Shown here in pieces: positions 1 through 64,000 of a DNA stretch of 64,000 nt. How positions within the stretch are numbered: the stretch's first letter is position 1; each line of letters opens with the position of its first letter. The notes under the pieces are model-generated. The model searched no databases. It had not been told where the DNA came from and was given only the letters and a program-made list of their open reading frames with translations. Position numbers and translations under genes: made by a program. Source of the stretch: an uncultured Candidatus Saccharibacteria bacterium (GTDB taxonomy: Bacteria; Patescibacteriota; Minisyncoccia; Phycocordibacterales; UBA9973). The stretch covers positions 56,504 through 120,503 of the forward strand of contig CAZSFR010000001.1 of assembly GCA_964606295.1 (NCBI GenBank), written 5' to 3'.

Positions 1-162
1 TGTATAGAAATCAAATTGTAATGATAGAAGTGCAACAATACAGAAACCAAGTCCCCATCCGATATCTGCTATATCATTTCTTTTGTTTATACTGGCGAAG
101 ATGAAAAGCAGGGTCATGTATATACCTATGAGAAAAGAAATGTAAAGAAAAACGTTTTCCAT
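1..162 (-). CDS. Partial CDS: the N-terminal 54 aa of a membrane protein that continues beyond the window start. Its N-terminus (…NDIADIGWGLGF…) resembles DUF1295 / steroid-reductase-like membrane proteins.
   Basis: Translated by hand from the minus strand: MENVFLYISFLIGIYMTLLFIFASINKRNDIADIGWGLGFCIVALLSLQFDFYT… ATG at 160-162. Below the ORF-track length cutoff. Confidence 0.3.
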   Translation of the reverse strand, partial: MENVFLYISFLIGIYMTLLFIFASINKRNDIADIGWGLGFCIVALLSLQFDFYT

Positions 163-163
163 T

Positions 164-898
164 CTATTGGAGCGTAAACGCCGCTTTCACAGTAATCATG
201 ACCTCCTTATTGATTTGTGATGTGTCGTACGAGCCGTAATCAGTAATTTCTGTCGAGTTGGATGAAAGAACCTGAACGACTCCTGAGGATGCGCTTTTTA
301 GTTTGCCTACATTCTTGCCTGACGCTTCTGCAAGAGCGTTGGCTCTAGCTTCTGCATCTTTTACTGCCTCACCGAGAAGTGACACGCGTAGTTCAGGCAA
401 TGTGGAAATATAGTATTCAAGCGAATTGGTCTGGAAGATAACTCCCTGTCCGATAAGCGCGTCAACATTTTTTGCTACTTGAGTTACTTTGTCTACGTCA
501 CTCGAGTTAACTGTCAGGCTCTGTGTAAGAATATACTCCTTTTCGTTGTAGCTCACTTGCTGACCGTAGCTATAATTTTCATAAAATGAAACAGCGGATA
601 TGGTGATTGCTTCTTCTGGAATTCCAGCAGTCGTTAAGAAATTTTTTACCTTTGTCAAATCAGATGCCATCTGTTGGTAGCCACCGCTAAGACTTGTTAC
701 TTTAGATGCGCGTGTAAACTGAGAGTTCCATTTTACTGTGTCTGATACAACAGAAGCCTTTGCACTTCCGGTAACGGAAAGAGTGTTATCAAGAGATCGA
801 ATCTTGTAAAACGTTACTCCAATTATTATAGAGGCGAGGATAATGGCACTCCCCATTATCGCTCCAAAAGGAATCATGAAGTTTTTGTTTGTTTCCAT
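164..898 (-). CDS. SIMPL-domain (DUF541, YggE-like) periplasmic/surface protein with an N-terminal membrane anchor.
   Basis: N-terminal TM helix, then the block pattern typical of SIMPL proteins (TGSAKASVVSDTVKW…, …ILTQSLTV…, C-terminal VMITVKAAF). 244 aa. Confidence 0.55.
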   Translation of the reverse strand: METNKNFMIPFGAIMGSAIILASIIIGVTFYKIRSLDNTLSVTGSAKASVVSDTVKWNSQFTRASKVTSLSGGYQQMASDLTKVKNFLTTAGIPEEAITISAVSFYENYSYGQQVSYNEKEYILTQSLTVNSSDVDKVTQVAKNVDALIGQGVIFQTNSLEYYISTLPELRVSLLGEAVKDAEARANALAEASGKNVGKLKSASSGVVQVLSSNSTEITDYGSYDTSQINKEVMITVKAAFTLQ

Positions 899-934
899 TG
901 TATTAGTATACGCTTCTTTATATAAATAAGAAAT

Positions 935-1975
935 CTATGTTTTGACACTGAAACTTTCACGGTACATGGAAAGAAGTGTGTGGAGCAAGCTAACTGTGAG
1001 TGGACCTAGGAGGATTCCTGCTGGGCCAAGAAGCGCAATACCGCCTAAAACAGCAAAGAGGATGACGAGTGGCGGAAGAGCCACTCCACGGCCAACGAAA
1101 TAAGGCGTAAGAATGTTGTCTACAAGTCCTACAATAATTGCTGACCACGCGATTAGTCCAAAAGCCTGCGGCTGACTTCCTGTTGCAAGTAGGAAGATGA
1201 CCGCCGGGATCCAAACAAGGCCAGTACCAATCATTGGAATTAGCGAGCCGAGTCCTGCCACTACTCCCCAGAGAGCAGGGTTGGGTACATTGAATATCCA
1301 GAGACCTATCCCCATCAGCACTCCCTGAAGGACAGCGACCAAAAGGTAGCCTTTCACAACACCATTTATTGTCTGCTTCATTCTCTCAAGTATTTTCATG
1401 TCATTAGAATCAGAGAGTGGAGAAAGTTCTATAAGAAATTTTCTCCAATGATCCCCATCTTTGAGAAAATAAAAAAGTGAGAGAGTCATAAGTAAAAGCG
1501 AAAGGACAGTGCCGAGCGTCGCAGTAAAAATATTTGCAACGTTCTCTGTAATGAATGCTACTATATCTGCTATCTTATCCTGAATGTTGAAAGTGGTCAC
1601 CCCAGGAAGTCTCTCATTAAACGAATTTGAGAGATTTAGAATGAAAGGATTGGCGCCACTATCTGTGGTGAGGGTTGTGTAAAGACTTTGTGATTGATGA
1701 AACACAAGTGTCCCTATTCCAAAGAGTGGACCACAAAGAACGACGAGAAATACAAGTACAGTCAAAAAGGCCGCAGGCCATTTATAACCGCGAGTTACCT
1801 TCTGAAGTAAATATGTATATAGCGGAGATATCGCGACAGCGATTGACGCGCTCAAGATGATAACAATGAAGAATGGTTTAATAATGAAAAATGCTAGAAC
1901 TGCAACTAAAAGGAGGAGTCCGAAAAAAAAATATCTTTCATTTAATTTACTTTGCATAGACGCAAAGTATAGCAT
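935..1975 (-). CDS. AI-2E family transporter (PerM/YhhT, UPF0118).
   Basis: Multi-TM protein carrying the family signature GIGLWIFNVPNPALWGVVAGLGSLIPMIGTGLVWIPAVIF. Confidence 0.8.
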   Translation of the reverse strand: MLYFASMQSKLNERYFFFGLLLLVAVLAFFIIKPFFIVIILSASIAVAISPLYTYLLQKVTRGYKWPAAFLTVLVFLVVLCGPLFGIGTLVFHQSQSLYTTLTTDSGANPFILNLSNSFNERLPGVTTFNIQDKIADIVAFITENVANIFTATLGTVLSLLLMTLSLFYFLKDGDHWRKFLIELSPLSDSNDMKILERMKQTINGVVKGYLLVAVLQGVLMGIGLWIFNVPNPALWGVVAGLGSLIPMIGTGLVWIPAVIFLLATGSQPQAFGLIAWSAIIVGLVDNILTPYFVGRGVALPPLVILFAVLGGIALLGPAGILLGPLTVSLLHTLLSMYRESFSVKT

Positions 1976-1988
1976 AGCGTACGAATAA

Positions 1989-2432
1989 CTATATGTTCAC
2001 CTTTCGATACTTTTTGTTCTTCCATTTGTCTGCCATTTTGACTCGAGTGAGCGATCGCTCGAGTTCGCCTTCAAATGCTTCGAAGTCCACGACTTCATTA
2101 CCGTCTTTAAGCTTCTTTAGCTCTTCTGCGCGGGCTTTTGCTTTTGCTAGCACTTCGTCAGATATGTCGGCTACGTGTTCTGCGAAGTCTGCGAGAATTT
2201 TTACGACATTTCCAGAGACTTCGATGAATCCTCCAGAGACTGCCATGGGGACCAATTCCCCATTTACTTTTGCTACCACATCGCCAGAAGCGAGTGTTGA
2301 TATAAGTGGAATATGATCGGGAAGGACGGTGATCTCCCCTTCACCTGTAGGCAAAGTCACCAAATCCACCATCTCGTCGAGGACTATGCGTTCTGGTGTA
2401 ATTATTTTGAGTTGTAATTGTTTAGTCGCCAT
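1989..2432 (-). CDS. atpC: F1 ATP synthase epsilon subunit.
   Basis: 147 aa. N-terminal beta-sandwich motif (LQLKIITPERIVLDEMVDLVTLPTGEGEITVLPDH) and a C-terminal helical tail. Last gene of the atp operon. Confidence 0.85.
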   Translation of the reverse strand: MATKQLQLKIITPERIVLDEMVDLVTLPTGEGEITVLPDHIPLISTLASGDVVAKVNGELVPMAVSGGFIEVSGNVVKILADFAEHVADISDEVLAKAKARAEELKKLKDGNEVVDFEAFEGELERSLTRVKMADKWKNKKYRKVNI

Positions 2433-2439
2433 TTAAATA

Positions 2440-3798
<1,359 letters not shown>

Positions 3799-3820
3799 CT
3801 AGTATTACTGATAATATAAT

Positions 3821-4099
3821 TTATAATTTACTCTCTCTGTATATAAGCATTCGTAGATCGTCATCATTCCTTGCTAGAAGTCCTTTAACTTCATATCTTA
3901 ATTTTTTTAATCTTAATATTTCTCTTGAGACTCCTTCTTCATTATTTCTTTTTTGAAAAGACTCCCCTTTTTTCCATCCATCGTTTATCAAATTTTGACT
4001 TAAGATTATTTGTTTATTTTCATCCAAAATAAAACTTTCACTTATATAAGCAAGTCTACCGAGTTCAGTCTGATTATAATTTTTGTCCGGTGTATTCAT
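3821..4099 (-). CDS. Hypothetical 92-aa protein inserted between atpG and atpD.
   Basis: ORF sitting in a 314-bp AT-rich spacer inside the atp operon. No recognisable domain. Confidence 0.3.
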   Translation of the reverse strand: MNTPDKNYNQTELGRLAYISESFILDENKQIILSQNLINDGWKKGESFQKRNNEEGVSREILRLKKLRYEVKGLLARNDDDLRMLIYRESKL

Positions 4100-4106
4100 A
4101 ATACTT

Positions 4107-5012
4107 TTAACTCACACTTGCCATTCCGGCGCTAATTTCTGATATTTCTTTTGTAATTGCTGCCTGACGGGCTTTGTTGAATGCTAGCGTCAAGTCGTCA
4201 ATCATCTCCCCTGCCGCTTCTGACGCATTCTTCATTGCCATCATACGACTCGACTGCTCTGAAGCTGAGGATTCGAGGATCATCTGGTAGACCTGAGAAC
4301 GTGCGATTTTTTCGACGAGCTTTGACATGAGTGCGTCGTAACCGGGTTCGAAAGTGTAGGAAGTAGCATTTGACTTTTGACCATTGACGTTTGACTCAGC
4401 ATTCTCACCCAATGTTTCTACACTCTTTTCAACTTCACTTATCGAGACAGGAAGTATAGGGCGGATAGCTGGTTTGGAAACGAGAGCGGAGATGAAGTCG
4501 GTGTAAGCAATGTAGACTTTGTCGTATGTGCCGTTTGCGTAGTCTGCCATGATTAGATTTCCTATCGGCAGAACATCGCGAAATGTTGCGTTGTCTGGAA
4601 GCTCTGTAAATGATGCGACTATGTTTTGTCCGAGTCTGCGGAGTGCTGCTTCCCCCTTCTTCCCTACTGCAACAAAAGAAATTTGTTTTCCGTCATTTTC
4701 CTTAATCATTTTCATCACAGCACGGATTATCTGTGCATTGTATGCTCCACAAAGTCCGCGATTGGAAGTGATGAGGACGACGAGGACGTTTTTCACCTCG
4801 CGCTTCTTGAGAAGAGCGTGCTCACTTTCGCCACCTGATTGTGAGAGCGATTCGAGAATCTCCCAAGATGCTTGTGCGTATGGGCGAGATGCGAGGGTCG
4901 CTGTTACAGCCCGCTTCATTTTGGAAGCAGAAACAAGCTCCATGGCTTTGGTTATCTTTTTCGTGTTCTTGACACTCTTTATTCGTCTTTTTATATCAAG
5001 TGATCCTGCCAT
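4107..5012 (-). CDS. atpG: F1 ATP synthase gamma subunit.
   Basis: 301 aa. N-terminal MAGSLDIKRRIKSVKNTKKITKAMELVSASKMKRA and C-terminal …LTLAFNKARQAAITKEISEI are typical AtpG ends. Confidence 0.9.
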   Translation of the reverse strand: MAGSLDIKRRIKSVKNTKKITKAMELVSASKMKRAVTATLASRPYAQASWEILESLSQSGGESEHALLKKREVKNVLVVLITSNRGLCGAYNAQIIRAVMKMIKENDGKQISFVAVGKKGEAALRRLGQNIVASFTELPDNATFRDVLPIGNLIMADYANGTYDKVYIAYTDFISALVSKPAIRPILPVSISEVEKSVETLGENAESNVNGQKSNATSYTFEPGYDALMSKLVEKIARSQVYQMILESSASEQSSRMMAMKNASEAAGEMIDDLTLAFNKARQAAITKEISEISAGMASVS

Positions 5013-5018
5013 AAATTA

Positions 5019-5357
5019 TTAAATAAATTTTAGTAGAATAACAAATACAAAGAAACCTATACTGAAACAGAAAAGAATATTCGATGTCCGCTTGAGCTTT
5101 TTGCATAGAAAAACGTTTGCGGGATCATTTAGTTGTTCTAACTTTTGCGCACGGAGTAACCCTGAGACTCCAAAAACAAAAGAGATGATAAGAAGAATAA
5201 ATGAAGAAAAATATAAGATAATCATCGCTTTGATGAGTAGCGAGCTTTGCGAATCTATTCCCAGAAGGAAGACTATTGATACAGCAACCCAAATTCCAAT
5301 CAATACCTGATTGATTCGTAACACGGCCTTTGCTGTTGTTATAGTTTTCTGATCCAT
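5019..5357 (-). CDS. Hypothetical small membrane protein (3-4 TM) inserted between atpA and atpG.
   Basis: 112-aa hydrophobic ORF in a 348-bp spacer inside the atp operon. Confidence 0.35.
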   Translation of the reverse strand: MDQKTITTAKAVLRINQVLIGIWVAVSIVFLLGIDSQSSLLIKAMIILYFSSFILLIISFVFGVSGLLRAQKLEQLNDPANVFLCKKLKRTSNILFCFSIGFFVFVILLKFI

Positions 5358-5360
5358 ACC

Positions 5361-6866
5361 CTATAAATTAAACGTACTCTTAAAACTCTCAATAGTTTCC
5401 TTCAACTTCGCTTCGCTTGCATCTTCCCACATTTTCTTTTCCCTTACATCAGCCACAAACTCTTTGCAGTTTGCTTCGACATAGTCGATAAGTCCTGCTT
5501 CGAATTCCTTGATCTTTGCTACAGGAATGGAGTCCATAAATCCTCGTGAGAGTGCGTAGAGAGAGATCACTTGGTGCTCGACAACCATCGGCGAGTATTG
5601 TGTTTGCTTCAAGAGCTCGACAGCGCGACGTCCGCGTTCGATCTGGTTGCGAGTTGCGACATCGAGGTCAGAACCGAATTGTGAAAACGCTTCGAGTTCA
5701 CGAAACTGCGCGAGGTCGAGTTTGAGTGTGCCCGCCACTTTCTTCATGGCTTTGATCTGAGCAGATGAGCCAACACGAGACACGGAGAATCCGACGTTTA
5801 CCGCAGGACGTACACCTTTGTAGAAGAGATCAGTCTCGAGGAATATCTGTCCGTCTGTGATAGAGATCACGTTTGTCGGGATGTAGGCAGAGATGTCGCC
5901 CGCTTGGGTCTCGATGATAGGAAGAGCTGTGATAGAACCACCGCCGAAGTCTGCGTTCTTGCGACATGCACGTTCGAGCAAACGTGAGTGGAGATAGAAG
6001 ACGTCTCCAGGATACGCTTCGCGTCCCGGTGGACGGCGAAGAAGAAGTGAGATTTCACGATAGGCGACTGCGTGCTTGGAGAGATCATCGTAGATGATGA
6101 GCACGTCTTCACCTTTGTCCATGAAATATTCAGCTACTGACACTCCAGCGTAGGGAGCGAGGTACTGCATCGGAGATGGATCAGATGCTCCAGCAGACAC
6201 GATGACTGTGTATTCCATTGCACCAGCTTCACGTAGACGAGTTTCGAGTGCGCGGAGCTTTGAATCTTTTTGTCCGATCGCAACATACACACATTTCATG
6301 TTCTGACCTTTTTGGTTCAAGATAGTGTCGATAGCGATAGCAGTTTTTCCAGTCTGACGATCCCCGATCAGAAGCTCGCGCTGTCCTCGTCCGATCGGCA
6401 CGAGAGCATCGATAGCTTTGATACCAGTTTGCACAGGCTGATCCACTGACTGACGCGTAATAACGCCAGATGCTACACGTTCGATAGGAAGTGTCTTTGT
6501 AGACTTTATATCACCCTTGCCGTCAAGCGGTACACCGAGAGGGTTTACCACACGGCCAAGGATCGCGTCCCCTACTGGGATTTCGAGAATACGACCTGTG
6601 AGACGAACTTCCTGACCTTCTTTGATACTGCCGTACTCACCGAGGATGATGATACCGACAGTGTCTTCTCCAAGGTTGAGCGCAACTCCCGTCTCACCAC
6701 CTGCAAAGGTGACCATTTCAGACGCCTTGACTCCACGAAGTCCAGATACCTGTGCGATACCATCTCCGACTTCGAGAACTGTCCCGATTTCTTCGCGTGT
6801 TGTTCCGCCAGAAAAACCAGCGATTTCATTCTTTAACTCTTCTATTATGTGTTGTGTTGAAGCCAT
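5361..6866 (-). CDS. atpA: F1 ATP synthase alpha subunit.
   Basis: P-loop GDRQTGKT and strong overall similarity to AtpA. 501 aa. Confidence 0.95.
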
Positions 6867-6877
6867 GTGTAATTTGT

Positions 6878-7282
6878 CTATTTGGTAAGTGTTGTTTTCA
6901 ATCTATCGAGCCGACCTTTCAAACTTGCGTCTATGAGATATTCGTCTGTCCTCACTCTCCATCCTCCGATCAGTGTCTCATCCATTTTTTCTTCGAGCAC
7001 TATTTCTTTCGTATGAAATAATTTCTTTACAGCGCTTTCTATCTCTTTTCTTTCGCTCTCACTGAGCTTTGCCGCAACCCCTATCGTTCCTCTCACTCTT
7101 CCTTCTTTCTTGTCTATCAATCTCTCGTAAGCTTTTCGTATATCGTCTATCATACCTGCCGCTTTGTGCTTTACAAGAAAGCCTGAGAAAACTTTGAGCG
7201 CGGCCTTCGCCTCTGTATCGCTTTTCCCTTCAGTCAGAGCGGAGAGGATTTCTGCGTATTCAGTTGTTCCTAGTTTTCTCAT
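6878..7282 (-). CDS. atpH: ATP synthase delta (OSCP) subunit.
   Basis: 134 aa. Sits between atpF and atpA. The C-terminal …[26 protein letters not shown] is the OSCP signature. Confidence 0.8.
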
Positions 7283-7291
7283 GTGTGATGT

Positions 7292-7786
7292 TTATACTTC
7301 TTTATTTGCGCTCGTAACAATCTTTGCCTTCAATTCTGCATCGACAACACTGCCAAGGACTTTTTCTGTGCTCGCGATAACGAGACCTGCAAGTTCACGC
7401 CTTGCATCTGTTAGCATCTTTGAATTTTCAGCCAAAAGCTCTGCCTTGCCGCTCTCTACAATCTTCTTTGCATCTTCGTCAGCCTTTTCAATAAGTGCTA
7501 CGCGCACTTTCTCAGCATCTTTCTTCGCAATGCCAATTAATTCCTGTGACTCTTTGCGGGCTTCTGCTATCACTTTCTTGTATTCCGTTTCTGTTTCAGA
7601 AAGTAACTCCTTATGCTTTTTCGCATCAGTAAGCCCGCCTGCAATCTTTTCGCTTCGCTCATTCATGAGCTTGCCGAGCGGCTTGATTGCAAATTTGTAC
7701 AAAACGATGATGACGATCGCAAAGTTCACCATCTGCGCGATGATGAGTCTCCAATCTATGTGAAATGTGTCGATAAGTGAATCCAT
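7292..7786 (-). CDS. atpF: Fo ATP synthase b subunit.
   Basis: N-terminal TM helix followed by a long charged coiled coil. Position between atpE and atpH. Confidence 0.8.
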   Translation of the reverse strand: MDSLIDTFHIDWRLIIAQMVNFAIVIIVLYKFAIKPLGKLMNERSEKIAGGLTDAKKHKELLSETETEYKKVIAEARKESQELIGIAKKDAEKVRVALIEKADEDAKKIVESGKAELLAENSKMLTDARRELAGLVIASTEKVLGSVVDAELKAKIVTSANKEV

Positions 7787-7835
7787 GACAAAGTTAAAAG
7801 TTCTTATAATTTATAAAGTTGAAAGTGTTTCAAAT

Positions 7836-7910
7836 GCACTTAACATTTGACATTTAACATTTGACGCATGCAATGCACGGTCAAATGTCAATGGTCAAAA
7901 GCCAAATGTC
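7836..7910 (-). promoter_or_regulatory. Long imperfect inverted repeat in the atpE-atpF intercistronic region. It has a perfect 9-bp core (ACATTTGAC / GTCAAATGT) and contains repeated TTGACA hexamers. On the transcribed strand it would form an RNA stem-loop.
   Basis: Read directly from the sequence: core arms at 7857-7865 and 7880-7888, with extended imperfect pairing outward from there. Confidence 0.4.
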
Positions 7911-7917
7911 TTGACTG

Positions 7918-8148
<231 letters not shown>

Positions 8149-8221
8149 TTACCTAATAATTGCTCCACAGTATGTGGCTGCGATCCTTGTACGAGAACTC
8201 TCGTGCAAAGATCGCAAACAC

Positions 8222-9169
8222 CTACACCGTAAGACGCTTCAACTCGTCTACTAACTCTTCTGTTGGAGTTTCTTCGTGATGTGACCCCTCGTGCTCAGAA
8301 TGATCCTGTGCAGAAATCGTGAAGTAGACAAGTGTTAGCATTGCAAAGATAAGCGCCTGAATCACGCCGACTAGAATTTCGAGGAAAAGAAACGGCACGG
8401 GCACAAAGTATGCAATGATGGCGGCCATTGATGCCAAAAGCACTTCGCCAGCAAATACGTTTCCAAAGAGACGAAATGAGAGCGATGCAACCTTTGCGAA
8501 TTCTCCGATGATCTCCAAGAGTCCAACAAAGAACGTAATCGGGGCAATGAGTATCACCGTCGGCTCCTTGCGAATCTTGGTGAATATCTCCCCGAGCACC
8601 TTCAAATTAACATATTTATTAAACATTTTCCATCCACCTATGGTGATAATGCCGAAAACGTTTGCACCTACAACAGCTATTATTGCGAGCGCCAGGGTTG
8701 TATTTATATCCGCAGTTCCTCCTCGCAAGAATGGCACGAGCACGCTTTCACCATCGTGACCTACTACTTGCCCTATCGTCCCGCTACCCGGCAATATTCC
8801 AAGCCAGTTGTTGAAAAGGACAAAGAAGAAAATCGATATCGAGAGAGGAAAAATCTTTAGTGTCAGCTTGCGGTCATTTGTAACTTGATCGGCAAGGCTC
8901 AATCCCCCTTCAACTATTATTTCAAAAATATTTTGCAGTTTACCTGGAATTTCTTTGAGACCACGTCTTAGAAAAAAAGCTAGTACTACTAATATAAGTA
9001 CAGCTCCCCATGCGGTTACCAATGAGTTTGTAATTGGAAATTCTCCAATGTAGGCAAGTGGTTCGGCAAAAAGAGTTATCTCGTGAACAATCTCATGCGT
9101 CGAAACATCTCCTTGAGAAGTTTCTATGAGTCCGTGTTCTGTTGTTGTTTCTTCAAATGCTTCTACCAT
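8222..9169 (-). CDS. atpB: Fo ATP synthase a subunit, with a short His/Glu-rich C-terminal extension.
   Basis: Multi-TM protein with the conserved Arg-containing helix motif (…FRLFGNVFAGEVLL…). Sits upstream of atpE. Confidence 0.85.
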   Translation of the reverse strand: MVEAFEETTTEHGLIETSQGDVSTHEIVHEITLFAEPLAYIGEFPITNSLVTAWGAVLILVVLAFFLRRGLKEIPGKLQNIFEIIVEGGLSLADQVTNDRKLTLKIFPLSISIFFFVLFNNWLGILPGSGTIGQVVGHDGESVLVPFLRGGTADINTTLALAIIAVVGANVFGIITIGGWKMFNKYVNLKVLGEIFTKIRKEPTVILIAPITFFVGLLEIIGEFAKVASLSFRLFGNVFAGEVLLASMAAIIAYFVPVPFLFLEILVGVIQALIFAMLTLVYFTISAQDHSEHEGSHHEETPTEELVDELKRLTV

Positions 9170-9170
9170 A

Positions 9171-9437
9171 CTATTCTTTGATTACATCTACATTCTTCTC
9201 AGGTGTCTCAAGTGCGGTCATTGCTTTTCTTGATTCTTTGACTATCCCTATCATTGAAACAATGAATGCTATACCTGTCAGTCCAAGAAAGACAATCGGT
9301 TCAGAATCAAATTTTCGATCAAGCGATTTCCCTACTATTAATGATGCAACTATTGGAAGTGCAATCCATCCTGAAATTTTTAGAAAAAGGAAGAGTGCCG
9401 GTTGCCATGATTTTTTGTTACTATTTTTATTTTCCAT
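9171..9437 (-). CDS. AtpZ/AtpI-like small membrane protein; first gene of the atp operon.
   Basis: 88-aa, two-TM basic protein immediately upstream of atpB. This is the usual position of atpI/atpZ. Confidence 0.45.
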   Translation of the reverse strand: MENKNSNKKSWQPALFLFLKISGWIALPIVASLIVGKSLDRKFDSEPIVFLGLTGIAFIVSMIGIVKESRKAMTALETPEKNVDVIKE

Positions 9438-9488
9438 AACTTATGTGAGAAAGAATCCCTTCTCGCTTATGCCGAGGTTTGCAGGCAA

Positions 9489-9512
9489 GGAACTTTCGGC
9501 TTCTGTCTTACC
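9489..9512 (-). repeat. Partial copy (21 of 23 nt) of the tRNA-Ile internal segment (anticodon 3' stem, variable loop, T-stem 5' side), 30 bp downstream of the intact tRNA.
   Basis: Minus-strand GTAAGACAGAAGCCGAAAGTTCC versus tRNA ATAAGACAGAGGCCGAAAGTTCG. Confidence 0.6.
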
Positions 9513-9541
9513 GCGCCCCGTCGCAATGTTGAAAACTAAGT

Positions 9542-9613
9542 GCGTGTGGAAAGAATCGAACTTTCGGCCTCTGTCTTATCAGGACAGCGTTCTACCACTG
9601 AACTACACACGCA
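9542..9613 (-). tRNA. tRNA-Ile (anticodon GAU). No encoded CCA.
   Basis: Hand-folded cloverleaf. Acceptor stem GCGUGUG/CACACGC with 7 of 7 bp, D-arm GUUC…GAAC, anticodon stem CUGUC/GACAG with loop CUGAUAA, 5-nt variable region, T-arm GAAAG-UUCGAUU-CUUUC, discriminator A. Confidence 0.8.
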
Positions 9614-9680
9614 CTTAATTTTCAAAGCATTACATTGCGACTGGGGTCAGGATCCTAGAATCAAAACAAGTTTGGTACGG

Positions 9681-9705
9681 GACACATCAACGTTCTACCA
9701 CTGAA
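9681..9705 (-). repeat. Exact 25-nt copy of the tRNA-Ile 5' end (acceptor 5' strand plus D-arm), 67 bp upstream of the intact tRNA. No matching 3' half follows it.
   Basis: GCGTGTGTAGTTCAGTGGTAGAACG is present twice, at 9589-9613 and at 9681-9705, both on the minus strand. Confidence 0.7.
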
Positions 9706-9770
9706 CTACACACGCAAAAATGAGCTTTCAGGGCAAGCTCGCGGTCATATAGTAGCAAAATAAGGCTCAT

Positions 9771-9811
9771 TTCGCAAATAAAATAGCCGGTGAACATCAT
9801 TCACCGGCTAT
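9771..9811 (-). terminator. Rho-independent terminator downstream of the 152-aa ORF.
   Basis: Perfect 12-bp stem ATAGCCGGTGAA/TTCACCGGCTAT with a 5-nt loop, followed by a U-rich run on the minus strand. Confidence 0.55.
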
Positions 9812-9816
9812 GAGCA

Positions 9817-10275
9817 TTATGCTCGGTTCTTTATGGCTGTTTTGTGTGTACGTTTTACGTACACACGCTGTTTGAACTTTCTTTGGGGAGTTTGAAATCC
9901 CTCCCCATCAAAAGGTACTTTTTCAACAATTTCGCACCATTCGGGCAAATCGATCGAAAAGCGGATCAAAGCACGAGATTCTTTCGAACCTGCATGTGCA
10001 TCATAATCCCAGCTTAAACGATAAAACTTATGTCCGTTCTTCAGGAGTTTCAAACACCATTCGAAAGGAGCAATGATAATAGGGATCTCCCTGTTCTTTA
10101 TTGCTTTTTCGAACCGCGTTCGGAATTCCTCCCAAGATTTATGTCGCTTCTTTTTTGATGGTAAAATGACCGTATCTTTGCCAAAATGTTTGGTAATGAG
10201 GAATTTTTCTTTTGGCAACAACTCATGTTGTGATAAAAAAACAACATGAGGAAAATCGTCTGTTTTCGAACACAT
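9817..10275 (-). CDS. Hypothetical basic 152-aa protein.
   Basis: Clean ORF ending just before a terminator. No recognisable motif. Confidence 0.45.
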   Translation of the reverse strand: MCSKTDDFPHVVFLSQHELLPKEKFLITKHFGKDTVILPSKKKRHKSWEEFRTRFEKAIKNREIPIIIAPFEWCLKLLKNGHKFYRLSWDYDAHAGSKESRALIRFSIDLPEWCEIVEKVPFDGEGFQTPQRKFKQRVYVKRTHKTAIKNRA

Positions 10276-10371
10276 CTTTCTGTTTGTTTTCGTTAAAAAA
10301 ATTGTTTGTTGTTTTGTTTTTTGGCAAGTCCTCCTATGGCTTGCTTTTATGTTGTTAGAAATTTTGTTTTG

Positions 10372-10935
10372 TTATAAGCATAGCCTCTTGCGCTCGAAGC
10401 TAAAATTAACTTCGCTGATTCGATGAGGTGAAATATATAGACACGGAATGTTCTCATCCGCCTCGTCGAAATCAATTTCTGCATCGTCGGGATTCAAGCA
10501 ATTGAGAACAATCTGGTTCATCTCTGCGTCAGGCTCGATTGAAACTCTGATTGAATCTGTAATCTGCCCGTCTGCAGTATAAAACTGATGTTTGCCGGAG
10601 AATTCTGTTTCTGTAAACAAAACATCTCTTCCTGCAAAAATCTCAACATAAAACGAGATGGATGTAATCACTGGTTGAACATAGTGGTTCCCAATGACAA
10701 ACATCGTTCGTGTCCAATGCATCATCCTCAAAATATCCTCTGCCTCAGAAGAATGGAGTACATTCGCCCTTACTGCAAGTGTGCATGTCTCGTTGTTTAT
10801 ACCAAAATCAAAATTTGTGTCTCTCAGACTTCGGACCAGCGCTTTCACGCTGTCGAAAATCTCTTCTTGATCTGGAACGTCATCTGCAACCTCTCTTAAC
10901 CTAAAGAAAGGAAGTTCGCCTATTAAGTTTTTCAT
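10372..10935 (-). CDS. Hypothetical acidic 187-aa protein.
   Basis: Clean ORF. No recognisable motif. Confidence 0.45.
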   Translation of the reverse strand: MKNLIGELPFFRLREVADDVPDQEEIFDSVKALVRSLRDTNFDFGINNETCTLAVRANVLHSSEAEDILRMMHWTRTMFVIGNHYVQPVITSISFYVEIFAGRDVLFTETEFSGKHQFYTADGQITDSIRVSIEPDAEMNQIVLNCLNPDDAEIDFDEADENIPCLYISPHRISEVNFSFERKRLCL

Positions 10936-10986
10936 GTCAAAAAATTTTTGTGATTATGAAATCTATCTTGCCTCAACTATACCAGT

Positions 10987-12648
10987 CTAAAGAGCCTTGT
11001 CAATCGAGAGAGTGAGTGCGAATGTCGAGCCTTTGCCCACACCAGCTGAATCAGCTGAAAGCGTGCCTTTGTGAGCTTCTACTATCTGCTTGGCAAGGTA
11101 GAGACCGAGACCTGAACCACCAGAGTTCACCTTGGCGCCTTCGCCTCTTGCGAATTTACCGAACAAGGCCGTTTTGGTTTCTGGGCTCATGCCGATACCT
11201 GTATCTGTGATTGTGAGGATTACCTTTCTGCTTGCAGTATGCTGAACGAGCTTTATCTTGATTGTCCCCTCCTTCGTATATTTGATTGAATTATCTATCA
11301 AGTTGAGGATGACTTGGCGGAGTTTCTCCATATCTCCGTAGACGATATATGGTGCGAGATCGTCGTCTTCGTATGTCATGACAAGCCTATTGTTTGTAGC
11401 AGTGATAGAGAGATCGGCGACAATATCAGTTACTGCCTTTTTCATATCGAATTGATTCATTTCGAAACTCAACCCGCCTTGCTCGATTTTGGAAACATTC
11501 AAAAGATCTTCCACGACTTTGACTAGATGATTGGTTGATTCGAAAATGCGGTGTAATGGCTCGCTCTGCTTTTCCCCAAGCTCTCCAAAACTTCCCTCGA
11601 TAAGCATTGAGGAGTAGCCTTTGATTGCGGTCAGCGGACTCCTGAGTTGGTGTGACGCAAGCGAGAGGAATTCGGTCTTGAGTCGATCCTTTTGCTTCAA
11701 ACTTTCGTTAAGTATTTGTAAACGGTCAGAAAATGATTCGAGTTGCTTACGTTGCTCGACCTCTCTCTTTACGCTTTTGATTAGTAAGTATCCAAAGAAC
11801 ATTGAAAGCAGGAGCGTGATTGTGACCAAAACAACAGCAGTTTTTGATTCAATAAACAAATATTCTGAGCCAATCAAGAATATAAGAGCAGCAAACAACA
11901 TCTGAGCACTCAATAACTTTATGTTAAAAAGCTGAAACCGAACTATAAGAATTGAGAGCGCAGAAATAAAGACAACAATGCCGAAGAGTCCATATGATTC
12001 ATACGTATATACACCAGTTAGATCAGAAATATATCCCGTTGCCAAGAAAGAAAAGAGGAATCCTATAATTCCTATGGACAAAATAACAATAAGTTTTTTG
12101 GAAATATTGGTGCTTCGTAAAAATTCTCTACCTAGATAAAAAAGCGTTAGAGCAGTGAAAAAGATTTTCAAGCCAAATACGTAATTTAAAAAAAGAGGAT
12201 TCTCTATTGCTACACATTCAGGCAGATCATATAGGGCAAGATTCAACTTTGTGGGCGCAGCAACAATAAGAGGCACGATGATGCCTATAAAAAATAATTT
12301 AGCTCTTGAGCTAAGATCACGCTGGTGCAAGAAAACAAAAGTAAAATAAAATGTCAGTGCAAACATGATTACTGCCATGAGCTCAATGACTGACCATGCG
12401 GTCATAACGATTGAACTATGTGCATAACCGAGCCAAATCAAAAGATTACAAACCACCCAAACGCTAAAAAATATTGATAGTCCTAAAAGTATATTCGCCA
12501 ATCGAGAATGTTTTGCTTGTGAACGAACGAACATAGCAACAACAAGTGTCATGACGGCTGCTGGTATATGACAATACAGCAAAACCGTCTTGAGTGAGTC
12601 GACAAATTCTTTACAATATGCGAGGTTTGCTGGAAAATTGAAGTCCAT
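10987..12648 (-). CDS. Sensor histidine kinase with an N-terminal multi-TM (7-8 helix) sensor domain. No cognate response regulator is adjacent.
   Basis: HisKA phospho-acceptor box LSLASHQLRSPLTAIKGYSSML. HATPase_c N, G1 and G2 boxes (…DNSIKYT…, …DTGIGM…, …GSGLGL…). About 8 predicted TM helices in the first 300 aa. Confidence 0.85.
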   Translation of the reverse strand: MDFNFPANLAYCKEFVDSLKTVLLYCHIPAAVMTLVVAMFVRSQAKHSRLANILLGLSIFFSVWVVCNLLIWLGYAHSSIVMTAWSVIELMAVIMFALTFYFTFVFLHQRDLSSRAKLFFIGIIVPLIVAAPTKLNLALYDLPECVAIENPLFLNYVFGLKIFFTALTLFYLGREFLRSTNISKKLIVILSIGIIGFLFSFLATGYISDLTGVYTYESYGLFGIVVFISALSILIVRFQLFNIKLLSAQMLFAALIFLIGSEYLFIESKTAVVLVTITLLLSMFFGYLLIKSVKREVEQRKQLESFSDRLQILNESLKQKDRLKTEFLSLASHQLRSPLTAIKGYSSMLIEGSFGELGEKQSEPLHRIFESTNHLVKVVEDLLNVSKIEQGGLSFEMNQFDMKKAVTDIVADLSITATNNRLVMTYEDDDLAPYIVYGDMEKLRQVILNLIDNSIKYTKEGTIKIKLVQHTASRKVILTITDTGIGMSPETKTALFGKFARGEGAKVNSGGSGLGLYLAKQIVEAHKGTLSADSAGVGKGSTFALTLSIDKAL

Positions 12649-12651
12649 ACA

Positions 12652-13455
12652 TTAAAGCAGATTTTTTACATCACTATTGTACCACAACCATTCATTTGCA
12701 AGTTCACTTCTCAGTGGGAGCAAGGGTATGATAAGGGGGCGTACACCAAAGTACTCTTCAACTTTTTTAAAACTTGGCAGTACTTTTGTACAAAAAAATT
12801 CATACTCATCTGGATCCTGAGAAAAATAGTTTTCAAAAAGTATGCCGTGGACAACAAATAAAGTAAAAAAAGCAAAATAATACTCATTGTTTGAATTTTT
12901 GGTTATATCAAACCATTCCGCAAAATCATGAATGTGTGAGTATGAATCAGGAAAAACACTTTTGAAGAGTCTATGATGAAGGTCGACGACGGATTCGCCG
13001 GTATACGTCTGTATGTCTTTAAACATTTTCCCCTCTGTGGCATTAAAATCGATAATATTTTTTTTCTCCGATATAAATCTATGCCCATCCCGCTTGGTCA
13101 CGAAGTACATTTTTCCCAAAAGATATTTTTCGGAATTCATATTCACGAACTTTCCTGGATACTCAAGTATAAGAGGATCAAGTCCTACCATCTTGCTCAT
13201 TTCCAGAAAATACTTCATTTCAAAGTTTGGAGTTGCGATACAACGAGAGATAATTGCTCTCAACTCGCCCACCAACGGTTCAGGAATGCCATGTAAAGCA
13301 AAAAAATCCGAGACCTTGGTCTGGAGTTCTAGATCATGTTGTCGTTCTTTCAATGTTCGTAAAGCTTCTGAAAAAGGTGTGTATACACTTTCTACAAGAT
13401 CAGATCTCTGGCTAGCGGTAAGAGACTCGTAATCCATACCTACAAAAGATCGCAA
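12652..13455 (-). CDS. Hypothetical 267-aa cytoplasmic protein. Overlaps the upstream Cys-rich ORF by 16 nt.
   Basis: Clean ORF. No motif I can assign. Confidence 0.45.
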   Translation of the reverse strand: MRSFVGMDYESLTASQRSDLVESVYTPFSEALRTLKERQHDLELQTKVSDFFALHGIPEPLVGELRAIISRCIATPNFEMKYFLEMSKMVGLDPLILEYPGKFVNMNSEKYLLGKMYFVTKRDGHRFISEKKNIIDFNATEGKMFKDIQTYTGESVVDLHHRLFKSVFPDSYSHIHDFAEWFDITKNSNNEYYFAFFTLFVVHGILFENYFSQDPDEYEFFCTKVLPSFKKVEEYFGVRPLIIPLLPLRSELANEWLWYNSDVKNLL

Positions 13456-13826
13456 CTATTTTCTGTTTCGAGCATACTAATATTCTCTTCTGTGCATTCA
13501 AAAAGCAGACACCCCCCGCTTTCACATAGGTCAGTTATGCAGTCAGCACTTTGACACATGCTTGCATCCTTTGCATTAAAATACGCAAACTGGAAGTAAG
13601 CATCGATGCCGTCGTAGGAATACTCAAGACATCGAATATCATCCTCAGCGCATACTTCGGTAAAGCAATTCGAAACGAAAGGATCACAGGAGACTTTGCC
13701 GTACAAGGTATAGTTTTTGTTCACACTATAAGAAATGATTGAGTTTGCAATACATGCGATAATTGCAATCGCGAAAAGAATAATTGAGAGGATGTTCGTT
13801 TGCTTAGACTTTTCAGAATTTTCCAT
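13440..13826 (-). CDS. Small membrane-anchored cysteine-rich protein (12 Cys in about 90 extracytoplasmic residues).
   Basis: N-terminal TM helix (ILSIILFAIAIIACIANSII), then a domain dense in Cys with CxxxC/CxxC spacing. Confidence 0.45.
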   Translation of the reverse strand: MENSEKSKQTNILSIILFAIAIIACIANSIISYSVNKNYTLYGKVSCDPFVSNCFTEVCAEDDIRCLEYSYDGIDAYFQFAYFNAKDASMCQSADCITDLCESGGCLLFECTEENISMLETENSCDLL

Positions 13827-13844
13827 AATACTAAGTATATCAAA

Positions 13845-13870
13845 CTACAGAATTCTGTACAGAATTCTAA
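13845..13870. promoter_or_regulatory. Tandem palindromic motif ACAGAATTCTGT-ACAGAATTCT, immediately upstream of the Cys-rich/267-aa gene pair. Operator-like.
   Basis: Perfect 12-bp palindrome followed by a second 10-bp copy. Confidence 0.35.
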
Positions 13871-14794
13871 TTAGCTGAACACTATTAATGTGCCTATAAA
13901 CATGATACCTATGGCGAGTAGTTTGGGAGCTAAAGACTTAAAATTAAACTTCTCATTTACTATATGTGGGGCATAAAGCGTACAATAATATGTTAAGAGC
14001 AACACAATTACAGGTTGAAATGAATAGTTGACTATATAGACCAAGGTGATAGGCACCAGCAGTGTAGCAAAACTATTCATGAAATTTGCACCAATTGTGA
14101 TAAATTCGCTTGCAATATTTACCCCCAGAATAGTTCTTCCGTCATTTCGAATCATACCAAGGAAGGATGCGCGATAACGCTTGTGAAAAACAAATATCAC
14201 AATACCTGCAACCCCAAGACCAAGATATTGCCAAAATGTTGAAATCCAAAAGGTATATTCTGTAGTGACGAGTTTAAACAAGATACTGCTGAGCCCAACA
14301 ATGAAGCATGTAAAAAGCATTAGCAGTGCGACTTTCTTCTTAAATCGGAGTTCTGTATGAATCACTGTAAAATCAATTGAATGCACAAGTCCTCCTAATA
14401 CTATAACGACTCCACCAATTATTTGATTTCGTGTCAAAACTTCACCTAAAATAAGATATCCCAAGATGAAGGAAAACACAGGAATAGTGAAAAACCATAC
14501 CACCACATGAGAGATGTCTTCTATTTCAATGGCTCGTAAGTAAAAAATAATCCAAACTATTGTAATTACTCCAACAAGGAGTAGAAGCAACTTATCTGTA
14601 TTTGGTATCGAAAAGATATTACCTGCAAAAATAAATATTCCAAGGGCTACAATTATACCAACAAGACTCGAAAAAAGAGCGAGCGCGCCCACTGAGTGTT
14701 CGCTTTTTTTATGCTTCTTAACAAGATATTGATCTGCAATACTAACAAGTGCCCCAAGAAAAGGTGCACCAATCGCAAGAAGAAACCAATTCAT
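13871..14794 (-). CDS. EamA/DMT-superfamily transporter (10 TM).
   Basis: 307-aa polytopic protein with the two-repeat 5+5 TM architecture typical of EamA. Confidence 0.55.
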   Translation of the reverse strand: MNWFLLAIGAPFLGALVSIADQYLVKKHKKSEHSVGALALFSSLVGIIVALGIFIFAGNIFSIPNTDKLLLLLVGVITIVWIIFYLRAIEIEDISHVVVWFFTIPVFSFILGYLILGEVLTRNQIIGGVVIVLGGLVHSIDFTVIHTELRFKKKVALLMLFTCFIVGLSSILFKLVTTEYTFWISTFWQYLGLGVAGIVIFVFHKRYRASFLGMIRNDGRTILGVNIASEFITIGANFMNSFATLLVPITLVYIVNYSFQPVIVLLLTYYCTLYAPHIVNEKFNFKSLAPKLLAIGIMFIGTLIVFS

Positions 14795-14799
14795 ACAAT

Positions 14800-15864
14800 T
14801 TAAATTCCCTCTTCAGCTAACTTCTGTACTAGATCTTTGCCTTTATGAGAGAGTTTCTTGGGAAATATTATATCAACCTTGACCAACATATCTCCGCGCT
14901 TTCCTTTTCCATTTGGAATTCCCTTTTCTCGCAGGCGAAGCATTTCTCCGTGAACAATGCCTTCTGGAATTTTGATCGATAGTGGTCCGTCGAGCGTACC
15001 CACTGTATATGAAGCACCCAGGAGCGCATCAGAAAGCTTGATTTTCAAATGTGTAACGATGTTTGAACCCTCACGTATATAATTGGGATCTCGCGTCACA
15101 TTGATTTTGATATACAAATCTCCCGCGACACCTTGTGAAACCGCTTCTCCCATAGATGTCATACGTATCATCTGTCCGTCATCGATACCTGCAGGGATGG
15201 CAACGGTAATCTCCTCCTGCTTTTTTCTGATCCCAAGCCCGTGGCATTCCTTACAGAGTTTCTCCGGAATCTCTCCACGGCCATTGCATGTCGTACACAC
15301 ATGTTCTACGGTAAATGATCCCAAGATAGTACGTTTTGATTCATGAACTCTTCCTTTCCCATTACATTTTGTACATTGCTTGAATGCACTGTGGAGCTCT
15401 CCGCCACGTCCTTCGCACGCGTCGCATGTGCCAACTTTTGAAATAAGAATCTTGCGTTCAACACCAAAGACAGCCTCCTTAAATGAAATTGTTATTTCTG
15501 TAGAAATATCACGACCGCGCCTTGTTTGACTTTGTCTTCCACCAAAAAAGTCTGAAAAAATATCGCCCATGTCGCCCATATCGAATCCTTCCTGATTCTG
15601 ATAGCCACCCCAGTCAAATCCAAATCCTGCACCGTTGGCACCAGCTCCGCCGTTTGCAAATGTCTCGCCGTAGCGGTCGTACTCAGCACGCTTTCTCTCG
15701 TCTGAAAGTATTTGATATGCTTCGTTTACCTCTTTGAACTTGGCGTCATCTCCGTTGTTTTTATCAGGATGGTATTTGTGAGCAAGTTTGTGAAATGCCT
15801 TTTTTATATCGTCCTTTGTCGACGATTTGGTGACGCCGAGCATGTTGTAGTAGTCCTTTGCCAT
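14800..15864 (-). CDS. dnaJ: Chaperone DnaJ. True start is MAKDYY at 15864, directly preceded by a TTGTATAAT extended -10 element.
   Basis: J domain with HPD (KAFHKLAHKYHPDKN), Gly/Phe-rich linker, four CxxCxGxG zinc-finger repeats, and a C-terminal domain. Confidence 0.9.
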   Translation of the reverse strand: MAKDYYNMLGVTKSSTKDDIKKAFHKLAHKYHPDKNNGDDAKFKEVNEAYQILSDERKRAEYDRYGETFANGGAGANGAGFGFDWGGYQNQEGFDMGDMGDIFSDFFGGRQSQTRRGRDISTEITISFKEAVFGVERKILISKVGTCDACEGRGGELHSAFKQCTKCNGKGRVHESKRTILGSFTVEHVCTTCNGRGEIPEKLCKECHGLGIRKKQEEITVAIPAGIDDGQMIRMTSMGEAVSQGVAGDLYIKINVTRDPNYIREGSNIVTHLKIKLSDALLGASYTVGTLDGPLSIKIPEGIVHGEMLRLREKGIPNGKGKRGDMLVKVDIIFPKKLSHKGKDLVQKLAEEGI

Positions 15865-15900
15865 ATCGCGATTATACAACAAAATTGTATTTTTGCAAAA

Positions 15901-16527
15901 CTAATTTACTACAAAAAAACCCAAGGTCAGTGCTGCATAATTGAGGATTGCGTGAGCCACGCTGACGAGGATAAGATTTGGCATCTTGTGGTATATCGCC
16001 GCAAAAAATACTCCACCAATGAACACAAGTGGGATGACGAAAAGTTGATGGGGGTAGATAACGTGAAGAAGTGCAAAAAGAGTTGCGTTCACAAGTATGA
16101 TTGTGTGAGTTTCGCTTTTGAAAATCTGTTTAAGCATTTTCATAAGAAATCCACGGTACAAAAATTCTTGGAACAGTGACACCGGCAAAAACGTGAGAAT
16201 CAGTTTGAGTTCTGCGTTTTTGCCACCAAGGACGTGGAGCGTTGGTAGGTTGAGCACGTTTGCATAGAGAATGAGAAGAATCAACCCTCCCGCAGTAAAA
16301 AGTGTATACGTAGGTAAAGCCTTTTTTATGTTGTCAAAACGAATTCCAACATCTTCTGCCTTCCATCTCTCTCGAGTGATGATTATTCCGACGGCAATGA
16401 CTCCGAGTGTTAGTAGTAGAAGACGAACAGACTCAGGCAAAATTCCGAATTTAATAAGAAGGATTGGTAGAAGAAAAATAAGGAGAATCTCTACCAAAAA
16501 CTTTTGCTCGACATCGACGTATTTCAT
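15901..16527 (-). CDS. CPBP-family intramembrane metalloprotease (CAAX protease / Abi domain).
   Basis: EExxxR-like motif (FQEFLYRGF) and FxxxH motif (LFALLHVIYP) in a multi-TM protein. Confidence 0.65.
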   Translation of the reverse strand: MKYVDVEQKFLVEILLIFLLPILLIKFGILPESVRLLLLTLGVIAVGIIITRERWKAEDVGIRFDNIKKALPTYTLFTAGGLILLILYANVLNLPTLHVLGGKNAELKLILTFLPVSLFQEFLYRGFLMKMLKQIFKSETHTIILVNATLFALLHVIYPHQLFVIPLVFIGGVFFAAIYHKMPNLILVSVAHAILNYAALTLGFFVVN

Positions 16528-17073
16528 TTATTTCCTTTCGTAAAGACCTGTAAGTGATGTTTCTCCCAATACATGTCCTTCTATCGCAGAGACTAAGTCA
16601 CTTTTGACGGCAGTACTATCCAATGACAACTGTGAATCAAGAGCGTATAGTTTGAAATTGTAATGATGAGTACCGTTTGGTGGACATGGACCACTCCAAC
16701 TAGACTTACCAAAACTAGTTGTGCCCATAGTCGAGCTCGGCGGTATATCAGTTTCATTAATAGAATTTACTGTCTCTGGTATATTCCATATTAGGAAATG
16801 TACCCAGTCTCCGCCGAGGGCATCAGGGTCGTCGACAACGATTGCTATTGAAGATGTATCTTCCGGAATACCGCCCCAAGAAAGCTCCGGCATTTTGTTT
16901 GTACCGTCACAGGTATAATCAGCAGGTATAAAATCATTATTCAAAAAGGCAGAGCTTTCAAATGTCATAAATGATTCAACTTGAGTTACTTGTTCTTTGT
17001 GTCTGGTCAAAATAACGGCCAAGAAAATCCCTACAGCAAGGAATGTTGCAATAAACCAGAAAATCTTGTTCAT
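16528..17073 (-). CDS. YbhB/YbcL-family PEBP (phosphatidylethanolamine-binding) protein with an N-terminal anchor.
   Basis: VVDDPDALGGDWVHFLIWNIP and HHYNFKLYALD match the PEBP signatures. Confidence 0.7.
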   Translation of the reverse strand: MNKIFWFIATFLAVGIFLAVILTRHKEQVTQVESFMTFESSAFLNNDFIPADYTCDGTNKMPELSWGGIPEDTSSIAIVVDDPDALGGDWVHFLIWNIPETVNSINETDIPPSSTMGTTSFGKSSWSGPCPPNGTHHYNFKLYALDSQLSLDSTAVKSDLVSAIEGHVLGETSLTGLYERK

Positions 17074-17106
17074 ACACCAAAGTATAGTACCAAAGGATAG
17101 GAAATG

Positions 17107-18045
17107 CTACCTATCCCAATTGAAATCTCTCCCGTAATGGCCCCAACCAGACGTCTGTTGAAATATGACGTCTTTTAATTTCAAGGTTTCTCTGATGCCA
17201 CGTGGTGAGAGATCGTAGCCTTCAATATTCATTTGTATTCCATCCACAACAGCCACAGCCATGACAGGTTCTGATTTGCCGATAGCGTACGCTAGCTTCG
17301 TGAAGACTTCTTTTGCCTCAAACTTTTTCAAATAATCAACAGCTATTTTGCGAGCCATATACGCACCTGAACGGTCAACCTTTGTGAAATCTTTGCCAGA
17401 GTATGAGCCACCGCCTATTGGGATTTCGGGGCCGTAGTTATCGACAATGAGTTTTCTTCCAGAGAGTCCTGTGTCTGCATCGAACCCACCTTGAGTCCAT
17501 TCACCTGCAGGATTAATAAAATACTCTTCAGCGACAATAATGCTTTGGACAAGGGGTAGCAAATCTTCATTCTTTGTATTCTGAAAACTACAGACTACAG
17601 TTTTTACATTCCCGTCCGCGAGCGTTACTTGTGTTTTGCCGTCATAAGGATACACTTGAAAGACTTTCTCACAGATTTCTCTTGCAAGCTCATACTCTCT
17701 TGGCAAAAGACTTTTTGTTTCATTAGTTGCATAGCCTTTCATTATACCTTGATCTCCCGCACCGCCAGTATCCACGCCTTGCGCAATTTGTAGACTTTGT
17801 TTTGCAATATTCACTATTACTTTATAGTCCCTGCCGACTATTGTCTCAATGATATTTTCAATATTTGGACTTGCGTTTGATGTGACTTCCCCATTGATGG
17901 TGATCAGATGATGCCCTCCCATCACCTCAACAGCGACACGAGAATCTCTATCCCCCAGAAGATACGCATCGAGTATCGCATCTGCAATAGAGTCACATAT
18001 TTTATCGGGATGCATTGGACTGACAAATTCTGCTGTTTTATTCAT
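17107..18045 (-). CDS. metK: S-adenosylmethionine synthetase, compact 312-aa form.
   Basis: HPDKICDSIADAILDA at the N-terminus, GAGDQGIMKGYA, and GGGSYSGKDFTKVDRSGAYMAR. Confidence 0.9.
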   Translation of the reverse strand: MNKTAEFVSPMHPDKICDSIADAILDAYLLGDRDSRVAVEVMGGHHLITINGEVTSNASPNIENIIETIVGRDYKVIVNIAKQSLQIAQGVDTGGAGDQGIMKGYATNETKSLLPREYELAREICEKVFQVYPYDGKTQVTLADGNVKTVVCSFQNTKNEDLLPLVQSIIVAEEYFINPAGEWTQGGFDADTGLSGRKLIVDNYGPEIPIGGGSYSGKDFTKVDRSGAYMARKIAVDYLKKFEAKEVFTKLAYAIGKSEPVMAVAVVDGIQMNIEGYDLSPRGIRETLKLKDVIFQQTSGWGHYGRDFNWDR

Positions 18046-18106
18046 ACAATTTGAACATTATGCTCTAGCTTTAGATAAGAAGCTGAAGACTAGACAGATA
18101 ATTAAT

Positions 18107-18250
18107 AAAAAATCACCCCAAAGGGTGAACAGTTCGAAGTGCATCACCCAATTGGGTCTTGATTGGAGCACCGTTTCAGAGTAGCTTACTTTGAATGGTT
18201 GCCGGCGGATCGTTGAGTCAAGCCTCTATCCGCACTCTTGATACTTATTT
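18107..18250 (-). ncRNA. SAM-I (S-box) riboswitch in the metK leader, with an intrinsic terminator expression platform (hairpin UCACCC-UUUG-GGGUGA followed by UUUUUUAUU at 18107-18128).
   Basis: Minus-strand RNA reads …UAUCAAGAGUGCGGAUAGAGGCUUGACUCAACGAUCCGCCGGCAACC…AACGGUGCUCCAAUC…GGGUGAUGC…. This matches S-box conserved blocks (AUCAAGAG, GGCAACC, GGUGC.AAUYC), and P1 is closed by GUAUCA/UGAUGC. Confidence 0.6.
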
Positions 18251-18294
18251 GATTGTAAAAAGAGTATATCACAATAAAAAATAGGAGCAATGTA

Positions 18295-18765
18295 TTACAC
18301 GGCTCCTCTCTTGTATGTATTAATTTTTTTGCGTTCCGATCCGAGTACGTTGTCTTGCGGTGGTTCAAATTTATTTTTTTTATGTTTTGAAAATTTCTTA
18401 ATCTTCCTCCATCTTACATAAATCACACTTTGTGTTGTAAGACTAAGTAGTATCAATCCAACAAAGATTGCATTGTTTACAGAAAGTAGACCTTCGCCGT
18501 CGCTGATGATGATATACCACGCCCATCCACCGGTAATTACTTTACTTAATACCGATATAATTAAAAAAATCGGTAGGATTCCCTTCTTCTTCGGATCAAT
18601 ATCTTCGAAAAGAGTGGTTGCTTGTGACACGTAATCATTCTCGATTCTTTGATACTTGTGTGTCAACAAATACCAATTGAGCCTCGTCTGCCGTAGCAAT
18701 CCCTTTAGTAATCCCATAATAAGAATATTTGAGAGAATTAAACCACTGCACAAATAAAAAAGCAA
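18295..18765 (-). CDS. Hypothetical membrane protein. The annotated start is a TTG lying inside the upstream terminator hairpin; a start at Met17 (18717) is more plausible.
   Basis: Hydrophobic ORF with a Lys-rich C-terminus. Start codon uncertain. Confidence 0.35.
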   Translation of the reverse strand: MLFYLCSGLILSNILIMGLLKGLLRQTRLNWYLLTHKYQRIENDYVSQATTLFEDIDPKKKGILPIFLIISVLSKVITGGWAWYIIISDGEGLLSVNNAIFVGLILLSLTTQSVIYVRWRKIKKFSKHKKNKFEPPQDNVLGSERKKINTYKRGAV

Positions 18766-18784
18766 CCGTCAAAAAAACGGTTGC
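18751..18784 (-). terminator. Rho-independent terminator (GCAACCG-UUUUUUUGA-CGGUUGC plus a U-run) downstream of the 146-aa membrane protein gene.
   Basis: 7-bp GC-rich stem followed by TTTTTTATTTG on the minus strand. Confidence 0.5.
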
Positions 18785-18961
18785 GAATAATATACTGTTA
18801 CAAAATTGTTTTAATGATTTATAACAAAGGATAAAACGACAAGGTGTCTGTCCTATTTGCAAATTCAAAACACTATCAAACTTAATCGCCCTATTGAGAC
18901 TTGGTTTCCCTATTTTGAAAGTGCCGTTCTGCGTTTATCCTAATTCCGATACGATTAAGAT

Positions 18962-19402
18962 TTATGGATGTCCTGCAAGTGCGGATATTCTTTCAATATA
19001 GCTCTTCTCAAACTTTTTCTTGAGCTCGGCAAATCGATAGTAGTGTCTAAACAACATCTTTACAACTGGTGTCAATGAAAACGTCATAATGCAATATATA
19101 ATAAATTGCTTCAACCACGATTCCTGTATTGCTAAAGCAAAAACAGAGTAGTCTCTTCCCTGAGAGTTCAGTAGGAATACTGTGACTGGTATGCCCCAAA
19201 CGAAAATACAAACGAGCAATAAAATGAGAACAGTTGTAAAAAGCGGTATCGGCCTTTCTCTGTTCAACAGATAGTTTTTAATTAGATTACTATCGATGTG
19301 CTTTTCGATAATAGTCTTTGTGCGGTTACTTGTAATGATGGTTGCTGCCAAAGTCCATTTGGCTACCAAAATAATCTGAGCAACAAATTCTTTTGTTTTC
19401 AT
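18962..19402 (-). CDS. Hypothetical membrane protein (3-4 TM).
   Basis: 146-aa hydrophobic ORF downstream of dnaK. Confidence 0.45.
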   Translation of the reverse strand: MKTKEFVAQIILVAKWTLAATIITSNRTKTIIEKHIDSNLIKNYLLNRERPIPLFTTVLILLLVCIFVWGIPVTVFLLNSQGRDYSVFALAIQESWLKQFIIYCIMTFSLTPVVKMLFRHYYRFAELKKKFEKSYIERISALAGHP

Positions 19403-19478
19403 TATAGCTATTTTCTATACTAAAACATTTTCCAAAGAAAAAGGCAACCATTTTTGGTTGCTTTTTTCAAGCTTGATT

Positions 19479-21374
19479 TTACTGGGCTTTTTGCTCTTCT
19501 TCAGGTTTATCACCTTCCTCTGCGTCTCGAATATTGGTGTCATCGGCTGGCTTTGCTTCGTCTGGATTTGGAGAAGCATTCGCCATTGCTTCACCGATCT
19601 TCGACATATTTTGTGAAAGCTCCTGTGTCGCAAGCTTAATCTTCTCGACATCCGTACCATCCTTGACTTCACGAAGTGCTTTGATGCGGTCTTCGACAAG
19701 TGTTTTGACATCTGCTGGTACTTTGTCGCCTGCATCAGTCAATCCTTTTTCGGCAGTATAGAGAGTCATTTCTGCTACATTTTTCACTTCAGCAAGCTCC
19801 TGCTTTTTCTTGTCTTCGTCTGCATGAGTTTCGGCTTCACTTTGCATACGTTTGATATCTTCATCAGTAAGACCAGAAGATGCCTCAATACGAATGGACT
19901 GCTCTTTGCCAGATGCTTTATCTTTTGCTTTCACATTCAAAATACCGTTGGCGTCCACATCGAATGTGACTTCGACTTGTGGAATTCCTCGAGGCGCTGG
20001 TGGCACTCCATCGAGAATGAATTGTCCAAGAGATTTGTTGTCCTGTGCCATTGGTCGCTCACCTTGAGTTATGTGTATTTCGACTGATGTTTGATTGTCA
20101 GCTGCTGTTGAGAAAATCTGAGATTTAGATGAAGGTATGGTCGTGTTTCTTTCAACGAGTTTTGTGGATACACCACCTAGAGTTTCAATGCCAAGAGAAA
20201 GCGGTATAACGTCAAGCAAAAGAACGTCACGGACATCACCTCTGAGCACACCACCCTGAACAGCAGCTCCGAGTGCCACTACTTCGTCTGGATTGATTGA
20301 GAGGTTTGCTGGTTTGCCAGAAATCTTTTCTACTTCAGCAATAAGTTTTGGCATACGCGTCTGTCCTCCGACGAGAATCACTTGATTGATATCATTCCAT
20401 GAAAAAGATGAGGCCTCCATCGCACGCTTCGTGATTTCAATCGAACGTTTGATAAATGGTTCAGAAATTTCCTCAAGCTTTGCACGGGTCAATTTCATCA
20501 AAAGGTGTTTTGGTCCAGATGCATCAGATGTGATGAATGGAATATTGATTTCAGATTCCAAAGTCGTCGAAAGTTCAATCTTGGCCTTTTCCGCAGCTTC
20601 ATCAAGTCTCTGAAGTGCAAGTGGGTCCTTGGTCACATCAATACCGGATTCCTTCTTATATTCATCTGCAATCCATTCAATGATCTTCTTGTCGATATCG
20701 CGTCCACCAAGATGATGATCACCGTCGGTAGATTTGACTTCGATTACATCGTTGCCAACTTCGAGCACCGACACGTCGAACGTACCTCCCCCAAAGTCGT
20801 AGACCACGATCTTCTCATCCTTCTTCGTGTTAAATCCGTACGCTAGAGCTGCTGCGGTCGGCTCGTTGATGATACGCATAACGTTTAGTCCCGCAATCGC
20901 TCCAGCATCCTTCGTAGCTTTGCGTTGTGCATCATTGAAATATGCAGGTACGGTAATGACTGCTTCAGTCACTTTCTCACCGAGCTTGGCTTCGACGTCG
21001 GCTTTGATTTTCGCAAGTATCATCGCAGAGATTTCTTCTGGTCGATATGATTTGTTGCCGATGTTTGCCATGACTCCTCCGTCTTCACCTTTTTCAATTT
21101 TAAATGATGCAGTTTTTTTGTCTGAATCGAGCTCTGCGTCATCAAAACGATGTCCCATGAATCGTTTGATTCCATAGACAGTGTTTTGAGGATTGGTAAC
21201 AGCCTGACGCTTGGCAAGAAGCCCAACAAGCCTTTCGCCACTTTTTGAAATGGCGACGATCGAAGGAGTCGTACGATTACCTTCGATATTTTCGATTATT
21301 TTTGGCTGGCCTCCCTCAATGATGGCAACAGCTGAGTTCGTAGTTCCTAAGTCGATTCCAATGATTTTTGACAT
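19479..21374 (-). CDS. dnaK: Chaperone DnaK (Hsp70).
   Basis: [26 protein letters not shown], and strong overall Hsp70 similarity. 631 aa. Confidence 0.95.
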
Positions 21375-21501
21375 ATGTATGTATTTTATTACTTATAATT
21401 GATTACTGGATACATTATATATCATTCAGATTTTTTGACAAGTATTTCGTGGTCGCGAGTTGGACGTTGAATTACTAGTTCCGATCTGCTATTATTCATA
21501 T

Positions 21502-22035
21502 ATGCAAAAGAAGCCTGATTTTTCACATAGAATACTGAAAATCCTGTCCGAGAAGCCTGCTGTTTCGCTTGCAGAGCTGACGGAACGTGTGAATGAGTCC
21601 AAATACGACCACAAGCCTGTCTATGCACTTACGCGCTCATTGAAGGGTCTTAAGGAGGCTGGTTTTGTGGAGTCACGCTCATCCGGACAAAATGACTATG
21701 CTCGCCTGACCAAATCCGGTCGTGTTAAAGCTAACAGCGCAAAGCTTGTAGCTAGAAGCTCTTTGGTTTCTTCTTCTTGGGATGGTAAATGGCGAATCAT
21801 ACTTCTCGACCTTCCTGAGAATCGGAAGTCTGAGAGGGAAAGCCTTCGTTACCTACTCAAGAAAGCTGGATTTGTCTGTCTCAAGAATTCTGCTTGGATT
21901 TCTCCATATCCTTTTGAGCATTTGTTCGGAAATATAAAAAAAGATCTCGGGCTTTCGACCGAGATGATCATCGTAGTAACAAGCGATGTCGACGATGAAA
22001 CAAAAAAAGTTCTGTTTGAAATGTTTGGAAAATAA
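21502..22035 (+). CDS. PaaX-family-like winged-helix transcriptional regulator (177 aa from Met at 21502). Divergent from dnaK and convergent with grpE.
   Basis: The N-terminal wHTH region plus the motif SWDGKWRIILLDLPEN match the PaaX hallmark AWDGKWLLLL at the same relative position. Confidence 0.55.
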   Translation: MQKKPDFSHRILKILSEKPAVSLAELTERVNESKYDHKPVYALTRSLKGLKEAGFVESRSSGQNDYARLTKSGRVKANSAKLVARSSLVSSSWDGKWRIILLDLPENRKSERESLRYLLKKAGFVCLKNSAWISPYPFEHLFGNIKKDLGLSTEMIIVVTSDVDDETKKVLFEMFGK

Positions 22036-22038
22036 CAA

Positions 22039-22611
22039 TTAAATTTGCTCAAACACTTTTACTCTAGCCGGTCGCAATATTTTCTCTCCAGCACTATAGC
22101 CAGACTGAATAATTTCGGCAATAGTATTCTCGGCAGACTTATTTTCAGTCTGAATTGATTCAATTGACTCGTGAAGCATCGGGTTGAACGTATCGCCTAC
22201 CTTTACTTGAATCGGAGTGACACCTTCATCAGTAAGCACTTTCAGAAGTTGAGCGTGAATGTACTCTACTCCCGTACGCCAATTCTTCTCCACCTTCTCC
22301 CACGCTTCCCTATTTGCAAATGCCATATCGTACGCATCCAAAACTGGAAGAAGTGATTCGACAAATTGCTCCACAACAATTTCCTTTACACGGGCAAGTC
22401 GTAGTATTTCATCTTTTTTATAGTTGACGAAATCAGCTCGCTCCCTCTGCCAATTGGCGAGGAATTCTTCCTTTTCTTTCTTTGCTTCCTTAACATCCTT
22501 CCGGAATTTCTTGAGTGTCGCCTTCAGGTCTTCTTCTCCATCATTGTTGAATACGAATTCAACAACGTCGTCTTCTATATCTATTTCCTTATCTTCATTT
22601 TCATTAGTCAT
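22039..22611 (-). CDS. grpE: Nucleotide exchange factor GrpE. True start is MTNENEDKEID at 22611; the longer ORF overlaps rpsI and is rejected.
   Basis: C-terminal GrpE domain …VGDTFNPMLHESIESIQTEN…EIIQSGYSAGEKILRPARVKV preceded by a coiled coil. Confidence 0.85.
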   Translation of the reverse strand: MTNENEDKEIDIEDDVVEFVFNNDGEEDLKATLKKFRKDVKEAKKEKEEFLANWQRERADFVNYKKDEILRLARVKEIVVEQFVESLLPVLDAYDMAFANREAWEKVEKNWRTGVEYIHAQLLKVLTDEGVTPIQVKVGDTFNPMLHESIESIQTENKSAENTIAEIIQSGYSAGEKILRPARVKVFEQI

Positions 22612-22646
22612 ACGTGTCGTATTATACCCAGTTCGATTCAAAATGC

Positions 22647-22676
22647 AAAAACACTCACAGTGTTGTGAGTGTTTTT
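22647..22676 (-). terminator. Perfect 13-bp-stem hairpin (AAAAACACUCACA-GUGU-UGUGAGUGUUUUU) between rpsI and grpE. It serves as a terminator for the rpsI operon. Its core CACTC-N10-GAGTG resembles a CIRCE half-site pair.
   Basis: Read directly from the sequence. A-run and T-run flank the stem, so it could terminate in both directions. Confidence 0.55.
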
Positions 22677-22681
22677 TGAAA

Positions 22682-23098
22682 TTAACGTTTTGACCACTGT
22701 GGAGATTTGCGAGCTTTTTTGAGTCCGAACTTACGGCGTTCTTTTGCTCTTGGATCGCGCTTGAGAAGTCCAGCTTTCTTGAGTTTGCTTCGTCGTTCTT
22801 CGTCACCCTTCATCTCCTCCACGAGCCCACGAGAGATACCGTGACGGATAGCTTCTGCTTGCGAATGAATACCTCCCCCTTGAACGTGCACTGACACAGA
22901 AAATTTGTTTTCAATTTTTGTTTTCTTAAAAGGTTCTTCGAGAATAGCTTGCAATTTGTCAGTTGCAAAATAATCCTTCAACGCTTTGTCGTTGATGATG
23001 ATAGAAAACTTTGTTGCTGGCTCCATGCGCACACGAGCAGTCGATGTCTTCCGACGACCAATAGTTTCAATATACTGTTTTGCTGATTTTGTTACCAT
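22682..23098 (-). CDS. rpsI: Ribosomal protein S9.
   Basis: C-terminal …RRKFGLKKARKSPQWSKR. Confidence 0.9.
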   Translation of the reverse strand: MVTKSAKQYIETIGRRKTSTARVRMEPATKFSIIINDKALKDYFATDKLQAILEEPFKKTKIENKFSVSVHVQGGGIHSQAEAIRHGISRGLVEEMKGDEERRSKLKKAGLLKRDPRAKERRKFGLKKARKSPQWSKR

Positions 23099-23100
23099 AA

Positions 23101-23451
23101 TTATTCAGATATAGTTAGTTGCTTCATGAGTGTCGTGTGGAGTTTGTTGTGTGGGATCATTCCTGCTACGGCGTGCTTTACAAGCTCTCTCTTGCCTTTG
23201 CGAAGAGCGACGTGGCTCATTTTCTCCTCTGTGAGACCTCCCGGGTATCCTGAATAACGCTTGTGAGTTTCAGTATCAAGCTTCTTTGCACGCATAGTAA
23301 GCTTTCCTGCATTTTCTACGTGTACCTTGATGACTTCTTTTTTATTGCGCTCAAACCTTGGGCTCATTTTACCCAAAAGAAACTTAGCTGCTTCGCTTGC
23401 AACTCGTCCTAGTGATTTGCCTGTGGCATCGATTGTGTGGATTTCTGACAT
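23101..23451 (-). CDS. rplM: Ribosomal protein L13 (short, 116-aa form).
   Basis: Similarity to L13. Sits immediately upstream of rpsI. Confidence 0.85.
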   Translation of the reverse strand: MSEIHTIDATGKSLGRVASEAAKFLLGKMSPRFERNKKEVIKVHVENAGKLTMRAKKLDTETHKRYSGYPGGLTEEKMSHVALRKGKRELVKHAVAGMIPHNKLHTTLMKQLTISE

Positions 23452-23456
23452 ATTGA

Positions 23457-23810
23457 TTATACAAATTCTATTAAGGCCATTTTGCTACTGTCAGCTTTTC
23501 GTGGTGGAAGTTTAATAACACGCGTATATCCACCTTTTCGTTCTTTGTACTTCGGTGCTATATCCTGAATAAGTTTTGTTGTTGCTTCCTTAGAATTACG
23601 AAGTGTCGCCAATATCTGTCGGTGCTTCGCAAGGCTAAGATCTCGAGCCTTTGTAACGAGCTTTTCCATATAAGGCCGAAGTGCTTTAGCTTTCGCTTCA
23701 GTTGTCTCGATTCTGCCCTGCAATATCAAACTACGAGCAAGACTCTGCATGAGTGCGACTCGCTGGTTCTTCTCTCGTCCGAATTTTTTTACTTTGTTGT
23801 GATGTCTCAT
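23457..23810 (-). CDS. rplQ: Ribosomal protein L17.
   Basis: MRHHNKVKKFGREKNQRVALMQSLARSLILQGRIETT. Confidence 0.9.
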   Translation of the reverse strand: MRHHNKVKKFGREKNQRVALMQSLARSLILQGRIETTEAKAKALRPYMEKLVTKARDLSLAKHRQILATLRNSKEATTKLIQDIAPKYKERKGGYTRVIKLPPRKADSSKMALIEFV

Positions 23811-23833
23811 AAAGGCAACCTATCCTACTATAC

Positions 23834-24805
23834 TTATGCTTTCAGTACAATACCGAATGCACTGAGCTCCTTTCTAATTTCTTGTATACCCTTGTCTCCT
23901 ATGCCCTCAACCTCCAAAAGGTCTTCCTCGCGTTTGCGAGCTAGTCCACCTAAAGTGCGAATATTTGCGTTGTTGAGAGAATTGAGAGTTCTAGTAGAGA
24001 GGCCTAGTGAATCAATACGTGTCTTCATAAGATCTGTCATTTCCTCTTCTTTCACACCTTCCTCCACTTTTTCTTCATCTTCTTCTTTCGAGGCTTTCAC
24101 AGATGCGACTACGTCGTCTTTGACACCCACCATAGCCTTCAATTGCTCGAGCATGATGATTATTGAGTTATCCAATGCTTCTCGTGGAGAGATAGTACCG
24201 TCTGTTTCGATAATGATGCGAAGTCTGTTGTGGTTTGTCTTATCTCCAACACGCATGTTTTCAACTTCGTAAGCAACACGACGGATAGGCGTAAAAACTG
24301 CGTCAACAGCAATAGTGCCGATATCAACCTTGTCTTTTTGATGAAGTTCTTTTGGTACGAATCCCATACCACGTTCAAGTACTATTTCGATAGTGACTGA
24401 AGTTTTTCCTGTGATTTCAAAGAGGTACTCATCTTTTGTAAGGACTTCTACTTGTCCGTCAGTTTCGATATCCTGTGAGTGTATTTTTCCGGGGCCTTTG
24501 ACAGTGAATGAAAAGGAGTGCGAGTCAACACCAGTCAGCTTGAAACGAACTTTCTTGAGATGAAGCATTATCGTGACTACATCTTCACGCACATTTTCGA
24601 TAGTCGAAAATTCGTGTGATACACCACCTATCTTGATAGATGTAATCGCAACACCAGGAAGTGACGAAAGAATGATTCGACGAAGAGAGTTACCGAGAGT
24701 ATGTCCATACCCAGGGTAGAGATTGTCGATTTCATATGTACCTTTGTTGCCTTCTTCTTTTGCAACACGGGGCGCGGAAGGGAGAAGTATTGTGTGGTCT
24801 CGCAT
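23834..24805 (-). CDS. rpoA: DNA-directed RNA polymerase alpha subunit.
   Basis: N-terminal dimerisation domain, an acidic linker, and the C-terminal domain (…LGLSTRTLNSLNNANIRTLGGL…). Confidence 0.95.
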   Translation of the reverse strand: MRDHTILLPSAPRVAKEEGNKGTYEIDNLYPGYGHTLGNSLRRIILSSLPGVAITSIKIGGVSHEFSTIENVREDVVTIMLHLKKVRFKLTGVDSHSFSFTVKGPGKIHSQDIETDGQVEVLTKDEYLFEITGKTSVTIEIVLERGMGFVPKELHQKDKVDIGTIAVDAVFTPIRRVAYEVENMRVGDKTNHNRLRIIIETDGTISPREALDNSIIIMLEQLKAMVGVKDDVVASVKASKEEDEEKVEEGVKEEEMTDLMKTRIDSLGLSTRTLNSLNNANIRTLGGLARKREEDLLEVEGIGDKGIQEIRKELSAFGIVLKA

Positions 24806-24858
24806 AAATTAAATTACTTATTGTATAAGTGATTAATACTAATAATGAACAAATAAAT

Positions 24859-25461
24859 TTATCTGCTGTAGAATTCGAGCACCGTGTCTATATTGAAGAA
24901 TTCTTGCGTGTATACTGGTGTACCAAGTACTTTTCCTGTCAGTGCGCCCGGATCGAATGACACCCACTTTGGCATCTGATATGTTTTCATTTTTTCAGAA
25001 AGTTGCTGGAAAAGAGGGCTCGCCTTGCTTCCTTCGCGAATTACAATCACGTCATCTTTTTTGACTTCATATGACGGGATAGTCACACGTCTTCCGTTGA
25101 CAACGATATGTCCGTGAGAAACCATTTGACGTCCAAGTGCGCGTGTTGAAGCTATACCCATACGATAGACGGTATTGTCTAAACGTCGCTCGAGTCTCTC
25201 GTAAAGAAGTGACGGTGTGTTGGATTGCTTTGATTCGACAGCGTCATTGACATATCGTGACAATTGGCGCTCTGTGACACCATAGGAGTAACGAATCTTT
25301 TGTTTTTCTAAAAGCTGTTCACCAAAGCCTGAGAGAGCCTTTGGTCGGCTTTTCTTTTTACCTCGACGAGCTTCGGATGCAGCAAACTTAGGTGTCTGGC
25401 ACTTTTCGTACACACCCGCACCCAATCTTCGTCCTATTTTGTATTTTGGTTTAGAAAGCAT
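24859..25461 (-). CDS. rpsD: Ribosomal protein S4.
   Basis: S4 domain and N-terminal KxxRRLG. Confidence 0.9.
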   Translation of the reverse strand: MLSKPKYKIGRRLGAGVYEKCQTPKFAASEARRGKKKSRPKALSGFGEQLLEKQKIRYSYGVTERQLSRYVNDAVESKQSNTPSLLYERLERRLDNTVYRMGIASTRALGRQMVSHGHIVVNGRRVTIPSYEVKKDDVIVIREGSKASPLFQQLSEKMKTYQMPKWVSFDPGALTGKVLGTPVYTQEFFNIDTVLEFYSR

Positions 25462-25480
25462 AGTTTATTATTGAAATTTA

Positions 25481-25909
25481 TTAAACGCGTCTCGGCTTCT
25501 TGGCCTTCGGTCCATTGTGAGGTACTGGTGTCTCATCGCGAACCCCCGTCAATTCATAACCACGAGCAATAAAAGCTCTAATCGTCGGTTCACGCCCGCT
25601 ACCGACACCGCGGACAACAACGTCTATATCTTTGAGACCAAGCGCTTCAGCCTTTTCTGCTAGCACTTCACCTACCTTGGAGGCTGCGAACGGTGTTCCC
25701 TTCTTTGCTCCTTTGAAACCAAGAGCACCAGATGAACTTGAGAGTACTGCATTTCCAGCCTTATCGGTCAAAACTGCCTTTGTATTATTAAATGTGGCTT
25801 GGACGTGGAGAGTTCCTGAAATAAGCTTCTTTTTAGAAACTTTGTTTGATGCACTTCCTGATGTTCCTGCATCTGATGATCCTTTTTTTACAATTCGTTT
25901 TTTTCCCAT
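25481..25909 (-). CDS. rpsK: Ribosomal protein S11.
   Basis: C-terminal …GVRDETPVPHNGPKAKKPRRV. Confidence 0.9.
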   Translation of the reverse strand: MGKKRIVKKGSSDAGTSGSASNKVSKKKLISGTLHVQATFNNTKAVLTDKAGNAVLSSSSGALGFKGAKKGTPFAASKVGEVLAEKAEALGLKDIDVVVRGVGSGREPTIRAFIARGYELTGVRDETPVPHNGPKAKKPRRV

Positions 25910-25969
25910 TTTGTTTTATGTTATGTGTTTGGTTTCTATCACCTATATACTCCAGACTATTTGCTCGCT

Positions 25970-26350
25970 CTAAGTCTTCTCAACCTTTCGGCGACCGCTT
26001 GCCATAGTCTTTCTCACATTACCTCTCATTGTTCGGGAATTTGTTTTTGTTCTTTGTCCGCGAGTAGGAAGCTTTTTGGTATGGCGACTACCTCGGTAGC
26101 TTTTGATATCTTTCAATCGTTTGATGTTACCAGAAATTTCACGCTTAAGCACACCTTCAACTTTCATTCCTTCGATAAGTGCTCGGATTCTGTTCTCATC
26201 CTCCACACTGAGGTCTGCCGGCTTCTTGTTACTGTCTACTTTTGCGCTAGTCAAAACTTTCTTTGCTATACTGCGTCCAACACCGTACACAGCAGTGAGG
26301 CCGACTGCTAGCTTCTTTTCGTTTGGAATTGTTATACCTGAAATACGCAT
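25970..26350 (-). CDS. rpsM: Ribosomal protein S13.
   Basis: MRISGITIPNEKKLAVGLTAVYGVGRSIAKKV…. Confidence 0.9.
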   Translation of the reverse strand: MRISGITIPNEKKLAVGLTAVYGVGRSIAKKVLTSAKVDSNKKPADLSVEDENRIRALIEGMKVEGVLKREISGNIKRLKDIKSYRGSRHTKKLPTRGQRTKTNSRTMRGNVRKTMASGRRKVEKT

Positions 26351-26353
26351 GGA

Positions 26354-26464
26354 TTATTGTTTTTGCTTGTGCTTAGGATTTTCACAAATCACAAATAAAT
26401 GGTTTTTTCTTTTAACCATTTTGCAACTTGCACAAATTTTTTTCACAGCTGATTTGATTTTCAT
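26354..26464 (-). CDS. rpmJ: Ribosomal protein L36 (36 aa). Not present in the ORF track.
   Basis: Hand translation of the minus strand: [36 protein letters not shown]. It has the C-x2-C…C-x4-H zinc ribbon, and its stop lies 3 nt before the rpsM start. Confidence 0.85.
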
Positions 26465-26480
26465 TATATAAAAGGCGCTA

Positions 26481-26509
26481 CTACAAAAAATAAGTCCGTT
26501 TACACGGAC
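26481..26509 (-). terminator. Hairpin GUCCGUGUAAACGGAC plus U-run between infA and rpmJ. Intrinsic terminator or attenuator.
   Basis: 5-bp GC stem with a 6-nt loop, followed by TTATTTTTTG on the minus strand. Confidence 0.4.
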
Positions 26510-26523
26510 ACGCGAATTGCATC

Positions 26524-26754
26524 CTAACTCATTTTGAGTCTTTTGACAATGCGCGCCTTGCCCTGATATGGGTCGAGAATGAGGTCAACTTTGTCTCCGA
26601 CCAATACCTTTATTCTGTTGAATCTCATCTTTCCAGCTAAGTAGGCGAGAACAACGTTCCCACTCTCGAGCTCTACACGGAACAAAGTGTTCGGTAAGGC
26701 TTCGACAACTAGGCCAGATACTGTAGAATCAACTTCTTTTCCTCCTTCACTCAT
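26524..26754 (-). CDS. infA: Translation initiation factor IF-1. Start is at MSEGGKE.
   Basis: S1-like OB fold: …[57 protein letters not shown]. Confidence 0.85.
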
Positions 26755-26812
26755 TTTTTGCAAGTGATGAGATAATAACAAAATCAACTATATAAGTCAA
26801 GTAATACATATG

Positions 26813-28291
26813 TTAATCAGCCAGAATGACATTTATGTGTTCTGTCTTGTCTGGGAAACTCCTGTGCCACAGTGGGTGCATGGCGACTTTGGCGGATAGA
26901 ATGCTAGGGTAGTTCAAAAGTATAGTATCAACATCTCTTACTTTTCTTGTGATCAAAGACTTCACGAATGAATCTATGTCAATTATCGCATTAGCCTTGC
27001 CTTCCCCTGTTAGTGTGAAGCTTATCTTGCTAGCAGTGTTTGGTAGTATTAGATCCTTGCTATCAAGCTTGAATGTGAAATCTTCAAGATTTGGAATATC
27101 AAATTTTTTGTCTGTGTGTGTTGCAAGCGTTGTTCGTGTACCAATAGTTGAAATGAGGGCATCCTTCGAAAACATAAAGGCAGTTACTTTGAGGGTAACA
27201 ACTATTGGAATTGATACTTCCTTCGACTGCAATGAGTTGACTGTGCTCGACTGTTCATAAAAAACTGCATCATCAAAAACTATGTAGCCAGCGGGCACCT
27301 CTGCCATGACTTGTGTTATTGCCTTCTCTTTCAGCGACTCAATAATAAGATTTTCTTGTTCAGAACGCTCCTCAGGTGTAATCGTATACACTAGCCCAGT
27401 ACTCCCTCCCTCAATTGCAGTTTTGGAACGACCATAGAATTTCGCATATTTATCTGCCTGTGTTTTGAAACCAACAAATTTGAAGTCCGTCATTCCAGTA
27501 TTATAAGTTTCACCACTTTCAGTTGCGTGGACACCTACTTCGAGCTGTCCTGGAACCACCGTCTCTCCCTTCTTCGTGTAGCCGGGAATTGAAACCGCAA
27601 TGTCGGTCATATAGATTTTGCCATTCGTGGCTTCGAGACGAGTGTTGATGAGAAGATTTTGCTTGCTTGTACTATATGCATTGTAAAGAATGACTTTACC
27701 TGTCGCGAGCTTATCACTCGTTGTACTGCCGGTTGAAACAACATCTGCTTTGTCGCTCATATCAACTGCCATAACTGAGAATGGAAGTCCTGTACTTGCG
27801 TCTTTGTTTGCCTCAAATTTTTCATCAATAGAAAGAGGTTCGCTGTACGGCGTGACTGTGACCGTTGCTCTCACAAACACAAAAGAAAGAGCGTAGACAA
27901 GGGCAATAAGACAGATGGTCGCAAATACCCATACACCTTTTCCACTTTTGCTACCACCGTCTCTGTTTATTTTTCGAAACGTTTCCTTTGGTGTGCTTGG
28001 CAATTTTAGTTCTGAAACAGTTGCAACGTTTGGAGTACGTACTTCCGGCATATCAGACTCTTGTGTGACAGCGTGCCTCGCGTAGCGCATGAGAAAAGGA
28101 TTGGTATCAATCTCTCTATTTGCATTCAAAAGTTCAGTTTCTTCCGAGCTGGTGAGTTCTTCTCGAGGAACAAGTATATCCCTATTCAATCGATTTGTAT
28201 CAGATTGAACTACCTTTTTATCCAACCTTACTGGTCTTTCGGGCTCATTATTTGGAGAGACTATGTCTTGAATGAAATTATTATTTGCCAT
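26813..28291 (-). CDS. Hypothetical bitopic membrane protein: about 120-aa cytoplasmic N-terminus, one TM helix, about 350-aa extracytoplasmic domain.
   Basis: Single TM helix (GVWVFATICLIALVYALSFVFV). No recognisable domain. Confidence 0.4.
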   Translation of the reverse strand: MANNNFIQDIVSPNNEPERPVRLDKKVVQSDTNRLNRDILVPREELTSSEETELLNANREIDTNPFLMRYARHAVTQESDMPEVRTPNVATVSELKLPSTPKETFRKINRDGGSKSGKGVWVFATICLIALVYALSFVFVRATVTVTPYSEPLSIDEKFEANKDASTGLPFSVMAVDMSDKADVVSTGSTTSDKLATGKVILYNAYSTSKQNLLINTRLEATNGKIYMTDIAVSIPGYTKKGETVVPGQLEVGVHATESGETYNTGMTDFKFVGFKTQADKYAKFYGRSKTAIEGGSTGLVYTITPEERSEQENLIIESLKEKAITQVMAEVPAGYIVFDDAVFYEQSSTVNSLQSKEVSIPIVVTLKVTAFMFSKDALISTIGTRTTLATHTDKKFDIPNLEDFTFKLDSKDLILPNTASKISFTLTGEGKANAIIDIDSFVKSLITRKVRDVDTILLNYPSILSAKVAMHPLWHRSFPDKTEHINVILAD

Positions 28292-28305
28292 ATTTTGATA
28301 CTGAA

Positions 28306-29553
28306 TTAACTTTCTGTTCGGCGTGTAATGTATAGAGCCAACATTCCCATATACACATCATAAGTTGCGCCGGGAATATATGTTAGCCATTCCTTGAACA
28401 AAGGAAGCTTTATAACTATAACATTAAATTTCTCTCCTGCAATTTGGTAAGGCATCAGTGCTTCATCGTCAAGGGCTCCCTTTACCCACTTTTCATGATT
28501 TTCATCAACAAGTACAAAGATAGTCGGTGGAATAAATATATCACTTGAAAGTGTCGCTAGTGCTTGAGAGAATGATTTGATCCAGACAGACTCAGCTTTG
28601 AGAACTGCTTTCTCCATACCAGCAACTAGATTTGATTCGAGAGTATTGTCTCTGTAAAGCGAAAGCATTGCTTCGGCTTCGTCTTTAGATTTACCCAACT
28701 CTTCTGTTACTATGCGCGCAAAGTGATTTCTCCCGCAGGGAAATGAAGCATTCTCCAAAATAACATCGGCCTCGATAAATGATATGTCCGTCAACTCTCC
28801 ATCAACATCGACTATGAGAAAATCTTTTGTATCTGCGAATGTGTCACGCATCGTTGTAAAAACAGAAAAGATAGACGTGTGAAAATGTACTGTTGATCGA
28901 TGGCTTGCACTTTGTACAGAAGATTCGATTTTCGAAAGCACTTCTTTTGGTGACATACTTATAAAAAGTGAGAGTTCGACAGATGAAGCTGATTTACCAT
29001 CTGGCGAAAGAACTGAGTAGCCATTTAGTCGTGCGCTCATGGTGTTTGACTCAACGATGACGACATCTTCTCCAAGTGAGCCAAATTTTGTTTTATACTC
29101 TTCTTCAAATGCTCGCAATTCCTTTTCCAAGAGTTCGTCATGGAGTTTCTGTGTAAAAGTGAATGGTGTCATTTTGGAAAGCGTGACGACACGTGTTTGT
29201 GATGCGTGCCAAGGCGAAGAAATAATGACATGTATGTTGTGGGGAATGTTTTTTTCACCAGTGACTAAATGCTCGACACACTTTTTGACAGATACAAGCG
29301 TGCCCTCAAGCAATGTCGCAAATGAAATATTATCTTTGACAACGATAGGCATCCGAAACGTTTTTTCCATAGTAGGGTGCGCAGGAATTCCTTCCTTCTG
29401 TGGACATGAAATAATAGAGCCACCGACGGTGCCGGAGCCTACGTCAAGAACAATAACTCGCCTTGCATTGTTTTTCTTATGAAAAAGTTGCATGTCTATA
29501 TAGTATACAGCATGATTAGTCGTTTTCCTTAATTCTTTTGCCTTCTGCGTCAT
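28306..29553 (-). CDS. Actin-like ATPase (ASKHA superfamily; FtsA/PilM/Ppx-GppA-like).
   Basis: N-terminal phosphate-1 motif VIVLDVGSGTVGGSII, and a second motif, LIVDVDGELTDISFI, at the duplicated RNaseH-fold position. Confidence 0.45.
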   Translation of the reverse strand: MTQKAKELRKTTNHAVYYIDMQLFHKKNNARRVIVLDVGSGTVGGSIISCPQKEGIPAHPTMEKTFRMPIVVKDNISFATLLEGTLVSVKKCVEHLVTGEKNIPHNIHVIISSPWHASQTRVVTLSKMTPFTFTQKLHDELLEKELRAFEEEYKTKFGSLGEDVVIVESNTMSARLNGYSVLSPDGKSASSVELSLFISMSPKEVLSKIESSVQSASHRSTVHFHTSIFSVFTTMRDTFADTKDFLIVDVDGELTDISFIEADVILENASFPCGRNHFARIVTEELGKSKDEAEAMLSLYRDNTLESNLVAGMEKAVLKAESVWIKSFSQALATLSSDIFIPPTIFVLVDENHEKWVKGALDDEALMPYQIAGEKFNVIVIKLPLFKEWLTYIPGATYDVYMGMLALYITRRTES

Positions 29554-29899
29554 AGGTCACATAAACATCCTTGTTGGTCGGCTTTTTTTGTATTGCTATC
29601 CTACCTTTCATTTGTCTCATTGAATTGACCACGATGCGAATAATAACAAAGAGAATACCATTCAAAATAAGCAGTATCCAAAATATGAACCTAGCAAAGC
29701 CTGAGTCTCCGCCGAAAACATTTGTATATCCCCATAGAAAGCAAAGAATCATGAGTATTCCACCAGGAGCAAAGAGAAGTCCCAAAATCTCCACTAGAAT
29801 ATCCCTAGCTCTACTAAAAGAAAATCCATTTGGATTATTAAATCCTCTCTCTATACCGTCAACTCGATCCCTGACGCTGAAGAATTCAAACATATGCAA
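29516..29899 (-). CDS. Hypothetical small membrane protein.
   Basis: 127-aa ORF with 2-3 TM helices. Overlaps the downstream gene by 38 nt. Confidence 0.35.
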   Translation of the reverse strand: MHMFEFFSVRDRVDGIERGFNNPNGFSFSRARDILVEILGLLFAPGGILMILCFLWGYTNVFGGDSGFARFIFWILLILNGILFVIIRIVVNSMRQMKGRIAIQKKPTNKDVYVTYDAEGKRIKEND

Positions 29900-29921
29900 A
29901 TTTTAGCATAAAATTATGGAT

Positions 29922-31658
29922 TTATAGCAGAACAGCTTTGATACGTCGTACACCCTGTGAAGATGCTTCCTCTTTCTGAATTTTGAAAGTCCCGAGTTCA
30001 CTAGTATTTGCTATATGTGGACCACCACAGAATTCTTTTGAAATCGCATTTTTGTTCTCATCCTCTATCATATATACTGAAACCATATCTGGATATTTTG
30101 CACCGAACTCCATCTCAGCCCCTATCTTTTCGGCTTCTTCTCGTGGCATTTCACATTTCACTACAGCGAGTCCTTTTGCAATATTTCCATTTACAATATC
30201 CTCCACTCGCTTCTTCTCTTCATCTGTCATCTTCCTGTCAAAAGCAAAGTCCATGCGAAGCCTTTCTTCGGTAATATTGCTTCCCCGTTGTTTTACATCT
30301 TTGCCTAGTACGTGCTTTAGTGCAGAGAGTAATAAGTGGTGTGCAGTATGCAGTTTGATGGTTTGTTCATTGTGATTTGCAAGTCCGCCTTTGAACATGC
30401 CAGCAGATGAGGTGCGAGAAAGAGATTGATGTTCTGCCATTTTTTTATCAAAATCTACTCTGTCTATTTTTATTCCTTTTTCTTGCGCGAGTTCTTCCGT
30501 AAGTTCTATTGGAAATCCATATGTTGTAGCTAGTGTAAAAGCATCAGCACCTTTTTCAAATTCTTTTATCCCAGATTCCAAAGTTTTCTGAAATTTAAGT
30601 AATTCTTCTTGTAAAATCTCGTGAACTATGTTTTCACCTATTTGAGGATAAATATCTGAATATATTTTTTTGTAAATACCTACTCTTAAAACCAAAAGCT
30701 GTCCTATGTCTATATGACTTTGTTTTGCGCGAACCATCGCCCTCCTTATTAGGCGTCTCAAAATATACCCTTTATCTTTATTGTCAGGGACAACACCGTC
30801 TGAAATCATAAAAATTGCTGTTCTGATATGATCTGCAATTATCCTTAGAAATTTTTTATTCGGAATAAAACCAAGTTCAGCGCTTTTACTCATTGAACTC
30901 TGTTCTCTGAGATACTGGATTGCGTCGGCAAATATATCCGTATCATAAACACTCTCCACATTCTGCACTGTCGCAAGAAGCCGTTCAAATCCCATTCCTG
31001 TATCGATTCCCAAAGTTTCTGCTTTTGTAAGTTTTGCCTCGCCTTTATCGAGTGCTTCGCGAGATCCATCACAAGTGTATTCATTGAAAACGATATTCCA
31101 GACTTCTACGTCGTCGCCGTTTGCGTTTTTACAATATATTTCTGTCGTTGGTCCACATGGTCCGCCGAGTCCTGTAGGCCCCCAAAAAACATCCGCTCCA
31201 TCTTCACGGATATCTGCTACTCCCAGTGATTCCCAGACCGCACGAGAATCTTCATCTTTTGGAACAACTCCTTCCCCTTTGTAGAAAGTTACATACGAAA
31301 TAGTGAGCTTTAATACTTCCGTTATGAATTCGTGTGCATATTCAATAGCTTCGCGTCGTCCATATCCACCAAAAGAAAAGTTACCGAGCATTTCGAAAAA
31401 TGTCAGATGAGTTGCGTCGCCAACCTCGTCGATGTCGCCTGTGCGAACACATTTTTGACTTGTTGTAATGTTTACGCTGCCGAAGTCTTTGATAGCATTC
31501 TCTGGAGCCCCGTAGTACTGCTTGAACTGCTGCATACCAGCAGTTGTGAAAAGCACCGACGGATCGTTCTCGGGCACAAGCGAGGAAGAAGGCAAAATCT
31601 TGTGCCCTTTTGATTCGAAGAATTTAAGAAAAGCTTCTCTGACTTCATCGGATTTCAT
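29922..31658 (-). CDS. alaS: Alanyl-tRNA synthetase, truncated 578-aa form (catalytic plus editing domains; no C-terminal C-Ala domain).
   Basis: N-terminal EVREAFLKFFESKGHKILPSSSLVPENDPSVLFTTAGMQQFK. Editing-domain HxxxH (HTAHHLLLSALKHVLG) and CGGPH zinc motif. Confidence 0.85.
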   Translation of the reverse strand: MKSDEVREAFLKFFESKGHKILPSSSLVPENDPSVLFTTAGMQQFKQYYGAPENAIKDFGSVNITTSQKCVRTGDIDEVGDATHLTFFEMLGNFSFGGYGRREAIEYAHEFITEVLKLTISYVTFYKGEGVVPKDEDSRAVWESLGVADIREDGADVFWGPTGLGGPCGPTTEIYCKNANGDDVEVWNIVFNEYTCDGSREALDKGEAKLTKAETLGIDTGMGFERLLATVQNVESVYDTDIFADAIQYLREQSSMSKSAELGFIPNKKFLRIIADHIRTAIFMISDGVVPDNKDKGYILRRLIRRAMVRAKQSHIDIGQLLVLRVGIYKKIYSDIYPQIGENIVHEILQEELLKFQKTLESGIKEFEKGADAFTLATTYGFPIELTEELAQEKGIKIDRVDFDKKMAEHQSLSRTSSAGMFKGGLANHNEQTIKLHTAHHLLLSALKHVLGKDVKQRGSNITEERLRMDFAFDRKMTDEEKKRVEDIVNGNIAKGLAVVKCEMPREEAEKIGAEMEFGAKYPDMVSVYMIEDENKNAISKEFCGGPHIANTSELGTFKIQKEEASSQGVRRIKAVLL

Positions 31659-31686
31659 ACAAGAAATATAGCTTATTTTTGAGAAT

Positions 31687-31716
31687 AAAAAAAGCCTTCT
31701 ACTGAAGGCTTTTTTT
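31687..31716 (-). terminator. Bidirectional intrinsic terminator (AGCCUUC-UACU-GAAGGCU flanked by an A-run and a T-run) just after the MgtC stop.
   Basis: Read directly from the sequence. Confidence 0.55.
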
Positions 31717-32182
31717 ATTGCTGGTCGGCTTTATTATTGTACTTTCTGACTCGTTGCTCAAAATAGAACATGATGACGTAGATGAAAAGGGTGAGAAGCG
31801 TTGCTAAAATAGCAATACTGTAAAGCCCGAAACCTGCGGCCATGCCGATACCTGCTGACACCCAGATACCCACGGCTGTTGTCACGCCTTGTAAATGTTC
31901 ATTATGATAGATTATAAGTCCTGCACCAAGGAATCCGATACCGGTAACGATCTGAGACGCAACTCGTAATGGATCAAAATCGAATGTACCCATGTAAGCA
32001 GAGGTCACCATGAGCGATATAACAACGAAAAGAGCAGAGCCCATCGAAACAAGTGCGTAAGTACGAACACCTGCCATTTTGTTGGCCATGATTCTCTCTG
32101 TTCCTATGAGAACTCCACAAAGCATCGCCACTACAAGTCGTATGAACATGTCTATTGTGCTGAGGTCTTGAAATATTTCCAT
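31715..32182 (-). CDS. MgtC/SapB-family membrane protein.
   Basis: …RLVVAMLCGVLIGTERIMANKMAGVRTYALVSMGSALF… matches the MgtC N-domain. Confidence 0.7.
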   Translation of the reverse strand: MEIFQDLSTIDMFIRLVVAMLCGVLIGTERIMANKMAGVRTYALVSMGSALFVVISLMVTSAYMGTFDFDPLRVASQIVTGIGFLGAGLIIYHNEHLQGVTTAVGIWVSAGIGMAAGFGLYSIAILATLLTLFIYVIMFYFEQRVRKYNNKADQQ

Positions 32183-32213
32183 ACAAGAATTGTACTAGGT
32201 TGTCGCATTAACT

Positions 32214-33368
32214 TCAAGCTTCCGCGACGACACCTCCTCCACAACATGTATCATTGTCGTAGAAAACTATTGATTGGCCGACAGCGACCGCTGGTTTTGA
32301 ATCAAGAAATGTCAGAACATACTTCGCTTTTACACTCACAAGTTTTGCCTTGTATCTTTCCCCATGATAGCGAATATTCACATCTATAGTTTCAGGCAAT
32401 AACGAAATTATGTTCACATCTTCTAGAAAAATTTGCCCACTGTTTTCACCTTTGTCTGGATGAGTGTCAGAAACTGTGATTGTGTTTTGCTCAACATCTT
32501 TAGCGACAACAAACATCCTTCCAGCATCAGTTTTTCTCTTTTGAAGTGTGAATCCGTGTCTCTCGCCAAGTGTGTAGAACAGCGCGCCGATGTGCTTGCC
32601 GATGACTTCGCCGCCAATATCCAAAACATCTCCCTCCTTTTGATCCATGTAATGCGAAAGAAATTCTTTCATATCTATCGGACCGATGAAACAAACACCT
32701 TGGCTATCCTTCTTTTCTGCAGTTGGAATACCAACCTTCCGCCCAATGTCTCTGACTTCGTTTTTATTCAAATGTCCAACAGGAAACAAAACATGAGCAA
32801 GATCATCATGTTTGAGAGTCCACAAGAAGTAACTTTGATCCTTAGCTGGATCGATGCCAGCTAATAAATGATAATTTTTAGTTTTGAGTTCATGGCTTTC
32901 GACTGCTCGCGTCGCCTTTGCGACGCGAGCATAGTGTCCTGTCGCTATAAAATCCGCCCCTCTCTCTTCTGCAAATTGCCAAAAAACACCAAACTTCACT
33001 TCTCTGTTGCACATGACATCGGGGTTCGGAGTATTTCCTTTCTTGTATTCCTCTATCATATAGTCAGCAACACCCTTTTTGTAAGCCTCTTCTGCGTCGC
33101 ATTCAAGAAATGGTATGTCGAGAAATGACGCTATGCGCATGGCATCGCGTCTCTCATCTCGCCATGTACACTCAGCGAATTCAGGTTGCCATGTACGAAT
33201 AAACACTCCCGTGACGTCGTAGCCCTTAAACCCCTCTGGTGTCGGACGATCAAATAATTTTTCAAAGTTATTTGGTGTAGCTGTTTTCAGCAGATAAGCG
33301 CTCACTGAGGAATCCACGCCACCAGAGAGACCAATAAAAACCTTTTGTTTCTTATTCTTCACAATCAT
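32214..33368 (-). CDS. mnmA: tRNA-specific 2-thiouridylase.
   Basis: PP-loop VFIGLSGGVDSSVSAYLL, catalytic Cys residues, and a C-terminal beta-barrel. Confidence 0.9.
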   Translation of the reverse strand: MIVKNKKQKVFIGLSGGVDSSVSAYLLKTATPNNFEKLFDRPTPEGFKGYDVTGVFIRTWQPEFAECTWRDERRDAMRIASFLDIPFLECDAEEAYKKGVADYMIEEYKKGNTPNPDVMCNREVKFGVFWQFAEERGADFIATGHYARVAKATRAVESHELKTKNYHLLAGIDPAKDQSYFLWTLKHDDLAHVLFPVGHLNKNEVRDIGRKVGIPTAEKKDSQGVCFIGPIDMKEFLSHYMDQKEGDVLDIGGEVIGKHIGALFYTLGERHGFTLQKRKTDAGRMFVVAKDVEQNTITVSDTHPDKGENSGQIFLEDVNIISLLPETIDVNIRYHGERYKAKLVSVKAKYVLTFLDSKPAVAVGQSIVFYDNDTCCGGGVVAEA

Positions 33369-33399
33369 GTTCTACACAATCCAGTCAATTCACGCAAGC

Positions 33400-33945
33400 T
33401 TAAAGTATCATCAACTTCTGATATATCTCAAAAAGTGCCCGCGCGTCTGAAAGTGCCGTATGTGCATTTGAATTTTTGATACCAAAATGTCCACAGAGAG
33501 AGTACAAGGAGTAACGCAAGTCCTCAGTGTTGTGAAGCTTCGCAAACGCAAGCGAGATGGTATCAATTCGCGGATAATGCATTGAATTTGGAACTCCCGA
33601 CTGACGAAATGCCTTATCCATGAACGATGCATCAAAGGAGAGGTTGTGCGAGACAAAAATGCAGTCCTTTGTCTTTTTCGCAAATTCCCCCATTGCCTCA
33701 GAGAGACTATATGCAAATACCCAATCAGCTTCGTTGTAGCCGTTGACACGTAGCGCTTGCGGGTCTGCTGTTTCTATATGAGTTGGCTTGATTTTGATTT
33801 CAAATTCATCAAGTTGTGTCAGAACGAGCTTTCCTGAAGACCAATCCTGTGATGCAATAACACAACCAATAGACACGAGCTCGTGTCTATCAAAATCAAG
33901 TCCTGTTGTTTCTGTATCAACAAATGCTAAGTTGTGTTTTTTCAT
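33400..33945 (-). CDS. DEDDh 3'-5' exonuclease (DnaQ/epsilon-like).
   Basis: Exo I FVDTETTGL, Exo II HNLSFD, Exo III HTALSDARA. Confidence 0.8.
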   Translation of the reverse strand: MKKHNLAFVDTETTGLDFDRHELVSIGCVIASQDWSSGKLVLTQLDEFEIKIKPTHIETADPQALRVNGYNEADWVFAYSLSEAMGEFAKKTKDCIFVSHNLSFDASFMDKAFRQSGVPNSMHYPRIDTISLAFAKLHNTEDLRYSLYSLCGHFGIKNSNAHTALSDARALFEIYQKLMIL

Positions 33946-34904
33946 TTCAAGTAAAGAGATTTATTTCTTTTATGTTCTTCAAACGTATTTGCGTAGTGTA
34001 TTGTACCATTCTCATCGTGGAGATAGTAAAGGTACGATGTCTGTGTGGGATGAAGAACTGCAGAAAGTGAGACTAATCCTGGATTCCCTATTGGGCCAGG
34101 CGGAAGTCCCTTGTGGATATAGGTGTTGTAAGGAGAATCAGTCTTGAGATCGCTAAGAGAAAGAGGCTCACCCAACTTTAAAAGAGCGTATGCAACAGTG
34201 GCATCTATCTGAAGAGGCATTCCGATACGAAGTCTGTGTGCGATAATACCTGCAATCATCTCTCTGTCATCGTTGCCGTTCGTTTCGGCTTCAATAAGCG
34301 ACGCTACGATGACAATATCGCTTTTGGAAATGGCACTCTTAGCTATGTCGTCTGCGAGACTTCTGGTTTTCGTTTCAAAATTTTTGAGAAGCGTTGAGAC
34401 AATCTCTTCTGTCGAAACTGCAGGAAAAAAGAAATATGTATCAGGGAAAAGGTACCCTTCTTTCTCTTTTGTCAGTTCAGCAAATTTCAACGGGTCAAAA
34501 TTTTTGTATGCCTTGTCCATAATAATCTCGATTTCTTTGTTAGTGAGTCCTTCTGGAATTGTTACTTTCTTATAGGAAATATTGAAATCATGTCCGACAA
34601 GTTGCTTTGCTATCGCCAGGGCTCCGATAGGTTTTTCAAAATAATACTCTCCGTACGCTATGGACTCTTCTCCTCCAACTATGACAACAAGAAACTCGAA
34701 TATAAATCTAGATCGTATAAGATTTTCTTTCTCAAGACGTGCACTGACTAGTCGCAGTCCGTCGCCCTTCTCAACCGTAAGAGTATGCTCTTTTGGGAAA
34801 CTACGTGGAGGAAGTGACGCCATAAGAAACGTAACAAGAAAAAGCAAAACAAGAAGCGATGTTATGGTGTAGCGTTTTCCACCTTTGCCAAAAAGCTTTG
34901 CCAT
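33942..34904 (-). CDS. mltG: Endolytic murein transglycosylase MltG (YceG family).
   Basis: N-terminal TM anchor and YceG-like domain with the conserved …ASLIEAET… and Y…DTYFF motifs. Confidence 0.75.
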   Translation of the reverse strand: MAKLFGKGGKRYTITSLLVLLFLVTFLMASLPPRSFPKEHTLTVEKGDGLRLVSARLEKENLIRSRFIFEFLVVIVGGEESIAYGEYYFEKPIGALAIAKQLVGHDFNISYKKVTIPEGLTNKEIEIIMDKAYKNFDPLKFAELTKEKEGYLFPDTYFFFPAVSTEEIVSTLLKNFETKTRSLADDIAKSAISKSDIVIVASLIEAETNGNDDREMIAGIIAHRLRIGMPLQIDATVAYALLKLGEPLSLSDLKTDSPYNTYIHKGLPPGPIGNPGLVSLSAVLHPTQTSYLYYLHDENGTIHYANTFEEHKRNKSLYLK

Positions 34905-34907
34905 AGA

Positions 34908-36191
34908 CTAGAAAGGTAGGTTTGCCGGAGGCTTAGATGTACGAGTTTCGATACGCTCGATAGTTGGTGTTTCAGTGCTACGTGATGGGAAGTGCCAGAT
35001 CGTTGCAAGCTCTTCAGTATTCAATACGAAATACTCCGGTTTTTGGGACGGGAAAATATATGACCAGATCGGATACTCGTACGAGAGCCAAAACGGCGGA
35101 AAAAAGAGCGTGCGGAGTTTGTAGTACATGAGCATGCGGTTTTTGAGTTTGTATAGTGGTATATCGTAGGGGTTTTGCCACGGATAGTCGTATTGAGTTG
35201 ATCTGACGCGTTTGAAACCGTTTAGGTTGGGACTACTGTATTGTCTCCACATGGTACGAAAACCGCGACGTGTATTGTTATCCCACGCTTCCTTCGTTGC
35301 CACGTACATCGTGCGAATGCCGACATCAAAAGGAATCTTATCTGCGGATCTTTTGATTGCTTCGATCTCTGTCTTCAAATAATCCGGAGTTCTTGCTTCT
35401 TTTGACAAAATATTTCCATCATCATCCCTTGAAACTTTAGTGTACGGTAACAATAATTCTTTCATCAAACGCATTACTTCATCATAGTATCCGTGGTGCT
35501 TAAACAAAGTCCCGTGTGTATGCCATGTTTTGAATGATGCACGGATAATAATCTGCAACCAAAGCTGTTCACCTTTTTTGATTGAGCCCATGTATTCCAG
35601 AACTCCTGTGATAGGGTCATTGCGATACTCATCCTTTGGGTCCTTGTCAAGTCCGAAGTCAACATATGTTTTGATAGGATACGGGTCTTCCTTTGCAAGT
35701 ACCCATTCACATCCCCACGCGTTGTACGGTCCATCTTTGACTAGAGGAGGAATCCTGTGAGAGTAATCCTCTACTTTGGTCAGCTCTACCTGAGGAAAGT
35801 GTGCGTAGAGCTGAGATTCAACTAAATTGCGTAGACGAGACGGTACACGAATAAAGTAGTGTACTTGTCCGTCAATCGAAGCAAGCTCGAGTGAAAACCA
35901 AAACCACGTTGCTCCTTGGATATATATTTCCCATATTCCCTTGTCTGTTTTTTGGTAAAGAGCGTTTGTGATAAAAAGCTCCATTGCAAGTGGACTCTTT
36001 AGCATGTCACGAGGAACTTTGATTTCAATCAAATCCCATTGTATTCCTGCGATAAATCTCTCCGCAACATAGTGGTGCCAAAAAAATTCAGCAAGTATAA
36101 ATAAAATAAGTGGCGCCCAAATAACCCAGAGATCAAAAATGATGAATCCGATGATGCGCCCAAACCATGATGCTAAAAATTCGCCTTCCAT
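34908..36191 (-). CDS. Hypothetical 427-aa protein with an N-terminal TM hairpin. Trp/Tyr-rich.
   Basis: Clean ORF. No assignable domain. Confidence 0.45.
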   Translation of the reverse strand: MEGEFLASWFGRIIGFIIFDLWVIWAPLILFILAEFFWHHYVAERFIAGIQWDLIEIKVPRDMLKSPLAMELFITNALYQKTDKGIWEIYIQGATWFWFSLELASIDGQVHYFIRVPSRLRNLVESQLYAHFPQVELTKVEDYSHRIPPLVKDGPYNAWGCEWVLAKEDPYPIKTYVDFGLDKDPKDEYRNDPITGVLEYMGSIKKGEQLWLQIIIRASFKTWHTHGTLFKHHGYYDEVMRLMKELLLPYTKVSRDDDGNILSKEARTPDYLKTEIEAIKRSADKIPFDVGIRTMYVATKEAWDNNTRRGFRTMWRQYSSPNLNGFKRVRSTQYDYPWQNPYDIPLYKLKNRMLMYYKLRTLFFPPFWLSYEYPIWSYIFPSQKPEYFVLNTEELATIWHFPSRSTETPTIERIETRTSKPPANLPF

Positions 36192-36195
36192 AATT

Positions 36196-36705
36196 TTAGT
36201 ATTTTACATCTCGCTTATAAGTACGTGAGGAATCATCAGCATTTCTAAACAACAGATATCCTGACAAAGATGATGTCGTGTCTGGGTACACTAGTGTCGT
36301 AACAAAACTAGTCGTTGTCGTTGTGCCTCCTCCCAAAACAGAAACTGGAATTTCAGTCGTTAGCGGTGTGCCTGATGCGGAATAAAGTCCGACATAGGCA
36401 ATGCCGTTGGATGAAGCCTGCCAACCGCAACCGTTCACGTATCCTTGTATAACGAGAGGGCTCGATATGGATTGGTTATCTGCCGGAGTTTCTACAATGA
36501 TTCCACACACAATGTCGTTTGCTGTGGGACTGTCTGTGTCTGCTGAAACTATTACATCATCTGGAATAGGGACTGTTGGATTGACGGGTTCATATGCATG
36601 CTTGATATTCTGACTAAAGAATCCTATCAAGACCAAACACAATATTAGCCCGATAATCAAAAGAAGTGGCGCAATAAATCCCTTTTGAGATGTCGATTGA
36701 TTCAT
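36196..36705 (-). CDS. Hypothetical secreted or anchored 169-aa protein with a Thr-rich C-terminus.
   Basis: N-terminal TM/signal (FIAPLLLIIGLILCLVLIGFF). Confidence 0.4.
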   Translation of the reverse strand: MNQSTSQKGFIAPLLLIIGLILCLVLIGFFSQNIKHAYEPVNPTVPIPDDVIVSADTDSPTANDIVCGIIVETPADNQSISSPLVIQGYVNGCGWQASSNGIAYVGLYSASGTPLTTEIPVSVLGGGTTTTTSFVTTLVYPDTTSSLSGYLLFRNADDSSRTYKRDVKY

Positions 36706-36727
36706 ACTACTAGTATACCGAAAAGTA

Positions 36728-36770
36728 GGAAAAGTAACAAAAGAACCCAGACATATGTCCGGGTTCTTTT
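36728..36770 (-). terminator. Intrinsic terminator hairpin (AGAACCCGGACAT/ATGTCTGGGTTCT with one mismatch) after the sigma-region-4 gene.
   Basis: 13-bp stem with a U-rich tail on the minus strand. Confidence 0.5.
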
Positions 36771-36779
36771 GTGTTTGTT

Positions 36780-37814
36780 TTATCCTGCGAGTGAGTACAA
36801 TCCGTTCTTATTCTTTTTGAAGTACTTTGCATTCTGGAGATTTACTAAAATAGTGTTTCGCTTGAGATATCTCTCTTTGAGAACTTTGTCGATAATATCA
36901 TCTTTTGCTAGAGGACCATCTTTCTTCAAAATATCTTTGATAACTTCCCTAACAACTCCGGACTTATATCCCCATTCACGAAGTGCGTACATACCGCGAC
37001 CGACGAGAACAAAACGTGAATCCTTGATAAGTTCGTTGTGGCAGGTTGCAACATGAGTCTTCTTCCCAAATGTTGCCTCTATAGCTTTTGCAACTTCTCT
37101 AAAATGCATTGGTGAGCCATGTTTTCGCATGACAAGGTAGGCAAAATCTTTTACACCACGAGTTTTCACACTTGATGATGTTGATTTACCCCACTCTCCA
37201 AGAGGGTTTCGAGAAATACCCTTTGATAGATATAGCCATCTCTTCGCCAACTCCTCGTTTTTGTATTCACTTGAAAGATCTTTCAAGTGTGAGATGAATC
37301 TATTGACCATGTCAGGTTCGGTTACGAGCTCATCGTCAGAAAGTGAACCGTAAAGATTTTTGAGAGCAATATGAACAGATTCTGCAACTTCATGTTTGAC
37401 ACTCCATCGCGCTTTGAAATGTTCATCCTCCTTGTGTTTGCTAAAGGCGTCTCCAAGAACTAGATAGAAGTGTACGTGATTCTGGGCAACTTTGTCCTTT
37501 GCGATAGACGTAAGGAAATCCTCTTCTGAAACTATGGCTCCCATATTGTGAATCATTGCTTCGAGTTCATCAAATATTTCTTTCTCCTTTCTATAAGAAT
37601 CTGATTTGCGAATTGCAATAAGTGCGGCATTTTCTATCTGACGAACACGCTCTCGTGTAATACCATATTTTTCACCAATAGTTTCAAGTGTTTTTCTGTC
37701 GTCTTCTTGAAGACCAAAACGGCCCGTTATAACCTCGTGAGCCCTCTCCTGTAAATCATTTAATAGTCTCTTCGTTACTTGCTTTGGTTTGAATGAAATT
37801 TGCTTATTTGACAT
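36780..37814 (-). CDS. Sigma-70 region-4 domain protein fused to a C-terminal HARE-HTH-like domain. Not a complete sigma factor. Start is at MSNKQIS.
   Basis: N-terminal RFGLQEDDRKTLETIGEKYGITRERVRQIENAALIAIRK matches RpoD region 4.2. C-terminal HFREVAKAIEATFGKKTHVATCHNELIKDSRFVLVGRGMYALREWGY resembles the RpoE-delta/HARE-HTH fold. Regions 1.2 to 3 are absent. Confidence 0.55.
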   Translation of the reverse strand: MSNKQISFKPKQVTKRLLNDLQERAHEVITGRFGLQEDDRKTLETIGEKYGITRERVRQIENAALIAIRKSDSYRKEKEIFDELEAMIHNMGAIVSEEDFLTSIAKDKVAQNHVHFYLVLGDAFSKHKEDEHFKARWSVKHEVAESVHIALKNLYGSLSDDELVTEPDMVNRFISHLKDLSSEYKNEELAKRWLYLSKGISRNPLGEWGKSTSSSVKTRGVKDFAYLVMRKHGSPMHFREVAKAIEATFGKKTHVATCHNELIKDSRFVLVGRGMYALREWGYKSGVVREVIKDILKKDGPLAKDDIIDKVLKERYLKRNTILVNLQNAKYFKKNKNGLYSLAG

Positions 37815-37923
37815 ATAGTGAGTTTGTTTCGGATTGATTAAATTTAAATTCTTTGAATATTTCCATAATATCACGACATCAAACAATAGTCAAATGTGGA
37901 TAACTATTAGTATTTTGACAAGT

Positions 37924-39705
37924 CTATTTAGTTCTTATTGCTTTGTTCCTATCTATTTCCGTGAGATATTTCTTGCGTAAACGTACATTGTGAGGCGTAA
38001 TTTCCAAATATTCATCTTCATTCATCACCTCAAGTCCACGTTCGATTGAGAGTGTCCATGGAGGAACGAGATTGATCGCTTCATCTGTACCAGATGCACG
38101 AACGTTGGTAAGCTGTTTACCTTTGACTGGATTGACGGACATTTCCTCACCTTTTGATGTATTTCCAAGTACCATTCCTTCGTATACTTCTGTAGCTGGC
38201 CCGATGTAGAGCACTCCTCTTTCTTGCAAATTCCAAAGTGCGTATCCTGCCGTTTTGCCGGCAATCATTGTCACCATAGACCCAACATCTTTTTTCTTTA
38301 TCTCACCTGCATGTGCCATAAATCCTGTCACACGAGCAGAGAGAATTCCCTCGCCTTTTGTATCAATAACAAACTGTCCACGATAACCCAAAAGTCCACG
38401 TGTTGGCATTTCGAAAACAATACGTGTCACACCATCTTTCTCCTTCATTTCAAGCATTGATGCGCGACGACGAGTTAGCTTTTCGATCACAGCACCTGAG
38501 TATTCACTTGGTACATCAACAATAACTTCTTCAAATGGTTCAGATTTTACCCCGTCTACATTCTTGATTATAACTTTGGGTTGAGATACTTGTAACTCGT
38601 ATCCCTCTCGGCGCATGTTTTCCAAAAGTATTGCAATGTGTAGTTCACCACGTCCTGAGACAATATATGTTTCGTCAGTGAAATCTACCCGTAAACCAAC
38701 GTTGATTTCAAGTTCTTTCTCAAGTCTTTCACGAATTTGACGTCCAGTTACAAATTTTCCTTCACGACCGGCAAAAGGAGAATCATTAACGAGAAACTGA
38801 AGCGAGATGGTTGGCTCGTCAATAGCGATAGCGCCCTTTGGCTCTACGCTTTGATCAACACCGATTGTTTCCCCTATATAAATGTCTGGTATGCCCGCAA
38901 CGAGCGCAATATCACCAGTGACCAATTCTTTGACTTCTTCGCGTGCAAGCCCGTTGAAATTCATGAGTTTTGTGATTCGGCCATTTCGTGATGTGCCGTC
39001 TGGCTTTTTGACAACAACAATACTACCGGTCGCTATTTTGCCAGCATAGACACGGACGAGTGCTAAACGTCCGAGAAAATTGTCGTACGCTAGGTTAAAT
39101 ACTTGCGAAACAAATGGCGCGTTTGTGTCACCAGATGCGAGTGCGACTTTTTCTAATATGAAGTCCAAAAGAGGTTCTAACGTCGTGGATTCTTCGTCCA
39201 ATGTTCGCTTTGCTATTCCCTGACGTCCGATAGCATAAAGAGTCTCAAAATTAAGTTGTTCGTCCGTTGCACCAAGTTCCATGAAAAGTTCAAAGACTTC
39301 ATCGTGAACTCGTTTTGGGTCAGACTGTGGTTTGTCTATCTTGTTGATGATGACAATTGGTTTTAGTCCTAGTTCAAGTGACTTTTTGAGTACAAATCGA
39401 GTCTGAGGCATCGGACCTTCAACGGCGTCAACCAAAAGTAAGACTGCGTCGATAGCACGAAGGACGCGTTCAACCTCAGAGCCGAAGTCTGCGTGACCAG
39501 GGGTGTCGACTATGTTTATCTTAGTCCCCTTAAAAATGACAGATGTGTTTTTGGAGTAAATAGTGATTCCTCGTTCCTTTTCGAGATCGTTTGAGTCCAT
39601 CGAAGCACCTTCTGGCAACATGTTGCAGAATTTCATAAGTGCATCGGTAAGAGTTGTCTTGCCGTGGTCGACGTGTGCGATTATTGCGATGTTTCTGATT
39701 TCCAT
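37924..39705 (-). CDS. typA: Ribosome-associated GTPase TypA/BipA. Start is at MEIRNIAIIAHVDHGKTTL.
   Basis: G1 AHVDHGKTT, G3 DTPGHADF, NKID. C-terminal domains as in BipA. Confidence 0.9.
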   Translation of the reverse strand: MEIRNIAIIAHVDHGKTTLTDALMKFCNMLPEGASMDSNDLEKERGITIYSKNTSVIFKGTKINIVDTPGHADFGSEVERVLRAIDAVLLLVDAVEGPMPQTRFVLKKSLELGLKPIVIINKIDKPQSDPKRVHDEVFELFMELGATDEQLNFETLYAIGRQGIAKRTLDEESTTLEPLLDFILEKVALASGDTNAPFVSQVFNLAYDNFLGRLALVRVYAGKIATGSIVVVKKPDGTSRNGRITKLMNFNGLAREEVKELVTGDIALVAGIPDIYIGETIGVDQSVEPKGAIAIDEPTISLQFLVNDSPFAGREGKFVTGRQIRERLEKELEINVGLRVDFTDETYIVSGRGELHIAILLENMRREGYELQVSQPKVIIKNVDGVKSEPFEEVIVDVPSEYSGAVIEKLTRRRASMLEMKEKDGVTRIVFEMPTRGLLGYRGQFVIDTKGEGILSARVTGFMAHAGEIKKKDVGSMVTMIAGKTAGYALWNLQERGVLYIGPATEVYEGMVLGNTSKGEEMSVNPVKGKQLTNVRASGTDEAINLVPPWTLSIERGLEVMNEDEYLEITPHNVRLRKKYLTEIDRNKAIRTK

Positions 39706-39848
39706 ATTTTTGATATGAGACAAAATAAAAATCTGCGCTTCCGCAGAAAGTAACAAATGTATGATAACAGAAAATCGTAAATTGTCAAAATTTATATTGA
39801 ACTAGCAAATATGCCAAATTTACCGTATGCTTAATTCAAACCTTAACT

Positions 39849-40178
39849 ATGAAGAAACAAACAAAGCAACAGAGGGTAATCACCTTTGTCGCACTTATCG
39901 GGTTTATTGTATTGCAAATCTCGACACATTCTTTGAAGCTTCTGCTCTGGCAGGAAATTCTATTTGGAATCATTATTGTTATCTGGATTAGGTCAATCAA
40001 CACTCCCTTGTGGCATATGTACTTATTGATACTGATTCTGCATGTTCTTGCCATACTCATATCCGGTTTTGCGGTTGAGTCTTATGAGAAACTTATGCTT
40101 GGCTATTGGATATATCTTTTTCTCTGCGCTATACCAGTTTGCCTCGGGTATCTCATTAGCTACTATGCAAGAAAATAA
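39849..40178 (+). CDS. Hypothetical small membrane protein (3 TM).
   Basis: 109-aa hydrophobic ORF. Ends at a convergent bidirectional terminator. Confidence 0.4.
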   Translation: MKKQTKQQRVITFVALIGFIVLQISTHSLKLLLWQEILFGIIIVIWIRSINTPLWHMYLLILILHVLAILISGFAVESYEKLMLGYWIYLFLCAIPVCLGYLISYYARK

Positions 40179-40182
40179 TTTG

Positions 40183-40224
40183 AAAAAATTTGCTTCACCG
40201 TTTTCCTACGGTGAAGTTTTTAAT
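40183..40224. terminator. Bidirectional intrinsic terminator (CUUCACCGU-UUUCCU-ACGGUGAAG) between the convergent small membrane ORF and rseP.
   Basis: 9-bp perfect stem flanked by an A-run and a T-run. Confidence 0.55.
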
Positions 40225-40232
40225 ATCCTAAA

Positions 40233-41327
40233 CTAAAAGAGGTGTACTATGTCACGCACAGTAACAAGAAGCATAAGCGCAATCAAAACATAAAATCCAA
40301 TCGCATTTGTCAGAGAAAATATTCTGGGAGGAATTTGCTTTTTTGTGATAGCCTCAATACCAACAAAAAGGAGTCGTCCTCCATCTAGTGCTGGAAAAGG
40401 GACGAGGTTGATGACAGCAAGATTGAGTGAAATAATGGCTGTCAAAGACAGGAGATGGGTAAATCCGAAACTTGCGGCGTCTCCGACTATGCTAACGATA
40501 CCAACAGGGCCGGTCACACTGCCTAGATCAGTTGAGCCTGTAAATATTCCTCCAAGTCCTTGCGCCACTGCTTTTGTCATATTGACCGTCGCGCTGAAAC
40601 CAGTTCCGATAGAAGCAAAGAAAGGCAGTCTGAGCACTCCCACCATATCCATACTAATCCCTATACCAGCATGACCGTCGACTATATTGTCTTTTGGGGT
40701 GACGACTACCTCACGGTTACCCCCTTCACCGTTCACTGTAAAAACTATTTCTTCGTTTGAGTGACTCTTGATAAATCCCTGCAACAATTCAGGTGTTGGA
40801 GCATCAATGACAGTTTGATTTTTGTCCTCTATTTTGAGCACTGTGTCTCCAGCGACAAGCCCTGCTAGTGCAGCAGGAGAATCAGCTGTCACACCCAAAA
40901 CAGTCAGCGTAGGTTCTTGTATAAATTTGCCTTTATCTATTCCCTCTCCAGCAGATGTCGGAAGTCCAACCATAAAACCTATAGAAATCAGAAACCACGC
41001 TAACAAAAAGTTCATCGCCACCCCTGCAACCAACACCAATGCTTGAATATATTTAGGCTTGGAAACAAAGCTGTCAGGTTTTGTCTCGGTTTTGCCTTCG
41101 AGCTGGTCTTCGTAGTTTTCACCGTGGATTTTGACAAATCCCCCAAATGGAATCCAATTTAGAGTATAGTCAGTACCATTTTTATGAAACAATTTCTTTG
41201 CACGCGGTGGAAAGCCGATACCAAATTCATCAACGCGTATACCAGCCCGCTTTGCCACAATAAAATGTCCTAGTTCGTGAACAAGGATAAGGACAAATAG
41301 GATTATAATGAAAATGATTATGTTCAT
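40233..41327 (-). CDS. rseP: Site-2 (RIP) zinc metalloprotease RseP with a PDZ domain.
   Basis: HELGH at the N-terminus, an internal PDZ domain, and an LDG motif in a C-terminal TM helix. Confidence 0.85.
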   Translation of the reverse strand: MNIIIFIIILFVLILVHELGHFIVAKRAGIRVDEFGIGFPPRAKKLFHKNGTDYTLNWIPFGGFVKIHGENYEDQLEGKTETKPDSFVSKPKYIQALVLVAGVAMNFLLAWFLISIGFMVGLPTSAGEGIDKGKFIQEPTLTVLGVTADSPAALAGLVAGDTVLKIEDKNQTVIDAPTPELLQGFIKSHSNEEIVFTVNGEGGNREVVVTPKDNIVDGHAGIGISMDMVGVLRLPFFASIGTGFSATVNMTKAVAQGLGGIFTGSTDLGSVTGPVGIVSIVGDAASFGFTHLLSLTAIISLNLAVINLVPFPALDGGRLLFVGIEAITKKQIPPRIFSLTNAIGFYVLIALMLLVTVRDIVHLF

Positions 41328-41332
41328 ATTAT

Positions 41333-41887
41333 TTAATTGTTCATGATTTCATTTTGCTTTATTTCAAAAAGAGATTCGAGTTTTGCGTTCGTATCATCAA
41401 CTCGTTTTTGTAACTCTTCTTTCGAACGGAACTTATCATCCTCTGACATCTCACCGTTCTTTTCTTTTTCTTCTATTTCCTTCTGTGTCTTCTCTCGAAC
41501 AGCGCGCACGCGAATACGAGCTTCCTCCATTCTTTCTTTCAAAACTTTTACCATTCTTTCCCTATTCTCTGTTGTTAACATTGGAAAAATCACACGCAAA
41601 CCAATCTCATCTGTTGCCGTTGAAAGCCCGAGATTTGCAGCACCTATAGCTTTCTCGATTTCCTTTACCTGAGACTTATCCCAAGGAGACACGCGTAGTG
41701 TTTTGGGATCTTCTATTGATATTGAGGCTATATTCTTAATCGGCATCATCGCTCCATAGTTTTCTACTTGGATAGAATCCAGAAAAATAGGGCTAGCCTT
41801 TCCGCTATGTAGTGTCATGTACTCATTTTTGAGCCAGTCTGCTACCTTTTGGAATTCTTCGTTTGCTTGATTGAACTGATATGACAT
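41333..41887 (-). CDS. frr: Ribosome recycling factor.
   Basis: Similarity to RRF throughout. 184 aa. Confidence 0.9.
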   Translation of the reverse strand: MSYQFNQANEEFQKVADWLKNEYMTLHSGKASPIFLDSIQVENYGAMMPIKNIASISIEDPKTLRVSPWDKSQVKEIEKAIGAANLGLSTATDEIGLRVIFPMLTTENRERMVKVLKERMEEARIRVRAVREKTQKEIEEKEKNGEMSEDDKFRSKEELQKRVDDTNAKLESLFEIKQNEIMNN

Positions 41888-42026
41888 TTGCCAATTATAC
41901 CGCGATGCGATAATTTCTCATAATATATATTCTTAGGCTATAGTTTGGAAGACTATTGCAGTATCAAAACTTGCTCCAATACACAGACAAGGCCTGTATA
42001 TTTCACGTGCGGTGAAGAAAGGGTCA

Positions 42027-42713
42027 TCAATCAGTGGAAGGAATGGTCAGCGCGAGAGATTCGAGGAGCATCTTGGTCATTGCGCCTCGGTCTCTTAGAT
42101 ATGATTTTGTTTCAAGAAGCTTTCTCATACTATCAGCACTCACACTTCCATTTTTCATTTTTTCATACATATATTGCTCGAGTGCATCGACAAGCAATAG
42201 TGCTTCTGCTCTGAAAACACTTTCCTCTTTGTTTTTCTTTTTTTTTGCATTCATTTTTTCAATAATAACTATCCGCTCACTCGAACTTGCTTTCAAAAAG
42301 CTTTTTGCTTCTGCGACATACGTCTCTACTCTGTGAATATCTTTGTATATAGTAAATCGTGAGAGAAATGTGTCTGGAAATTGGACATAAGGAGATGCAA
42401 AAAAGAAAAAACGAGTTTTGTCTCCTGGTTCTTCTACCATTTTCAATATTGTTTGCACTGCTTCATAGTTGACACCGCCAAAGGAAGCAAAAATGAGTCT
42501 TTCTCTGGTATCGTTTGGCATGAGCGAAAGTGAAGCACGAAGTTCTCGTGCTTCGTCTATAGTGAGCATATCAAAATTGTATTCTTCGACAGCAAAATTA
42601 TTTTCACCATTGTTCTGGATCAATTCTCTCGCCTGCGACAAGAGTTTCTCTCTTTCTCCAATCAAAAGATATGCGTGATGAGTAAATGGTGTCTGCAAAA
42701 ATTTTTCCATCAA
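42027..42713 (-). CDS. holB: DNA polymerase III delta-prime-like clamp-loader subunit (AAA+ fold without a P-loop).
   Basis: HAYLLIG…IDEAR…MVEEPGDKTRFFFFA resembles the delta-prime sensor/box motifs. No GxxGxGK. Confidence 0.5.
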   Translation of the reverse strand: MMEKFLQTPFTHHAYLLIGEREKLLSQARELIQNNGENNFAVEEYNFDMLTIDEARELRASLSLMPNDTRERLIFASFGGVNYEAVQTILKMVEEPGDKTRFFFFASPYVQFPDTFLSRFTIYKDIHRVETYVAEAKSFLKASSSERIVIIEKMNAKKKKNKEESVFRAEALLLVDALEQYMYEKMKNGSVSADSMRKLLETKSYLRDRGAMTKMLLESLALTIPSTD

Positions 42714-42725
42714 ATATATGCGACT

Positions 42726-43739
42726 TTATCGTTTGCTTAAAATTGACTTCTTGTATGTGTCCAAGTGTTCAAGTGCGATACCTGTGCCTTTGACGACACA
42801 ATAAAGAGGATCCTCAGCAAGTCGAGCACGCACGCCAGTTTTTCGGAAAACCAAATCGGTTAGATTGCGAAGGGATGATGTTCCTCCTGTCATAATGATA
42901 CCTTGGTCAATAATGTCAGATGCGAGTTCGGGGGGTGTTTCTGTTAGAACATCTTTGATCGCACGAATGATTTGCTTCAATTCACCATCAATAGCTTTGA
43001 CAACTTCGTTCGTCGAAATATTTGCTGAACGTGGAAGACCTTGGATAAAATCTCGCCCTTTGATAACGACTGTGAGTTCTTCTTCTACGGCAATAGCAGC
43101 ACCTATTTTAATCTTCACCAATTCTGCGGTACGGTCACCTATCGAAAGGTTGTATGTTTTCTTGATGTAATCCGCGATCGCCTGATCGATTTTGTTACCA
43201 GCGCACTTTACAGAAGTCGAAGCGACAATACCGCCAAGAGAAATCACCGCAACGTCTGTGGTTCCTCCGCCAATATCCACCACCATATGTCCACGCGACT
43301 CATGTATCGGAATTCCTGCTCCGATAGCCGCAAGGATAGGCTCCTTCACGACGTATGCATTCTTTGCTCCCGCGCGAATAGTCGCTTCCACGACCGCACG
43401 TCGCTCTGTCGAAGTGATACCTGCAGGCACCGATACCATGACATCAGGTCTGAAGAAACCGTACTTACCGAGCGCTTTCCTGATGAAGTAGCGAAGCATC
43501 GCTTCTGTCACTCTATAATCTGCGATCACGCCGTCTTTCATAGGACGATACGCAATGATGTTCTCTGGTGTCTTCCCTACCATTTCTTTTGCCTCGACAC
43601 CGATAGCGAGCACTTTGTTATCTTCTTCAGATACAGCGACGACTGATGGCTCGTTGAGCACAATACCCTTTCCCGGCACATACACGAGAGTGTTTGCCGT
43701 TCCCAAATCTATTCCCAATTTCTTCGAGAAAAATCCCAT
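42726..43739 (-). CDS. mreB: Rod-shape-determining actin homolog MreB.
   Basis: GIDLGTANTLVY…, DIGGGTTDVAV, and overall MreB similarity. Confidence 0.9.
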   Translation of the reverse strand: MGFFSKKLGIDLGTANTLVYVPGKGIVLNEPSVVAVSEEDNKVLAIGVEAKEMVGKTPENIIAYRPMKDGVIADYRVTEAMLRYFIRKALGKYGFFRPDVMVSVPAGITSTERRAVVEATIRAGAKNAYVVKEPILAAIGAGIPIHESRGHMVVDIGGGTTDVAVISLGGIVASTSVKCAGNKIDQAIADYIKKTYNLSIGDRTAELVKIKIGAAIAVEEELTVVIKGRDFIQGLPRSANISTNEVVKAIDGELKQIIRAIKDVLTETPPELASDIIDQGIIMTGGTSSLRNLTDLVFRKTGVRARLAEDPLYCVVKGTGIALEHLDTYKKSILSKR

Positions 43740-43793
43740 ATATTGAGCATACTACCATAGAACGAGGACATGTGAAAAAGAAATATTTTAGCT

Positions 43794-43822
43794 TTGACAA
43801 CAATGAAATTTAGATGTAATGT
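43794..43822 (+). promoter_or_regulatory. Candidate sigma-70-type promoter for pyrE: TTGACA, 17-bp spacer, TAATGT.
   Basis: -35 at 43794-43799 and -10 at 43817-43822. pyrE ATG at 43846. Confidence 0.4.
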
Positions 43823-43845
43823 GTAAATGAACTAAAAGAAATTCA

Positions 43846-44805
43846 ATGAAAAAAATAAAAGAATATGCGGAACTTCTCGCAAAGGCTTCCCTTGAAATCG
43901 GGAGCATACAACTACGGCCAAATGATCCATTCATTTGGGCAAGTGGGACTCGTAATCCTATATACAATGATAACAGAATGCTTCTAGCTGAGTACGAACA
44001 TCGCATGCTAGTGACAAAGTCACTCATTGATGTTCTTGCTGAAAACGAAATTGGGCTACAGCACGTAGACTACATCTGCGGAACATCGCTCTCCGGCATC
44101 GGACCAGCGTCAACTCTCGCCGACATCCTTCACAAGAAAATGCTTATATTTGTAGATGATACTCCATACGAGTTCTCCTCTGTGATGAATTTACCGATTG
44201 GAAATTCGTACAATAGAAGCATTGTATCGTCTGCACCATTTGGCATACCACTTGGCGTGCTGTTTGCAAACATGTACAAACTTCGATTTTCGTACGTTCG
44301 CCCAGCAGTAAAAAAACATGGATTAAAGAAGTCGATCGAGGGAGCGGATGTAGTGAACGAAGATTTCGATTTAATCAACGTTGGCGATGATCAGGCTAAG
44401 TCGAACTGTTTATCAGCACTAAGCAATCAAGATCTACATTGCAAAACAGTGACCCATTACTCGCCTGAAAATATTTTTCAAAAAGCAGAGCTTTCAAACA
44501 AATGTGTGATTGTTGTAGAAGACTTGATATCTACAGGAGCTTCATTTGCAAAGGAGGCAGACGCATGTAAAAAGGCAGGCGCAGAGGTACTATGCGTACT
44601 AACTATATTCAATTACGAGCTAGAAAGCTCAAAGGAATTGATAGCAAAAGCTGGGTATGAAGTATATTCAGCACTCACGTACCAACAGTTACTTCAGACA
44701 GCTGTTGAATTAAAATTTGTTGATGAGAATCAACTAAAAGTGCTGAAGGAATGGCGGGAGGATCAACCCAATTGGGGAGATAAGCATGGTTTTCCAGTAA
44801 AATAA
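43846..44805 (+). CDS. pyrE: Orotate phosphoribosyltransferase, with an inserted segment of about 100 aa (319 aa total).
   Basis: N-terminal OPRTase block (…IGSIQLRPNDPFIWASGTRNPIYNDNR…) and PRPP-binding motif VIVVEDLISTGAS. Confidence 0.7.
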   Translation: MKKIKEYAELLAKASLEIGSIQLRPNDPFIWASGTRNPIYNDNRMLLAEYEHRMLVTKSLIDVLAENEIGLQHVDYICGTSLSGIGPASTLADILHKKMLIFVDDTPYEFSSVMNLPIGNSYNRSIVSSAPFGIPLGVLFANMYKLRFSYVRPAVKKHGLKKSIEGADVVNEDFDLINVGDDQAKSNCLSALSNQDLHCKTVTHYSPENIFQKAELSNKCVIVVEDLISTGASFAKEADACKKAGAEVLCVLTIFNYELESSKELIAKAGYEVYSALTYQQLLQTAVELKFVDENQLKVLKEWREDQPNWGDKHGFPVK

Positions 44806-44846
44806 ATAAAAACGTGGTGCAAATATTTGCACCACGTTATTTTTTT
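44806..44846. terminator. Perfect bidirectional intrinsic terminator shared by convergent pyrE and pyrF (ACGUGGUGCAAA-UAU-UUUGCACCACGU, A-run on one side and T-run on the other).
   Basis: 12-bp perfect stem. The T-run overlaps the pyrF stop. Confidence 0.7.
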
Positions 44847-45697
44847 TAATATGCTGTTAGTAATCGTCTTTTGCATCTCCTGATCTCTTCATCAAGTTTC
44901 AGAGCCTCTCGTCCTGCAGCCTCCGCAAAATCACCTCCAGAGCTTGCAAAAATGATTCCACGTGATGAATTTATGATGAATCCGACGCCCTCGCTATTGG
45001 CAGCAGCTCTCACTGATTTTTCCAAATCACCGCCCTGCGCTCCGATGCCGGGCACAAGGAGATTAATGTCATCTCCAACAATTTCTCTGATGCGAACAAT
45101 AGTGTCCTCTGGCTGTGTTGCACCTGTCACCAGATTGCAATTGCCATATATGTTCCATCCATTTTCTACATTTAGCGCAATCTTCTCGTAAAGATACATT
45201 CCGGATTCTTGCCCTCTTTCATCACTTTGAAATTCCTCTGCACCCTTGTTCGATGTTGCACAAAGGGCGAATGCACCTTTTTCTGAATCGGAAAGAAAAG
45301 TCATATTGGCCGTACCACCCATGAACGGAGCAATCGTGATCGCGTCAACCCCAAGCTGATGAAAAGCATAATCAACGTAGCCAAGATTGGTATTATCGAT
45401 ATCACCCCATTTTGCATCCAAAATGATAATCGCATCAGTTTGTTTTCTGATATACAAAACTGTTTCCTCAAGTGCACGCATTCCATTGATACCTGCACCA
45501 AGATAGAATGCGAAATTGGGTTTGTAGAATCCGGCAATATTCTTGGTTGCATTAATGATATCGTGGTTGAACGCGAACTGCGGAAACTCACTTCTCCAGA
45601 TTCCCGAAGGAAGTTTGCTTTTGTCACTGTCAAGTCCAACGCAAACATGTTTGCCGTCAGACTTTTGCTTTTCCATAACTCTTTGATTAAATCTCAT
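44846..45697 (-). CDS. pyrF: Orotidine-5'-phosphate decarboxylase, type 2 (long form).
   Basis: 283 aa. N-terminal …CVGLDSDKSKLP… and a KxxD-type catalytic region typical of type-2 ODCase. Confidence 0.75.
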   Translation of the reverse strand: MRFNQRVMEKQKSDGKHVCVGLDSDKSKLPSGIWRSEFPQFAFNHDIINATKNIAGFYKPNFAFYLGAGINGMRALEETVLYIRKQTDAIIILDAKWGDIDNTNLGYVDYAFHQLGVDAITIAPFMGGTANMTFLSDSEKGAFALCATSNKGAEEFQSDERGQESGMYLYEKIALNVENGWNIYGNCNLVTGATQPEDTIVRIREIVGDDINLLVPGIGAQGGDLEKSVRAAANSEGVGFIINSSRGIIFASSGGDFAEAAGREALKLDEEIRRCKRRLLTAY

Positions 45698-45777
45698 AAA
45701 AAAAATTTTGTTTGAAAATAAATTTATCTCAATGAAATTACCACATACTTCGACTCTTGTAAACTAAAACATCTGAG

Positions 45778-47715
45778 GTGGTCGGAATGCTATACTCTTC
45801 ATATATGTACGTCCTCGATGTTATCGTCATTGCCAAAGGCATACAGAAGGAAACCCTTACTTACTTCTCACTCAAGGAAGCACTGCCAGGGACGCTTGTT
45901 CGTGTGCCTGTGCGAAGCAAGATCTACCCGGCTCTTGTCGTTTCGATGAAGGACGCAGTCGATGTCAAAAGCGAAATCAAAAATTCTCCATTTGGATTCA
46001 AGAGAATAGAGAGCATTGTAGGAAACGCGCCTTTTCGCAAGGAGTCCGTGCAAGTTGCGCAGATTCTTGCTGACTATTACCTGACCGAGACAGGGGCGAT
46101 CCTCGACCTTTTCGTGCCAGAAGCAATACTTGACGAGAAAATGCCTGAGGCCAAGAAACATGAACAACGTAAGTTTACTAGTGTTCGAAACGAAAAGCTT
46201 ATTTTCCAAGCATCATTTGATGACCGAATATCTTATTACAAAACATTCATACGAGAGGCCTTTGCGCGAAAGGAATCGATTGCCCTCATTGTGCCAACCA
46301 TCAACGACGCAACCCTTTTTTATGAGCATCTCTCAAAGGGAATCGAGGAGAACGTCGTTTTACTCACAAGCAATCTCACGTCGAAGAAAACTCAGACAAC
46401 TTGGAGAAAGGTTCTTGACGAATCTCACGTCAAACTGATTATTTCAACTCCACTTTTTCTGTCACTTCCACGCACAGATGTGAGTATTCTTATTATTGAA
46501 AGAGAATCCTCGAGTGCATATACTTCACGAACGCGTCCTCATGTCGACCAGAGACTCTACGCGGAAGTGCTGGCAACAAAGCTCGATATGAAAATTATAT
46601 TTGCAGATACTTTGCTTCGTGTTGAGACGATTGCACGACGTGAGCAAGGAGAATTCGACGAAGTCATGCCGACATCATTTCGCTTACCGCCAGTTCGCGA
46701 TTTGCAGATTATTTCTATGATTGATAATGCAAACAAAACACCTCTTTCTCCGTATTTCTCACCACAATTGATTGATCACATAACGCGTTCGCTTTCATCA
46801 AAACAAAATGTATTCTTGTTCGCTCTTCGCCACGGCATCGCAACGAAGATTACTTGCGCGGATTGCGGACTTGTTGTCTTGTGTGATAAATGCAACGTGC
46901 CATTCACTCTCTTTGAAAAGGACAAAAAGCGAATTCTTATATGCAAAAATTGTAAACTGGAGAAAATCGCACCAACTCATTGTCAGTCTTGCGAAAGTTG
47001 GCGACTCCTCCCGCTTGGTGTTGGTGTCGAAGCACTTGCAGAAAGTGCAAGAATACTTTTCCCCGAAGTACAAATATTTCGAATTGATAGCACGCAGAAT
47101 AAATCACCAAAGAGCGCCACTCTAATTGCGAAATCATTTGAGGAATCCGGTGGAGCTATACTTGTTGCTACAGAAATGGCATTTGGTTATCTCACGTCCC
47201 CGGTTTCATCTTGTGCGGTTATTTCATTCGACACACTACTTTCACTTCCACATTTTGACCGCGAAGAGCGACTGGCGCAACTACTTGGAACACTATCCCT
47301 CGTTGCGGACAGGTCACTCATTGTTCAAACCCGACATCCAGACAGTCACCTGCTCGTGAGCATGCAGGGTGGTTCAATGCTCGATTGGTATAGAAAGGAA
47401 ATTCAAAGCAGGAAGGATGCCAACTACCCTCCTTTTGCCCGTCTTATACGACTCTCGTATGTAGGACCAAGGGAAAAGGAAGAAGACCTTCGCCGTTACG
47501 CAGAATCTCTTCTCATTGGTTATCACCCACACTCCTATCGCGGACCTCATCACGGCATATTCAGAGAAACTCCATATCTTCTTCTTCAGTTAGCACCGAC
47601 TCTTTGGAGTACAAATAAAGACGTGGCACATCGCGACAATGTCTTGCTCCCTATACTACTGCGACTAAAGGGTGTCTGGGATATAGAAATAGACCCGAAG
47701 AACCTATACAACTAA
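45778..47715 (+). CDS. priA: Primosomal protein N' (PriA) homolog with a Cys4-Cys4 zinc-binding region but degenerate Walker A and Walker B motifs. The true start may be Met10 at 45805.
   Basis: The PriA zinc region CADCGLVVLCDKCNVPF…ICKNCKLEKIAPTHCQSCES is present. The N-terminal 3'-binding/WH region is PriA-like. At the Walker A position the sequence is RISYYKT rather than GSGKT, and at the DEEH position it is IIERESS. Confidence 0.7.
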   Translation: MVGMLYSSYMYVLDVIVIAKGIQKETLTYFSLKEALPGTLVRVPVRSKIYPALVVSMKDAVDVKSEIKNSPFGFKRIESIVGNAPFRKESVQVAQILADYYLTETGAILDLFVPEAILDEKMPEAKKHEQRKFTSVRNEKLIFQASFDDRISYYKTFIREAFARKESIALIVPTINDATLFYEHLSKGIEENVVLLTSNLTSKKTQTTWRKVLDESHVKLIISTPLFLSLPRTDVSILIIERESSSAYTSRTRPHVDQRLYAEVLATKLDMKIIFADTLLRVETIARREQGEFDEVMPTSFRLPPVRDLQIISMIDNANKTPLSPYFSPQLIDHITRSLSSKQNVFLFALRHGIATKITCADCGLVVLCDKCNVPFTLFEKDKKRILICKNCKLEKIAPTHCQSCESWRLLPLGVGVEALAESARILFPEVQIFRIDSTQNKSPKSATLIAKSFEESGGAILVATEMAFGYLTSPVSSCAVISFDTLLSLPHFDREERLAQLLGTLSLVADRSLIVQTRHPDSHLLVSMQGGSMLDWYRKEIQSRKDANYPPFARLIRLSYVGPREKEEDLRRYAESLLIGYHPHSYRGPHHGIFRETPYLLLQLAPTLWSTNKDVAHRDNVLLPILLRLKGVWDIEIDPKNLYN

Positions 47716-47762
47716 GTCGTTTCCATTTGCAAAATGAAATTTGTTGTGTTAATCTAACGTTT

Positions 47763-47993
47763 ATGGCAACAATCCAAATCAATGTTCAAAAGAATTCAGG
47801 AGAGACAAGCGCAAGCGTGCTTCGTCGATTCACAAAGAAAGTTCAGGAGACTAGAATTATTCAGAAAGTAAAAGGACAGCGTTACAACACCCGCCCAAAA
47901 TCCTCACTAGTTCGCAAGAAGGGTGCTCTCCGACGAATCGCAAAACTCAAAGAAACTGATCGTCTAAAGAAGCTCGGCAAAATCAAGGAATAG
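47763..47993 (+). CDS. rpsU: Ribosomal protein S21.
   Basis: …ASVLRRFTKKVQETRIIQKVKGQRYNTRPKSSLVRKKGALRRIAKLKE matches the S21 pattern. Confidence 0.65.
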   Translation: MATIQINVQKNSGETSASVLRRFTKKVQETRIIQKVKGQRYNTRPKSSLVRKKGALRRIAKLKETDRLKKLGKIKE

Positions 47994-47994
47994 T

Positions 47995-48468
47995 ATGTAC
48001 AGAGAGTTTGGTAACGTTTCAATAAAAAGAGAGACATATGGTAAGCTCCCCAGCTTGCCATATTTTTCTATTAAAAATAAAGTCCTTGGAAAAAAATATG
48101 AGCTTTCGATTCTTTTTGCCACTCCCCAAAATGCTCAAAAGCTAAATCATCTCTATAGAAAGAAATCATACACACCCAATATTCTTTCTTTCTCACTTAA
48201 TAAAAGTTCTGGTGAACTTGTTCTGTGTCTCGGTACAATCCGCTCCCAAGCAAAAAGTTTTGAGATGTCATACCAAGATTTTCTCTCATACCTCTATATT
48301 CATGGTCTTTTGCATTTGAAAGGAATCGAACATGGTAGTACAATGGAGAGAGAGGAAAACGCCATCTTCAAAAAGTTTTTTGGCGACGATCTACCACATG
48401 GCACGAACCATACTCACAGGCATCGACATAGGAACATCTCACACTCGCGTCGTCATCGTCGAGTATAA
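47995..48468 (+). CDS. ybeY: rRNA maturation endoribonuclease YbeY.
   Basis: Zinc-binding motif HGLLHLKGIEH (H-x3-H-x5-H). Confidence 0.75.
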   Translation: MYREFGNVSIKRETYGKLPSLPYFSIKNKVLGKKYELSILFATPQNAQKLNHLYRKKSYTPNILSFSLNKSSGELVLCLGTIRSQAKSFEMSYQDFLSYLYIHGLLHLKGIEHGSTMEREENAIFKKFFGDDLPHGTNHTHRHRHRNISHSRRHRRV

Positions 48469-49564
48469 AAAAAACGACTCAGAGCCAACACTTATCGGTG
48501 CTGGTATCGCTCTTTCTGGTGGTGTGCGAAAAGGCTACATCGTCAATTCCAACCTCGCGATTGCATCTGTCCGTGACGCAGTATCACAAGCTGAAAAGCA
48601 GGCCGGTATCAAGATCAAGAAAGCATCTCTTTCTGTTGGTGGCATCGGTCTATCGACAGATACTGCGATTGGTACAGCTACTTCCACACGTGTCGACAAC
48701 ACAATCACAGAACTCGATGTTGAAAGGACAATGCGGGCATGCGAAGAAGCGCTGAAAGATAGGAACAAAAAGGTTGTTCATCGTATCCCTCTGGCGTACA
48801 AATTGGATGCAAAGCCTGTCCTCGGTGACCCTGTCGGTATGAAAGGAAAAAAACTCGAAGGAAAGGCTCTTTTTATTACTTGTTTGTCTCAACACATTGA
48901 ACGACTCGTCGAAACAGTGACTACGGCTGGTATCGAAGTAACAAGCATCATTGCTTCTCCTGTTGCAGTCGCAACAGTTGTACTCAATGAACGAGAGAAA
49001 ATCGCAGGCTCAATGCTCGCACACATAGGCGCAGAAACCGTCGGTACTGTCGTTTATGAAGATGGAAATATCCTTTCTCTCTCAATGATTCAGATTGGCT
49101 CTGCAGATATTACCAACGATATTGCTCTTGGTCTCAAAACATCTTTAGAGGAGGCGGAAGGAATCAAAGTAGGAACAGTCATATCAAGCACGTCAAAGAA
49201 GAAAATAGACGAGATCATTGAAGCACGACTGACAGATATTTTCGAATTAATAGAAAAGCATTTGAAGAAAATCGGACGCAGTGCACTCTTACCTGCCGGC
49301 ATTATATTTACTGGAGGTGGTTCACATCTTGGAAATTTGACTGACCTAGCAAAGCGCGAGCTCAAACTTCCCTCACGGATTGGTTTTATAAACGAGAGAT
49401 TTGATGGCAAGATGAAACTCAAAGATTCTGCATGGTTCCCCGCATATGGTTCATGTGTCTGCGAACACTCGTCGCCTTTTCCAGACGATGAATCTCGTGT
49501 TCCTCCATCAGATGGCGCTTTCAAAGAAACTTTCTTGGGATTTCTAAGACAATTGCTCCCATAA
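48398..49564 (+). CDS. ftsA: Cell division protein FtsA. Start is at MARTILTGIDIGTSH.
   Basis: Actin-fold phosphate motifs (GIDIGTSHTRVV…, …FTGGGSHL…). Sits immediately upstream of ftsZ. Confidence 0.8.
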   Translation: MARTILTGIDIGTSHTRVVIVEYKKNDSEPTLIGAGIALSGGVRKGYIVNSNLAIASVRDAVSQAEKQAGIKIKKASLSVGGIGLSTDTAIGTATSTRVDNTITELDVERTMRACEEALKDRNKKVVHRIPLAYKLDAKPVLGDPVGMKGKKLEGKALFITCLSQHIERLVETVTTAGIEVTSIIASPVAVATVVLNEREKIAGSMLAHIGAETVGTVVYEDGNILSLSMIQIGSADITNDIALGLKTSLEEAEGIKVGTVISSTSKKKIDEIIEARLTDIFELIEKHLKKIGRSALLPAGIIFTGGGSHLGNLTDLAKRELKLPSRIGFINERFDGKMKLKDSAWFPAYGSCVCEHSSPFPDDESRVPPSDGAFKETFLGFLRQLLP

Positions 49565-49740
49565 TAAAATATCCTCAACCTACAGTGGAAAGAGGCATCG
49601 CGCAAGCAGTTTTTTCTTACAAGTGAAGGCAATCGAAATCAAGCCGTGACTACTTTCCTTTTTTTTAGTTTCTGGTATTATGGTATCCGTAATTTAACGG
49701 CCGAAACTTAACCCAATCTATTAATTAGCCCAACACATAT

Positions 49741-50916
49741 ATGCCAAAAGTCAATCCTACTATCGAATCTTTCGCTCGTATCAAAGTTATCGGAATCGGT
49801 GGCTCTGGCAAAAACGCCTTGAACCACATGATCAACTCCAAAGTTCGTGGAGTTGAATTCATCGCAATGAATACCGACACACAGGATTTGCACAATTCAC
49901 TTGCAGAGAAAAAGATTCACATTGGCAAGAATCTTACCAAAGGACTCGGCGCAGGGATGAACCCTGAAATCGGTCGCAAAGCTGCTGAGGAAACAAAAAC
50001 AGAAATCCAAGACGTTATCAAAGGTGGCGAGATGGTATTCATAGCATGTGGTATGGGTGGAGGTACGGGTACGGGAGCAGCGCCTACAGTTGCTCGAGCA
50101 GCAAAAGAAAGCGGTGTACTCACTGTAGGTGTTGTCACAAAACCATTTTCATTTGAAGGACGCGAGAGAATGCGTCTAGCAGAAGAAGGTCTTGCCGAAT
50201 TAGAAAAAGAGGTTGACGCAATCATTATAATTCCGAACGACAGACTGCTCTCAATCACAAGTAAAGAAACAAGTTTGAAAAATGCTTTCTCAATGTGCGA
50301 CGAAGTCTTGCGACAAGCCGTCGAAGGAATCTCTGACTTGATTACAATTCCTGGTGACATCAACGTAGACTTCAACGATATCAAAACAATTATGGCAAAT
50401 GCTGGAACAGCACTCATGGGTATCGGTACGGCGACGGGAGACAAGCGAGCAGAAAAATCTGCATTTGATGCAATCAACTCTCCCCTTCTTGAAGTTTCTA
50501 TAAATGGAGCAAAAGGTATCCTGCTTTCGATTGCAGGTGGAGATGATCTCACTCTACATGAAGTTGCTGAGGCTGCGAAGATAGTTACGGAATCTGCAGA
50601 TAAGGACGCAAAAGTCATATTCGGTACATGCAAAGACGAACGTCTCAAGAAGGGAGAGATGAAAGTCACTGTCATCGCTACTGGCTTCCCTACCGCAAGT
50701 GGATCCGTTCAAAAGAAGTCACTTTTTGAAAAGCCAATTATTTCTGCTTCAACGTCACATCTAGAGGAGCGCAAGGAAATTCACAACACTCTTCCTGATG
50801 CAAATTTGGAAAAAAGAATAGCAACGGCTGAAATCATCGAAGACGATTCACTTTTGGGAGGTGACGATACAGACGATTGGAGCGCAGTTCCTGCATTCTT
50901 GCGAAGAAAGAAATAA
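49741..50916 (+). CDS. ftsZ: Cell division GTPase FtsZ.
   Basis: Tubulin signature GGGTGTGAAP, T7 loop, and overall FtsZ similarity. Confidence 0.95.
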   Translation: MPKVNPTIESFARIKVIGIGGSGKNALNHMINSKVRGVEFIAMNTDTQDLHNSLAEKKIHIGKNLTKGLGAGMNPEIGRKAAEETKTEIQDVIKGGEMVFIACGMGGGTGTGAAPTVARAAKESGVLTVGVVTKPFSFEGRERMRLAEEGLAELEKEVDAIIIIPNDRLLSITSKETSLKNAFSMCDEVLRQAVEGISDLITIPGDINVDFNDIKTIMANAGTALMGIGTATGDKRAEKSAFDAINSPLLEVSINGAKGILLSIAGGDDLTLHEVAEAAKIVTESADKDAKVIFGTCKDERLKKGEMKVTVIATGFPTASGSVQKKSLFEKPIISASTSHLEERKEIHNTLPDANLEKRIATAEIIEDDSLLGGDDTDDWSAVPAFLRRKK

Positions 50917-50968
50917 GTTTACTCACAAAAGGCCTCGATTTTCCGAGGCTTTTGTTTTGTGTTATGAT

Positions 50969-51916
50969 ATGACAACTATGGAACAAACAACCTACGATCT
51001 CATCATCATCGGCGGAGGGCCTGCAGGTGCTGCAGGCGCTGTCTATGCGTCACGCAAGAGACTAAAAACTCTTCTTATTACATATACTTTTGGTGGACAA
51101 TCCACTGATTCGTCTGACATCCAAAACTGGATCGGAACACCATCTATTTCAGGTGCTGACCTTGGCAAATCCCTTGAGACTCATATCAAAGCTTATGCAG
51201 ACGATGTCCTCACTATCGTCGAGGGAGAGAACGTGACAAAAGTAAAAGGAATTGAAAATTCATTCACTGTCTCAACTGATGCAGGTAAAGAGTATGAGGG
51301 AAAAACTATCCTTGTCACATCAGGTTCAGGCCGTAGAAAACTCGCAATACCTGGAGCAGACGTACTCGAACACAAAGGTATTACCTACTGCGCGTCATGC
51401 GACGGACTTTTGTTTCAAGGTATGGATGTCGCTGTCATAGGAGGAGGCAATGCAGGATTTGAAACTGCAGCACAACTTCTTGCCTATACCAAGAGCGTGA
51501 CTCTTTTCAATCGCGCGGATACTTTCAAGGCGGACGAAATCACTGTGGAGAAAGTTCTTTCTCATCCCTACATGACAGCTCTCAAAAATGTAGATTTGGT
51601 GTCAGTTGAGGGAGACAAGTTTGTATCTGGTTTGAAATACAAGGATATGACAACAAATGAGGAGAAACTTCTCCCTGTGCAAGGCATTTTTGTCGAAATC
51701 GGCCAGATTCCAAATACAGCTCTTGTAAAGGATTTTTTAACTCTCGATCAATACGGAAAAGTAGTAACCGATCCTATGACCCAAAGAACCTCAGTCAAGG
51801 GCGTATGGGCTGCAGGAGACTGCACAGACGGACTCTATCACCAAAACAACATCGCCGCTGGCGATGCTGTAAAAGCGCTTGAGGATATCTATCTCTATAT
51901 CCACGCAGGTAAATAA
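50969..51916 (+). CDS. trxB: Thioredoxin-reductase-like FAD/NAD(P) oxidoreductase. Start is at MTTMEQ.
   Basis: GGGPAG FAD motif, redox-active CASCDG, and a second dinucleotide motif GGGNAG. Confidence 0.7.
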   Translation: MTTMEQTTYDLIIIGGGPAGAAGAVYASRKRLKTLLITYTFGGQSTDSSDIQNWIGTPSISGADLGKSLETHIKAYADDVLTIVEGENVTKVKGIENSFTVSTDAGKEYEGKTILVTSGSGRRKLAIPGADVLEHKGITYCASCDGLLFQGMDVAVIGGGNAGFETAAQLLAYTKSVTLFNRADTFKADEITVEKVLSHPYMTALKNVDLVSVEGDKFVSGLKYKDMTTNEEKLLPVQGIFVEIGQIPNTALVKDFLTLDQYGKVVTDPMTQRTSVKGVWAAGDCTDGLYHQNNIAAGDAVKALEDIYLYIHAGK

Positions 51917-53677
51917 CTACTTTATCTTCTTATCAACATCATCGATTTCCTTTTCTATGATGTTTCCTGCTACGGACAGATCATTTCTCAATTTTGTTAG
52001 GAATGCTTGCTCATGTACTGAAAGAGGTTCTCCTGCTCTTACTTTTTTCAAGATTTCAATCTCATCTACTACTTCTTGATCAATAATCTTCATAGATTGA
52101 GCTGTAACTTCTTTTGCTTGCCCAACTTGAATGTGTAGCATTTTTTTATATTTTCTCCATCCTCTCAGTATAAGAATCCCAATCACAAATAAAAGTAGCA
52201 CTGCAATCAGTATTGGTATAATCGGTAGTATAATCCTCAAAGCCATATTCATAAATTTACCGAACACTCCTGGTAACACGGAGACGGAATAACTTTCTGT
52301 GAGAGTACTCTCAGCTCCGTTGTCCAAACGTGCTTTTGCAACAAAGTGATACTCACCGACTTTCCAGGCAGTTTTCATTGTGAAGTCGAAAGTACCATTC
52401 GGGTTGACTTTGACAATATTTTCATCACTTATTTTATTTTTACTGAATATTCTACCAATCCATGTTTCATTTTCCTTTTTGAAGTCAAATACTACATACG
52501 AATTTGCTATCGCAGTACCACTTGCTCTGAACACCGTGCCTCCATCAAGCTCTTGAGTGTAACTCAGTATAACCGGGACGCTAATTCCCTCGTATGTAAA
52601 ATAAACAACATTCACAATGTCATTTCCTGCATAATCATTGGCTCTTACAACCAACTGATGTTGGCCAAGAGAAAGCACCCCCGTGCTGTAAAGTGATTCT
52701 TCCGTTGTTTTCTGCCATATTACAGGATTCGAAGCATCTATACTTATTTCATAATTCTCTATACCAGACGTTGCATCAGTAGCGTTTAGTAAAAAATGTG
52801 TCGAGCCATCTTCGGGTTCTTTTTCGACTTTCGTAATGGTAAAATCACTTGGCTTCGTCTTATCGACATTAATTTTGAAATGCGTCGTCCCCCCCCAGCC
52901 GTAGCTATTTTTTAGTCTCAAGTGAAAGTACCACGTACCGTCTGTTATCTCTGCACTGGTATATGAAGAAGTTAATCCTTTGTCTTGCGTTGGAGTAGTT
53001 GTCGCATTTTTGTCGAGAACAAAGCTAACTGAGGTAGCATCAGTAGGGACTTGCCACTCAAACTGAGGCACAGATATCGCAAACCAGTCATTTGGGTCTG
53101 GGTGCGTTGGAGAGGTCACCAGAGGAGGTAGTGGAGAATTTGTTCCGGACATCGACGGTGTTGTGACTATTCCACCGCTTTGACCAATCGTGACAATAGA
53201 TTTTGGCAGTGAACCAGAGAGTATGTTGGTACCCTCCCCGTCGTTTGCCAGTATAGATGCTTGAGTCAATTCAAATGTAGCAATACCTGTACCTTCCGTC
53301 TTCCAACTAACTGTAAAAAGTTTGCCTCCAGTACCACTGAAACCAGGATTCAAAACCAATCCTTCAAATCTAACAGCCCCTGCTTCACTCGAAGGTTGTA
53401 TTGTCCAGAAATTTACAATGGTTCCGGATGTATTTATAGTTGGCGCACTCAACAAATTTGTTGGGTAATAGATACGTCCAGAAAAAGCATTTATGGCTTG
53501 ACTGGTACTGGATACTGAAACCGTCAATGTGATTGTCTCTCCTGTGTCTATGTTTGCTGTAGCAGGACTCACAGAGAATGTAGCTGCTTCAACGCCATGA
53601 AACGATACAGCAAAGAAGGCCGTTACAACAAGGAATTTCAATACAAATTGTTTGAAGTTTATAGAATAAAAATGCAT
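51917..53677 (-). CDS. Surface protein: signal peptide, N-terminal cohesin-like domain, Ig-like middle region, C-terminal TM anchor and cytoplasmic tail.
   Basis: ATFSVSPATANIDTGETITLTVSVSS…AINAFSGRIYYPTNLL…GKLFTVSWKTEGTGIATFEL follows the cohesin pattern. C-terminal TM LRIILPIIPILIAVLLLFVIGILIL. Confidence 0.5.
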   Translation of the reverse strand: MHFYSINFKQFVLKFLVVTAFFAVSFHGVEAATFSVSPATANIDTGETITLTVSVSSTSQAINAFSGRIYYPTNLLSAPTINTSGTIVNFWTIQPSSEAGAVRFEGLVLNPGFSGTGGKLFTVSWKTEGTGIATFELTQASILANDGEGTNILSGSLPKSIVTIGQSGGIVTTPSMSGTNSPLPPLVTSPTHPDPNDWFAISVPQFEWQVPTDATSVSFVLDKNATTTPTQDKGLTSSYTSAEITDGTWYFHLRLKNSYGWGGTTHFKINVDKTKPSDFTITKVEKEPEDGSTHFLLNATDATSGIENYEISIDASNPVIWQKTTEESLYSTGVLSLGQHQLVVRANDYAGNDIVNVVYFTYEGISVPVILSYTQELDGGTVFRASGTAIANSYVVFDFKKENETWIGRIFSKNKISDENIVKVNPNGTFDFTMKTAWKVGEYHFVAKARLDNGAESTLTESYSVSVLPGVFGKFMNMALRIILPIIPILIAVLLLFVIGILILRGWRKYKKMLHIQVGQAKEVTAQSMKIIDQEVVDEIEILKKVRAGEPLSVHEQAFLTKLRNDLSVAGNIIEKEIDDVDKKIK

Positions 53678-53689
53678 TTTAGAACTCTC

Positions 53690-54601
53690 TTATTGTACCT
53701 TTATTTTCTTAAATTTTCTAGGAACGAAGAAGATAACAAATGCAAAAATAGCAGTAACTATGAGAAGTGGTATCACCAAAATCGATACCGGAAAAAATTG
53801 CTCAGAATGTATTTGGGCTATACGTACGTTGCCAGCATTATCAATGGCCTTTACGCGTACTAGCGACCTCATAGATTGATCCTCTAGAAGATACGGGCTT
53901 TCTGCAACTTTCCAATCAGAATTGCCCTCCTTTACCTCAAAACGACTAATCCCAGACTCTTTGTCAGTTGTAGAAAATATCAAAAAATATTTTCCATCAA
54001 AAATGTATTGATTACTGGATATTTGTGGATAGAAAACCAAAGGTCTTTCAATGTCACTCGCGAAATTAGTACCGACTTCGCCCGTTTCGGAGGAAATCAC
54101 CCTAAATGGATATAGCAAAGTGGGAGCTTTGGTGCCAAGCCCATCATTAAAATACGCTTGCCCTGTTGTAAGGTACAACTCGGATGTAGAAATGGACTTT
54201 GTGGTAAAAATTGCAGAAAATAGTTTACCATCGAGATATGTCTGGTCTAGTGGGTTGATCGTGCCTCCAAATCCTCCAACCATTATCCCTGAAAATTTGA
54301 CACTCGATCCATTTGCTTTTGGTCTCTCAATCCACGAGGTAACAACAGAACTACCATCTCTAATACCAACCAACTCCAAGTGTTCATCGTCAAAAACCAA
54401 CTCTCCCTCGACTGCATTTATCAATTCTTCACTGGAATTTATAAAGACAGTGACTTCAAATTCAGCATTCGCTAGTACGGGGAATTTTTGATCTGATTGA
54501 AAGTAAATAGTCGCAGCATTAGCTTGCTTGTGTCCCAGAAAAAGCATGCTAAGAGTCACGAGGAGAATAAAAGTACATTTTTTTGAAAATAAATTGATCA
54601 T
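53690..54601 (-). CDS. Surface protein with an N-terminal cohesin-like domain and a C-terminal TM anchor.
   Basis: ATIYFQSDQKFPVLANAEFEVTVFINSSEELINAVEGELVFDDEHLELVGIRDGS… is a cohesin-like block. C-terminal TM plus KFKK tail. Confidence 0.5.
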   Translation of the reverse strand: MINLFSKKCTFILLVTLSMLFLGHKQANAATIYFQSDQKFPVLANAEFEVTVFINSSEELINAVEGELVFDDEHLELVGIRDGSSVVTSWIERPKANGSSVKFSGIMVGGFGGTINPLDQTYLDGKLFSAIFTTKSISTSELYLTTGQAYFNDGLGTKAPTLLYPFRVISSETGEVGTNFASDIERPLVFYPQISSNQYIFDGKYFLIFSTTDKESGISRFEVKEGNSDWKVAESPYLLEDQSMRSLVRVKAIDNAGNVRIAQIHSEQFFPVSILVIPLLIVTAIFAFVIFFVPRKFKKIKVQ

Positions 54602-54606
54602 ATGAT

Positions 54607-55545
54607 TTATCCAGTCCAGTAATATGCCAATATAGAGAAATCGACAAGCGTAATACGGCCATCTCCTGACAAATCTAGTTCAAGTGGCGCTCCCAATCTC
54701 CCGTACCAATACGCCAATATAGAAAAGTCTGTGATATTCACTCTGCAGTCTCCTGTGAAGTCTCCTTTTGGCGGACAACCTGAATTTAGAACAGTCTCAT
54801 TACCAACAGTAAATCCAACTATACTAGAATAAGATGTTACTTCTGCTCCGAGTGTTGACAACGACCTTGTGCTATGTGAGCCAAGTTCCAATACACCCGT
54901 ATTGAACCTATAGAGATATGCACCATAGTCGTCAGATGTCGTAGACAAAAAATACGGAACCAATGAATTAACATTGATAGTTATCGAAGCGTTTGGTGCA
55001 CTTTCCCCGAGTATAGTGATCGTTTCTCCTTTTGCAACAACAGTCTTATCGATAGATATAGTAGGGGCAATATAGATACCAGAAATAGTAGTCGATATAT
55101 TTTCTGTTACTACAATAGGAAATGTGAAGAGTGTTGACCTTCTCTCTTCACTATCCTCAGCCAAAACAGAAAACGTATACGAACCAGCTGGTAAATCAGA
55201 GATTGTTAGTGTAAATTTTGCATCAAGTCCAGCTGTAGTTTGTGCAATCTCAACTCCGTCTTGCAAAAATATTACTGCGGAGAAGGGATAAGCTCTGCCG
55301 GAGAACGTGACAGATGAATCTCCATCGTTCTGACCTCCTCCACCACCGCCCCCACCACCTCCTGCTCCTCCAGGATCGCCCACAGCAACAGTTGCAGTTA
55401 TGGTGACGTCTTCACTTACAGCACCCAACTCTCTTGGAGTTGAATCGTAAAAGATTCCTACTCCGAGAATGATAATTACAGATAAAATGCACCTGAATGA
55501 TTTATATAAATCATTCTTACTAAACTTTAGGAGTGGAAGTTTCAT
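54607..55545 (-). CDS. Secreted protein with a poly-Gly run (GGAGGGGGGGGGGQ), Ig-like domains and a C-terminal type-I-like dockerin (two Ca-binding repeats).
   Basis: C-terminus GDFTGDCRVNITDFSILAYWYG…DLSGDGRITLVDFSILAYYW is two D-x-x-G-D-x-x-V/I-N/T-x-x-D-F-x-x-L repeats. Confidence 0.55.
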   Translation of the reverse strand: MKLPLLKFSKNDLYKSFRCILSVIIILGVGIFYDSTPRELGAVSEDVTITATVAVGDPGGAGGGGGGGGGGQNDGDSSVTFSGRAYPFSAVIFLQDGVEIAQTTAGLDAKFTLTISDLPAGSYTFSVLAEDSEERRSTLFTFPIVVTENISTTISGIYIAPTISIDKTVVAKGETITILGESAPNASITINVNSLVPYFLSTTSDDYGAYLYRFNTGVLELGSHSTRSLSTLGAEVTSYSSIVGFTVGNETVLNSGCPPKGDFTGDCRVNITDFSILAYWYGRLGAPLELDLSGDGRITLVDFSILAYYWTG

Positions 55546-56566
55546 TCATTTCTTTCTTTAGCTCCTCCTTAATCTCAGAGCGCAATGACTCCTTCAAATT
55601 TCTTCGATAATGCGTCTTTGCACGCTTCATAATATTTATAAACAAGAACAATCCAACTACTATAACAATAAGAAGGTGCCAAGGCACTACAAAAAATCCA
55701 GTTTTTGCAGTTGATGTCTGGTCACTTTCAGCTCCGTACGCTAGCGATATATTTGCAGTATAGTATCCGAAAGCAAAATTCTTCCATTCATACACAACTT
55801 TTTTGAAAAATCCTAGATTTTCAATATTTGCAACATCACTTGATCCTCTGCTTGATTGCCAAGTAGCTTCAAATCTTCTTGTCTGTGATGGTAATACGTT
55901 ACCTTGAGCGGAGTTTGCAAGAACTTTTGCCCTCACAAAACCAAACATATGTCTGATGACTATATCTCCATCTGGCTTTATCCTATCTCCGCCTGAATTT
56001 TGGAATCTGTAATAAAAAGAAACCGGGAGTGCAGTAAAAAAATTCTTATTGTCAATTGTGCCGTATTCAATAATACCTCCTTCTTCATCTACATCTCCGT
56101 TTACACGGAGCAACACCAAAACACCAGTTTTTGCACCAATTGCTATAGATCCTTCCCCGCTAACTTCAGGATTATTTGTACCCCAAAATACTGCAGCGAA
56201 ATACCCACCAGGCTCAGCTATTTCTGGTATATCGATTGTGACTGGAACTATCTTACTTGTGCCAGGTGCAAGTATTACCATGGAGTCTGTTTGCATCCAT
56301 GTTCCCAGCCCATCTACAGGAGTTACGAAACTTGGACTTCCCGTCTCCCCTTGTGCTTCAAAGTTTGAGAATGAAGAGTAAAATGTTTGACTTGTGTCTC
56401 TATCGTTTATAAGTGTAATCTCACTTTCAATAGTAGCTCCAGGGTCTCCGCTTAATTCTATGAGAACTGGCGTAAGTGTCAGAGCGTGCGCTTTGCTGAC
56501 AAAACTAGATGAAAAAATTATGACTGAGCAAAGTATAACCGCTAGTGTTGTTATTTTTTTTTGCAT
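55520..56566 (-). CDS. Bitopic surface protein: signal peptide, about 260-aa beta-rich ectodomain, C-terminal TM, basic cytoplasmic tail. The architecture is reminiscent of DUF916/DUF3324 proteins from Gram-positive WxL/Csc surface loci.
   Basis: Signal MQKKITTLAVILCSVIIFSSSFVSKAHA, TM FFVVPWHLLIVIVVGLFLFINIM, tail KRAKTHYRRNLKE… The gene begins with an A9 homopolymer. Confidence 0.45.
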   Translation of the reverse strand: MQKKITTLAVILCSVIIFSSSFVSKAHALTLTPVLIELSGDPGATIESEITLINDRDTSQTFYSSFSNFEAQGETGSPSFVTPVDGLGTWMQTDSMVILAPGTSKIVPVTIDIPEIAEPGGYFAAVFWGTNNPEVSGEGSIAIGAKTGVLVLLRVNGDVDEEGGIIEYGTIDNKNFFTALPVSFYYRFQNSGGDRIKPDGDIVIRHMFGFVRAKVLANSAQGNVLPSQTRRFEATWQSSRGSSDVANIENLGFFKKVVYEWKNFAFGYYTANISLAYGAESDQTSTAKTGFFVVPWHLLIVIVVGLFLFINIMKRAKTHYRRNLKESLRSEIKEELKKEMNETSTPKV

Positions 56567-56579
56567 TATATTTTATGTA

Positions 56580-57677
56580 TTAGAAATTCCCCGTCGCTAT
56601 ATATGTAACATCTGTCGAGTATGAACCCGCTTCTGTTGTTGTCGCGATGTTTGCGATGTATTGAACGTCGATTGTTTCAGTTGCAGTAGCTATTGTTTCA
56701 GATGCGATGGTGGTTGTAGTGCCGGCAACAAACGCGTAGCTATTTGTTCCCGCAAGTTCGTATGCGGATGCTATCGTCACGTTACCTCCGTTATCGTCGA
56801 TACCTAGAGCAAACTGCTCTGATGCTGGGGTGCCGTCTGCGTCTGATGCAATAGTCGCTACGTTTATAGTGTTCGCTCCACTTGTGAGAGTGGCACCGAA
56901 GTATGTGATCGAGTATCCAGATGCAGCGTTTGTGGCAATAGTCATTTCGTGCGCCCCAGTTGTATCACCTGGTAGAACTCCTGTACCAGTTGCATCTGCT
57001 GTCGCATATCGTGCAGCGGTTGCATCGAGAGCTCCGAACCCTATCGCTACGTCAGATATTGTGAAAGTGATTGTTGGGCTCACCGTTGCAGTGATGTTGA
57101 CTGAGTCGTCTGCGATGATGTCGATAGCGATTGTTCCTGTGTCTCCGAATCCACCAGTGAACACGATAGTGTCGTCGTCATCAGCCGAACCGTTGGTTAC
57201 CGTACTCGCTGAACCTGTCGCACCAGTCGTCGCTGCTGTACCCCAGACAAGGCGCATACAGAATCCTGCTGTTAGGGTCTGATCTGTTTCTGGTGAAAGA
57301 GTAATTACATTACCCGTTACGTCCACTCCCCAGTCTGTAGCTGATGCAGTAGTAGCAACTACTTCATCTGTATATACAGCAGATGAACATGTTGCACTAT
57401 CTCCTAACTCGACGTCAAAATTGTTTACGTCTTCAGCTGCAAGAGTAAAGTCTGCACTGAAAGTAAGTATGATAGTATCACCTCCCACTTGGATACCTGT
57501 CGGGGTGGCAAATTGAACTGTTCCAGAACTGTTTGCTGTTGAAGCTTCTATTCTCCCTAGTGTTGCTGTCGCATTGGTCACCGAGGCAGCCATAGCCTTG
57601 CTTGGGAGCAGAGTTATAATTCCAGTTGCAGTGACGATAAATACAAAAACAAAAAGAGATGTTGCGAATTTTTTCAT
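56580..57677 (-). CDS. Secreted Thr/Ala/Gly-rich protein (365 aa), paralog A. Sec signal with A-M-A cleavage site. Conserved C-terminal ~170-aa domain ending in …SYSTDVTYIATGNF.
   Basis: Signal MKKFATSLFVFVFIVTATGIITLLPSKAMA|ASVT. The 3' 480 bp are identical to paralog B. Confidence 0.6.
   Translation of the reverse strand: MKKFATSLFVFVFIVTATGIITLLPSKAMAASVTNATATLGRIEASTANSSGTVQFATPTGIQVGGDTIILTFSADFTLAAEDVNNFDVELGDSATCSSAVYTDEVVATTASATDWGVDVTGNVITLSPETDQTLTAGFCMRLVWGTAATTGATGSASTVTNGSADDDDTIVFTGGFGDTGTIAIDIIADDSVNITATVSPTITFTISDVAIGFGALDATAARYATADATGTGVLPGDTTGAHEMTIATNAASGYSITYFGATLTSGANTINVATIASDADGTPASEQFALGIDDNGGNVTIASAYELAGTNSYAFVAGTTTTIASETIATATETIDVQYIANIATTTEAGSYSTDVTYIATGNF
56590..57070. 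repeat. About 480-bp segment 100 % identical to 57820-58300: the shared 3' halves of the two tandem paralog genes.
   Basis: Direct comparison of the two stretches. The plus-strand shadow ORFs 56830.. and 58060.. share identical first 77 residues. Confidence 0.8.
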
Positions 57678-57809
57678 AATCTTAGTAAGGACGTATTATC
57701 TATTATTTTATATGGATATATTATAACATTTTTACTAAAAATTGCCTCGCACATCGTCTGTGGATAACTTATCTGAACAGCTCAACCCCAGAAACAGAAT
57801 CAATCTATA

Positions 57810-58910
57810 TTAGAAATTACCAGTTGCTATATATGTAACATCTGTCGAGTATGAACCCGCTTCTGTTGTTGTCGCGATGTTTGCGATGTATTGAACGTCG
57901 ATTGTTTCAGTTGCAGTAGCTATTGTTTCAGATGCGATGGTGGTTGTAGTGCCGGCAACAAACGCGTAGCTATTTGTTCCCGCAAGTTCGTATGCGGATG
58001 CTATCGTCACGTTACCTCCGTTATCGTCGATACCTAGAGCAAACTGCTCTGATGCTGGGGTGCCGTCTGCGTCTGATGCAATAGTCGCTACGTTTATAGT
58101 GTTCGCTCCACTTGTGAGAGTGGCACCGAAGTATGTGATCGAGTATCCAGATGCAGCGTTTGTGGCAATAGTCATTTCGTGCGCCCCAGTTGTATCACCT
58201 GGTAGAACTCCTGTACCAGTTGCATCTGCTGTCGCATATCGTGCAGCGGTTGCATCGAGAGCTCCGAACCCTATCGCTACGTCAGATATAGAAAAGGTGA
58301 TTGTTGGGCTCACGGTTGCAGTGATGTTGACTGAGTCGTCCGTTATGATATCTATTGCGATAGTTCCTGTGTCTCCGAATCCACCAGTTATTGCAACGGA
58401 ATCATCATCATCTGCTCCACCGTTTGCCATAGTACTGGCTGAACCCGTACCTCCAGTTGTTGCAGCTGTACCCCAGACGAGACGCATACAGAATCCTGCA
58501 GTGAGGGTTTCGTCTGTGTCTGGCGAAAGAGTAAGGACATCCCCTGTGACATCTATTCCCCATTCCGTTCCAGAAGCATTAAGAGCAACTGTTTTATCGG
58601 TATAAACTGCAGTAGAGCACGTTGCACTGTCGCCGAGCTCTATATCAAAGTTTACCGCGGATTCTCCAACGAGTACGAAATCAGAACTAAAAGTAAGTAT
58701 GATTGTATCTGCGCCTCCTGTTTGAATGCCTGTCGGAGTCGCAAATTGAATAGTACCGGAATCGTTTGCACCTGTAGCTTCTATTCGTCCGAGTGTTGCA
58801 CTCGCGCTGGTCACCGAGGCAGCCATAGCCTTGCTTGGAAGCAAAGAAATAGCTCCGGTCGCTGTGACAATGAAGACAAGTACAAAAAGGGATGTTGCGA
58901 ATTTTTTCAT
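57810..58910 (-). CDS. Secreted Thr/Ala/Gly-rich protein (366 aa), paralog B. Tandem duplicate of paralog A with a diverged N-terminal half. Start is MKKFATSLFV at 58910.
   Basis: Same signal peptide and C-terminal domain as paralog A. Its upstream intergenic region is also related to that of paralog A. Confidence 0.6.
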   Translation of the reverse strand: MKKFATSLFVLVFIVTATGAISLLPSKAMAASVTSASATLGRIEATGANDSGTIQFATPTGIQTGGADTIILTFSSDFVLVGESAVNFDIELGDSATCSTAVYTDKTVALNASGTEWGIDVTGDVLTLSPDTDETLTAGFCMRLVWGTAATTGGTGSASTMANGGADDDDSVAITGGFGDTGTIAIDIITDDSVNITATVSPTITFSISDVAIGFGALDATAARYATADATGTGVLPGDTTGAHEMTIATNAASGYSITYFGATLTSGANTINVATIASDADGTPASEQFALGIDDNGGNVTIASAYELAGTNSYAFVAGTTTTIASETIATATETIDVQYIANIATTTEAGSYSTDVTYIATGNF

Positions 58911-59024
58911 AATCTTGATTAAGAGCACTTTCTCTATTAGTTTATGTATATTTATTATAGCACTTTTACAGAAAATCGTTATGCGGAACTTCTGTGGAAA
59001 GTTGATATGCATATCTCGCATTTA

Positions 59025-62000
59025 CTAAAAATTCCCCGTCATTATATATGTCAGATCTGTGGAGTATGTTCCAAATTCTGTGCCTGCCGCCATATTTGCA
59101 AGATACCGAATTGAATACGTAGTACTAAATCCATCTCCCTCTGTTTGAGTTGCAAAGGTATCGGCTGTAGTCGTGCCAGCATAGCCAAATCCTGCTCCAC
59201 TGTAAGTCGCATCAACTGCATCATAATAAGATACCCCAGAGAGGCTAGCACGGGCGCCGAATTGTTCGGTGCCTGTACTCGAAGCTGTATTTGTAGAGCC
59301 TATCTCATCTATTGTATCGCCTCCACTCGTCAAAGTATTTCCCGAAACTGTTATTGTATAACCTCCAGACGCACTCGTTGATCCGGTCATAGTATGCGCT
59401 TCTACTTCTGATGCGCTTCCCGTTGTATCGTCTGTCGCATACCTAGCAAGAGATGCGTCAAGTGATCCAAATCCAATAGTCGTATCAGATATCGCAAAAG
59501 AAATAGTTCTATCTTCTGGCTCAACCCACTGGATGCCTATCATCGCAAAGTCCCATTGGTTTACAGAATTACTAGCTGCGCCACCATCGACAGAAGTTCG
59601 AAGTCGATACCATGCCTCATCCCCTCCAGTGCTCACCAAATCTTCTGGATTTGTCATATAGCCGGCCATACCTCCAGAGGTATTTGTGGCCACTGTTATA
59701 TTGTCGGTATATACGAGGGCGGTAGTCGCCGACGCACCGAGTGCAATAAATCCTCCGATCGTAGCGGCAGCCGTGTTGTACCCCGAATAGTCCGCAATAC
59801 CGAGAGCAACTGTGCCGGCAACACCAGATAAAAATGAACTCGCAAAAAATATTCCTGTGATAGATCCATATGTTGGCTCTCCCATACTAAACTTCGTATG
59901 TGTTCCTGCCCCTTCTTCGTTGATTGTCGCGTCCATATCGACATCGAATGCATAGAAATCAAAAGCTGCGCCAGTCCCCCTGTTTGTAGATTCATTTTCA
60001 GTTGTTATCGTCCAAGCTGTTCCGTTATTTGTTGCACCTTCCAAGTTTACCGTACGCGTGGCAGTACAGTCATTTGTCGCAACTGTTCCAAACGATATAA
60101 AACACTTTGTTGCCCCATCATCAGAATTGGTTGTACCGAACATGAGATATGCCATGTCTATCTGTATCGCACCTGTGTCTGCTCCTGACGAGCGATAGAA
60201 TCGGAGCCTCGCTTCCCCTTCTGATACATAATCATCCATGGTGATGTTGTTTACCGCTCCAATACGGAACGTATCTGTCGTCGAACAAGATGCGATCTCA
60301 TTAATGATGTTCACCCACGCAGCTGTCGTAAAGTTATAAAGCGCCATTCTCACTTCCAGCGCAGTGCCTCCTACGGAACATGCAAATTCTGCGCGAGCAA
60401 GTATGGTATTCATACCAGGATACGTTTTTACATTTTTATACGATATATAACAATCGGGACCTCCAGTGGTACCGAGACACTGCAGGTCTATATTGTTCGA
60501 ACCCGCCTGCGTGACCGTATTTGCATTGGTGTAGTCGCCAGTAAAACTATTTGTAAGTGCTACAGCACCTGCTGGCTCATAGACTGGATTGATAACAGGA
60601 AAAATGCGCAGATAGTCAATCGCGAAGTTGCCCGCAGTTGTAGCGTTGGTCGTTGAATAATATCTAAAAAGGACACGCTTGTTCGCATCGGTTGTGACAA
60701 AATTGGTAAGTGGAGTGGAGATCGCTGTGTTTGAACCATTGGACCATTTGCCGTCATACACATTCCACGTATATGCTGTCGCTGTCGTTGGTGAAATAGT
60801 GGCGTCGCGTGAATTGAGTGTTCTCCACCCGCCTCCGGTGCAGTTTGCATCGGCCACATGGTCGACACTCGTCGTCGAAATCCAATCGCATATTTGTACC
60901 AACAGCACAGGTGCGGTCACGTCGGTGTCTATCTCTGACTGGACGATAATAGTATTCGCACCATTGAGCTTCACTCCATCGAGTTTTAGTTGGACATCAA
61001 TACCCGATGCTGTACCAGTAAGTTCCCAGTGTCTGTTGTCGTCTGCTGTTGTTCCTTTCCATGAACCGGTATTGGCACCGTTTGCTCCTGCTGCGATAAT
61101 ATTGTTTGCAGTAGTATCTGTTCCCGTAACGAGTGTTTGACCTGTAGGTATAAATGCATGGGTGACAGTTGGGTTGTAAGAATCCTCAACCCACTGTATC
61201 GATAGCATCACGAAATCCCACGCAGTTGTAGAGTTATCTGTCGTAGCACCTGAAGTAGATGTACGCAGGCGCATGTTCATAATGCCATCCACTGTATCGA
61301 CATAATTTTCTGGATTTAGTTGGAGTCCGTAGGCCAGTGCGCCCGTCGCAGACAGCGTATCTTGAAATGTTTGTGTCGTTGCGTTAACAGCAGAACCGAC
61401 ATCAGTCCAGCCACCAGTAATAGAAGTGAAACCAGAATAATCGTTAATACCATTTATCACTTGAGTTGTACCGATACTTCGAGATGTAGTACGACTAGCC
61501 CAATTGATACCAACAACTTGCGCATTTGCTGGCACGGTTATTGGTACTGATACATTTGCGGACACACCCTCTTCGGCTGTCACGTCTTGATCTGTGTCGA
61601 ACGGGTAAAATGAATTTGCTTCACCTGTTCCCATCGCTGCGGATTCGTCCTCGCCTGCGATATCGAACGACGTCGTAGATCCGTTTGTATCCATTCCGCG
61701 AGTATTCGTGCAGTTTGTCGCAGTTCCAGTTCCAAAAGAAATCTCACAGAGCGATGAGTCAGCGTTTACAGAGCCGAGCATTATGTACTGCCAGTCCAAT
61801 AGAATACCGTTGGTAATAGCAGAGGTACTTGCCCATCTGATACGAATCTCTCCATCTGAAATAAAGTCATTGAGAACAAATCCAGCATCCGAAACTGTGT
61901 TGTGTGCAATATAGTAACTCGTGTCCGTCGTTGAGCAGGTGATGTTCGCAGAGCCGAGTGCATCCCACGTTGACGTCGTGAAATCATAAATATAGGGCCT

Positions 62001-63032
62001 GATAGTTGGGGTACCGCTGTTGCAACTCACGGATGATGCGAGCATGATAGTGTTCATGCCAGTATATTGCTTCACATTTTTATATGACAAATAAAAATCA
62101 ACAACTTGAGAACTCGCGGCTACTCCCACACGGATGTTGTCGTTTGTGCCTACCGTCGTCACTGATGTAGCATTGTTTACCAGCGGAATCGAGTTTACAT
62201 ACACACCCACTTCTGCCCCGTCACCAGATACTTGATCGACATAATCCGCTGCATAATACACAGAATCTATATATGCAAATACGGTAAGGTAATCAATCGA
62301 TACAACAGATGTGGTATTTGTCGTTGAATAAAATCGGATTTTCAATTCACTGCTACTGTTTACAAAATTCGTAAGTGGAGTGTCGATAGGAGTGCCTGCA
62401 TCAGATGTTCCGTTAGAAAAAACACCATCGTATATTTGCCAGCGCAACTGGTCGTTTGCTGTATCTGTATACGCAACATCAGCATTGGCAGCTGTTTGTG
62501 TATTGATAGTACGCCATCCACCAGTTGTACAATTTGCATCTGCTACATTGTCGACGTTTGTCGAAGAAGTGAAGTCGCAGATCTGGAAAACCATACTAGG
62601 AACTGTCGCATCAAGGTCTATCTCAAGGCCTATATCTATTTTATTGGCACCATTTAGATTTACCCCTCCGACGGTCGTCACCAGTGAAATACCAGAGGCC
62701 GTAGAGGCAACAGTCCAATGAAAACTATCGTTACCTTGCATAGCTTGATATGAGCCGAGATTTGTACCTTCGACTGCTGCGATCGTCGCTGATGTCACTA
62801 TCTGTTCAGTACCCGTTTCCACAGTGGTAGCAGTAGGGAAAAATTGATACGTCGCAGCATCTGCTTTTGGGATATCTCGTACAATTTCTTTGCTCGAAGC
62901 AACACGAGAAAGTATTATCTCTGGAATACCACTGACTAAAAACAAAACTATCAAAACAAAAGATACAACTTTTTGAAATTCAATTGCACTTAGAGATTTC
63001 CTTATTTTATTTTTTAAAATTATAAAAAACAT
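59025..63032 (-). CDS. Giant (1335-aa) surface protein. It has an N-terminal signal/anchor, two ~500-aa internal tandem repeats with conserved Cys pairs, and a C-terminal ~170-aa domain homologous to paralogs A and B (…FGTYSTDLTYIMTGNF).
   Basis: Repeat blocks ICDFTSSTNVDNVADANCTTGGWRTIN / ICDWISTTSVDHVADANCTGGGWRTLN, LSYKNVKQYTGMNTIML / ISYKNVKTYPGMNTILA, WDFVMLSIQWVE / WDFAMIGIQWVE. Confidence 0.6.
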   Translation of the reverse strand: MFFIILKNKIRKSLSAIEFQKVVSFVLIVLFLVSGIPEIILSRVASSKEIVRDIPKADAATYQFFPTATTVETGTEQIVTSATIAAVEGTNLGSYQAMQGNDSFHWTVASTASGISLVTTVGGVNLNGANKIDIGLEIDLDATVPSMVFQICDFTSSTNVDNVADANCTTGGWRTINTQTAANADVAYTDTANDQLRWQIYDGVFSNGTSDAGTPIDTPLTNFVNSSSELKIRFYSTTNTTSVVSIDYLTVFAYIDSVYYAADYVDQVSGDGAEVGVYVNSIPLVNNATSVTTVGTNDNIRVGVAASSQVVDFYLSYKNVKQYTGMNTIMLASSVSCNSGTPTIRPYIYDFTTSTWDALGSANITCSTTDTSYYIAHNTVSDAGFVLNDFISDGEIRIRWASTSAITNGILLDWQYIMLGSVNADSSLCEISFGTGTATNCTNTRGMDTNGSTTSFDIAGEDESAAMGTGEANSFYPFDTDQDVTAEEGVSANVSVPITVPANAQVVGINWASRTTSRSIGTTQVINGINDYSGFTSITGGWTDVGSAVNATTQTFQDTLSATGALAYGLQLNPENYVDTVDGIMNMRLRTSTSGATTDNSTTAWDFVMLSIQWVEDSYNPTVTHAFIPTGQTLVTGTDTTANNIIAAGANGANTGSWKGTTADDNRHWELTGTASGIDVQLKLDGVKLNGANTIIVQSEIDTDVTAPVLLVQICDWISTTSVDHVADANCTGGGWRTLNSRDATISPTTATAYTWNVYDGKWSNGSNTAISTPLTNFVTTDANKRVLFRYYSTTNATTAGNFAIDYLRIFPVINPVYEPAGAVALTNSFTGDYTNANTVTQAGSNNIDLQCLGTTGGPDCYISYKNVKTYPGMNTILARAEFACSVGGTALEVRMALYNFTTAAWVNIINEIASCSTTDTFRIGAVNNITMDDYVSEGEARLRFYRSSGADTGAIQIDMAYLMFGTTNSDDGATKCFISFGTVATNDCTATRTVNLEGATNNGTAWTITTENESTNRGTGAAFDFYAFDVDMDATINEEGAGTHTKFSMGEPTYGSITGIFFASSFLSGVAGTVALGIADYSGYNTAAATIGGFIALGASATTALVYTDNITVATNTSGGMAGYMTNPEDLVSTGGDEAWYRLRTSVDGGAASNSVNQWDFAMIGIQWVEPEDRTISFAISDTTIGFGSLDASLARYATDDTTGSASEVEAHTMTGSTSASGGYTITVSGNTLTSGGDTIDEIGSTNTASSTGTEQFGARASLSGVSYYDAVDATYSGAGFGYAGTTTADTFATQTEGDGFSTTYSIRYLANMAAGTEFGTYSTDLTYIMTGNF

Positions 63033-63033
63033 T

Positions 63034-64000
63034 TTATTGTGTCAAAATATCTACGACTTCGAGTTGTTCATCATTTTTAATATCTTCATTGGCAGTAGTG
63101 TCAGTTTTCAATTGATTGAGCGCTTCTTCTTCCGCTATTTTCTCTTCGAGAGGGGTAACAATTTCAAGATTTGCTGGATCGATTGCAATCTCACTTACAT
63201 CTCCGTTTGGTTCCAAATATTTTACTTCAGATTCTAGAGAAGTACTAATACTTTGTGACGACATCCCTCCAGAAGCAGTATTGTATTGATTTATCGCAGT
63301 CTTATCTCGTGAAAGCCAGAAAATAATCGTGCCTGAAACATCAACAGGTGTTGCAATGTCTACAGTATCGCCTGATGCAACAAAATTCCATTCTAGTCCT
63401 TTTGCTCGTTCGGCTTGTATTTGTTCATCAGTATAGATTATAGGTATTACTCCAGGAACTATTTCTTCGGTAGTTGTAATAATAGGAATATTTTCATCGT
63501 CAAAATATTGTGTAGACTGCGGAATATTTTCATTTACAAAATTATTTATGATAATCACCCCTTCACCTGGTGTCGGCACAGAATCAAAATCAGACTGCGT
63601 ATTCTCTTCATTTATTTCTTGATCTTCAGAAGGAACTTCTTCATCAATATTCAAATCAAGTGACGATGATTCCGGATCTATATCAGTATTAGTATCAGTG
63701 TTGGCCTCAACCTCAGGCTCAGTAGAAGAATCCGAAGTGACACTGACTTCATCACCAGATGAGGACGAATCAGAAGTATCACCGCTCGTTTCAGTTGCTC
63801 CCTCTTCGGCATAGACTGGATGTAATCCAAATAATGATTTTATTTTATTTAAAACAGTCACTTCATTTGTCGAAGGTGTCACTATATCTTCTGTCACTGG
63901 AACCTCTTCTATGATTGGAGTAGGATCTTCTGTTATCGGATCCTCTTCTACGGCTGGGGCCGGATCTTCTGTCGTAACAGGAACATCTATCAAAATGTCT
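63034..64000 (-). CDS. Partial CDS (5' end beyond the window): extremely acidic, Thr/Glu/Asp/Pro-rich repetitive protein. Probably part of the same surface locus.
   Basis: The ORF continues in frame past position 64000. Sequence EDPAPAVEEDPITEDPTPIIEEVPVTED… is low complexity. Confidence 0.45.
   Translation of the reverse strand, partial: DILIDVPVTTEDPAPAVEEDPITEDPTPIIEEVPVTEDIVTPSTNEVTVLNKIKSLFGLHPVYAEEGATETSGDTSDSSSSGDEVSVTSDSSTEPEVEANTDTNTDIDPESSSLDLNIDEEVPSEDQEINEENTQSDFDSVPTPGEGVIIINNFVNENIPQSTQYFDDENIPIITTTEEIVPGVIPIIYTDEQIQAERAKGLEWNFVASGDTVDIATPVDVSGTIIFWLSRDKTAINQYNTASGGMSSQSISTSLESEVKYLEPNGDVSEIAIDPANLEIVTPLEEKIAEEEALNQLKTDTTANEDIKNDEQLEVVDILTQ

Follow-up and report, generated by a model that had tools for sequence, protein, structure and literature searches.

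The locus raises the question of what a secreted dockerin protein (DOCK) and the two cohesin-like membrane proteins encoded next to it do in a member of the Patescibacteria. All positions refer to the window, i.e. the whole stretch of 64,000 nucleotides that was analysed, and the features are collected in Table 1. The answer that we favour, with a probability of somewhat under 60%, is that DOCK is the cell-proximal terminator/anchor subunit of a Pam-type pilus, docked into membrane cohesins. The three proteins (the trio) most likely form a plug-and-socket that fastens the pilus to the membrane of these tiny symbiotic CPR bacteria.

Table 1. Positions of the genes and protein modules discussed in the text (window coordinates).
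Feature	Position	Strand	Remarks
Long cohesin protein, 586 aa	51917..53677	(-)	Second gene downstream of DOCK
N-terminal cohesin domain of 586-aa protein	53222-53587	(-)	Residues ~31-152
Short cohesin protein, 303 aa	53690..54601	(-)	Gene directly downstream of DOCK
Cohesin domain of 303-aa protein	54077-54517	(-)	Residues 29-175
DOCK gene	54607..55545	(-)	ORF, 312 aa, secreted
Dockerin module	54610..54768	(-)	DOCK residues 260-312
Dockerin repeat 1	54697-54762	(-)	Residues 262-283
Dockerin repeat 2	54610-54675	(-)	Residues 291-312
Two tandem Ig/FnIII-like domains	54802..55317	(-)	DOCK residues ~77-146 and 150-248
Poly-Gly tether G59-G71	55333..55371	(-)	Reads GGAGGGGGGGGGG
Predicted donor strand D46-V53 (DVTITATV)	55387..55410	(-)	Mature N-terminus of DOCK
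Candidate PamC/PamD-type anchored chaperone, 348 aa	55520..56566	(-)	C-terminal membrane helix
Shaft pilin, 365 aa	56580..57677	(-)	Linker DDSVNITATV and Pam C-terminal domain (residues 202-365)
Second shaft pilin	57810..58910	(-)	~366 aa, counted from the probable start M38 of the 403-aa ORF
1335-aa protein	59025..63032	(-)	Pam C-terminal (acceptor) domain; candidate tip adhesin

The C-terminal module of DOCK

DOCK consists of a signal peptide, a donor-like strand, a poly-Gly stretch, two Ig/FnIII-like domains and a C-terminal dockerin, and its AF2 model (pLDDT 83.6) agreed with this five-part layout. The initial annotation had described a canonical dockerin with two repeat segments at 54610-54762, which corresponds to DOCK residues D262-G312. 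The segments were located exactly, as D262-FTGDCRVNITDFSIL and D291-LSGDGRITLVDFSIL, and the tandem duplication of a Ca-binding loop plus helix of about 22 residues is present in DOCK. The HMM search against PF00404 (Dockerin_1) that had been proposed as a check matched residues 260-307 with an E-value of 2.3e-4 and a score of 21.7 bits, 1.2 bits under the gathering cut-off of 22.9 bits; among the aligned DOCK homologues 38 of 40 matched at E≤0.01 (best 1.6e-7), and many homologues bear a precomputed PF00404 annotation. The best PDB sequence match of DOCK itself was the dockerin 2y3n_B (E=0.008), and with the family profile the top PDB matches were all dockerins (2y3n_B, E=2.4e-5).

In both repeats, loop positions 1, 5 and 12 (D262/D266/D273 and D291/D295/D302) are either invariant or conserved to 90% or more, and N270 at loop position 9 of repeat 1 is conserved in 95% of the family. 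Loop position 3 is N in 60-75% of the DOCK family but T/S in the window protein, and repeat 2 of the latter has a T at position 9; the Ca ligand pattern (D/N at positions 1, 3, 5, 9 and 12) was judged to be in place despite these substitutions. In the AF2 model each loop is followed by a helix (271-280 and 300-311). Loop positions 10-11 read I-T in repeat 1 and L-V in repeat 2 (family consensus L-V and x-V, respectively), and the Ser-Thr recognition pair of Clostridium thermocellum type I dockerins was not found at these positions. Because this pair is missing, we regard the module as a dockerin without the 'canonical' type I specificity. The word dockerin could thus be kept, whereas 'canonical' had to be dropped on account of T/S at position 3, T at position 9 and the missing Ser-Thr pair. 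The module is compact, with a repeat-to-repeat spacing of 29 residues. C257 and C267 are both present in 29 sequences, both absent from 10 and found singly in 1, and they probably form a disulfide. In 76 of 78 orthologues the sequence terminates with W[TNR]G and lacks a membrane helix. The HMM searches, the PDB profile matches and the conservation pattern together identify the module as a genuine dockerin.

Two membrane-anchored cohesin proteins

The description of the two neighbours as adjacent, membrane-anchored and cohesin-like was borne out by fold for the 303-aa protein, by homology for the 586-aa protein and by the C-terminal helices; a C-terminal membrane helix was found in 156 of the 165 members of the cohesin family. 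The 303-aa protein comprises a signal peptide, the cohesin domain, a second beta-sandwich (residues 181-270), a membrane helix (~276-298) and a short basic tail. Its AF2 model (pLDDT 91.9) has 9 strands within residues 30-171, and in a Foldseek search of the PDB the top 33 matches were all cohesins with a probability of 1.00, led by 2w1n (4e-9), 2vo8 and 2xdh; the target-normalised TM-scores against single-cohesin targets were mostly 0.6-0.75. By AF2 and Foldseek the protein thus has the nine-stranded beta-sandwich (jelly-roll) fold of cohesins. In the proposed PF00963 search neither window cohesin matched at E≤1, while 9 of 49 homologues of the 303-aa protein did match (best 5.5e-7), and the Pfam and NCBIfam scans of the window proteins left the cohesins of both proteins unrecognised. 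The cohesin family profile matched the ScaB cohesin 5aoz in the PDB (E=0.0017), and one homologue carries the NCBI name 'cohesin'.

At its N-terminus the 586-aa protein shows homology to the 303-aa protein (BLASTP, 2e-10), and this part was matched by the cohesin-domain profile with an E-value of 2.2e-23; its orthologue at locus L002 has a weak PF00963 match. Beyond the cohesin it contains Big_13/Ig-like domains (Big_13, 29.4 bits), a membrane helix and a cytoplasmic tail of ~75-91 aa. Conservation in the 303-aa family peaks on cohesin strands 3, 5 and 6 and on the loop after strand 8 (NDGxGT), a pattern that is consistent with dockerin binding on the 8-3-6-5 face without proving it. The second domain of the short cohesin protein is more conserved than the cohesin domain itself, which hints at another function.

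The suggested pairing of the dockerin with the adjacent cohesins, i.e. that the one would bind the others, is backed by near-perfect synteny. The order DOCK, cohesin, cohesin was found in 77 of 83 related loci, and the remainder appear mostly to be interrupted by contig ends.

The trio closes a Pam-type pilus operon

The trio forms the 3' end of an operon for a Pam-type donor-strand-exchange pilus of Patescibacteria. Three window genes scored above the cut-off of 55 bits for NF058581 (CPR_Pam_pilin_C): the 365-aa pilin (70.4 bits), the second pilin (69.7 bits) and the 1335-aa protein (62.5 bits). The second pilin is a paralogue of the first (89% identity, with the last ~158 aa identical) and probably starts at M38 of its ORF, which would give a protein of ~366 aa. 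The donor-linker motif is missing from the 1335-aa protein, a candidate tip adhesin. The 348-aa gene lies directly upstream of DOCK in all type-A loci, and its product had no significant Pfam, NCBIfam or PDB-sequence match. A chaperone identity could not be derived from the family profile against the PDB, for which the best relevant match, the Enterococcus WxL-interacting protein EfmWxLIP1, was not significant (E=0.13); gene position and the Pam preprint make the protein a candidate chaperone.

The Pam preprint predicts PamR as terminator and anchor of the pilus, with an N-terminal strand, two FnIII domains and a membrane helix (10.64898/2026.03.03.709456). DOCK likewise has an N-terminal donor-like strand and tandem FnIII/Ig domains, and no acceptor domain. 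AF2 placed a lone strand at residues 48-53. When the window was translated in all six frames, [VIL]x[VIL][ST]A[TQ]V turned up at just 3 places, in DOCK and in the two pilin linkers. The motif was found in 15 of 19 short-form DOCK orthologues and 22 of 40 pilins, versus 2 of 945 other genes. The Ig domains were modelled as beta-sandwiches with pLDDT >90; Big_6 was found in 40 of 40 family members, and in the window protein it scored 26.9 bits against a cut-off of 27.6. Foldseek with the whole DOCK model returned tandem Ig/FnIII adhesin modules of a generic kind. Neither RbmA nor dockerins were among the ranked matches of the full model, because the Ig domains dominate it.

Further evidence came from the long-form orthologues of DOCK, in which an N-terminal stretch of ~160 aa is homologous to the N-terminal domain plus linker of the pilins (BLASTP, 1e-22 to 1e-53). 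The homology stops where the poly-Gly of DOCK starts, which is exactly where the C-terminal domain of a pilin would begin. Such a pilin-DOCK fusion architecture, read from the sequences, supports a role as terminator. A 319-aa DOCK/chaperone hybrid with a membrane helix (locus L038) was considered as a natural PamR-like form and set aside; it is an exact join of the two neighbouring genes and therefore most likely an assembly artefact.

Between the strand and the Ig domains lies the glycine tract, which had been reported as a run of 14 residues and as both a flexible linker and a potential slippage site. The tract has 12 Gly in 13 residues, 10 of them consecutive, so that the run of 14 was not recovered. 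The linker assignment held: the pLDDT across the tract is <50, and the tract is kept across the family, 68 of 84 orthologues having 6 or more Gly in a row (median 10). Slippage found no support, since the Gly codons are mixed (GGA/GGT/GGG/GGC), no mononucleotide run is longer than 5 and Tandem Repeats Finder reported no repeat in the tract.

A model for DOCK as pilus terminator and anchor

Our model is built on observations of domain identity and fold, operon context, synteny, the common strand motif and the pilin-DOCK fusion architecture; dockerin-cohesin contact and strand insertion we infer from architecture and co-occurrence, and the order of assembly is likewise proposed. After cleavage of the signal peptide the DVTITATV strand of DOCK would enter the open C-terminal Ig-like domain of the last pilin, acting as the linker strand of a pilin would. 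Polymerisation would end there because DOCK has no acceptor domain. The poly-Gly tether and the two Ig-like spacers would then lead to the C-terminal Ca-binding dockerin, which may plug non-covalently into the cohesin of the 303-aa and/or the 586-aa single-pass membrane protein, and the joint would hold the pilus at the cytoplasmic membrane. Functionally, DOCK would be the PamR of Ca. Mycosynbacter amalyticus with the membrane helix swapped for a dockerin-cohesin joint.

The system is not confined to the organism at hand. More than 615 DOCK homologues were found, and at least 522 pattern matches were confirmed among GTDB species genomes, with carriers in Paceibacterota, Nomurabacteria, Uhrbacteria, Magasanikbacteria and the archaeon-parasitising Ca. 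Microsyncoccus. Genomes of Nomurabacteria and Paceibacteria also show the gene order pilins, chaperone-like protein, DOCK, cohesin, cohesin, and the trio is encoded in the cultivable Ca. Microsyncoccus archaeolyticus PMX.50 (locus L065). About half of the related loci have long-form DOCK; sequence searches detected neither a Pam pilin nor a chaperone upstream of it, and iterated pilin and chaperone profiles did not reach these loci. A giant protein and a small membrane protein are found there in place of the pilins, which suggests that the module may serve more than pili. With hhalign, no relationship was found between the small protein (F3) and the pilin C-terminal domain (probability 0.1); the pilin-like C-termini of type B gave a weak match to that domain (probability 46%, E=2e-4). 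The surface proteins encoded upstream of the trio thus fall into at least three kinds, namely Pam pilins, other pilin-like proteins and giant proteins.

A wider reading can be offered tentatively, at clearly lower confidence than the terminator model: the trio might be a universal plug-and-socket base, with two sockets, for at least three classes of surface fibres or adhesins in Patescibacteria, which lack ushers and an outer membrane. Pam pili, the second pilin-like class and the giant proteins (850-2800 aa) would all end in the same dockerin-bearing terminator, which would dock on either the short, 'static' cohesin or the long one. The conserved cytoplasmic tail of the latter could signal to the inside that the pilus is under load or in contact with a host, and a symmetric two-repeat dockerin could switch between the sockets or bridge both.

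The dockerin and the cohesins could also pair while DOCK is no pilus subunit, the complex serving instead as an envelope-spanning strut or as part of the assembly platform (an usher substitute) that merely shares the operon. The very highly conserved second domain of the short cohesin protein and the cytoplasmic tail of the long one suggest roles beyond passive anchoring, and half of the loci are without detectable pilins. Against this stand the donor-strand motif, which the mature N-terminus of DOCK has in common with the pilin linkers, the long forms, in which a pilin N-terminal domain with its linker is literally fused to the poly-Gly/Ig/dockerin part, and the parallel between the layouts of DOCK and PamR. 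We consider a strut or platform rather unlikely.

One dockerin and two cohesin proteins per locus

The initial annotation had viewed the cohesin-dockerin pairs as a generic surface-display scaffold. In such an arrangement the membrane cohesins would be sockets for many dockerin-bearing cargo proteins encoded throughout the genome, as in a miniature cellulosome. The folds on which it depends are genuine, the trio lies beside several kinds of surface proteins as described above, and our view of the organism's own genome spans ~64 kb. The distribution of the modules points the other way. With dockerin and cohesin profiles, one dockerin and two cohesin domains were found in the window, and in 83 related loci (1.22 Mb) the dockerin subtype was present only on DOCK orthologues, i.e. 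one dockerin per locus and always on the same protein family. No protein with more than one cohesin, and hence no multi-cohesin scaffoldin, was found in these loci; 66 of them have two single-cohesin proteins. The combination that defines a cellulosome, a multi-cohesin scaffoldin with many dockerin enzymes, was not found, and there were no enzyme domains. Among the best 150 matches in 1.84 billion protein representatives, nearly all had a single module at the extreme C-terminus, and the proteins were DOCK-sized (280-510 aa) or fragments of such. With stoichiometry and synteny fixed, and one dockerin facing two single cohesins at the 3' end of a Pam pilus operon, the display scaffold is unsupported and in our opinion improbable.

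Dockerin-like EF-hand modules without cohesin partners occur in many genomes. The module of DOCK might accordingly be a Ca-, glycan- or host-binding adhesin tip that does not bind cohesins, the cohesin-fold neighbours being unrelated to it. Wang et al. speculate that a Saccharibacteria protein with a dockerin has host glycans as its target (PMC10633639). The protein in question, the essential 'dockerin' protein SEML1_0315 of Southlakia (PMC10633639), differs from DOCK: it has 927 aa and is encoded between hydrolase and tRNA genes with no cohesin neighbours, and by this size and these neighbours it falls outside the DOCK-cohesin system. The strict adjacency of the cohesin genes to DOCK, in the 77 loci with the full order, argues against an adhesin tip, as does the fact that DOCK has no anchor of its own and the cohesins are anchored; we rate this possibility lower still. 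A chance resemblance with no functional dockerin, for which the 1.2 bits that DOCK lacks to the PF00404 gathering threshold might be cited, is effectively refuted by the HMM, PDB-profile and conservation evidence from the family together with the predicted helices, and is hardly credible.

Relation to known systems

The closest counterpart of DOCK is, by description, PamR of Ca. Mycosynbacter amalyticus (WP_260763282.1). Its pam operon also has Pam pilins and membrane-anchored chaperones, and PamR itself is described with an N-terminal beta-strand predicted to go into the last pilin, two FnIII/Ig-like domains, no acceptor and a link to the membrane. PamR has its own C-terminal membrane helix, whereas DOCK has none and the two cohesin proteins would supply helices in trans; DOCK adds a conserved poly-Gly tether and the terminal dockerin. 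We propose that DOCK works like PamR, and we do not file it as a PamR because its own C-terminal transmembrane helix is missing. The Pam preprint mentions neither cohesin nor dockerin (bioRxiv 10.64898/2026.03.03.709456), and a literature search on dockerin, pilus and donor strand yielded only a general review.

The dockerin of Cel48S and the cohesins of CipA and OlpA/OlpC from C. thermocellum (1ohz, 3ul4, 4dh2 and 2y3n) have the same duplicated loop-helix dockerin and 9-strand cohesin as the trio, and cellulosomal type I structures are among its best sequence and fold matches. Near-identical dockerin repeats suggest a dual binding mode. Unlike a cellulosome, the trio has no enzymes or multi-cohesin scaffoldin and has one dockerin per system. 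Its cohesins are anchored by a membrane helix, whereas cellulosomal anchoring is by SLH domains or sortase, and its dockerin is shorter than the cellulosomal ones and has other residues at loop positions 10-11. The window proteins fall under the Pfam thresholds.

Cohesin-dockerin modules outside cellulosomes have reportedly been surveyed by Peer et al. in FEMS Microbiol Lett in 2009. The non-cellulosomal cohesins of Clostridium perfringens GH84C (2w1n) and GH33 (2vo8) and of Archaeoglobus fulgidus (2xdh) resemble those of the trio in standing outside cellulose degradation, and in 2w1n (cohesin-FnIII) the cohesin is followed by a beta-sandwich as in the 303-aa protein. These systems assemble complexes of toxins or of glycosidases, or their role is unknown; none is tied to a pilus or to donor-strand exchange.

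A dedicated last subunit that halts polymerisation and fixes the fibre to the cell is known from PapH of chaperone-usher pili and from the basal pilins of Gram-positive bacteria. PapH keeps its groove and is held by the outer-membrane usher, whereas the link of DOCK would be a joint to membrane proteins in cells without an outer membrane. Gram-positive basal pilins are linked covalently to peptidoglycan by sortase; the link proposed for DOCK is non-covalent.

Implications

The CPR/Patescibacteria account for a substantial part of bacterial diversity and live attached to host cells. The construction and attachment of their surface filaments are only beginning to be understood, as in the 2026 preprint on the Pam pilus. 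If the terminator model is right, Pam-type systems would reach well past Saccharimonadia and Microgenomatia, and three small soluble domains can be named whose interactions are open to direct work in vitro. Cohesin-dockerin pairs would gain a concrete function outside polysaccharide degradation, and the anchor of a donor-strand-exchange pilus would be non-covalent, Ca-dependent and probably force-resistant.

Dockerin and cohesin domains

The Pfam Dockerin_1 model aligned with residues 260–307 of DOCK (the secreted dockerin protein; E=2.3e-4, 21.7 bits, below the gathering cut-off of 22.9), and its top PDB sequence match was a dockerin, 2y3n_B (E=0.008). PF00404 was matched at E≤0.01 by 38 of 40 aligned family members (best 1.6e-7), and with the family profile dockerins filled all top PDB matches (2y3n_B, 2.4e-5; 5nrm_B, 1.5e-3). 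More than 615 DOCK homologues were found, and over half of the 120 listed carry a precomputed PF00404 annotation. In the family alignment both repeats have (nearly) invariant loop positions 1, 5 and 12, and 95% of sequences have N at position 9 of repeat 1; the AF2 model of DOCK (pLDDT 83.6) has a helix after each loop, and the module is compact. As judged from sequence and model the dockerin is real. The initial annotation had called it canonical, which does not hold for the specificity positions, where DOCK has I-T and L-V as against Ser-Thr in C. thermocellum. The cysteines C257 and C267, flanking the first Ca loop, co-vary in the family (both in 29 sequences, neither in 10, one in 1), suggesting a disulfide, which probably clamps this loop.

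Pfam and NCBIfam scans of the window proteins recognized neither downstream neighbour as a cohesin; PF00963 gave no match to either at E≤1, whereas it was matched by 9 of 49 members of the 303-aa family. The AF2 model of the 303-aa protein, built from 49 homologues (pLDDT 91.9), contains nine strands (residues 30–171), a second beta-sandwich (193–264) and a C-terminal helix (276–302). Cohesins accounted for all of its top 33 Foldseek matches in the PDB, headed by 2w1n (the cohesin-FnIII double module of C. perfringens GH84C; 4e-9), then 2vo8 and the A. fulgidus cohesin 2xdh; by sequence, the family profile reached the R. flavefaciens ScaB cohesin (E=0.0017). At its N-terminus the 586-aa protein shows homology to the 303-aa protein (BLASTP, 2e-10; cohesin-domain profile, 2e-23). 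These comparisons identify both neighbours as cohesins. Their membrane anchoring, proposed earlier, is borne out by a C-terminal hydrophobic helix in 156 of the 165 cohesin proteins of the related loci; DOCK orthologues lack an anchor, and 76 of 78 end at the dockerin with W[TNR]G.

The median cytoplasmic tail in these loci is ~13 aa in the short cohesin versus ~91 aa in the long one. In the long cohesin a charged helical tail of conserved length follows the membrane helix, and it could be a handle for intracellular interaction or signalling. In the short cohesin, conservation is stronger in the second beta-sandwich (residues 181–270), where many residues are invariant (FDGKYF, D213, G217, E225, SPYLLEDQ, KAxDxAGN), than in the cohesin domain; an OmpL47-type barrel matched this sandwich below threshold (28.8 bits vs 40).

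Features of the DOCK region in the window; scores refer to CPR_Pam_pilin_C.
Feature	Position	Strand	Remarks
Long cohesin	51917..53677	-	586 aa
Short cohesin	53690..54601	-	303 aa
DOCK	54607..55545	-	ORF, 312 aa; dockerin at its 3' end
Dockerin repeats	54610-54762 (D262-G312)	-	hold DFTGDCRVNITDFSIL and DLSGDGRITLVDFSIL
Cysteine pair C257/C267	54739-54777	-	
Gly tract of DOCK	G59-G71	-	reads GGAGGGGGGGGGG
Chaperone-like protein	55520-56566	-	348 aa; C-terminal membrane helix; between pilins and DOCK
Shaft pilin	56580..57677	-	365 aa; 70.4 bits
Shaft pilin	57810..59021	-	403-aa ORF; 69.7 bits
Candidate tip adhesin	59025..63032	-	1335 aa; 62.5 bits
Acidic low-complexity protein	63034-63993	-	C-terminal part of a large protein, clipped by window end

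Genomic setting

Three upstream genes on the same strand scored above the curated cut-off (55 bits) of the NCBIfam model CPR_Pam_pilin_C, and by its gene content the locus around DOCK is a Pam pilus operon. A 2026 preprint describes this kind of pilus, with pilins built from an N-terminal sandwich, a donated linker strand and a truncated Ig-like C-terminal domain (10.64898/2026.03.03.709456); it makes no mention of dockerin or cohesin.

As tandem paralogues, the two shaft pilin genes share 89% identity overall: the last ~158 aa are 100% identical, with a 300-nt DNA repeat there at 99%, and about one residue in five differs between the N-terminal domains. This pattern suggests that the acceptor domain has undergone gene conversion or that the exposed domain has diversified. 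M38 (nt 58910) is the probable start of the 403-aa ORF. Among PDB sequences, the sole biologically plausible match of the chaperone-like family was a weak one to EfmWxLIP1 (E=0.13), the membrane-anchored WxL-interacting protein of Enterococcus WxL operons, which hints at a link between Pam chaperones and DUF916-type proteins of Firmicutes. Orthologues (~800–860 aa) of the acidic protein clipped by the window end precede the giant pilin in two related loci (L001 and L007), so the operon reaches past the window.

DOCK as a proposed pilus terminator

Mature DOCK carries DVTITATV at its N-terminus. In a six-frame translation of the window just three copies of the motif [VIL]x[VIL][ST]A[TQ]V were found, one in DOCK and one in each shaft-pilin linker (DDSVNITATV), a count that is partly circular because these very sequences served to define the motif. 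Its conservation across loci is independent of that: 15 of 19 short DOCKs have it ahead of the poly-Gly, and 22 of 40 pilins contain it, compared with 2 of 945 other genes. In the 1335-aa protein an acceptor domain is present without the linker motif, matching expectation for a tip subunit.

In long-form DOCKs (420–490 aa) the first ~160 aa are homologous to the N-terminal domain and linker of the 316–335-aa Pam pilins (BLASTP, 1e-22 to 1e-53), up to exactly the point beyond which the acceptor domain follows in the pilin and poly-Gly in DOCK. Because the homology stops there, the poly-Gly is, on sequence and model, best described as a conserved tether. At least six consecutive Gly are found in 68 of 84 DOCK orthologues, and the tract has a pLDDT <50. 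In DOCK it holds 10 consecutive Gly, fewer than the 14 first reported; its codons are mixed (GGA, GGT, GGG, GGC), mononucleotide runs reach at most 5, and Tandem Repeats Finder detected no tandem repeat there. Since the poly-Gly stands in place of the acceptor domain, DOCK appears to be an obligate chain terminator, its own strand presumably being inserted into a pilin.

PamR, the predicted terminator of Ca. Mycosynbacter amalyticus, has an N-terminal strand, two FnIII domains and its own membrane helix (10.64898/2026.03.03.709456), whereas DOCK has a dockerin instead of the helix. DOCK appears to work like PamR, its dockerin plugging into the membrane cohesins; dockerin-cohesin binding, strand insertion and stoichiometry are all inferred. 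A 319-aa ORF in the related locus L038 (8714-9673), considered as a natural membrane-anchored DOCK, joins the N-terminal 166 aa of DOCK exactly to the C-terminal 153 aa of the adjoining chaperone-like gene and is most likely a metagenome assembly artefact.

Related loci

Dockerin-derived patterns recovered at least 522 relatives from GTDB species genomes, and all 80 loci kept came from CPR lineages. For several MAGs with this operon (L004, L009, L018, L040, L048 and others) the record title reads 'uncultured Pseudomonadales', 'Gammaproteobacteria' or 'Saccharibacteria'; the taxonomy labels of those TPA assemblies look unreliable.

In 77 of 83 loci DOCK is followed directly by a cohesin protein of ~300 aa, and in 77 of 83 the second gene encodes another, usually of ~580 aa; most of the other loci appear truncated by contig ends. 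Single-cohesin proteins number exactly two in 66 loci and three in 11, and none of the loci encodes a multi-cohesin protein. The window holds one dockerin and two cohesins, and over 1.22 Mb the family dockerin profile matched DOCK orthologues only. Against 1.84 billion representatives the 60-aa dockerin gave 311 matches at E≤1e-10; in the top 150 the module is nearly always single, at the extreme C-terminus of a 280–510-aa protein or a fragment thereof, the exceptions being ~12 multi-repeat proteins (32–50% identity). Single C-terminal modules on DOCK-sized proteins, together with the lack of multi-cohesin proteins in the loci, argue against the generic surface-display scaffold initially envisaged.

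DOCKs fall into three length classes, each with its own upstream partners. Short forms follow Pam pilins. Mid forms (L012, L034, L036, L046, L061-L063, L065) have a Cys-rich CGDGxC...C insert ahead of the poly-Gly and accompany pilin-like proteins ending in ...TITAS or ...VTASA. Long forms, with a fused pilin N-terminal domain (L009, L019, L026, L030, L042 and others), accompany giant proteins of 850–2800 aa and a ~130-aa membrane protein. As no pilins were detectable upstream of long-form DOCKs, in about half of the loci, the DOCK/cohesin module may anchor other fibres too.

Cohesin-dockerin modules outside cellulosomes are known from the C. perfringens and A. fulgidus structures matched by the 303-aa protein, and such pairs are reportedly covered in a 2009 survey by Peer et al. 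Our literature search found no report in which a donor-strand pilus or a CPR surface structure is tied to a dockerin or cohesin. The model of DOCK and its cohesins is open to direct testing. The Pam pilus and non-cellulosomal cohesin-dockerin pairs were already known; what would be new here is the proposed tie of dockerin and cohesin to the Pam donor-strand pilus.

Follow-up and report, generated by a model that had tools for sequence, protein, structure and literature searches.

Tandem Pam-type pilin genes sharing an identical C-terminal tract in a CPR bacterium: probable gene conversion between old paralogs

Introduction

The closest described system is the Pam pilus of Candidatus Mycosynbacter amalyticus, which involves the pilins PamA and PamB and the chaperones PamC and PamD (Troman et al., bioRxiv 10.64898/2026.03.03.709456). 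In the Pam structures, the linker is a strand donated to the neighbouring subunit, and a groove in the C-domain accepts the linker of the neighbour; gene conversion, paralogs and recombination are unmentioned in the preprint (bioRxiv 10.64898/2026.03.03.709456). The first description of Pam pili dates from 2026; the pili are thought to establish the initial contact of CPR epibionts with their hosts.

The locus studied here lies in the window, that is, the whole 64-kb stretch of DNA that was analysed. It resembles the Pam system in that the pilin C-domain scores above the threshold of NCBIfam NF058581, and in the predicted order of signal peptide, N-domain, linker and Ig-like C-domain. Again, one operon combines a pair of pilin genes with the gene of an adjacent two-Ig chaperone-like protein that has a C-terminal transmembrane (TM) helix, and the family is restricted to CPR bacteria. 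In contrast to the multi-chaperone PamA/B/E/T/R set, a giant C-domain protein is followed here by two pilins and one chaperone. The named relatives are of Parcubacteria type (Paceibacterota, Kerfeldbacteria, Nomurabacteria and Doudnabacteria), whereas the Pam preprint stresses Saccharimonadia and Microgenomatia.

Results

The cluster comprises the following features, all on the minus strand.

59025..63032, minus strand: giant protein, 1335 aa, predicted to be secreted, upstream of both pilins
about 59028-59507, minus strand: Pam-type C-domain of the giant protein (NF058581 match, residues 1205-1335)
58911..59024, minus strand: upstream region of pilin 2, with the extended -10-like box TGCTATAAT at 58954-58962
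57810..58910, minus strand: pilin 2, 366 aa (NF058581, 69.7 bits; domain HMM matches)
about 58821-58910 and 58353-58820, minus strand: predicted signal peptide and N-domain of pilin 2
58302-58352 and 57813-58301, minus strand: linker and C-domain of pilin 2
57678..57809, minus strand: intergenic spacer of 132 nt separating pilin 2 from pilin 1, with TGTTATAAT at 57720-57728
56580..57677, minus strand: pilin 1, 365 aa (NF058581, 70.4 bits; AlphaFold2 model)
57588-57677 and 57123-57587, minus strand: predicted signal peptide and N-domain beta-sandwich of pilin 1
57072-57122 and 56583-57071, minus strand: linker of pilin 1, with the candidate donor strand DIIADDSVNITATVSPT, and its C-domain
56596..57059, minus strand: identity tract, copy 1 (codons 208-361, 464 nt)
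57826..58289, minus strand: identity tract, copy 2 (464 nt)
55520..56566, minus strand: candidate Pam chaperone, 348 aa (two Ig domains, signal peptide, C-terminal TM helix)
51917..55545, minus strand: three more surface-protein genes of the cluster, in the same orientation (Pfam and NCBIfam matches)

Since both pilin genes lie on the minus strand, their 3' halves encode the C-terminal halves of the proteins. Pilin 2 is colinear with pilin 1 from MKKFATSLF onwards, and a longer reading of pilin 2, a 403-aa ORF from 59021, is probably an over-call. The three genes at 51917..55545 encode proteins of 312 aa (Ig domain and dockerin), 303 aa (C-terminal TM) and 586 aa. They are kept downstream of the chaperone, with tblastn matches in 52-55 related loci (designated here by L numbers) and a colinear order in L004 and L001. 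The tandem pilin layout was also found in about 12 other species.

The two pilins and the giant protein (62.5 bits) all exceeded the curated cutoff of NF058581 (CPR_Pam_pilin_C), which is 55 bits. The AlphaFold2 model of pilin 1 (pLDDT 91) places ten strands in residues 34-185 and a beta domain at 203-362; the segment that joins them, 186-202, is unpaired. This predicted fold matches the description in the Pam preprint, with a beta-sandwich N-domain, a linker and a C-domain. The N-terminus, MKKFATSLFVFVFIVTATGIITLLPSKAMA/AS, has the n-h-c layout and AxA site of a signal peptide, and a helix was modelled at residues 2-23. More than 570 homologues of pilin 1 were collected, and every one of named origin belongs to a CPR bacterium. 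No match to the pilins or the giant protein was obtained in Pfam, a profile search of PDB sequences gave chance-level matches only, and fold searches, in a PDB copy containing no Pam filament structure, yielded nothing more specific than generic Ig-like adhesins and pilins. Based on the NF058581 scores and on the agreement of the predicted fold with the preprint, both proteins are Pam-type pilins of a CPR (Patescibacteria) bacterium. The preliminary description had proposed, from the sequence, fibre subunits with a constant assembly domain; this agrees with the present assignment, the constant part being the C-terminal domain, which is the donor-strand acceptor according to the preprint.

The 348-aa protein adjoining the pilins agrees with the definition of PamC and PamD as adjacent PapD/FimC-like chaperones with a C-terminal transmembrane helix. 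It is a candidate membrane-anchored PapD/WxLIP-like chaperone of the PamC/PamD kind, and also a candidate remote relative of WxLIP. The Pam system also includes a tip pilin, PamT, and an RbmA-like anchor, PamR. Among the cluster proteins scanned, no PamT or PamR equivalog was found; the PamT model (NF058579), whose cutoff is 240 bits, reached no more than 20-22 bits, on the pilins only. The operon may run past the end of the window.

When the regions upstream of the two pilins were aligned, 75 of 108 positions were identical, which bears out the earlier remark that the intergenic regions are related. In each pilin gene, an extended -10-like box (TGnTATAAT) common to both regions lies 42-43 nt before the ATG. 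The boxes were seen only through this alignment. A generic promoter and terminator scan found no convincing signal ahead of the pilin genes or in the interval separating them, and the box of pilin 2 was missed by the generic sigma-70 scan because it has no good -35 element.

The comparison of the two pilin genes revealed an exact identity run at an offset of 1230, in which 56596-57059 equals 57826-58289 over 464 nt. Codons 208-361, corresponding to the C-terminal domain, showed 0 differences in 462 nt. The repeat that had been reported at 56590-57070 and 57820-58300 is thus confirmed, with the correction that these wider ranges hold six mismatches at their ends. The 5' parts are indeed diverged, with 76.4% DNA identity (472/618) instead of the 60-70% first estimated, and with about 76% identity in protein. 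With positions matching at a rate of 0.764, an unbroken run of 464 matches would arise by chance with a probability of about 1e-54. In codons 1-207, 146 nucleotide differences were counted (dN 0.127, dS 1.11 with a range of 1.1-1.4, omega 0.11-0.12), and on these estimates synonymous sites outside the tract are near saturation. Past the tract, three of the last five codons differ synonymously, and divergence also returns downstream of the genes. With diverged sequence on both sides of the tract and dS near saturation, the comparison indicates an old duplication overlaid by a recent gene-conversion tract, rather than a recent duplication. A further argument for conversion comes from another species, L024: the N-domain of one of its pilins is 87% identical to that of pilin 1, against 76% for the tandem partner.

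Short-read assemblers can collapse near-identical repeats, so that the value of 100% may be slightly inflated and the true value could be at least 99%. A functional element hidden in the tract was also considered and rejected. The composition of the repeat gives rise to the antisense ORFs at 56830-57282 and 58060-58605 as a by-product, and orthologous C-domain DNA in L001 and L004 is unconserved (about 70%).

The giant protein consists of two internal repeats of ~555 aa, 44% identical to each other, followed by the Pam-type C-domain, and it is 74% identical to the giant protein of L001. The C-terminal module does recur in 59025-63032, as had been suggested, although not as the same sequence: giant and pilin C-domains share 51% amino acid identity (77/152) and about 63% DNA identity. 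The pilin-type linker motif, present in 78 of 92 pilins, was absent from all 20 giant homologues compared, and it was likewise not found in the giant protein of the window. Since this protein carries a Pam C-domain and lacks the pilin linker motif, it could be a tip adhesin or an acceptor-only subunit.

Long identical tracts between Pam paralogs, in the N- or the C-domain, were detected in five other species. In L039, the C-domains share 444 identical nt and the N-domains are 63% identical; in L077, the identical tract measures 471 nt. L037 holds one pilin pair with 450 identical nt in the C-domain and another pair with 441 nt in the N-domain. In L035, 421 nt are identical in the N-domain, with C-domains at 81%, and in L061 a 248-nt identical tract is common to a giant protein and a pilin. 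In most cases, namely the window, L039, L077, L027, L032, L042 and L066, the elevated identity covers the linker and the C-domain. No long identical run was found between the tandem pilins of L001 and L004, whose C-domains are 75-80% identical.

Identity values show that the N- and C-domains have had conflicting histories across genomes, which switch at the linker. L004 is the closest genome (FtsZ 94%, chaperone 78% identical), and its pilins match those of the window at 73-76% in the C-domain and 36-46% in the N-domain. The L024 pilin behaves in the opposite way: its N-domain is 87% identical and its C-domain 36%. The crossover falls at residues ~172-185; in DNA, the stretch colinear with L004 begins at window positions 57128-57139. 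Identity matrices and the crossover plot showed that the converted segment groups by genome, and the unconverted one by paralog type or with another lineage. It was considered whether an L024-like lineage had recently donated the N-domain by horizontal transfer, given a core that is 95-100% identical in protein; "recent" is ruled out by the DNA identity of 74% in that core. The discordance is accounted for just as well by ancient paralog sorting together with concerted C-domain evolution as by an N-domain transfer.

These data also bear on whether conversion serves a purpose. It is quite possible that the conversion is real and selectively neutral, RecA-type recombination acting on sufficiently identical tandem repeats with no role in subunit compatibility. 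The N-domain tracts of L035 and L037 fit such an origin, as do the functioning of related species with C-domains 75-80% identical and the mere 51% identity between the giant C-domain and those of the pilins. On the other hand, most cases of elevated identity take in the linker and the C-domain, through which, in the published Pam structures, subunits contact one another and the chaperone. Of the earlier proposal that gene conversion maintains a constant C-terminal module, the conversion is upheld by the diverged flanks; upkeep of the module by selection is no more than a possibility, and in other genomes conversion tracts lie over the N-domain instead.

Whether the tandem repeat is physically real was evaluated on independent contigs, which were reached through the members of the pilin 1 cluster (an exact-sequence look-up of pilin 1 matched no contig). 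Two strains were compared, that of the window (NCBI contig) and L081 (ENA ERZ505514), a 5x short-read contig. L081 has the same two-copy layout, and the unique joint of pilin 2, spacer and pilin 1 is present with 0 mismatches. Over five more sites (594-618), L081 pilin 1 carries the pilin-2 alleles and hence a longer tract, with possible mis-threading at the edge of this 5x contig. Site 660/663 is changed in both copies, from C/C in the window to T/T in the L081 sequence, again a 5x short-read contig. A JGI contig identical to the window stops inside the repeat, as is expected of a true repeat in a short-read assembly.

An assembly artefact, in which strain alleles of a single gene were laid in tandem or a repeat was collapsed, is very improbable. 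It could be suspected in a metagenome-assembled genome, from the break of the JGI contig within the repeat and from the tendency of De Bruijn assemblers to pop small repeat bubbles. However, the joint, with its 132-nt spacer and its own promoter-like box, is unique and occurs in both the NCBI and the ENA contigs, and the tandem layout is seen in other species. Collapse would remove a few differences; it would not create the contrast with flanks of dS > 1.

The preliminary description had also likened the genes to antigenic or adhesin variation cassettes. Programmed variation of the Neisseria pilE/pilS kind, with variable N-terminal cassettes shuffled onto a constant C-terminal anchor, would fit a constant module joined to differing N-terminal parts and the varying N-/C-domain combinations across genomes. 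It is nonetheless highly unlikely, because both copies are complete, each with a predicted signal peptide and a promoter-like box, and no silent or partial copies occur: the only ORFs in the 64-kb window with these domains (three with the C-domain, two with the N-domain) are complete genes. In addition, the exchanged part is the constant one and not the variable one. The N-domains are under strong purifying selection (dN/dS 0.11), with a core strongly conserved in L024 despite the DNA divergence. No N-terminal population variation, named at the outset as decisive for that idea, was detected, as the N-domains of both pilin genes showed no differences between the window and L081 (two strains).

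A recent duplication had also been raised earlier, and the tandem arrangement and one perfectly identical half would suit it. A recent tandem duplication of the whole gene, after which the N-terminal half alone diverged rapidly under positive selection, can be dismissed as the least probable account, since the 5' divergence is mostly synonymous (omega 0.11), differences resume past the tract in the last five codons and downstream, and the pilin 1 N-domain is nearer to L024 than to pilin 2.

Discussion

The best explanation is that the two genes are paralogous Pam pilins derived from an old duplication and that their 464-nt identity arose by gene conversion between the tandem copies, to which a probability of roughly 85% is assigned. 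Four parts are predicted in each pilin, beginning with a Sec signal peptide; a beta-sandwich N-domain and a short linker follow, and an Ig-like domain forms the C-terminus. Non-reciprocal homologous recombination between the tandem copies would recently have overwritten one C-domain with that of the other. Such conversion may be continuing in the species of the window and has recurred in other CPR genomes, with crossovers tending toward the conserved FGDxG...DIIxDD...ITATV linker region. Both pilins would co-polymerise in one filament by means of the single adjacent chaperone, and the giant protein, with an acceptor domain and no pilin linker, would sit at the filament tip. A homogenised linker and C-domain might help the subunits to stay mutually compatible; a neutral by-product of tandem homology is equally possible.

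A broader reading, rather doubtful at present, is that the linker and C-domain form an exchangeable "polymerisation cassette", genome-specific and matched to the chaperone, that is copied among paralogs including the giants, while ancient N-domain types are re-paired with it. If it were true, Pam pili would be a plug-and-play scaffold for CPR host-attachment domains and, together with a WxLIP-like chaperone, would have an evolutionary link to the WxL clusters of surface proteins in Firmicutes.

The locus widens the Pam system to Parcubacteria-type lineages with a simpler layout. Its subunit genes are mosaics, the assembly module and the exposed module each having a history of its own, and conversion is probably still under way in the species. 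Testable ideas follow on which parts need to match for co-polymerisation and on the identity of the tip protein. For annotators and tree-builders, the caution is that Pam pilins are not single evolutionary units.

Compared with the chaperone-usher pili (Pap/Fim, Csu, CFA/I), the present system is found without an outer membrane or usher, its candidate donor strand is an internal linker and not an N-terminal extension, and its chaperone candidate is membrane-anchored. No sequence homology to these pili was detectable among the cluster proteins with Pfam. In the WxL clusters of Firmicutes, the C-terminal WxL domain carries two Trp-x-Leu motifs, and the WxLIP partner unites DUF916, DUF3324 and a TM helix. 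The pilin C-domain has no Trp and hence no Trp-x-Leu motifs, and none of 38 pilin family members matched the Pfam WxL model; WxL proteins are described as peptidoglycan-bound and not as filament-forming.

Concerted evolution by gene conversion is known for duplicated bacterial genes such as tufA/tufB and for pilin and fimbrial families. The likeness to these cases lies in the sharp identity tract within old paralogs, the grouping by genome and, as far as the 5x contig of L081 indicates, tract ends that may vary between strains. The difference is that the tract boundaries here correspond to a protein-domain junction, and the exchanged unit would be, by analogy with Pam, the module through which a donor-strand fibre polymerises. 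As a process, conversion between paralogs in tandem is textbook knowledge, and the present case is a solid and fairly ordinary example of concerted evolution in a newly named system.

Gene layout and the identity tract

Every gene across 51917-63993 lies on the minus strand, the ones of concern here being:

51917-55545, minus strand, three surface-protein genes downstream of the chaperone-like gene, conserved and colinear in relatives
55520-56566, minus strand, chaperone-like gene (348 aa, two Ig domains, C-terminal TM helix)
56580-57677, minus strand, pilin 1 (365 aa)
57810-58910, minus strand, pilin 2 (366 aa in the preferred reading)
59025-63032, minus strand, giant gene (1335 aa)

An orotate phosphoribosyltransferase homologue at 43846-44805 (plus strand) was matched in three pieces, leaving a gap from residue ~107 to ~214, which suggests a protein insertion, or a split or intron-containing gene.

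For pilin 2, the ORF finder gave a longer call to 59021 (403 aa), and public gene calls are of 400-403 aa with a start near the stop codon of the giant. Colinearity with pilin 1 from MKKFATSLF, together with conserved upstream DNA carrying a promoter-like box inside the extension, points to the ATG at 58910 as the true start. The upstream regions of both pilin genes are related, as had been noticed earlier: they could be aligned over ~108 nt, 75 of them identical, and each contains TGnTATAAT 42-43 nt 5' of the ATG.

A run of 464 nt is identical in both pilin genes (56596-57059 = 57826-58289, offset 1230 nt). The base-for-base repeat of the preliminary description was therefore right in substance, with ranges a few bases too wide; since assemblers may erase a few copy-specific differences of near-identical repeats, "100%" is better taken to mean no less than about 99%. 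The codon-by-codon comparison gave no differences in codons 208-361 and three, all synonymous, in codons 362-366. Within codons 1-207, 112 codons differ and the DNA identity is 76.4%, above the 60-70% first estimated (dS 1.11, dN 0.127, dN/dS 0.11). The sequences 3' of the two stop codons are unrelated. If matches occurred as often as in the 5' part, the chance of 464 in a row would be ~1e-54, and even at 90% identity ~1e-21. Antisense ORFs were found within both pilin genes (56830-57282, plus strand, 150 aa; 58060-58605, plus strand, 181 aa), duplicated as part of the repeat; these are most likely not genes but a consequence of a coding composition rich in Thr, Ala and Gly.

Assignment to the Pam family

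No match was obtained in Pfam. The NCBIfam domain model NF058581 (CPR_Pam_pilin_C, cutoff 55 bits) recognized the C-terminal ~130 residues of pilin 1 (70.4 bits), pilin 2 (69.7 bits) and the giant (62.5 bits), so that the C-terminal module already noticed in the giant is a Pam C-domain, 51% identical to those of the pilins. The pilins PamA and PamB were identified by cryo-EM in filaments of the CPR bacterium Ca. Mycosynbacter amalyticus, and one filament may contain both (bioRxiv 10.64898/2026.03.03.709456). In each, a beta-sandwich N-domain of nine strands is followed by one linker strand and a truncated Ig-like C-domain, into which the neighbouring subunit's linker fits; conservation is highest in the linker and the site that binds it, and the operon encodes PapD/FimC-like chaperones carrying a C-terminal transmembrane helix (bioRxiv 10.64898/2026.03.03.709456). 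The same layout was seen in the AlphaFold2 prediction for pilin 1 (38-sequence alignment, mean pLDDT 91), with a helix at residues 2-23, taken as the putative signal peptide, strands at 34-185, an unpaired segment from 186 to 202 (DIIADDSVNITATVSPT) and, from 203 to 362, another beta domain. Fold searches in the PDB, against a library in which Pam entries were absent, returned only generic Ig-like adhesins and pilins.

The pilin family has >570 detectable members, and the named ones are all CPR (Kerfeldbacteria, Nomurabacteria, Paceibacterota, Doudnabacteria, Andersenbacteria, Parcubacteria RAAC4). A few loci lie in contigs binned as Gammaproteobacteria, Pseudomonadales or Bdellovibrionales; these labels were taken as binning errors, since the related locus L004 is colinear with the window despite its Pseudomonadales label.

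Gene conversion between old paralogs

Both recent duplication and gene conversion had been proposed for the identical halves. Judging from its substitutions, the sequence on either side of the tract is old, with a dN/dS of 0.11 and synonymous sites close to saturation. In the N-domain, pilin 1 is 87% and 83% identical to pilins in the related loci L024 (another species) and L021, and only 76% to pilin 2, which places the split of the two N-domains before those lineages and rules against a recent duplication. Non-reciprocal recombination between the copies is the only explanation for C-domains without a single difference in paralogs whose N-domains separated so early. In this Parcubacteria-like CPR bacterium, concerted evolution between the tandem genes for Pam-type pilins is genuine and well supported.

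An antigenic or adhesin variation system, also suggested earlier, is not supported in the form of the pilE/pilS kind: the 64-kb window contains no silent copies, purifying selection acts on the N-terminal halves (dN/dS 0.11), the N-domains of both genes do not differ between two strains, and it is the constant half, not the variable one, that is exchanged.

Two-copy arrangement and a second strain

Two independent contigs were found via cluster members of both pilins. L081 (ENA ERZ505514, 8085 nt, ~5x coverage) has the window order of giant, pilin 2, pilin 1 and chaperone-like gene.

Mismatches between L081 and the window
Giant (4008 nt): 1
Spacer between giant and pilin 2: 0
Pilin 2: 1
Spacer between pilin 2 and pilin 1: 0
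Pilin 1: 10
Chaperone-like gene (1047 nt): 85 (8.1%)

The recurrence of this layout, with the joint spacer unchanged, argues for two true copies and against an assembly artefact of a single one. A mixture of two alleles of one gene was discarded as well, because it could not produce the unique spacer from the pilin 2 stop to the pilin 1 start. L082 (JGI 3300020219) showed no mismatches and one gap, and ends at window position 58133 within the repeat, as is expected of a short-read assembler at a true repeat.

In pilin 1 of the low-coverage L081, pilin-2 bases occupy five more sites (gene positions 594, 612, 615, 616 and 618), so its tract would begin ~50 nt farther upstream. Within the tract, site 660 of pilin 1 (663 of pilin 2) is C in both window copies and T in both L081 copies. 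Since only 2 positions differ over the ~5.2 kb of giant, pilin 2 and both spacers, these shifted sites, taken at face value for a low-coverage contig, point to one or more conversion events during a very short period of divergence. The divergence in the chaperone-like gene sets in ~30 nt ahead of the stop codon of pilin 1 (55520-56610 compared); the explanation is either recombination between strains, with its breakpoint where the pilin gene ends, or chimerism of the contig.

Recurrence in related loci

Among 80 related loci from different species, five more contain long exact runs between paralogs.

Identical runs between paralogs
L039: linker and C-domain, 444 nt; N-domain 63%
L077: 471 nt; a chaperone gene stands between the two genes
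L037 (three copies), one pair: C-domain, 450 nt
L037, another pair: whole N-domain and linker, 441 nt; C-domain 87%
L035: N-domain, 421 nt; C-domain 81%
L061: 248 nt within the C-domain, 926-aa giant protein versus pilin

In L027, L032, L042 and L066 older, decayed tracts are visible, with DNA identities of 80-90% for the C-domain versus 56-78% for the N-domain. L001 shares the window order (giant, pilin, pilin, chaperone) and its giant is 74% identical, and no tract was found between its paralogs (C-domain DNA identity 70%, longest identical run 14 nt). Tract ends bunch in the conserved stretch FGDxG...D(I/F)(I/V)xDD...(I/V)TATV...TITF.

Discordant histories of the two domains

The closest genome, L004, is colinear from FtsA through the pilins, with protein identities of 88% (FtsA), 94% (FtsZ), 80% (TrxB), 59-79% (three surface proteins) and 78% (chaperone). 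Its two pilins match those of the window by 73-76% in the C-domain, against just 36-46% for the N-domain. In the loci whose N-domain matches best (L024, L021, L031 and L006; 77-87%), identity is no more than 36-54% for the C-domain and about 46-53% for the chaperone. Over 71 loci, N- and C-domain identities to the window pilin were negatively correlated (Spearman -0.30, p 0.01). The residue-by-residue identity plot switches at residues ~172-185, and DNA colinearity with L004 starts at 57128-57139.

The N-domain core is 95-100% identical to that of L024 in protein and only 74% in DNA, which speaks for an ancient, strongly constrained type and excludes its recent import. The pattern fits ancient N-domain paralog types with lineage-specific retention and C-domains homogenised within genomes; it also fits module transfer between lineages.

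Chaperone candidate, giant and neighbouring genes

A homologue of the chaperone-like gene was present in 78 of 81 loci, directly 3' of a pilin gene in nearly all, and on this basis the 348-aa protein was read as a candidate Pam chaperone. It may be remotely linked, by structure and weakly by sequence, to WxLIP, the partner protein of Firmicutes WxL clusters; this goes beyond the Pam preprint, which does not mention WxL (bioRxiv 10.64898/2026.03.03.709456).

The giant comprises two ~555-aa repeats (44% identical, period 1665 nt) followed by its C-domain, ahead of which it reads ...IQWVEPEDRTISF... versus ...DIIADDSVNITATVSPTITF... in the pilins. The linker motif DD-x-V-x-[IV]-x-A-x-V was found in 78 of 92 pilins versus 0 of 20 giant C-domain proteins from related loci, where the lengths of giants run from ~780 to ~3080 aa. 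Tip subunits of chaperone-usher pili have an acceptor domain without a donor strand. As the same holds for the giant, and has been proposed for PamT (bioRxiv 10.64898/2026.03.03.709456), it is plausibly a tip adhesin by analogy. No PamT or PamR equivalog was detected among the cluster proteins scanned with NCBIfam.

Of the neighbours, a 312-aa protein (53690-55545 region, minus strand) has an Ig domain and then a dockerin-like module (PF00404, 21.7 bits, just below cutoff), and the 303-aa product of the next gene combines an OmpL47-type barrel domain and a TM helix at the C-terminus with an N-terminal part resembling cohesin by eye. They could form a cohesin-dockerin anchoring pair; both genes are kept in >50 related loci. 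In L002, L003, L010-L013, L016, L019, L076-L078 and others the operon has a second architecture, in which a pilin gene is followed by a chaperone, a divergent C-domain protein and two further chaperone-like genes, the window type being giant, pilin(s) and single chaperone. This second architecture may correspond to the multi-chaperone layout of M. amalyticus.

Possible role and relation to known systems

Going by the published Pam structures, the converted unit would be the part that binds the linker of the neighbour and the chaperone. With one chaperone for three C-domain proteins, a homogenised linker and C-domain could ensure that either pilin still fits in the place of the other within one filament, while the N-domains would provide differing filament surfaces or geometries. 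Alternatively, conversion may be neutral and merely seeded in the best-conserved DNA, a serious contender at somewhat less than even odds: relatives function with diverged C-domains, the giant C-domain is just 51% identical to those of the pilins, and other genomes have tracts over the N-domain.

The Pam system (described in 2026) and the conversion process (classical) are already known, and gene conversion is not mentioned in the Pam preprint (bioRxiv 10.64898/2026.03.03.709456). What is added to it is the domain-wise mosaic evolution of Pam pilins, and giant C-domain proteins without a linker as candidate tip adhesins.

Follow-up and report, generated by a model that had tools for sequence, protein, structure and literature searches.

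Adhesins of chaperone-usher pili such as FimH and PapG combine a domain that binds the receptor with a following pilin domain that lacks a donor strand. CPR (Patescibacteria) account for much of bacterial diversity and grow attached to other microbes, and the molecules with which they recognize their hosts are known for hardly any of them. A CPR fibre, the Pam pilus, has been known only since 2026, when it was described in a single cultured Saccharimonadia species, Candidatus Mycosynbacter amalyticus (bioRxiv 10.64898/2026.03.03.709456). Pam pili are donor-strand-exchange fibres assembled without an usher; they involve the pilins PamA, PamB and PamE, the tip PamT, the chaperones PamC and PamD and the anchor PamR, PamA and PamB form filaments, and the linker that is donated ranks among the best-conserved regions (bioRxiv 10.64898/2026.03.03.709456). 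PamT, which has no linker, was proposed as the tip and the N-terminal strand of PamR as the terminator; the receptor-binding subunit was not identified, the contact between pilin and host was left open, and the paper makes no mention of lectin, dockerin, cohesin or WxL (bioRxiv 10.64898/2026.03.03.709456). The WxL clusters of Firmicutes consist of small WxL proteins, large WxL proteins and WxLIP, which combines DUF916, DUF3324 and a transmembrane (TM) helix, and a partner strand is predicted to insert beside the N-terminal strand of the common domain (PMC10599100).

We compared these systems with a locus in a window of 64,000 nucleotides, apparently part of a Paceibacteria/Nomurabacteria-like CPR genome; all coordinates given here are positions in this window, and all features lie on its minus strand. 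The list of open reading frames contains a gene for a giant protein of 1335 aa at 59025..63032 (stop codon included). The identical protein is present on independent NCBI, JGI and ENA assemblies, and its full-length orthologs of 1307-1338 aa are 68-81% identical to it; the gene is thus uninterrupted, and the splitting by frameshifts that the initial annotation had considered was not found. The internal tandem duplication described in that annotation is supported far beyond chance: in a BLASTP comparison of the N-terminal half with the rest of the protein, aa 61-616 aligned with aa 624-1171 at 38% identity and 55% positives (E 2e-105), and the three motif blocks noticed in each repeat are all present in both copies. 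The giant is composed of two tandem blocks of ~550 residues, each with three jelly-roll domains, and a C-terminal pilin domain. Repeat module 1 (aa 61-616, from the self-alignment) is encoded at 61185..62852 and repeat module 2 (aa 624-1171) at 59520..61163, the latter with the beta-jelly-roll subdomains A (aa 624-816), B (aa 817-971) and C (aa 972-1171). Ahead of them, aa 1-60 (62853..63032) read as a basic N-terminus and a 20-residue hydrophobic segment followed by KADA/ATYQF, where the slash marks the predicted cleavage position; this stretch is probably a Sec signal sequence with its A-x-A cleavage site just before module 1, and A-x-A followed by [TS]YQF is kept in giant orthologs. Against cleavage, the hydrophobic segment lies ~20 residues before A-x-A, and the N-terminus might stay as a membrane anchor.

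Conserved cysteine pairs had also been reported, three in each repeat and about 20 residues apart. The pairs are indeed conserved and module 1 has three of them (152/168, 337/366 and 429/441), but module 2 has four (715/731, 852/861, 885/916 and 977/989), of which 852/861 is the extra one, and the spacings are 16, 29-31 and 12 residues. Among 34 aligned homologs the two members of a pair were jointly present/jointly absent in 30/0, 28+1 (2 exceptions), 18/13, 34/0, 7/27, 30/4 and 20/13 cases, a pattern of joint gain and loss that is expected of disulfides. An AF2 model of aa 617-1335 was all-beta (mean pLDDT 81.6, pTM 0.72), with jelly-roll domains predicted for the repeat that it covers. Together with the co-varying cysteines and the signal-like N-terminus, this model is consistent with the earlier proposal of disulfide-stabilized, extracellular, beta-rich modules.

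A carbohydrate-binding fold, which the initial annotation had suggested looking for, is predicted as well: the N-terminal modules resemble beta-sandwich CBMs (CBM22, CBM15, CBM29, CBM4 and others) at 5-12% identity, and Pfam gave no match of the giant to a CBM family by sequence. The CBM-like fold does not prove glycan binding, which is putative. In one relative, P0017, the same pair of modules is joined to an M23 peptidoglycan peptidase (90 bits), as expected for a targeting or binding module. In contrast to the CBMs, the modules of the giant form a conserved A-B-C triplet, which occurs in only 122 sequence clusters of 1.84 billion.

The C-terminal domain (aa 1172-1335; 59028..59519), which ends in LTYIMTGNF, is a Pam-type pilin domain. 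The curated NCBIfam model NF058581 (CPR_Pam_pilin_C) matches aa 1205-1335 with 62.5 bits (cutoff 55, E 4.4e-17), and the domain is modelled by AF2 with a pLDDT of about 90. As first noticed from its TGNF ending, the same domain closes two small paralogs encoded directly downstream: the last 160 aa of the giant are 45% identical to the C-termini of both (E 1e-24; 45-52% when the C-terminal domains are compared), and all three proteins match NF058581. Small pilin paralog 1 (57810..59021; 69.7 bits) is a 403-aa open reading frame whose true start is likely Met38 at 58910, giving 366 aa; paralog 2 (56580..57677; 365 aa, 70.4 bits) is 89% identical to it and has 572 homologs. Against the PamT model NF058579, the giant gave no match at E<=1 and the small pilins reached only 20-22 bits, far from the cutoff of 240. 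We also considered the giant as a large WxL protein (PF13731) and rejected this assignment, as Pfam returned no match for its C-terminal 164 aa even at E 10 and no W-x-L motifs are visible.

The small pilins are followed by a gene for a 348-aa protein (55520..56566) that is predicted to combine two Ig-like domains with a TM helix at its C-terminus (AF2 pLDDT 91; 630 homologs in the protein collection). Its best Foldseek matches in the PDB were the WxLIP entries 9i1y and 9i25 (E 2e-11, TM 0.40-0.52), followed by the chaperone-usher chaperones CfaA, CsuC, DraB and Caf1M and by RbmA, and the CfaA-CfaE and CsuC-CsuE complexes were among its structural matches. In its predicted fold, it thus resembles a membrane-anchored chaperone of the PamC/D, PapD and WxLIP type. 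By sequence, it has no Pfam match, WxLIP_PGBD matches of its orthologs are weak or faint, and none of the proteins in the window matches a Pam chaperone or PamR model in NCBIfam. No usher-like gene was found in the operon with the list of open reading frames, Pfam and NCBIfam.

Further downstream, a 312-aa protein (54607..55545) comprises a signal or TM segment, a donor-like strand, a poly-Gly linker, one or more Big_6 Ig domains and a C-terminal dockerin. Its Pfam scores for Big_6 (26.9 bits) and Dockerin_1 (21.7 bits) both fall just below the cutoffs, whereas its ortholog in L001 (Falkowbacteria, CP065010.1) exceeds the Dockerin_1 cutoff of 22.9 with 29.8. Next are a 303-aa protein (53690..54601), cohesin-like in its N-terminal domain and with a TM helix at its C-terminus, for which Cohesin is the best Pfam match at a sub-threshold E of 0.035 and whose L003 ortholog also has a weak Cohesin match, and a 586-aa protein with a cohesin-like domain, Ig domains (Pfam Big_13), a TM helix and a cytoplasmic coiled-coil tail (51917..53677). 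Cohesin is likewise below threshold in the 586-aa protein (E 0.046), whereas its 29% identical L001 ortholog scores 29.1, above the cutoff of 24.1. We propose the 312-aa protein as a donor-only terminator and anchor adaptor and the 303-aa protein as a membrane dock. On the other side of the giant gene, the window ends within an operon gene of which it contains the 3' part (63034..64000); its product, full length in L006, is a very acidic, low-complexity protein of 822 aa with an N-terminal TM segment, and genes for relatives of it precede the giant gene in L003, L001 and L005. The order giant, pilin(s), chaperone, dockerin protein and two cohesin/TM proteins is the same in the window, L001, L003 and L005, and L004 matches it only up to the dockerin protein. 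Each operon has one giant gene, compared with one or two genes for small pilins.

The giant and the small pilins differ in the strand that precedes the pilin domain. In 96 small-pilin homologs, DD[QS]V.[IV]TATV[DS]P stands immediately before the conserved TI.F.ISD..IGFG, and we infer that this V-x-I-T-A-T-V strand is the donor strand of the small pilins (VNITATV at 58311..58331 in paralog 1 and at 57081..57101 in paralog 2). In 33 giant homologs, by contrast, the last jelly-roll strand, QWDFAM..QW[IV]E, is joined to TISFSISD..IGFG by 4-9 variable, Pro-rich residues, and the V.[IV]TATV.P strand is absent from all 33; in the giant itself, which also lacks it, only PEDR separates the two domains. 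The absence of this putative donor strand favours a position at the tip over one in the shaft. The 312-aa dockerin protein carries a similar strand, VTITATV (55387..55407). When all operon proteins from the five lineages were scanned, the pattern [VI].[VI].A.V was confined to the pilin linker and the N-terminus of the dockerin protein, where it lies within ~30 residues of the signal sequence in four lineages and the fifth has SVTATVV; at its background rate of 3.5e-4 per residue, 0.01 occurrences are expected per 30-residue stretch.

On balance, we lean towards reading the giant as the distal receptor-binding subunit, or tip adhesin, of a Pam-type pilus, which would make it the first candidate for such a subunit. 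The initial annotation had suggested a tip adhesin or giant subunit of the assembly formed by the small paralogs, and the common NF058581 domain and the absence of a donor-like strand point the same way. We infer how the fibre is assembled, how cohesin and dockerin anchor it and what it binds as follows. The giant would be exported by Sec, and its two A-B-C sets of CBM-like jelly rolls, six domains in all, would fold outside the cell and be locked by disulfides. Its C-terminal pilin domain, with an open groove, would be held by the PapD/WxLIP-like membrane-anchored chaperone encoded three genes downstream, and because the giant would have an acceptor groove but no donor strand, it could only start a fibre. 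The two small pilins would then join in turn as the shaft, each filling the groove of the preceding subunit with its linker strand, V-x-I-T-A-T-V, until the 312-aa protein, with a donor-like strand only, followed by its poly-Gly linker, Ig domains and dockerin, closed the fibre. The dockerin would plug into the cohesin-like domains of the two membrane-anchored proteins and so tie the fibre to the cell, and the distal jelly-roll modules would bind a polymer of the host-cell surface, most likely a glycan.

This arrangement resembles the Pam pilus in that the C-terminal domain of the giant passes the curated pilin model, the small paralogs are laid out as N-terminal domain, linker strand and C-terminal domain, a PapD-like membrane-anchored chaperone of the architecture reported for PamC/PamD is present in the operon, and an usher is not; cysteines are paired and the system is CPR-restricted. 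It differs from the Pam pilins in that ~1100 aa of six CBM-like jelly rolls take the place of the nine-strand N-terminal domain, and, unlike PamA, PamB and PamE, the giant has no linker strand between its N- and C-terminal domains. PamT is a single-domain protein, whereas the tip proposed here is a large binding protein that shares with it only the lack of a linker strand, and PamR is an RbmA-like FnIII protein that carries a TM helix itself, whereas the proposed anchor is a donor strand plus a dockerin that would bind cohesin-TM proteins. Pam filaments have so far been seen in a Saccharimonadia species alone and are not known from the lineage of the window. A type I dockerin at one C-terminus and cohesins on membrane-tethered partners encoded by adjacent genes, with orthologs that exceed the Pfam cutoffs, recall the cellulosome, but the role proposed for the pair here is to tether the base of a pilus and not enzymes, and the scores in the window itself are sub-threshold. 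Like FimH, PapG, CfaE and CsuE, the giant would place a region that binds the receptor ahead of an Ig-like pilin domain that is incomplete and would be an acceptor without a donor strand, and a chaperone of two Ig domains would hold this domain before assembly. In contrast to those systems, the chaperone is membrane-anchored, and the binding region is 5-7 times larger and duplicated. To our knowledge, CPR cells have no outer membrane. Membership of the giant in the FimH/PapG type was rejected: the architecture is analogous, but no sequence relationship was detected and the system has no usher.

It is unlikely that the giant instead acts as an adhesin on the cell surface in the absence of a fibre, as has been put forward for the large WxL proteins of Firmicutes, with its C-terminal domain staying chaperone-bound or capped by the dockerin protein and its jelly rolls projecting from the cell surface. 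The best structural matches of the 348-aa protein are Enterococcus faecium WxLIP, a TM-anchored two-Ig-domain partner of matching predicted fold, and one of the entries is bound to a long WxL protein. WxL clusters also have the same parts list, including a large protein whose binding domains are N-terminal and whose C-terminus is the common domain (PMC10599100), and WxLIP_PGBD matches, weak ones, occur in the CPR orthologs. In these clusters, the WxL proteins are presented as surface proteins bound to peptidoglycan and not as filaments (PMC10599100). The C-terminal domain of the giant, however, is not WxL by sequence and passes the Pam pilin model; the small paralogs have an N-terminal domain and a linker strand, as do the filament-forming PamA and PamB, whereas small WxL proteins have neither; and donor-only and acceptor-only proteins in one operon make most sense with a polymer between them.

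Less probable still is that the giant is an ordinary polymerizing subunit, in the shaft or interspersed, that both donates and accepts strands and displays binding modules along the fibre. Its TISFAISD strand and the IGFG block after it are conserved between giant and small pilins, and as few regions of the Pam pilins are so well conserved as the linker that they donate, TISFAISD could be the donor; with the common TISFSISD strand in this role, the giant could in principle occupy any place in the fibre. However, V-x-I-T-A-T-V is at least equally conserved in the small pilins, is missing from all 33 giant homologs and recurs by itself at the N-terminus of the 312-aa protein, in which no TISFAISD-like strand is present. 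The strand that comes directly after the donor in chaperone-usher pilins is the A strand of the domain itself, and the single giant gene per operon likewise argues against a repeated subunit.

If the giant is a tip adhesin, it offers a concrete and clonable host-recognition candidate for uncultured Paceibacteria-type lineages, and the sequence of its modules a possible host-range marker. In most lineages the two modules have been homogenized within one protein, and in the giant of this window they are divergent. The chaperone-usher logic of an acceptor-only first and a donor-only last subunit would then extend to an usher-less system, and the cohesin-dockerin pairing would gain an unexpected role in anchoring fibres. 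Through its structural link to WxLIP, the CPR chaperone also offers a possible model for the little-understood WxL clusters of enterococci, listeriae and lactobacilli. More tentatively, many CPR of the Paceibacteria/ABY1 type may possess an usher-less donor-strand-exchange fibre whose two ends are defined, with a giant, fast-evolving, CBM-like modular tip adhesin that decides the host and, at the base, a terminator of donor strand and dockerin on membrane cohesins, and may thus form, with the WxL/WxLIP systems of Firmicutes, two branches of one ancient monoderm pathway of a chaperone without an usher.

It is very improbable that the giant is instead a secreted or wall-associated polysaccharide-targeting protein (a non-catalytic part of glycan degradation or an S-layer-like coat) whose pilin-like end is a generic attachment tag: CBM-like folds are typical of glycan-active enzymes, the operon has cohesin- and dockerin-like parts, as in cellulosomes, and other C-terminal regions replace the pilin domain in relatives, but Pfam and NCBIfam find no catalytic domain in the giant, CPR genomes are small and host-dependent, and the C-terminal domain belongs to a specific curated pilin family in a conserved operon context.

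The giant is listed as a 1335-aa ORF on the minus strand at 59025..63032, which the initial annotation had described as a tandem repeat with shared motif blocks and conserved cysteine pairs. Comparison of its residues 1-620 with residues 621-1335 gave a single long alignment, of 61-616 with 624-1171 (38% identity, 55% positives, E 2e-105). Thus, the proposed internal duplication of ~550 aa is real, and the motif blocks were found in both copies. The cysteines were likewise paired as described, at 152/168, 337/366 and 429/441 in copy 1 and at 715/731, 885/916 and 977/989 in copy 2; however, the measured spacings were 16, 29-31 and 12 residues instead of about 20, and an additional pair (852/861) means that three pairs per repeat does not hold for copy 2. 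Across an alignment of 34 giant homologs, both cysteines of each pair were nearly always present or absent together, a co-occurrence that, at the level of sequence, is a signature of disulfides. A protein identical to the giant is encoded on NCBI, JGI and ENA contigs, and intact orthologs of 1307-1338 aa (68-81% identity) are known. The gene is therefore not an assembly artefact, and it is not split by frameshifts in other assemblies. That the two modules arose by a recent duplication at the DNA level was also considered and rejected: the sole link between them in DNA is a 42-nt match of 76%, and the proteins are 38% identical.

Searches of Pfam with the whole giant, each of its six subdomains and its C-terminal domain, up to E 10, returned nothing meaningful. 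Its last ~160 aa, however, share 45% identity with the C-termini of both downstream small paralogs, and residues 1205-1335 match the NCBIfam model NF058581 ('CPR_Pam_pilin_C, Pam pilus system pilin subunit') with 62.5 bits at a cutoff of 55; the small paralogs score ~70 bits each. By this curated model the C-terminal domain is a member of the Pam pilins. The final Phe of the giant was considered as an outer-membrane beta-barrel signal and rejected, because CPR cells are not known to possess an outer membrane and because this domain belongs to a curated pilin family. The structure of residues 617-1335, modelled by AF2 with 34 homologs, was predicted to be all-beta (mean pLDDT 81.6, pTM 0.72), with a pLDDT of about 90 in the C-terminal domain. 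Copy 2 was resolved into three predicted jelly-rolls, A (624-816), B (817-971) and C (972-1171), which agrees with the beta-rich modules initially proposed. Foldseek comparison of the model with the PDB returned multi-jelly-roll proteins, namely reelin repeats, Cry protoxin domains, MAM domains and GH101 CBMs. In profile comparison, subdomains A and B proved homologous to each other (98%, E 7.5e-14), whereas C was only marginally related.

The ~550-aa module is rare: only 122 cluster representatives among 1.84 billion were matched at E<=1e-3, and all homologs with an organism name are from CPR, including Nomurabacteria, Paceibacterota, Falkowbacteria, Kerfeldbacteria, Wolfebacteria, Magasanikbacteria, Doudnabacteria and Dojkabacteria. 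Among these relatives, the pilin domain follows a single module (738-743 aa), two modules as in the giant studied here (about 1270-1340 aa), or two modules and an extra ~190-aa domain (about 1462 aa); other relatives have two modules with different C-termini. In a subgroup that includes the homologs P0053, P0055, P0067, P0074 and P0092, an insertion of ~400 aa is situated between subdomains B and C. Matches of such relatives to the Pfam family RIP (ribosome-inactivating protein) are of doubtful meaning, consisting of short repeated pieces with no single passing stretch. Another relative, P0017, carries a clear M23 peptidase domain N-terminal to its two modules. For most lineages, each module is closest to its partner in the same protein, with 57-91% identity (P0008, P0009, P0018, P0058, P0078 and others), whereas in the clade of the giant the two share 41-43% identity, and a neighbour-joining tree built without bootstrap places them on separate branches. 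This pattern points to divergence in this clade and, in the others, to concerted evolution or repeated duplication: either there were many recurrent duplications, or the modules of this clade escaped a usual homogenisation by gene conversion. If the latter, one adhesin could carry two different specificities.

The giant gene is the second of a minus-strand operon. The product of the first gene (822 aa) is extremely acidic, is of low complexity and has an N-terminal TM segment; just its final 319 aa (63034..64000) are encoded in the window, and in locus L006 the full-length gene occupies 3361..5829. The 319-aa 'TTG' ORF listed at the window end is a fragment of this protein, cut by the window edge. 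In other lineages, too, the giant gene is preceded by a relative of the acidic protein. Downstream of the giant are two tandemly duplicated small pilins (56578..59021), 89% identical as proteins, with a period of 1230 nt. The 3' 300 nt of the two genes are 99% identical in DNA, whereas the regions of the N-terminal domain differ, a pattern suggesting that the C-terminal domain recently underwent gene conversion. The small pilin listed as a 403-aa ORF probably starts at Met38 (58910). The order of genes is identical in the related loci L001 (Falkowbacteria), L003 and L005, the last with a single-module giant, and L004 agrees up to the dockerin-type protein. A promoter and terminator scan of 51500..64000 gave nothing useful, its matches being no more frequent than in shuffled sequence.

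The gene after the small pilins (55520..56566, minus strand) encodes a 348-aa protein with 630 homologs in the protein collection searched. Its AF2 model (pLDDT 91) consists of two Ig-like domains and a C-terminal helix, the architecture reported for PamC and PamD, membrane-anchored PapD-like proteins proposed as chaperones of the Pam pilus (10.64898/2026.03.03.709456). In a Foldseek search of the PDB the model matched best to Enterococcus faecium WxLIP (DUF916/DUF3324), both alone and in complex with a long WxL protein, next to the chaperone-usher chaperones CfaA, CsuC, DraB, Caf1M, CupB2 and EcpB, and then to RbmA. Because WxLIP ranked above the chaperone-usher chaperones, the model hints that CPR Pam systems are related to Firmicutes WxL clusters, which have a similar parts list and a similar chaperone fold (PMC10599100). 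The giant might then be displayed in a WxL-like manner without a fibre; its C-terminal domain, however, is not WxL by sequence and matches the pilin model, and we regard such display as rather unlikely. When the small pilin, the chaperone profile and both cohesin-like proteins were compared by sequence with the PDB, no relevant match was obtained, and the PamA and PamB entries of the preprint, 25PZ and 25QA, were not reached.

The gene after that of the chaperone-like protein (54607..55545, minus strand) encodes a protein of 312 aa that bears signatures of Big_6 and of a dockerin. It is followed by genes for two membrane-anchored proteins with cohesin-like N-terminal domains (51917..54601, minus strand; 18435..20923 in L001): a 303-aa protein with a C-terminal TM helix and a 586-aa protein in which a TM helix precedes a cytoplasmic coiled-coil tail. 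The dockerin and cohesin assignments are slightly under the Pfam thresholds for the window's own proteins but exceed them for the Falkowbacteria orthologs (Cohesin 29.1 vs 24.1; Dockerin_1 29.8 vs 22.9). In the literature searched, we found no cohesin-dockerin pairing beside a pilus operon in CPR.

In chaperone-usher pilins such as Caf1, the donor strand lies just N-terminal to the pilin domain, with alternating hydrophobic residues and a Pro at its end. Among 96 small-pilin homologs, a highly conserved strand, DD[QS]V.[IV]TATV[DS]P, directly precedes the conserved TI.F.ISD..IGFG. At the same junction, the 33 giants with a pilin domain have 4-9 variable, Pro-rich residues between the final jelly-roll strand (QWDFAM..QW[IV]E) and TISFSISD..IGFG, and the V.ITATV strand is absent. 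A strand of this kind, VTITATV, is found in the 312-aa dockerin protein directly after the signal/TM segment, in the region of residues 47-70 (about 55336..55407), and is followed by a 13-residue run that is almost all Gly. Orthologs of the dockerin protein from four further CPR lineages carry a comparable strand in the corresponding position (VIIDARV, VYIEALV, ITVTAVV and SVTATVV). Among all operon proteins of the five lineages, [VI].[VI].A.V occurred only at the small-pilin linker and the dockerin-protein N-terminus; its background rate is 3.5e-4 per residue, or about 0.01 expected per 30-residue stretch. We infer that V.ITATV is the donor strand, as it resembles that of chaperone-usher pilins and also stands free at the N-terminus of a protein that is not a pilin, as proposed for PamR. 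The giant, as acceptor only, would then be the first subunit, at the tip; the small pilins, as donor and acceptor, would form the shaft; and the dockerin protein, as donor only, would be the last subunit and looks like a pilus terminator. The rival candidate for the donor is TISFAISD: were it donated instead, the giant, which has this strand, would be an ordinary shaft subunit. With V.ITATV confined to pilin linkers and the dockerin protein, we consider this improbable.

The Pam pilus, for which cryo-EM of filaments is available, was described in a 2026 preprint. There, the linker strand of one pilin is accepted by the C-terminal domain of its neighbour; PamT, without a linker, is proposed as the tip, and PamR, which has a TM helix and one additional strand at its N-terminus, is proposed to terminate and anchor the fibre (10.64898/2026.03.03.709456). 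The giant differs from PamA/B/E-type pilins in having neither the nine-strand N-terminal domain nor the linker, and it is not PamT; the dockerin protein resembles PamR in its free N-terminal donor-like strand. The reading we favour, with moderate confidence, places the giant at the tip of a Pam-type pilus, as a candidate receptor-binding subunit. What the analysis itself shows is the domain composition, the predicted folds, the motifs and the conserved gene order, and the remaining steps we infer: the giant would be exported by Sec, undergo oxidative folding after export and be captured by the membrane-anchored chaperone; it would prime a fibre that the small pilins elongate and the dockerin protein terminates, and which is then docked to the membrane cohesins; and the CBM-like modules at the distal end would bind a host surface polymer. 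The giant would thus work as FimH and PapG do, although it has no detectable homology to them and an usher is absent. The earlier view of the giant as tip adhesin or giant subunit of the small-paralog assembly is supported by the shared NF058581 domain and the lack of a V.ITATV strand in giants. That it is an unrelated glycan-targeting or coat protein, as its CBM-like folds might suggest, is very improbable beside that shared domain. The preprint makes no mention of a large binding subunit, lectin or CBM folds, cohesin, dockerin or WxL (10.64898/2026.03.03.709456), and the comparison supports as new a candidate tip subunit in an operon with anchoring parts unlike those of the published Pam system, a kind of system itself only very recently described.

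The operon is flanked by housekeeping genes (MreB, PriA-like, YbeY, FtsA and FtsZ; 42726..50916), and the region is thus chromosomal and not a mobile element or phage. The operon adjoins a thioredoxin-reductase-like gene (50861..51916, plus strand), and in L003 DsbA-like thioredoxin-fold genes lie closely downstream of the orthologous operon (19525..20283 and 22850..23536). These thioredoxin-type neighbours may be relevant to the extracellular formation of the conserved disulfides.
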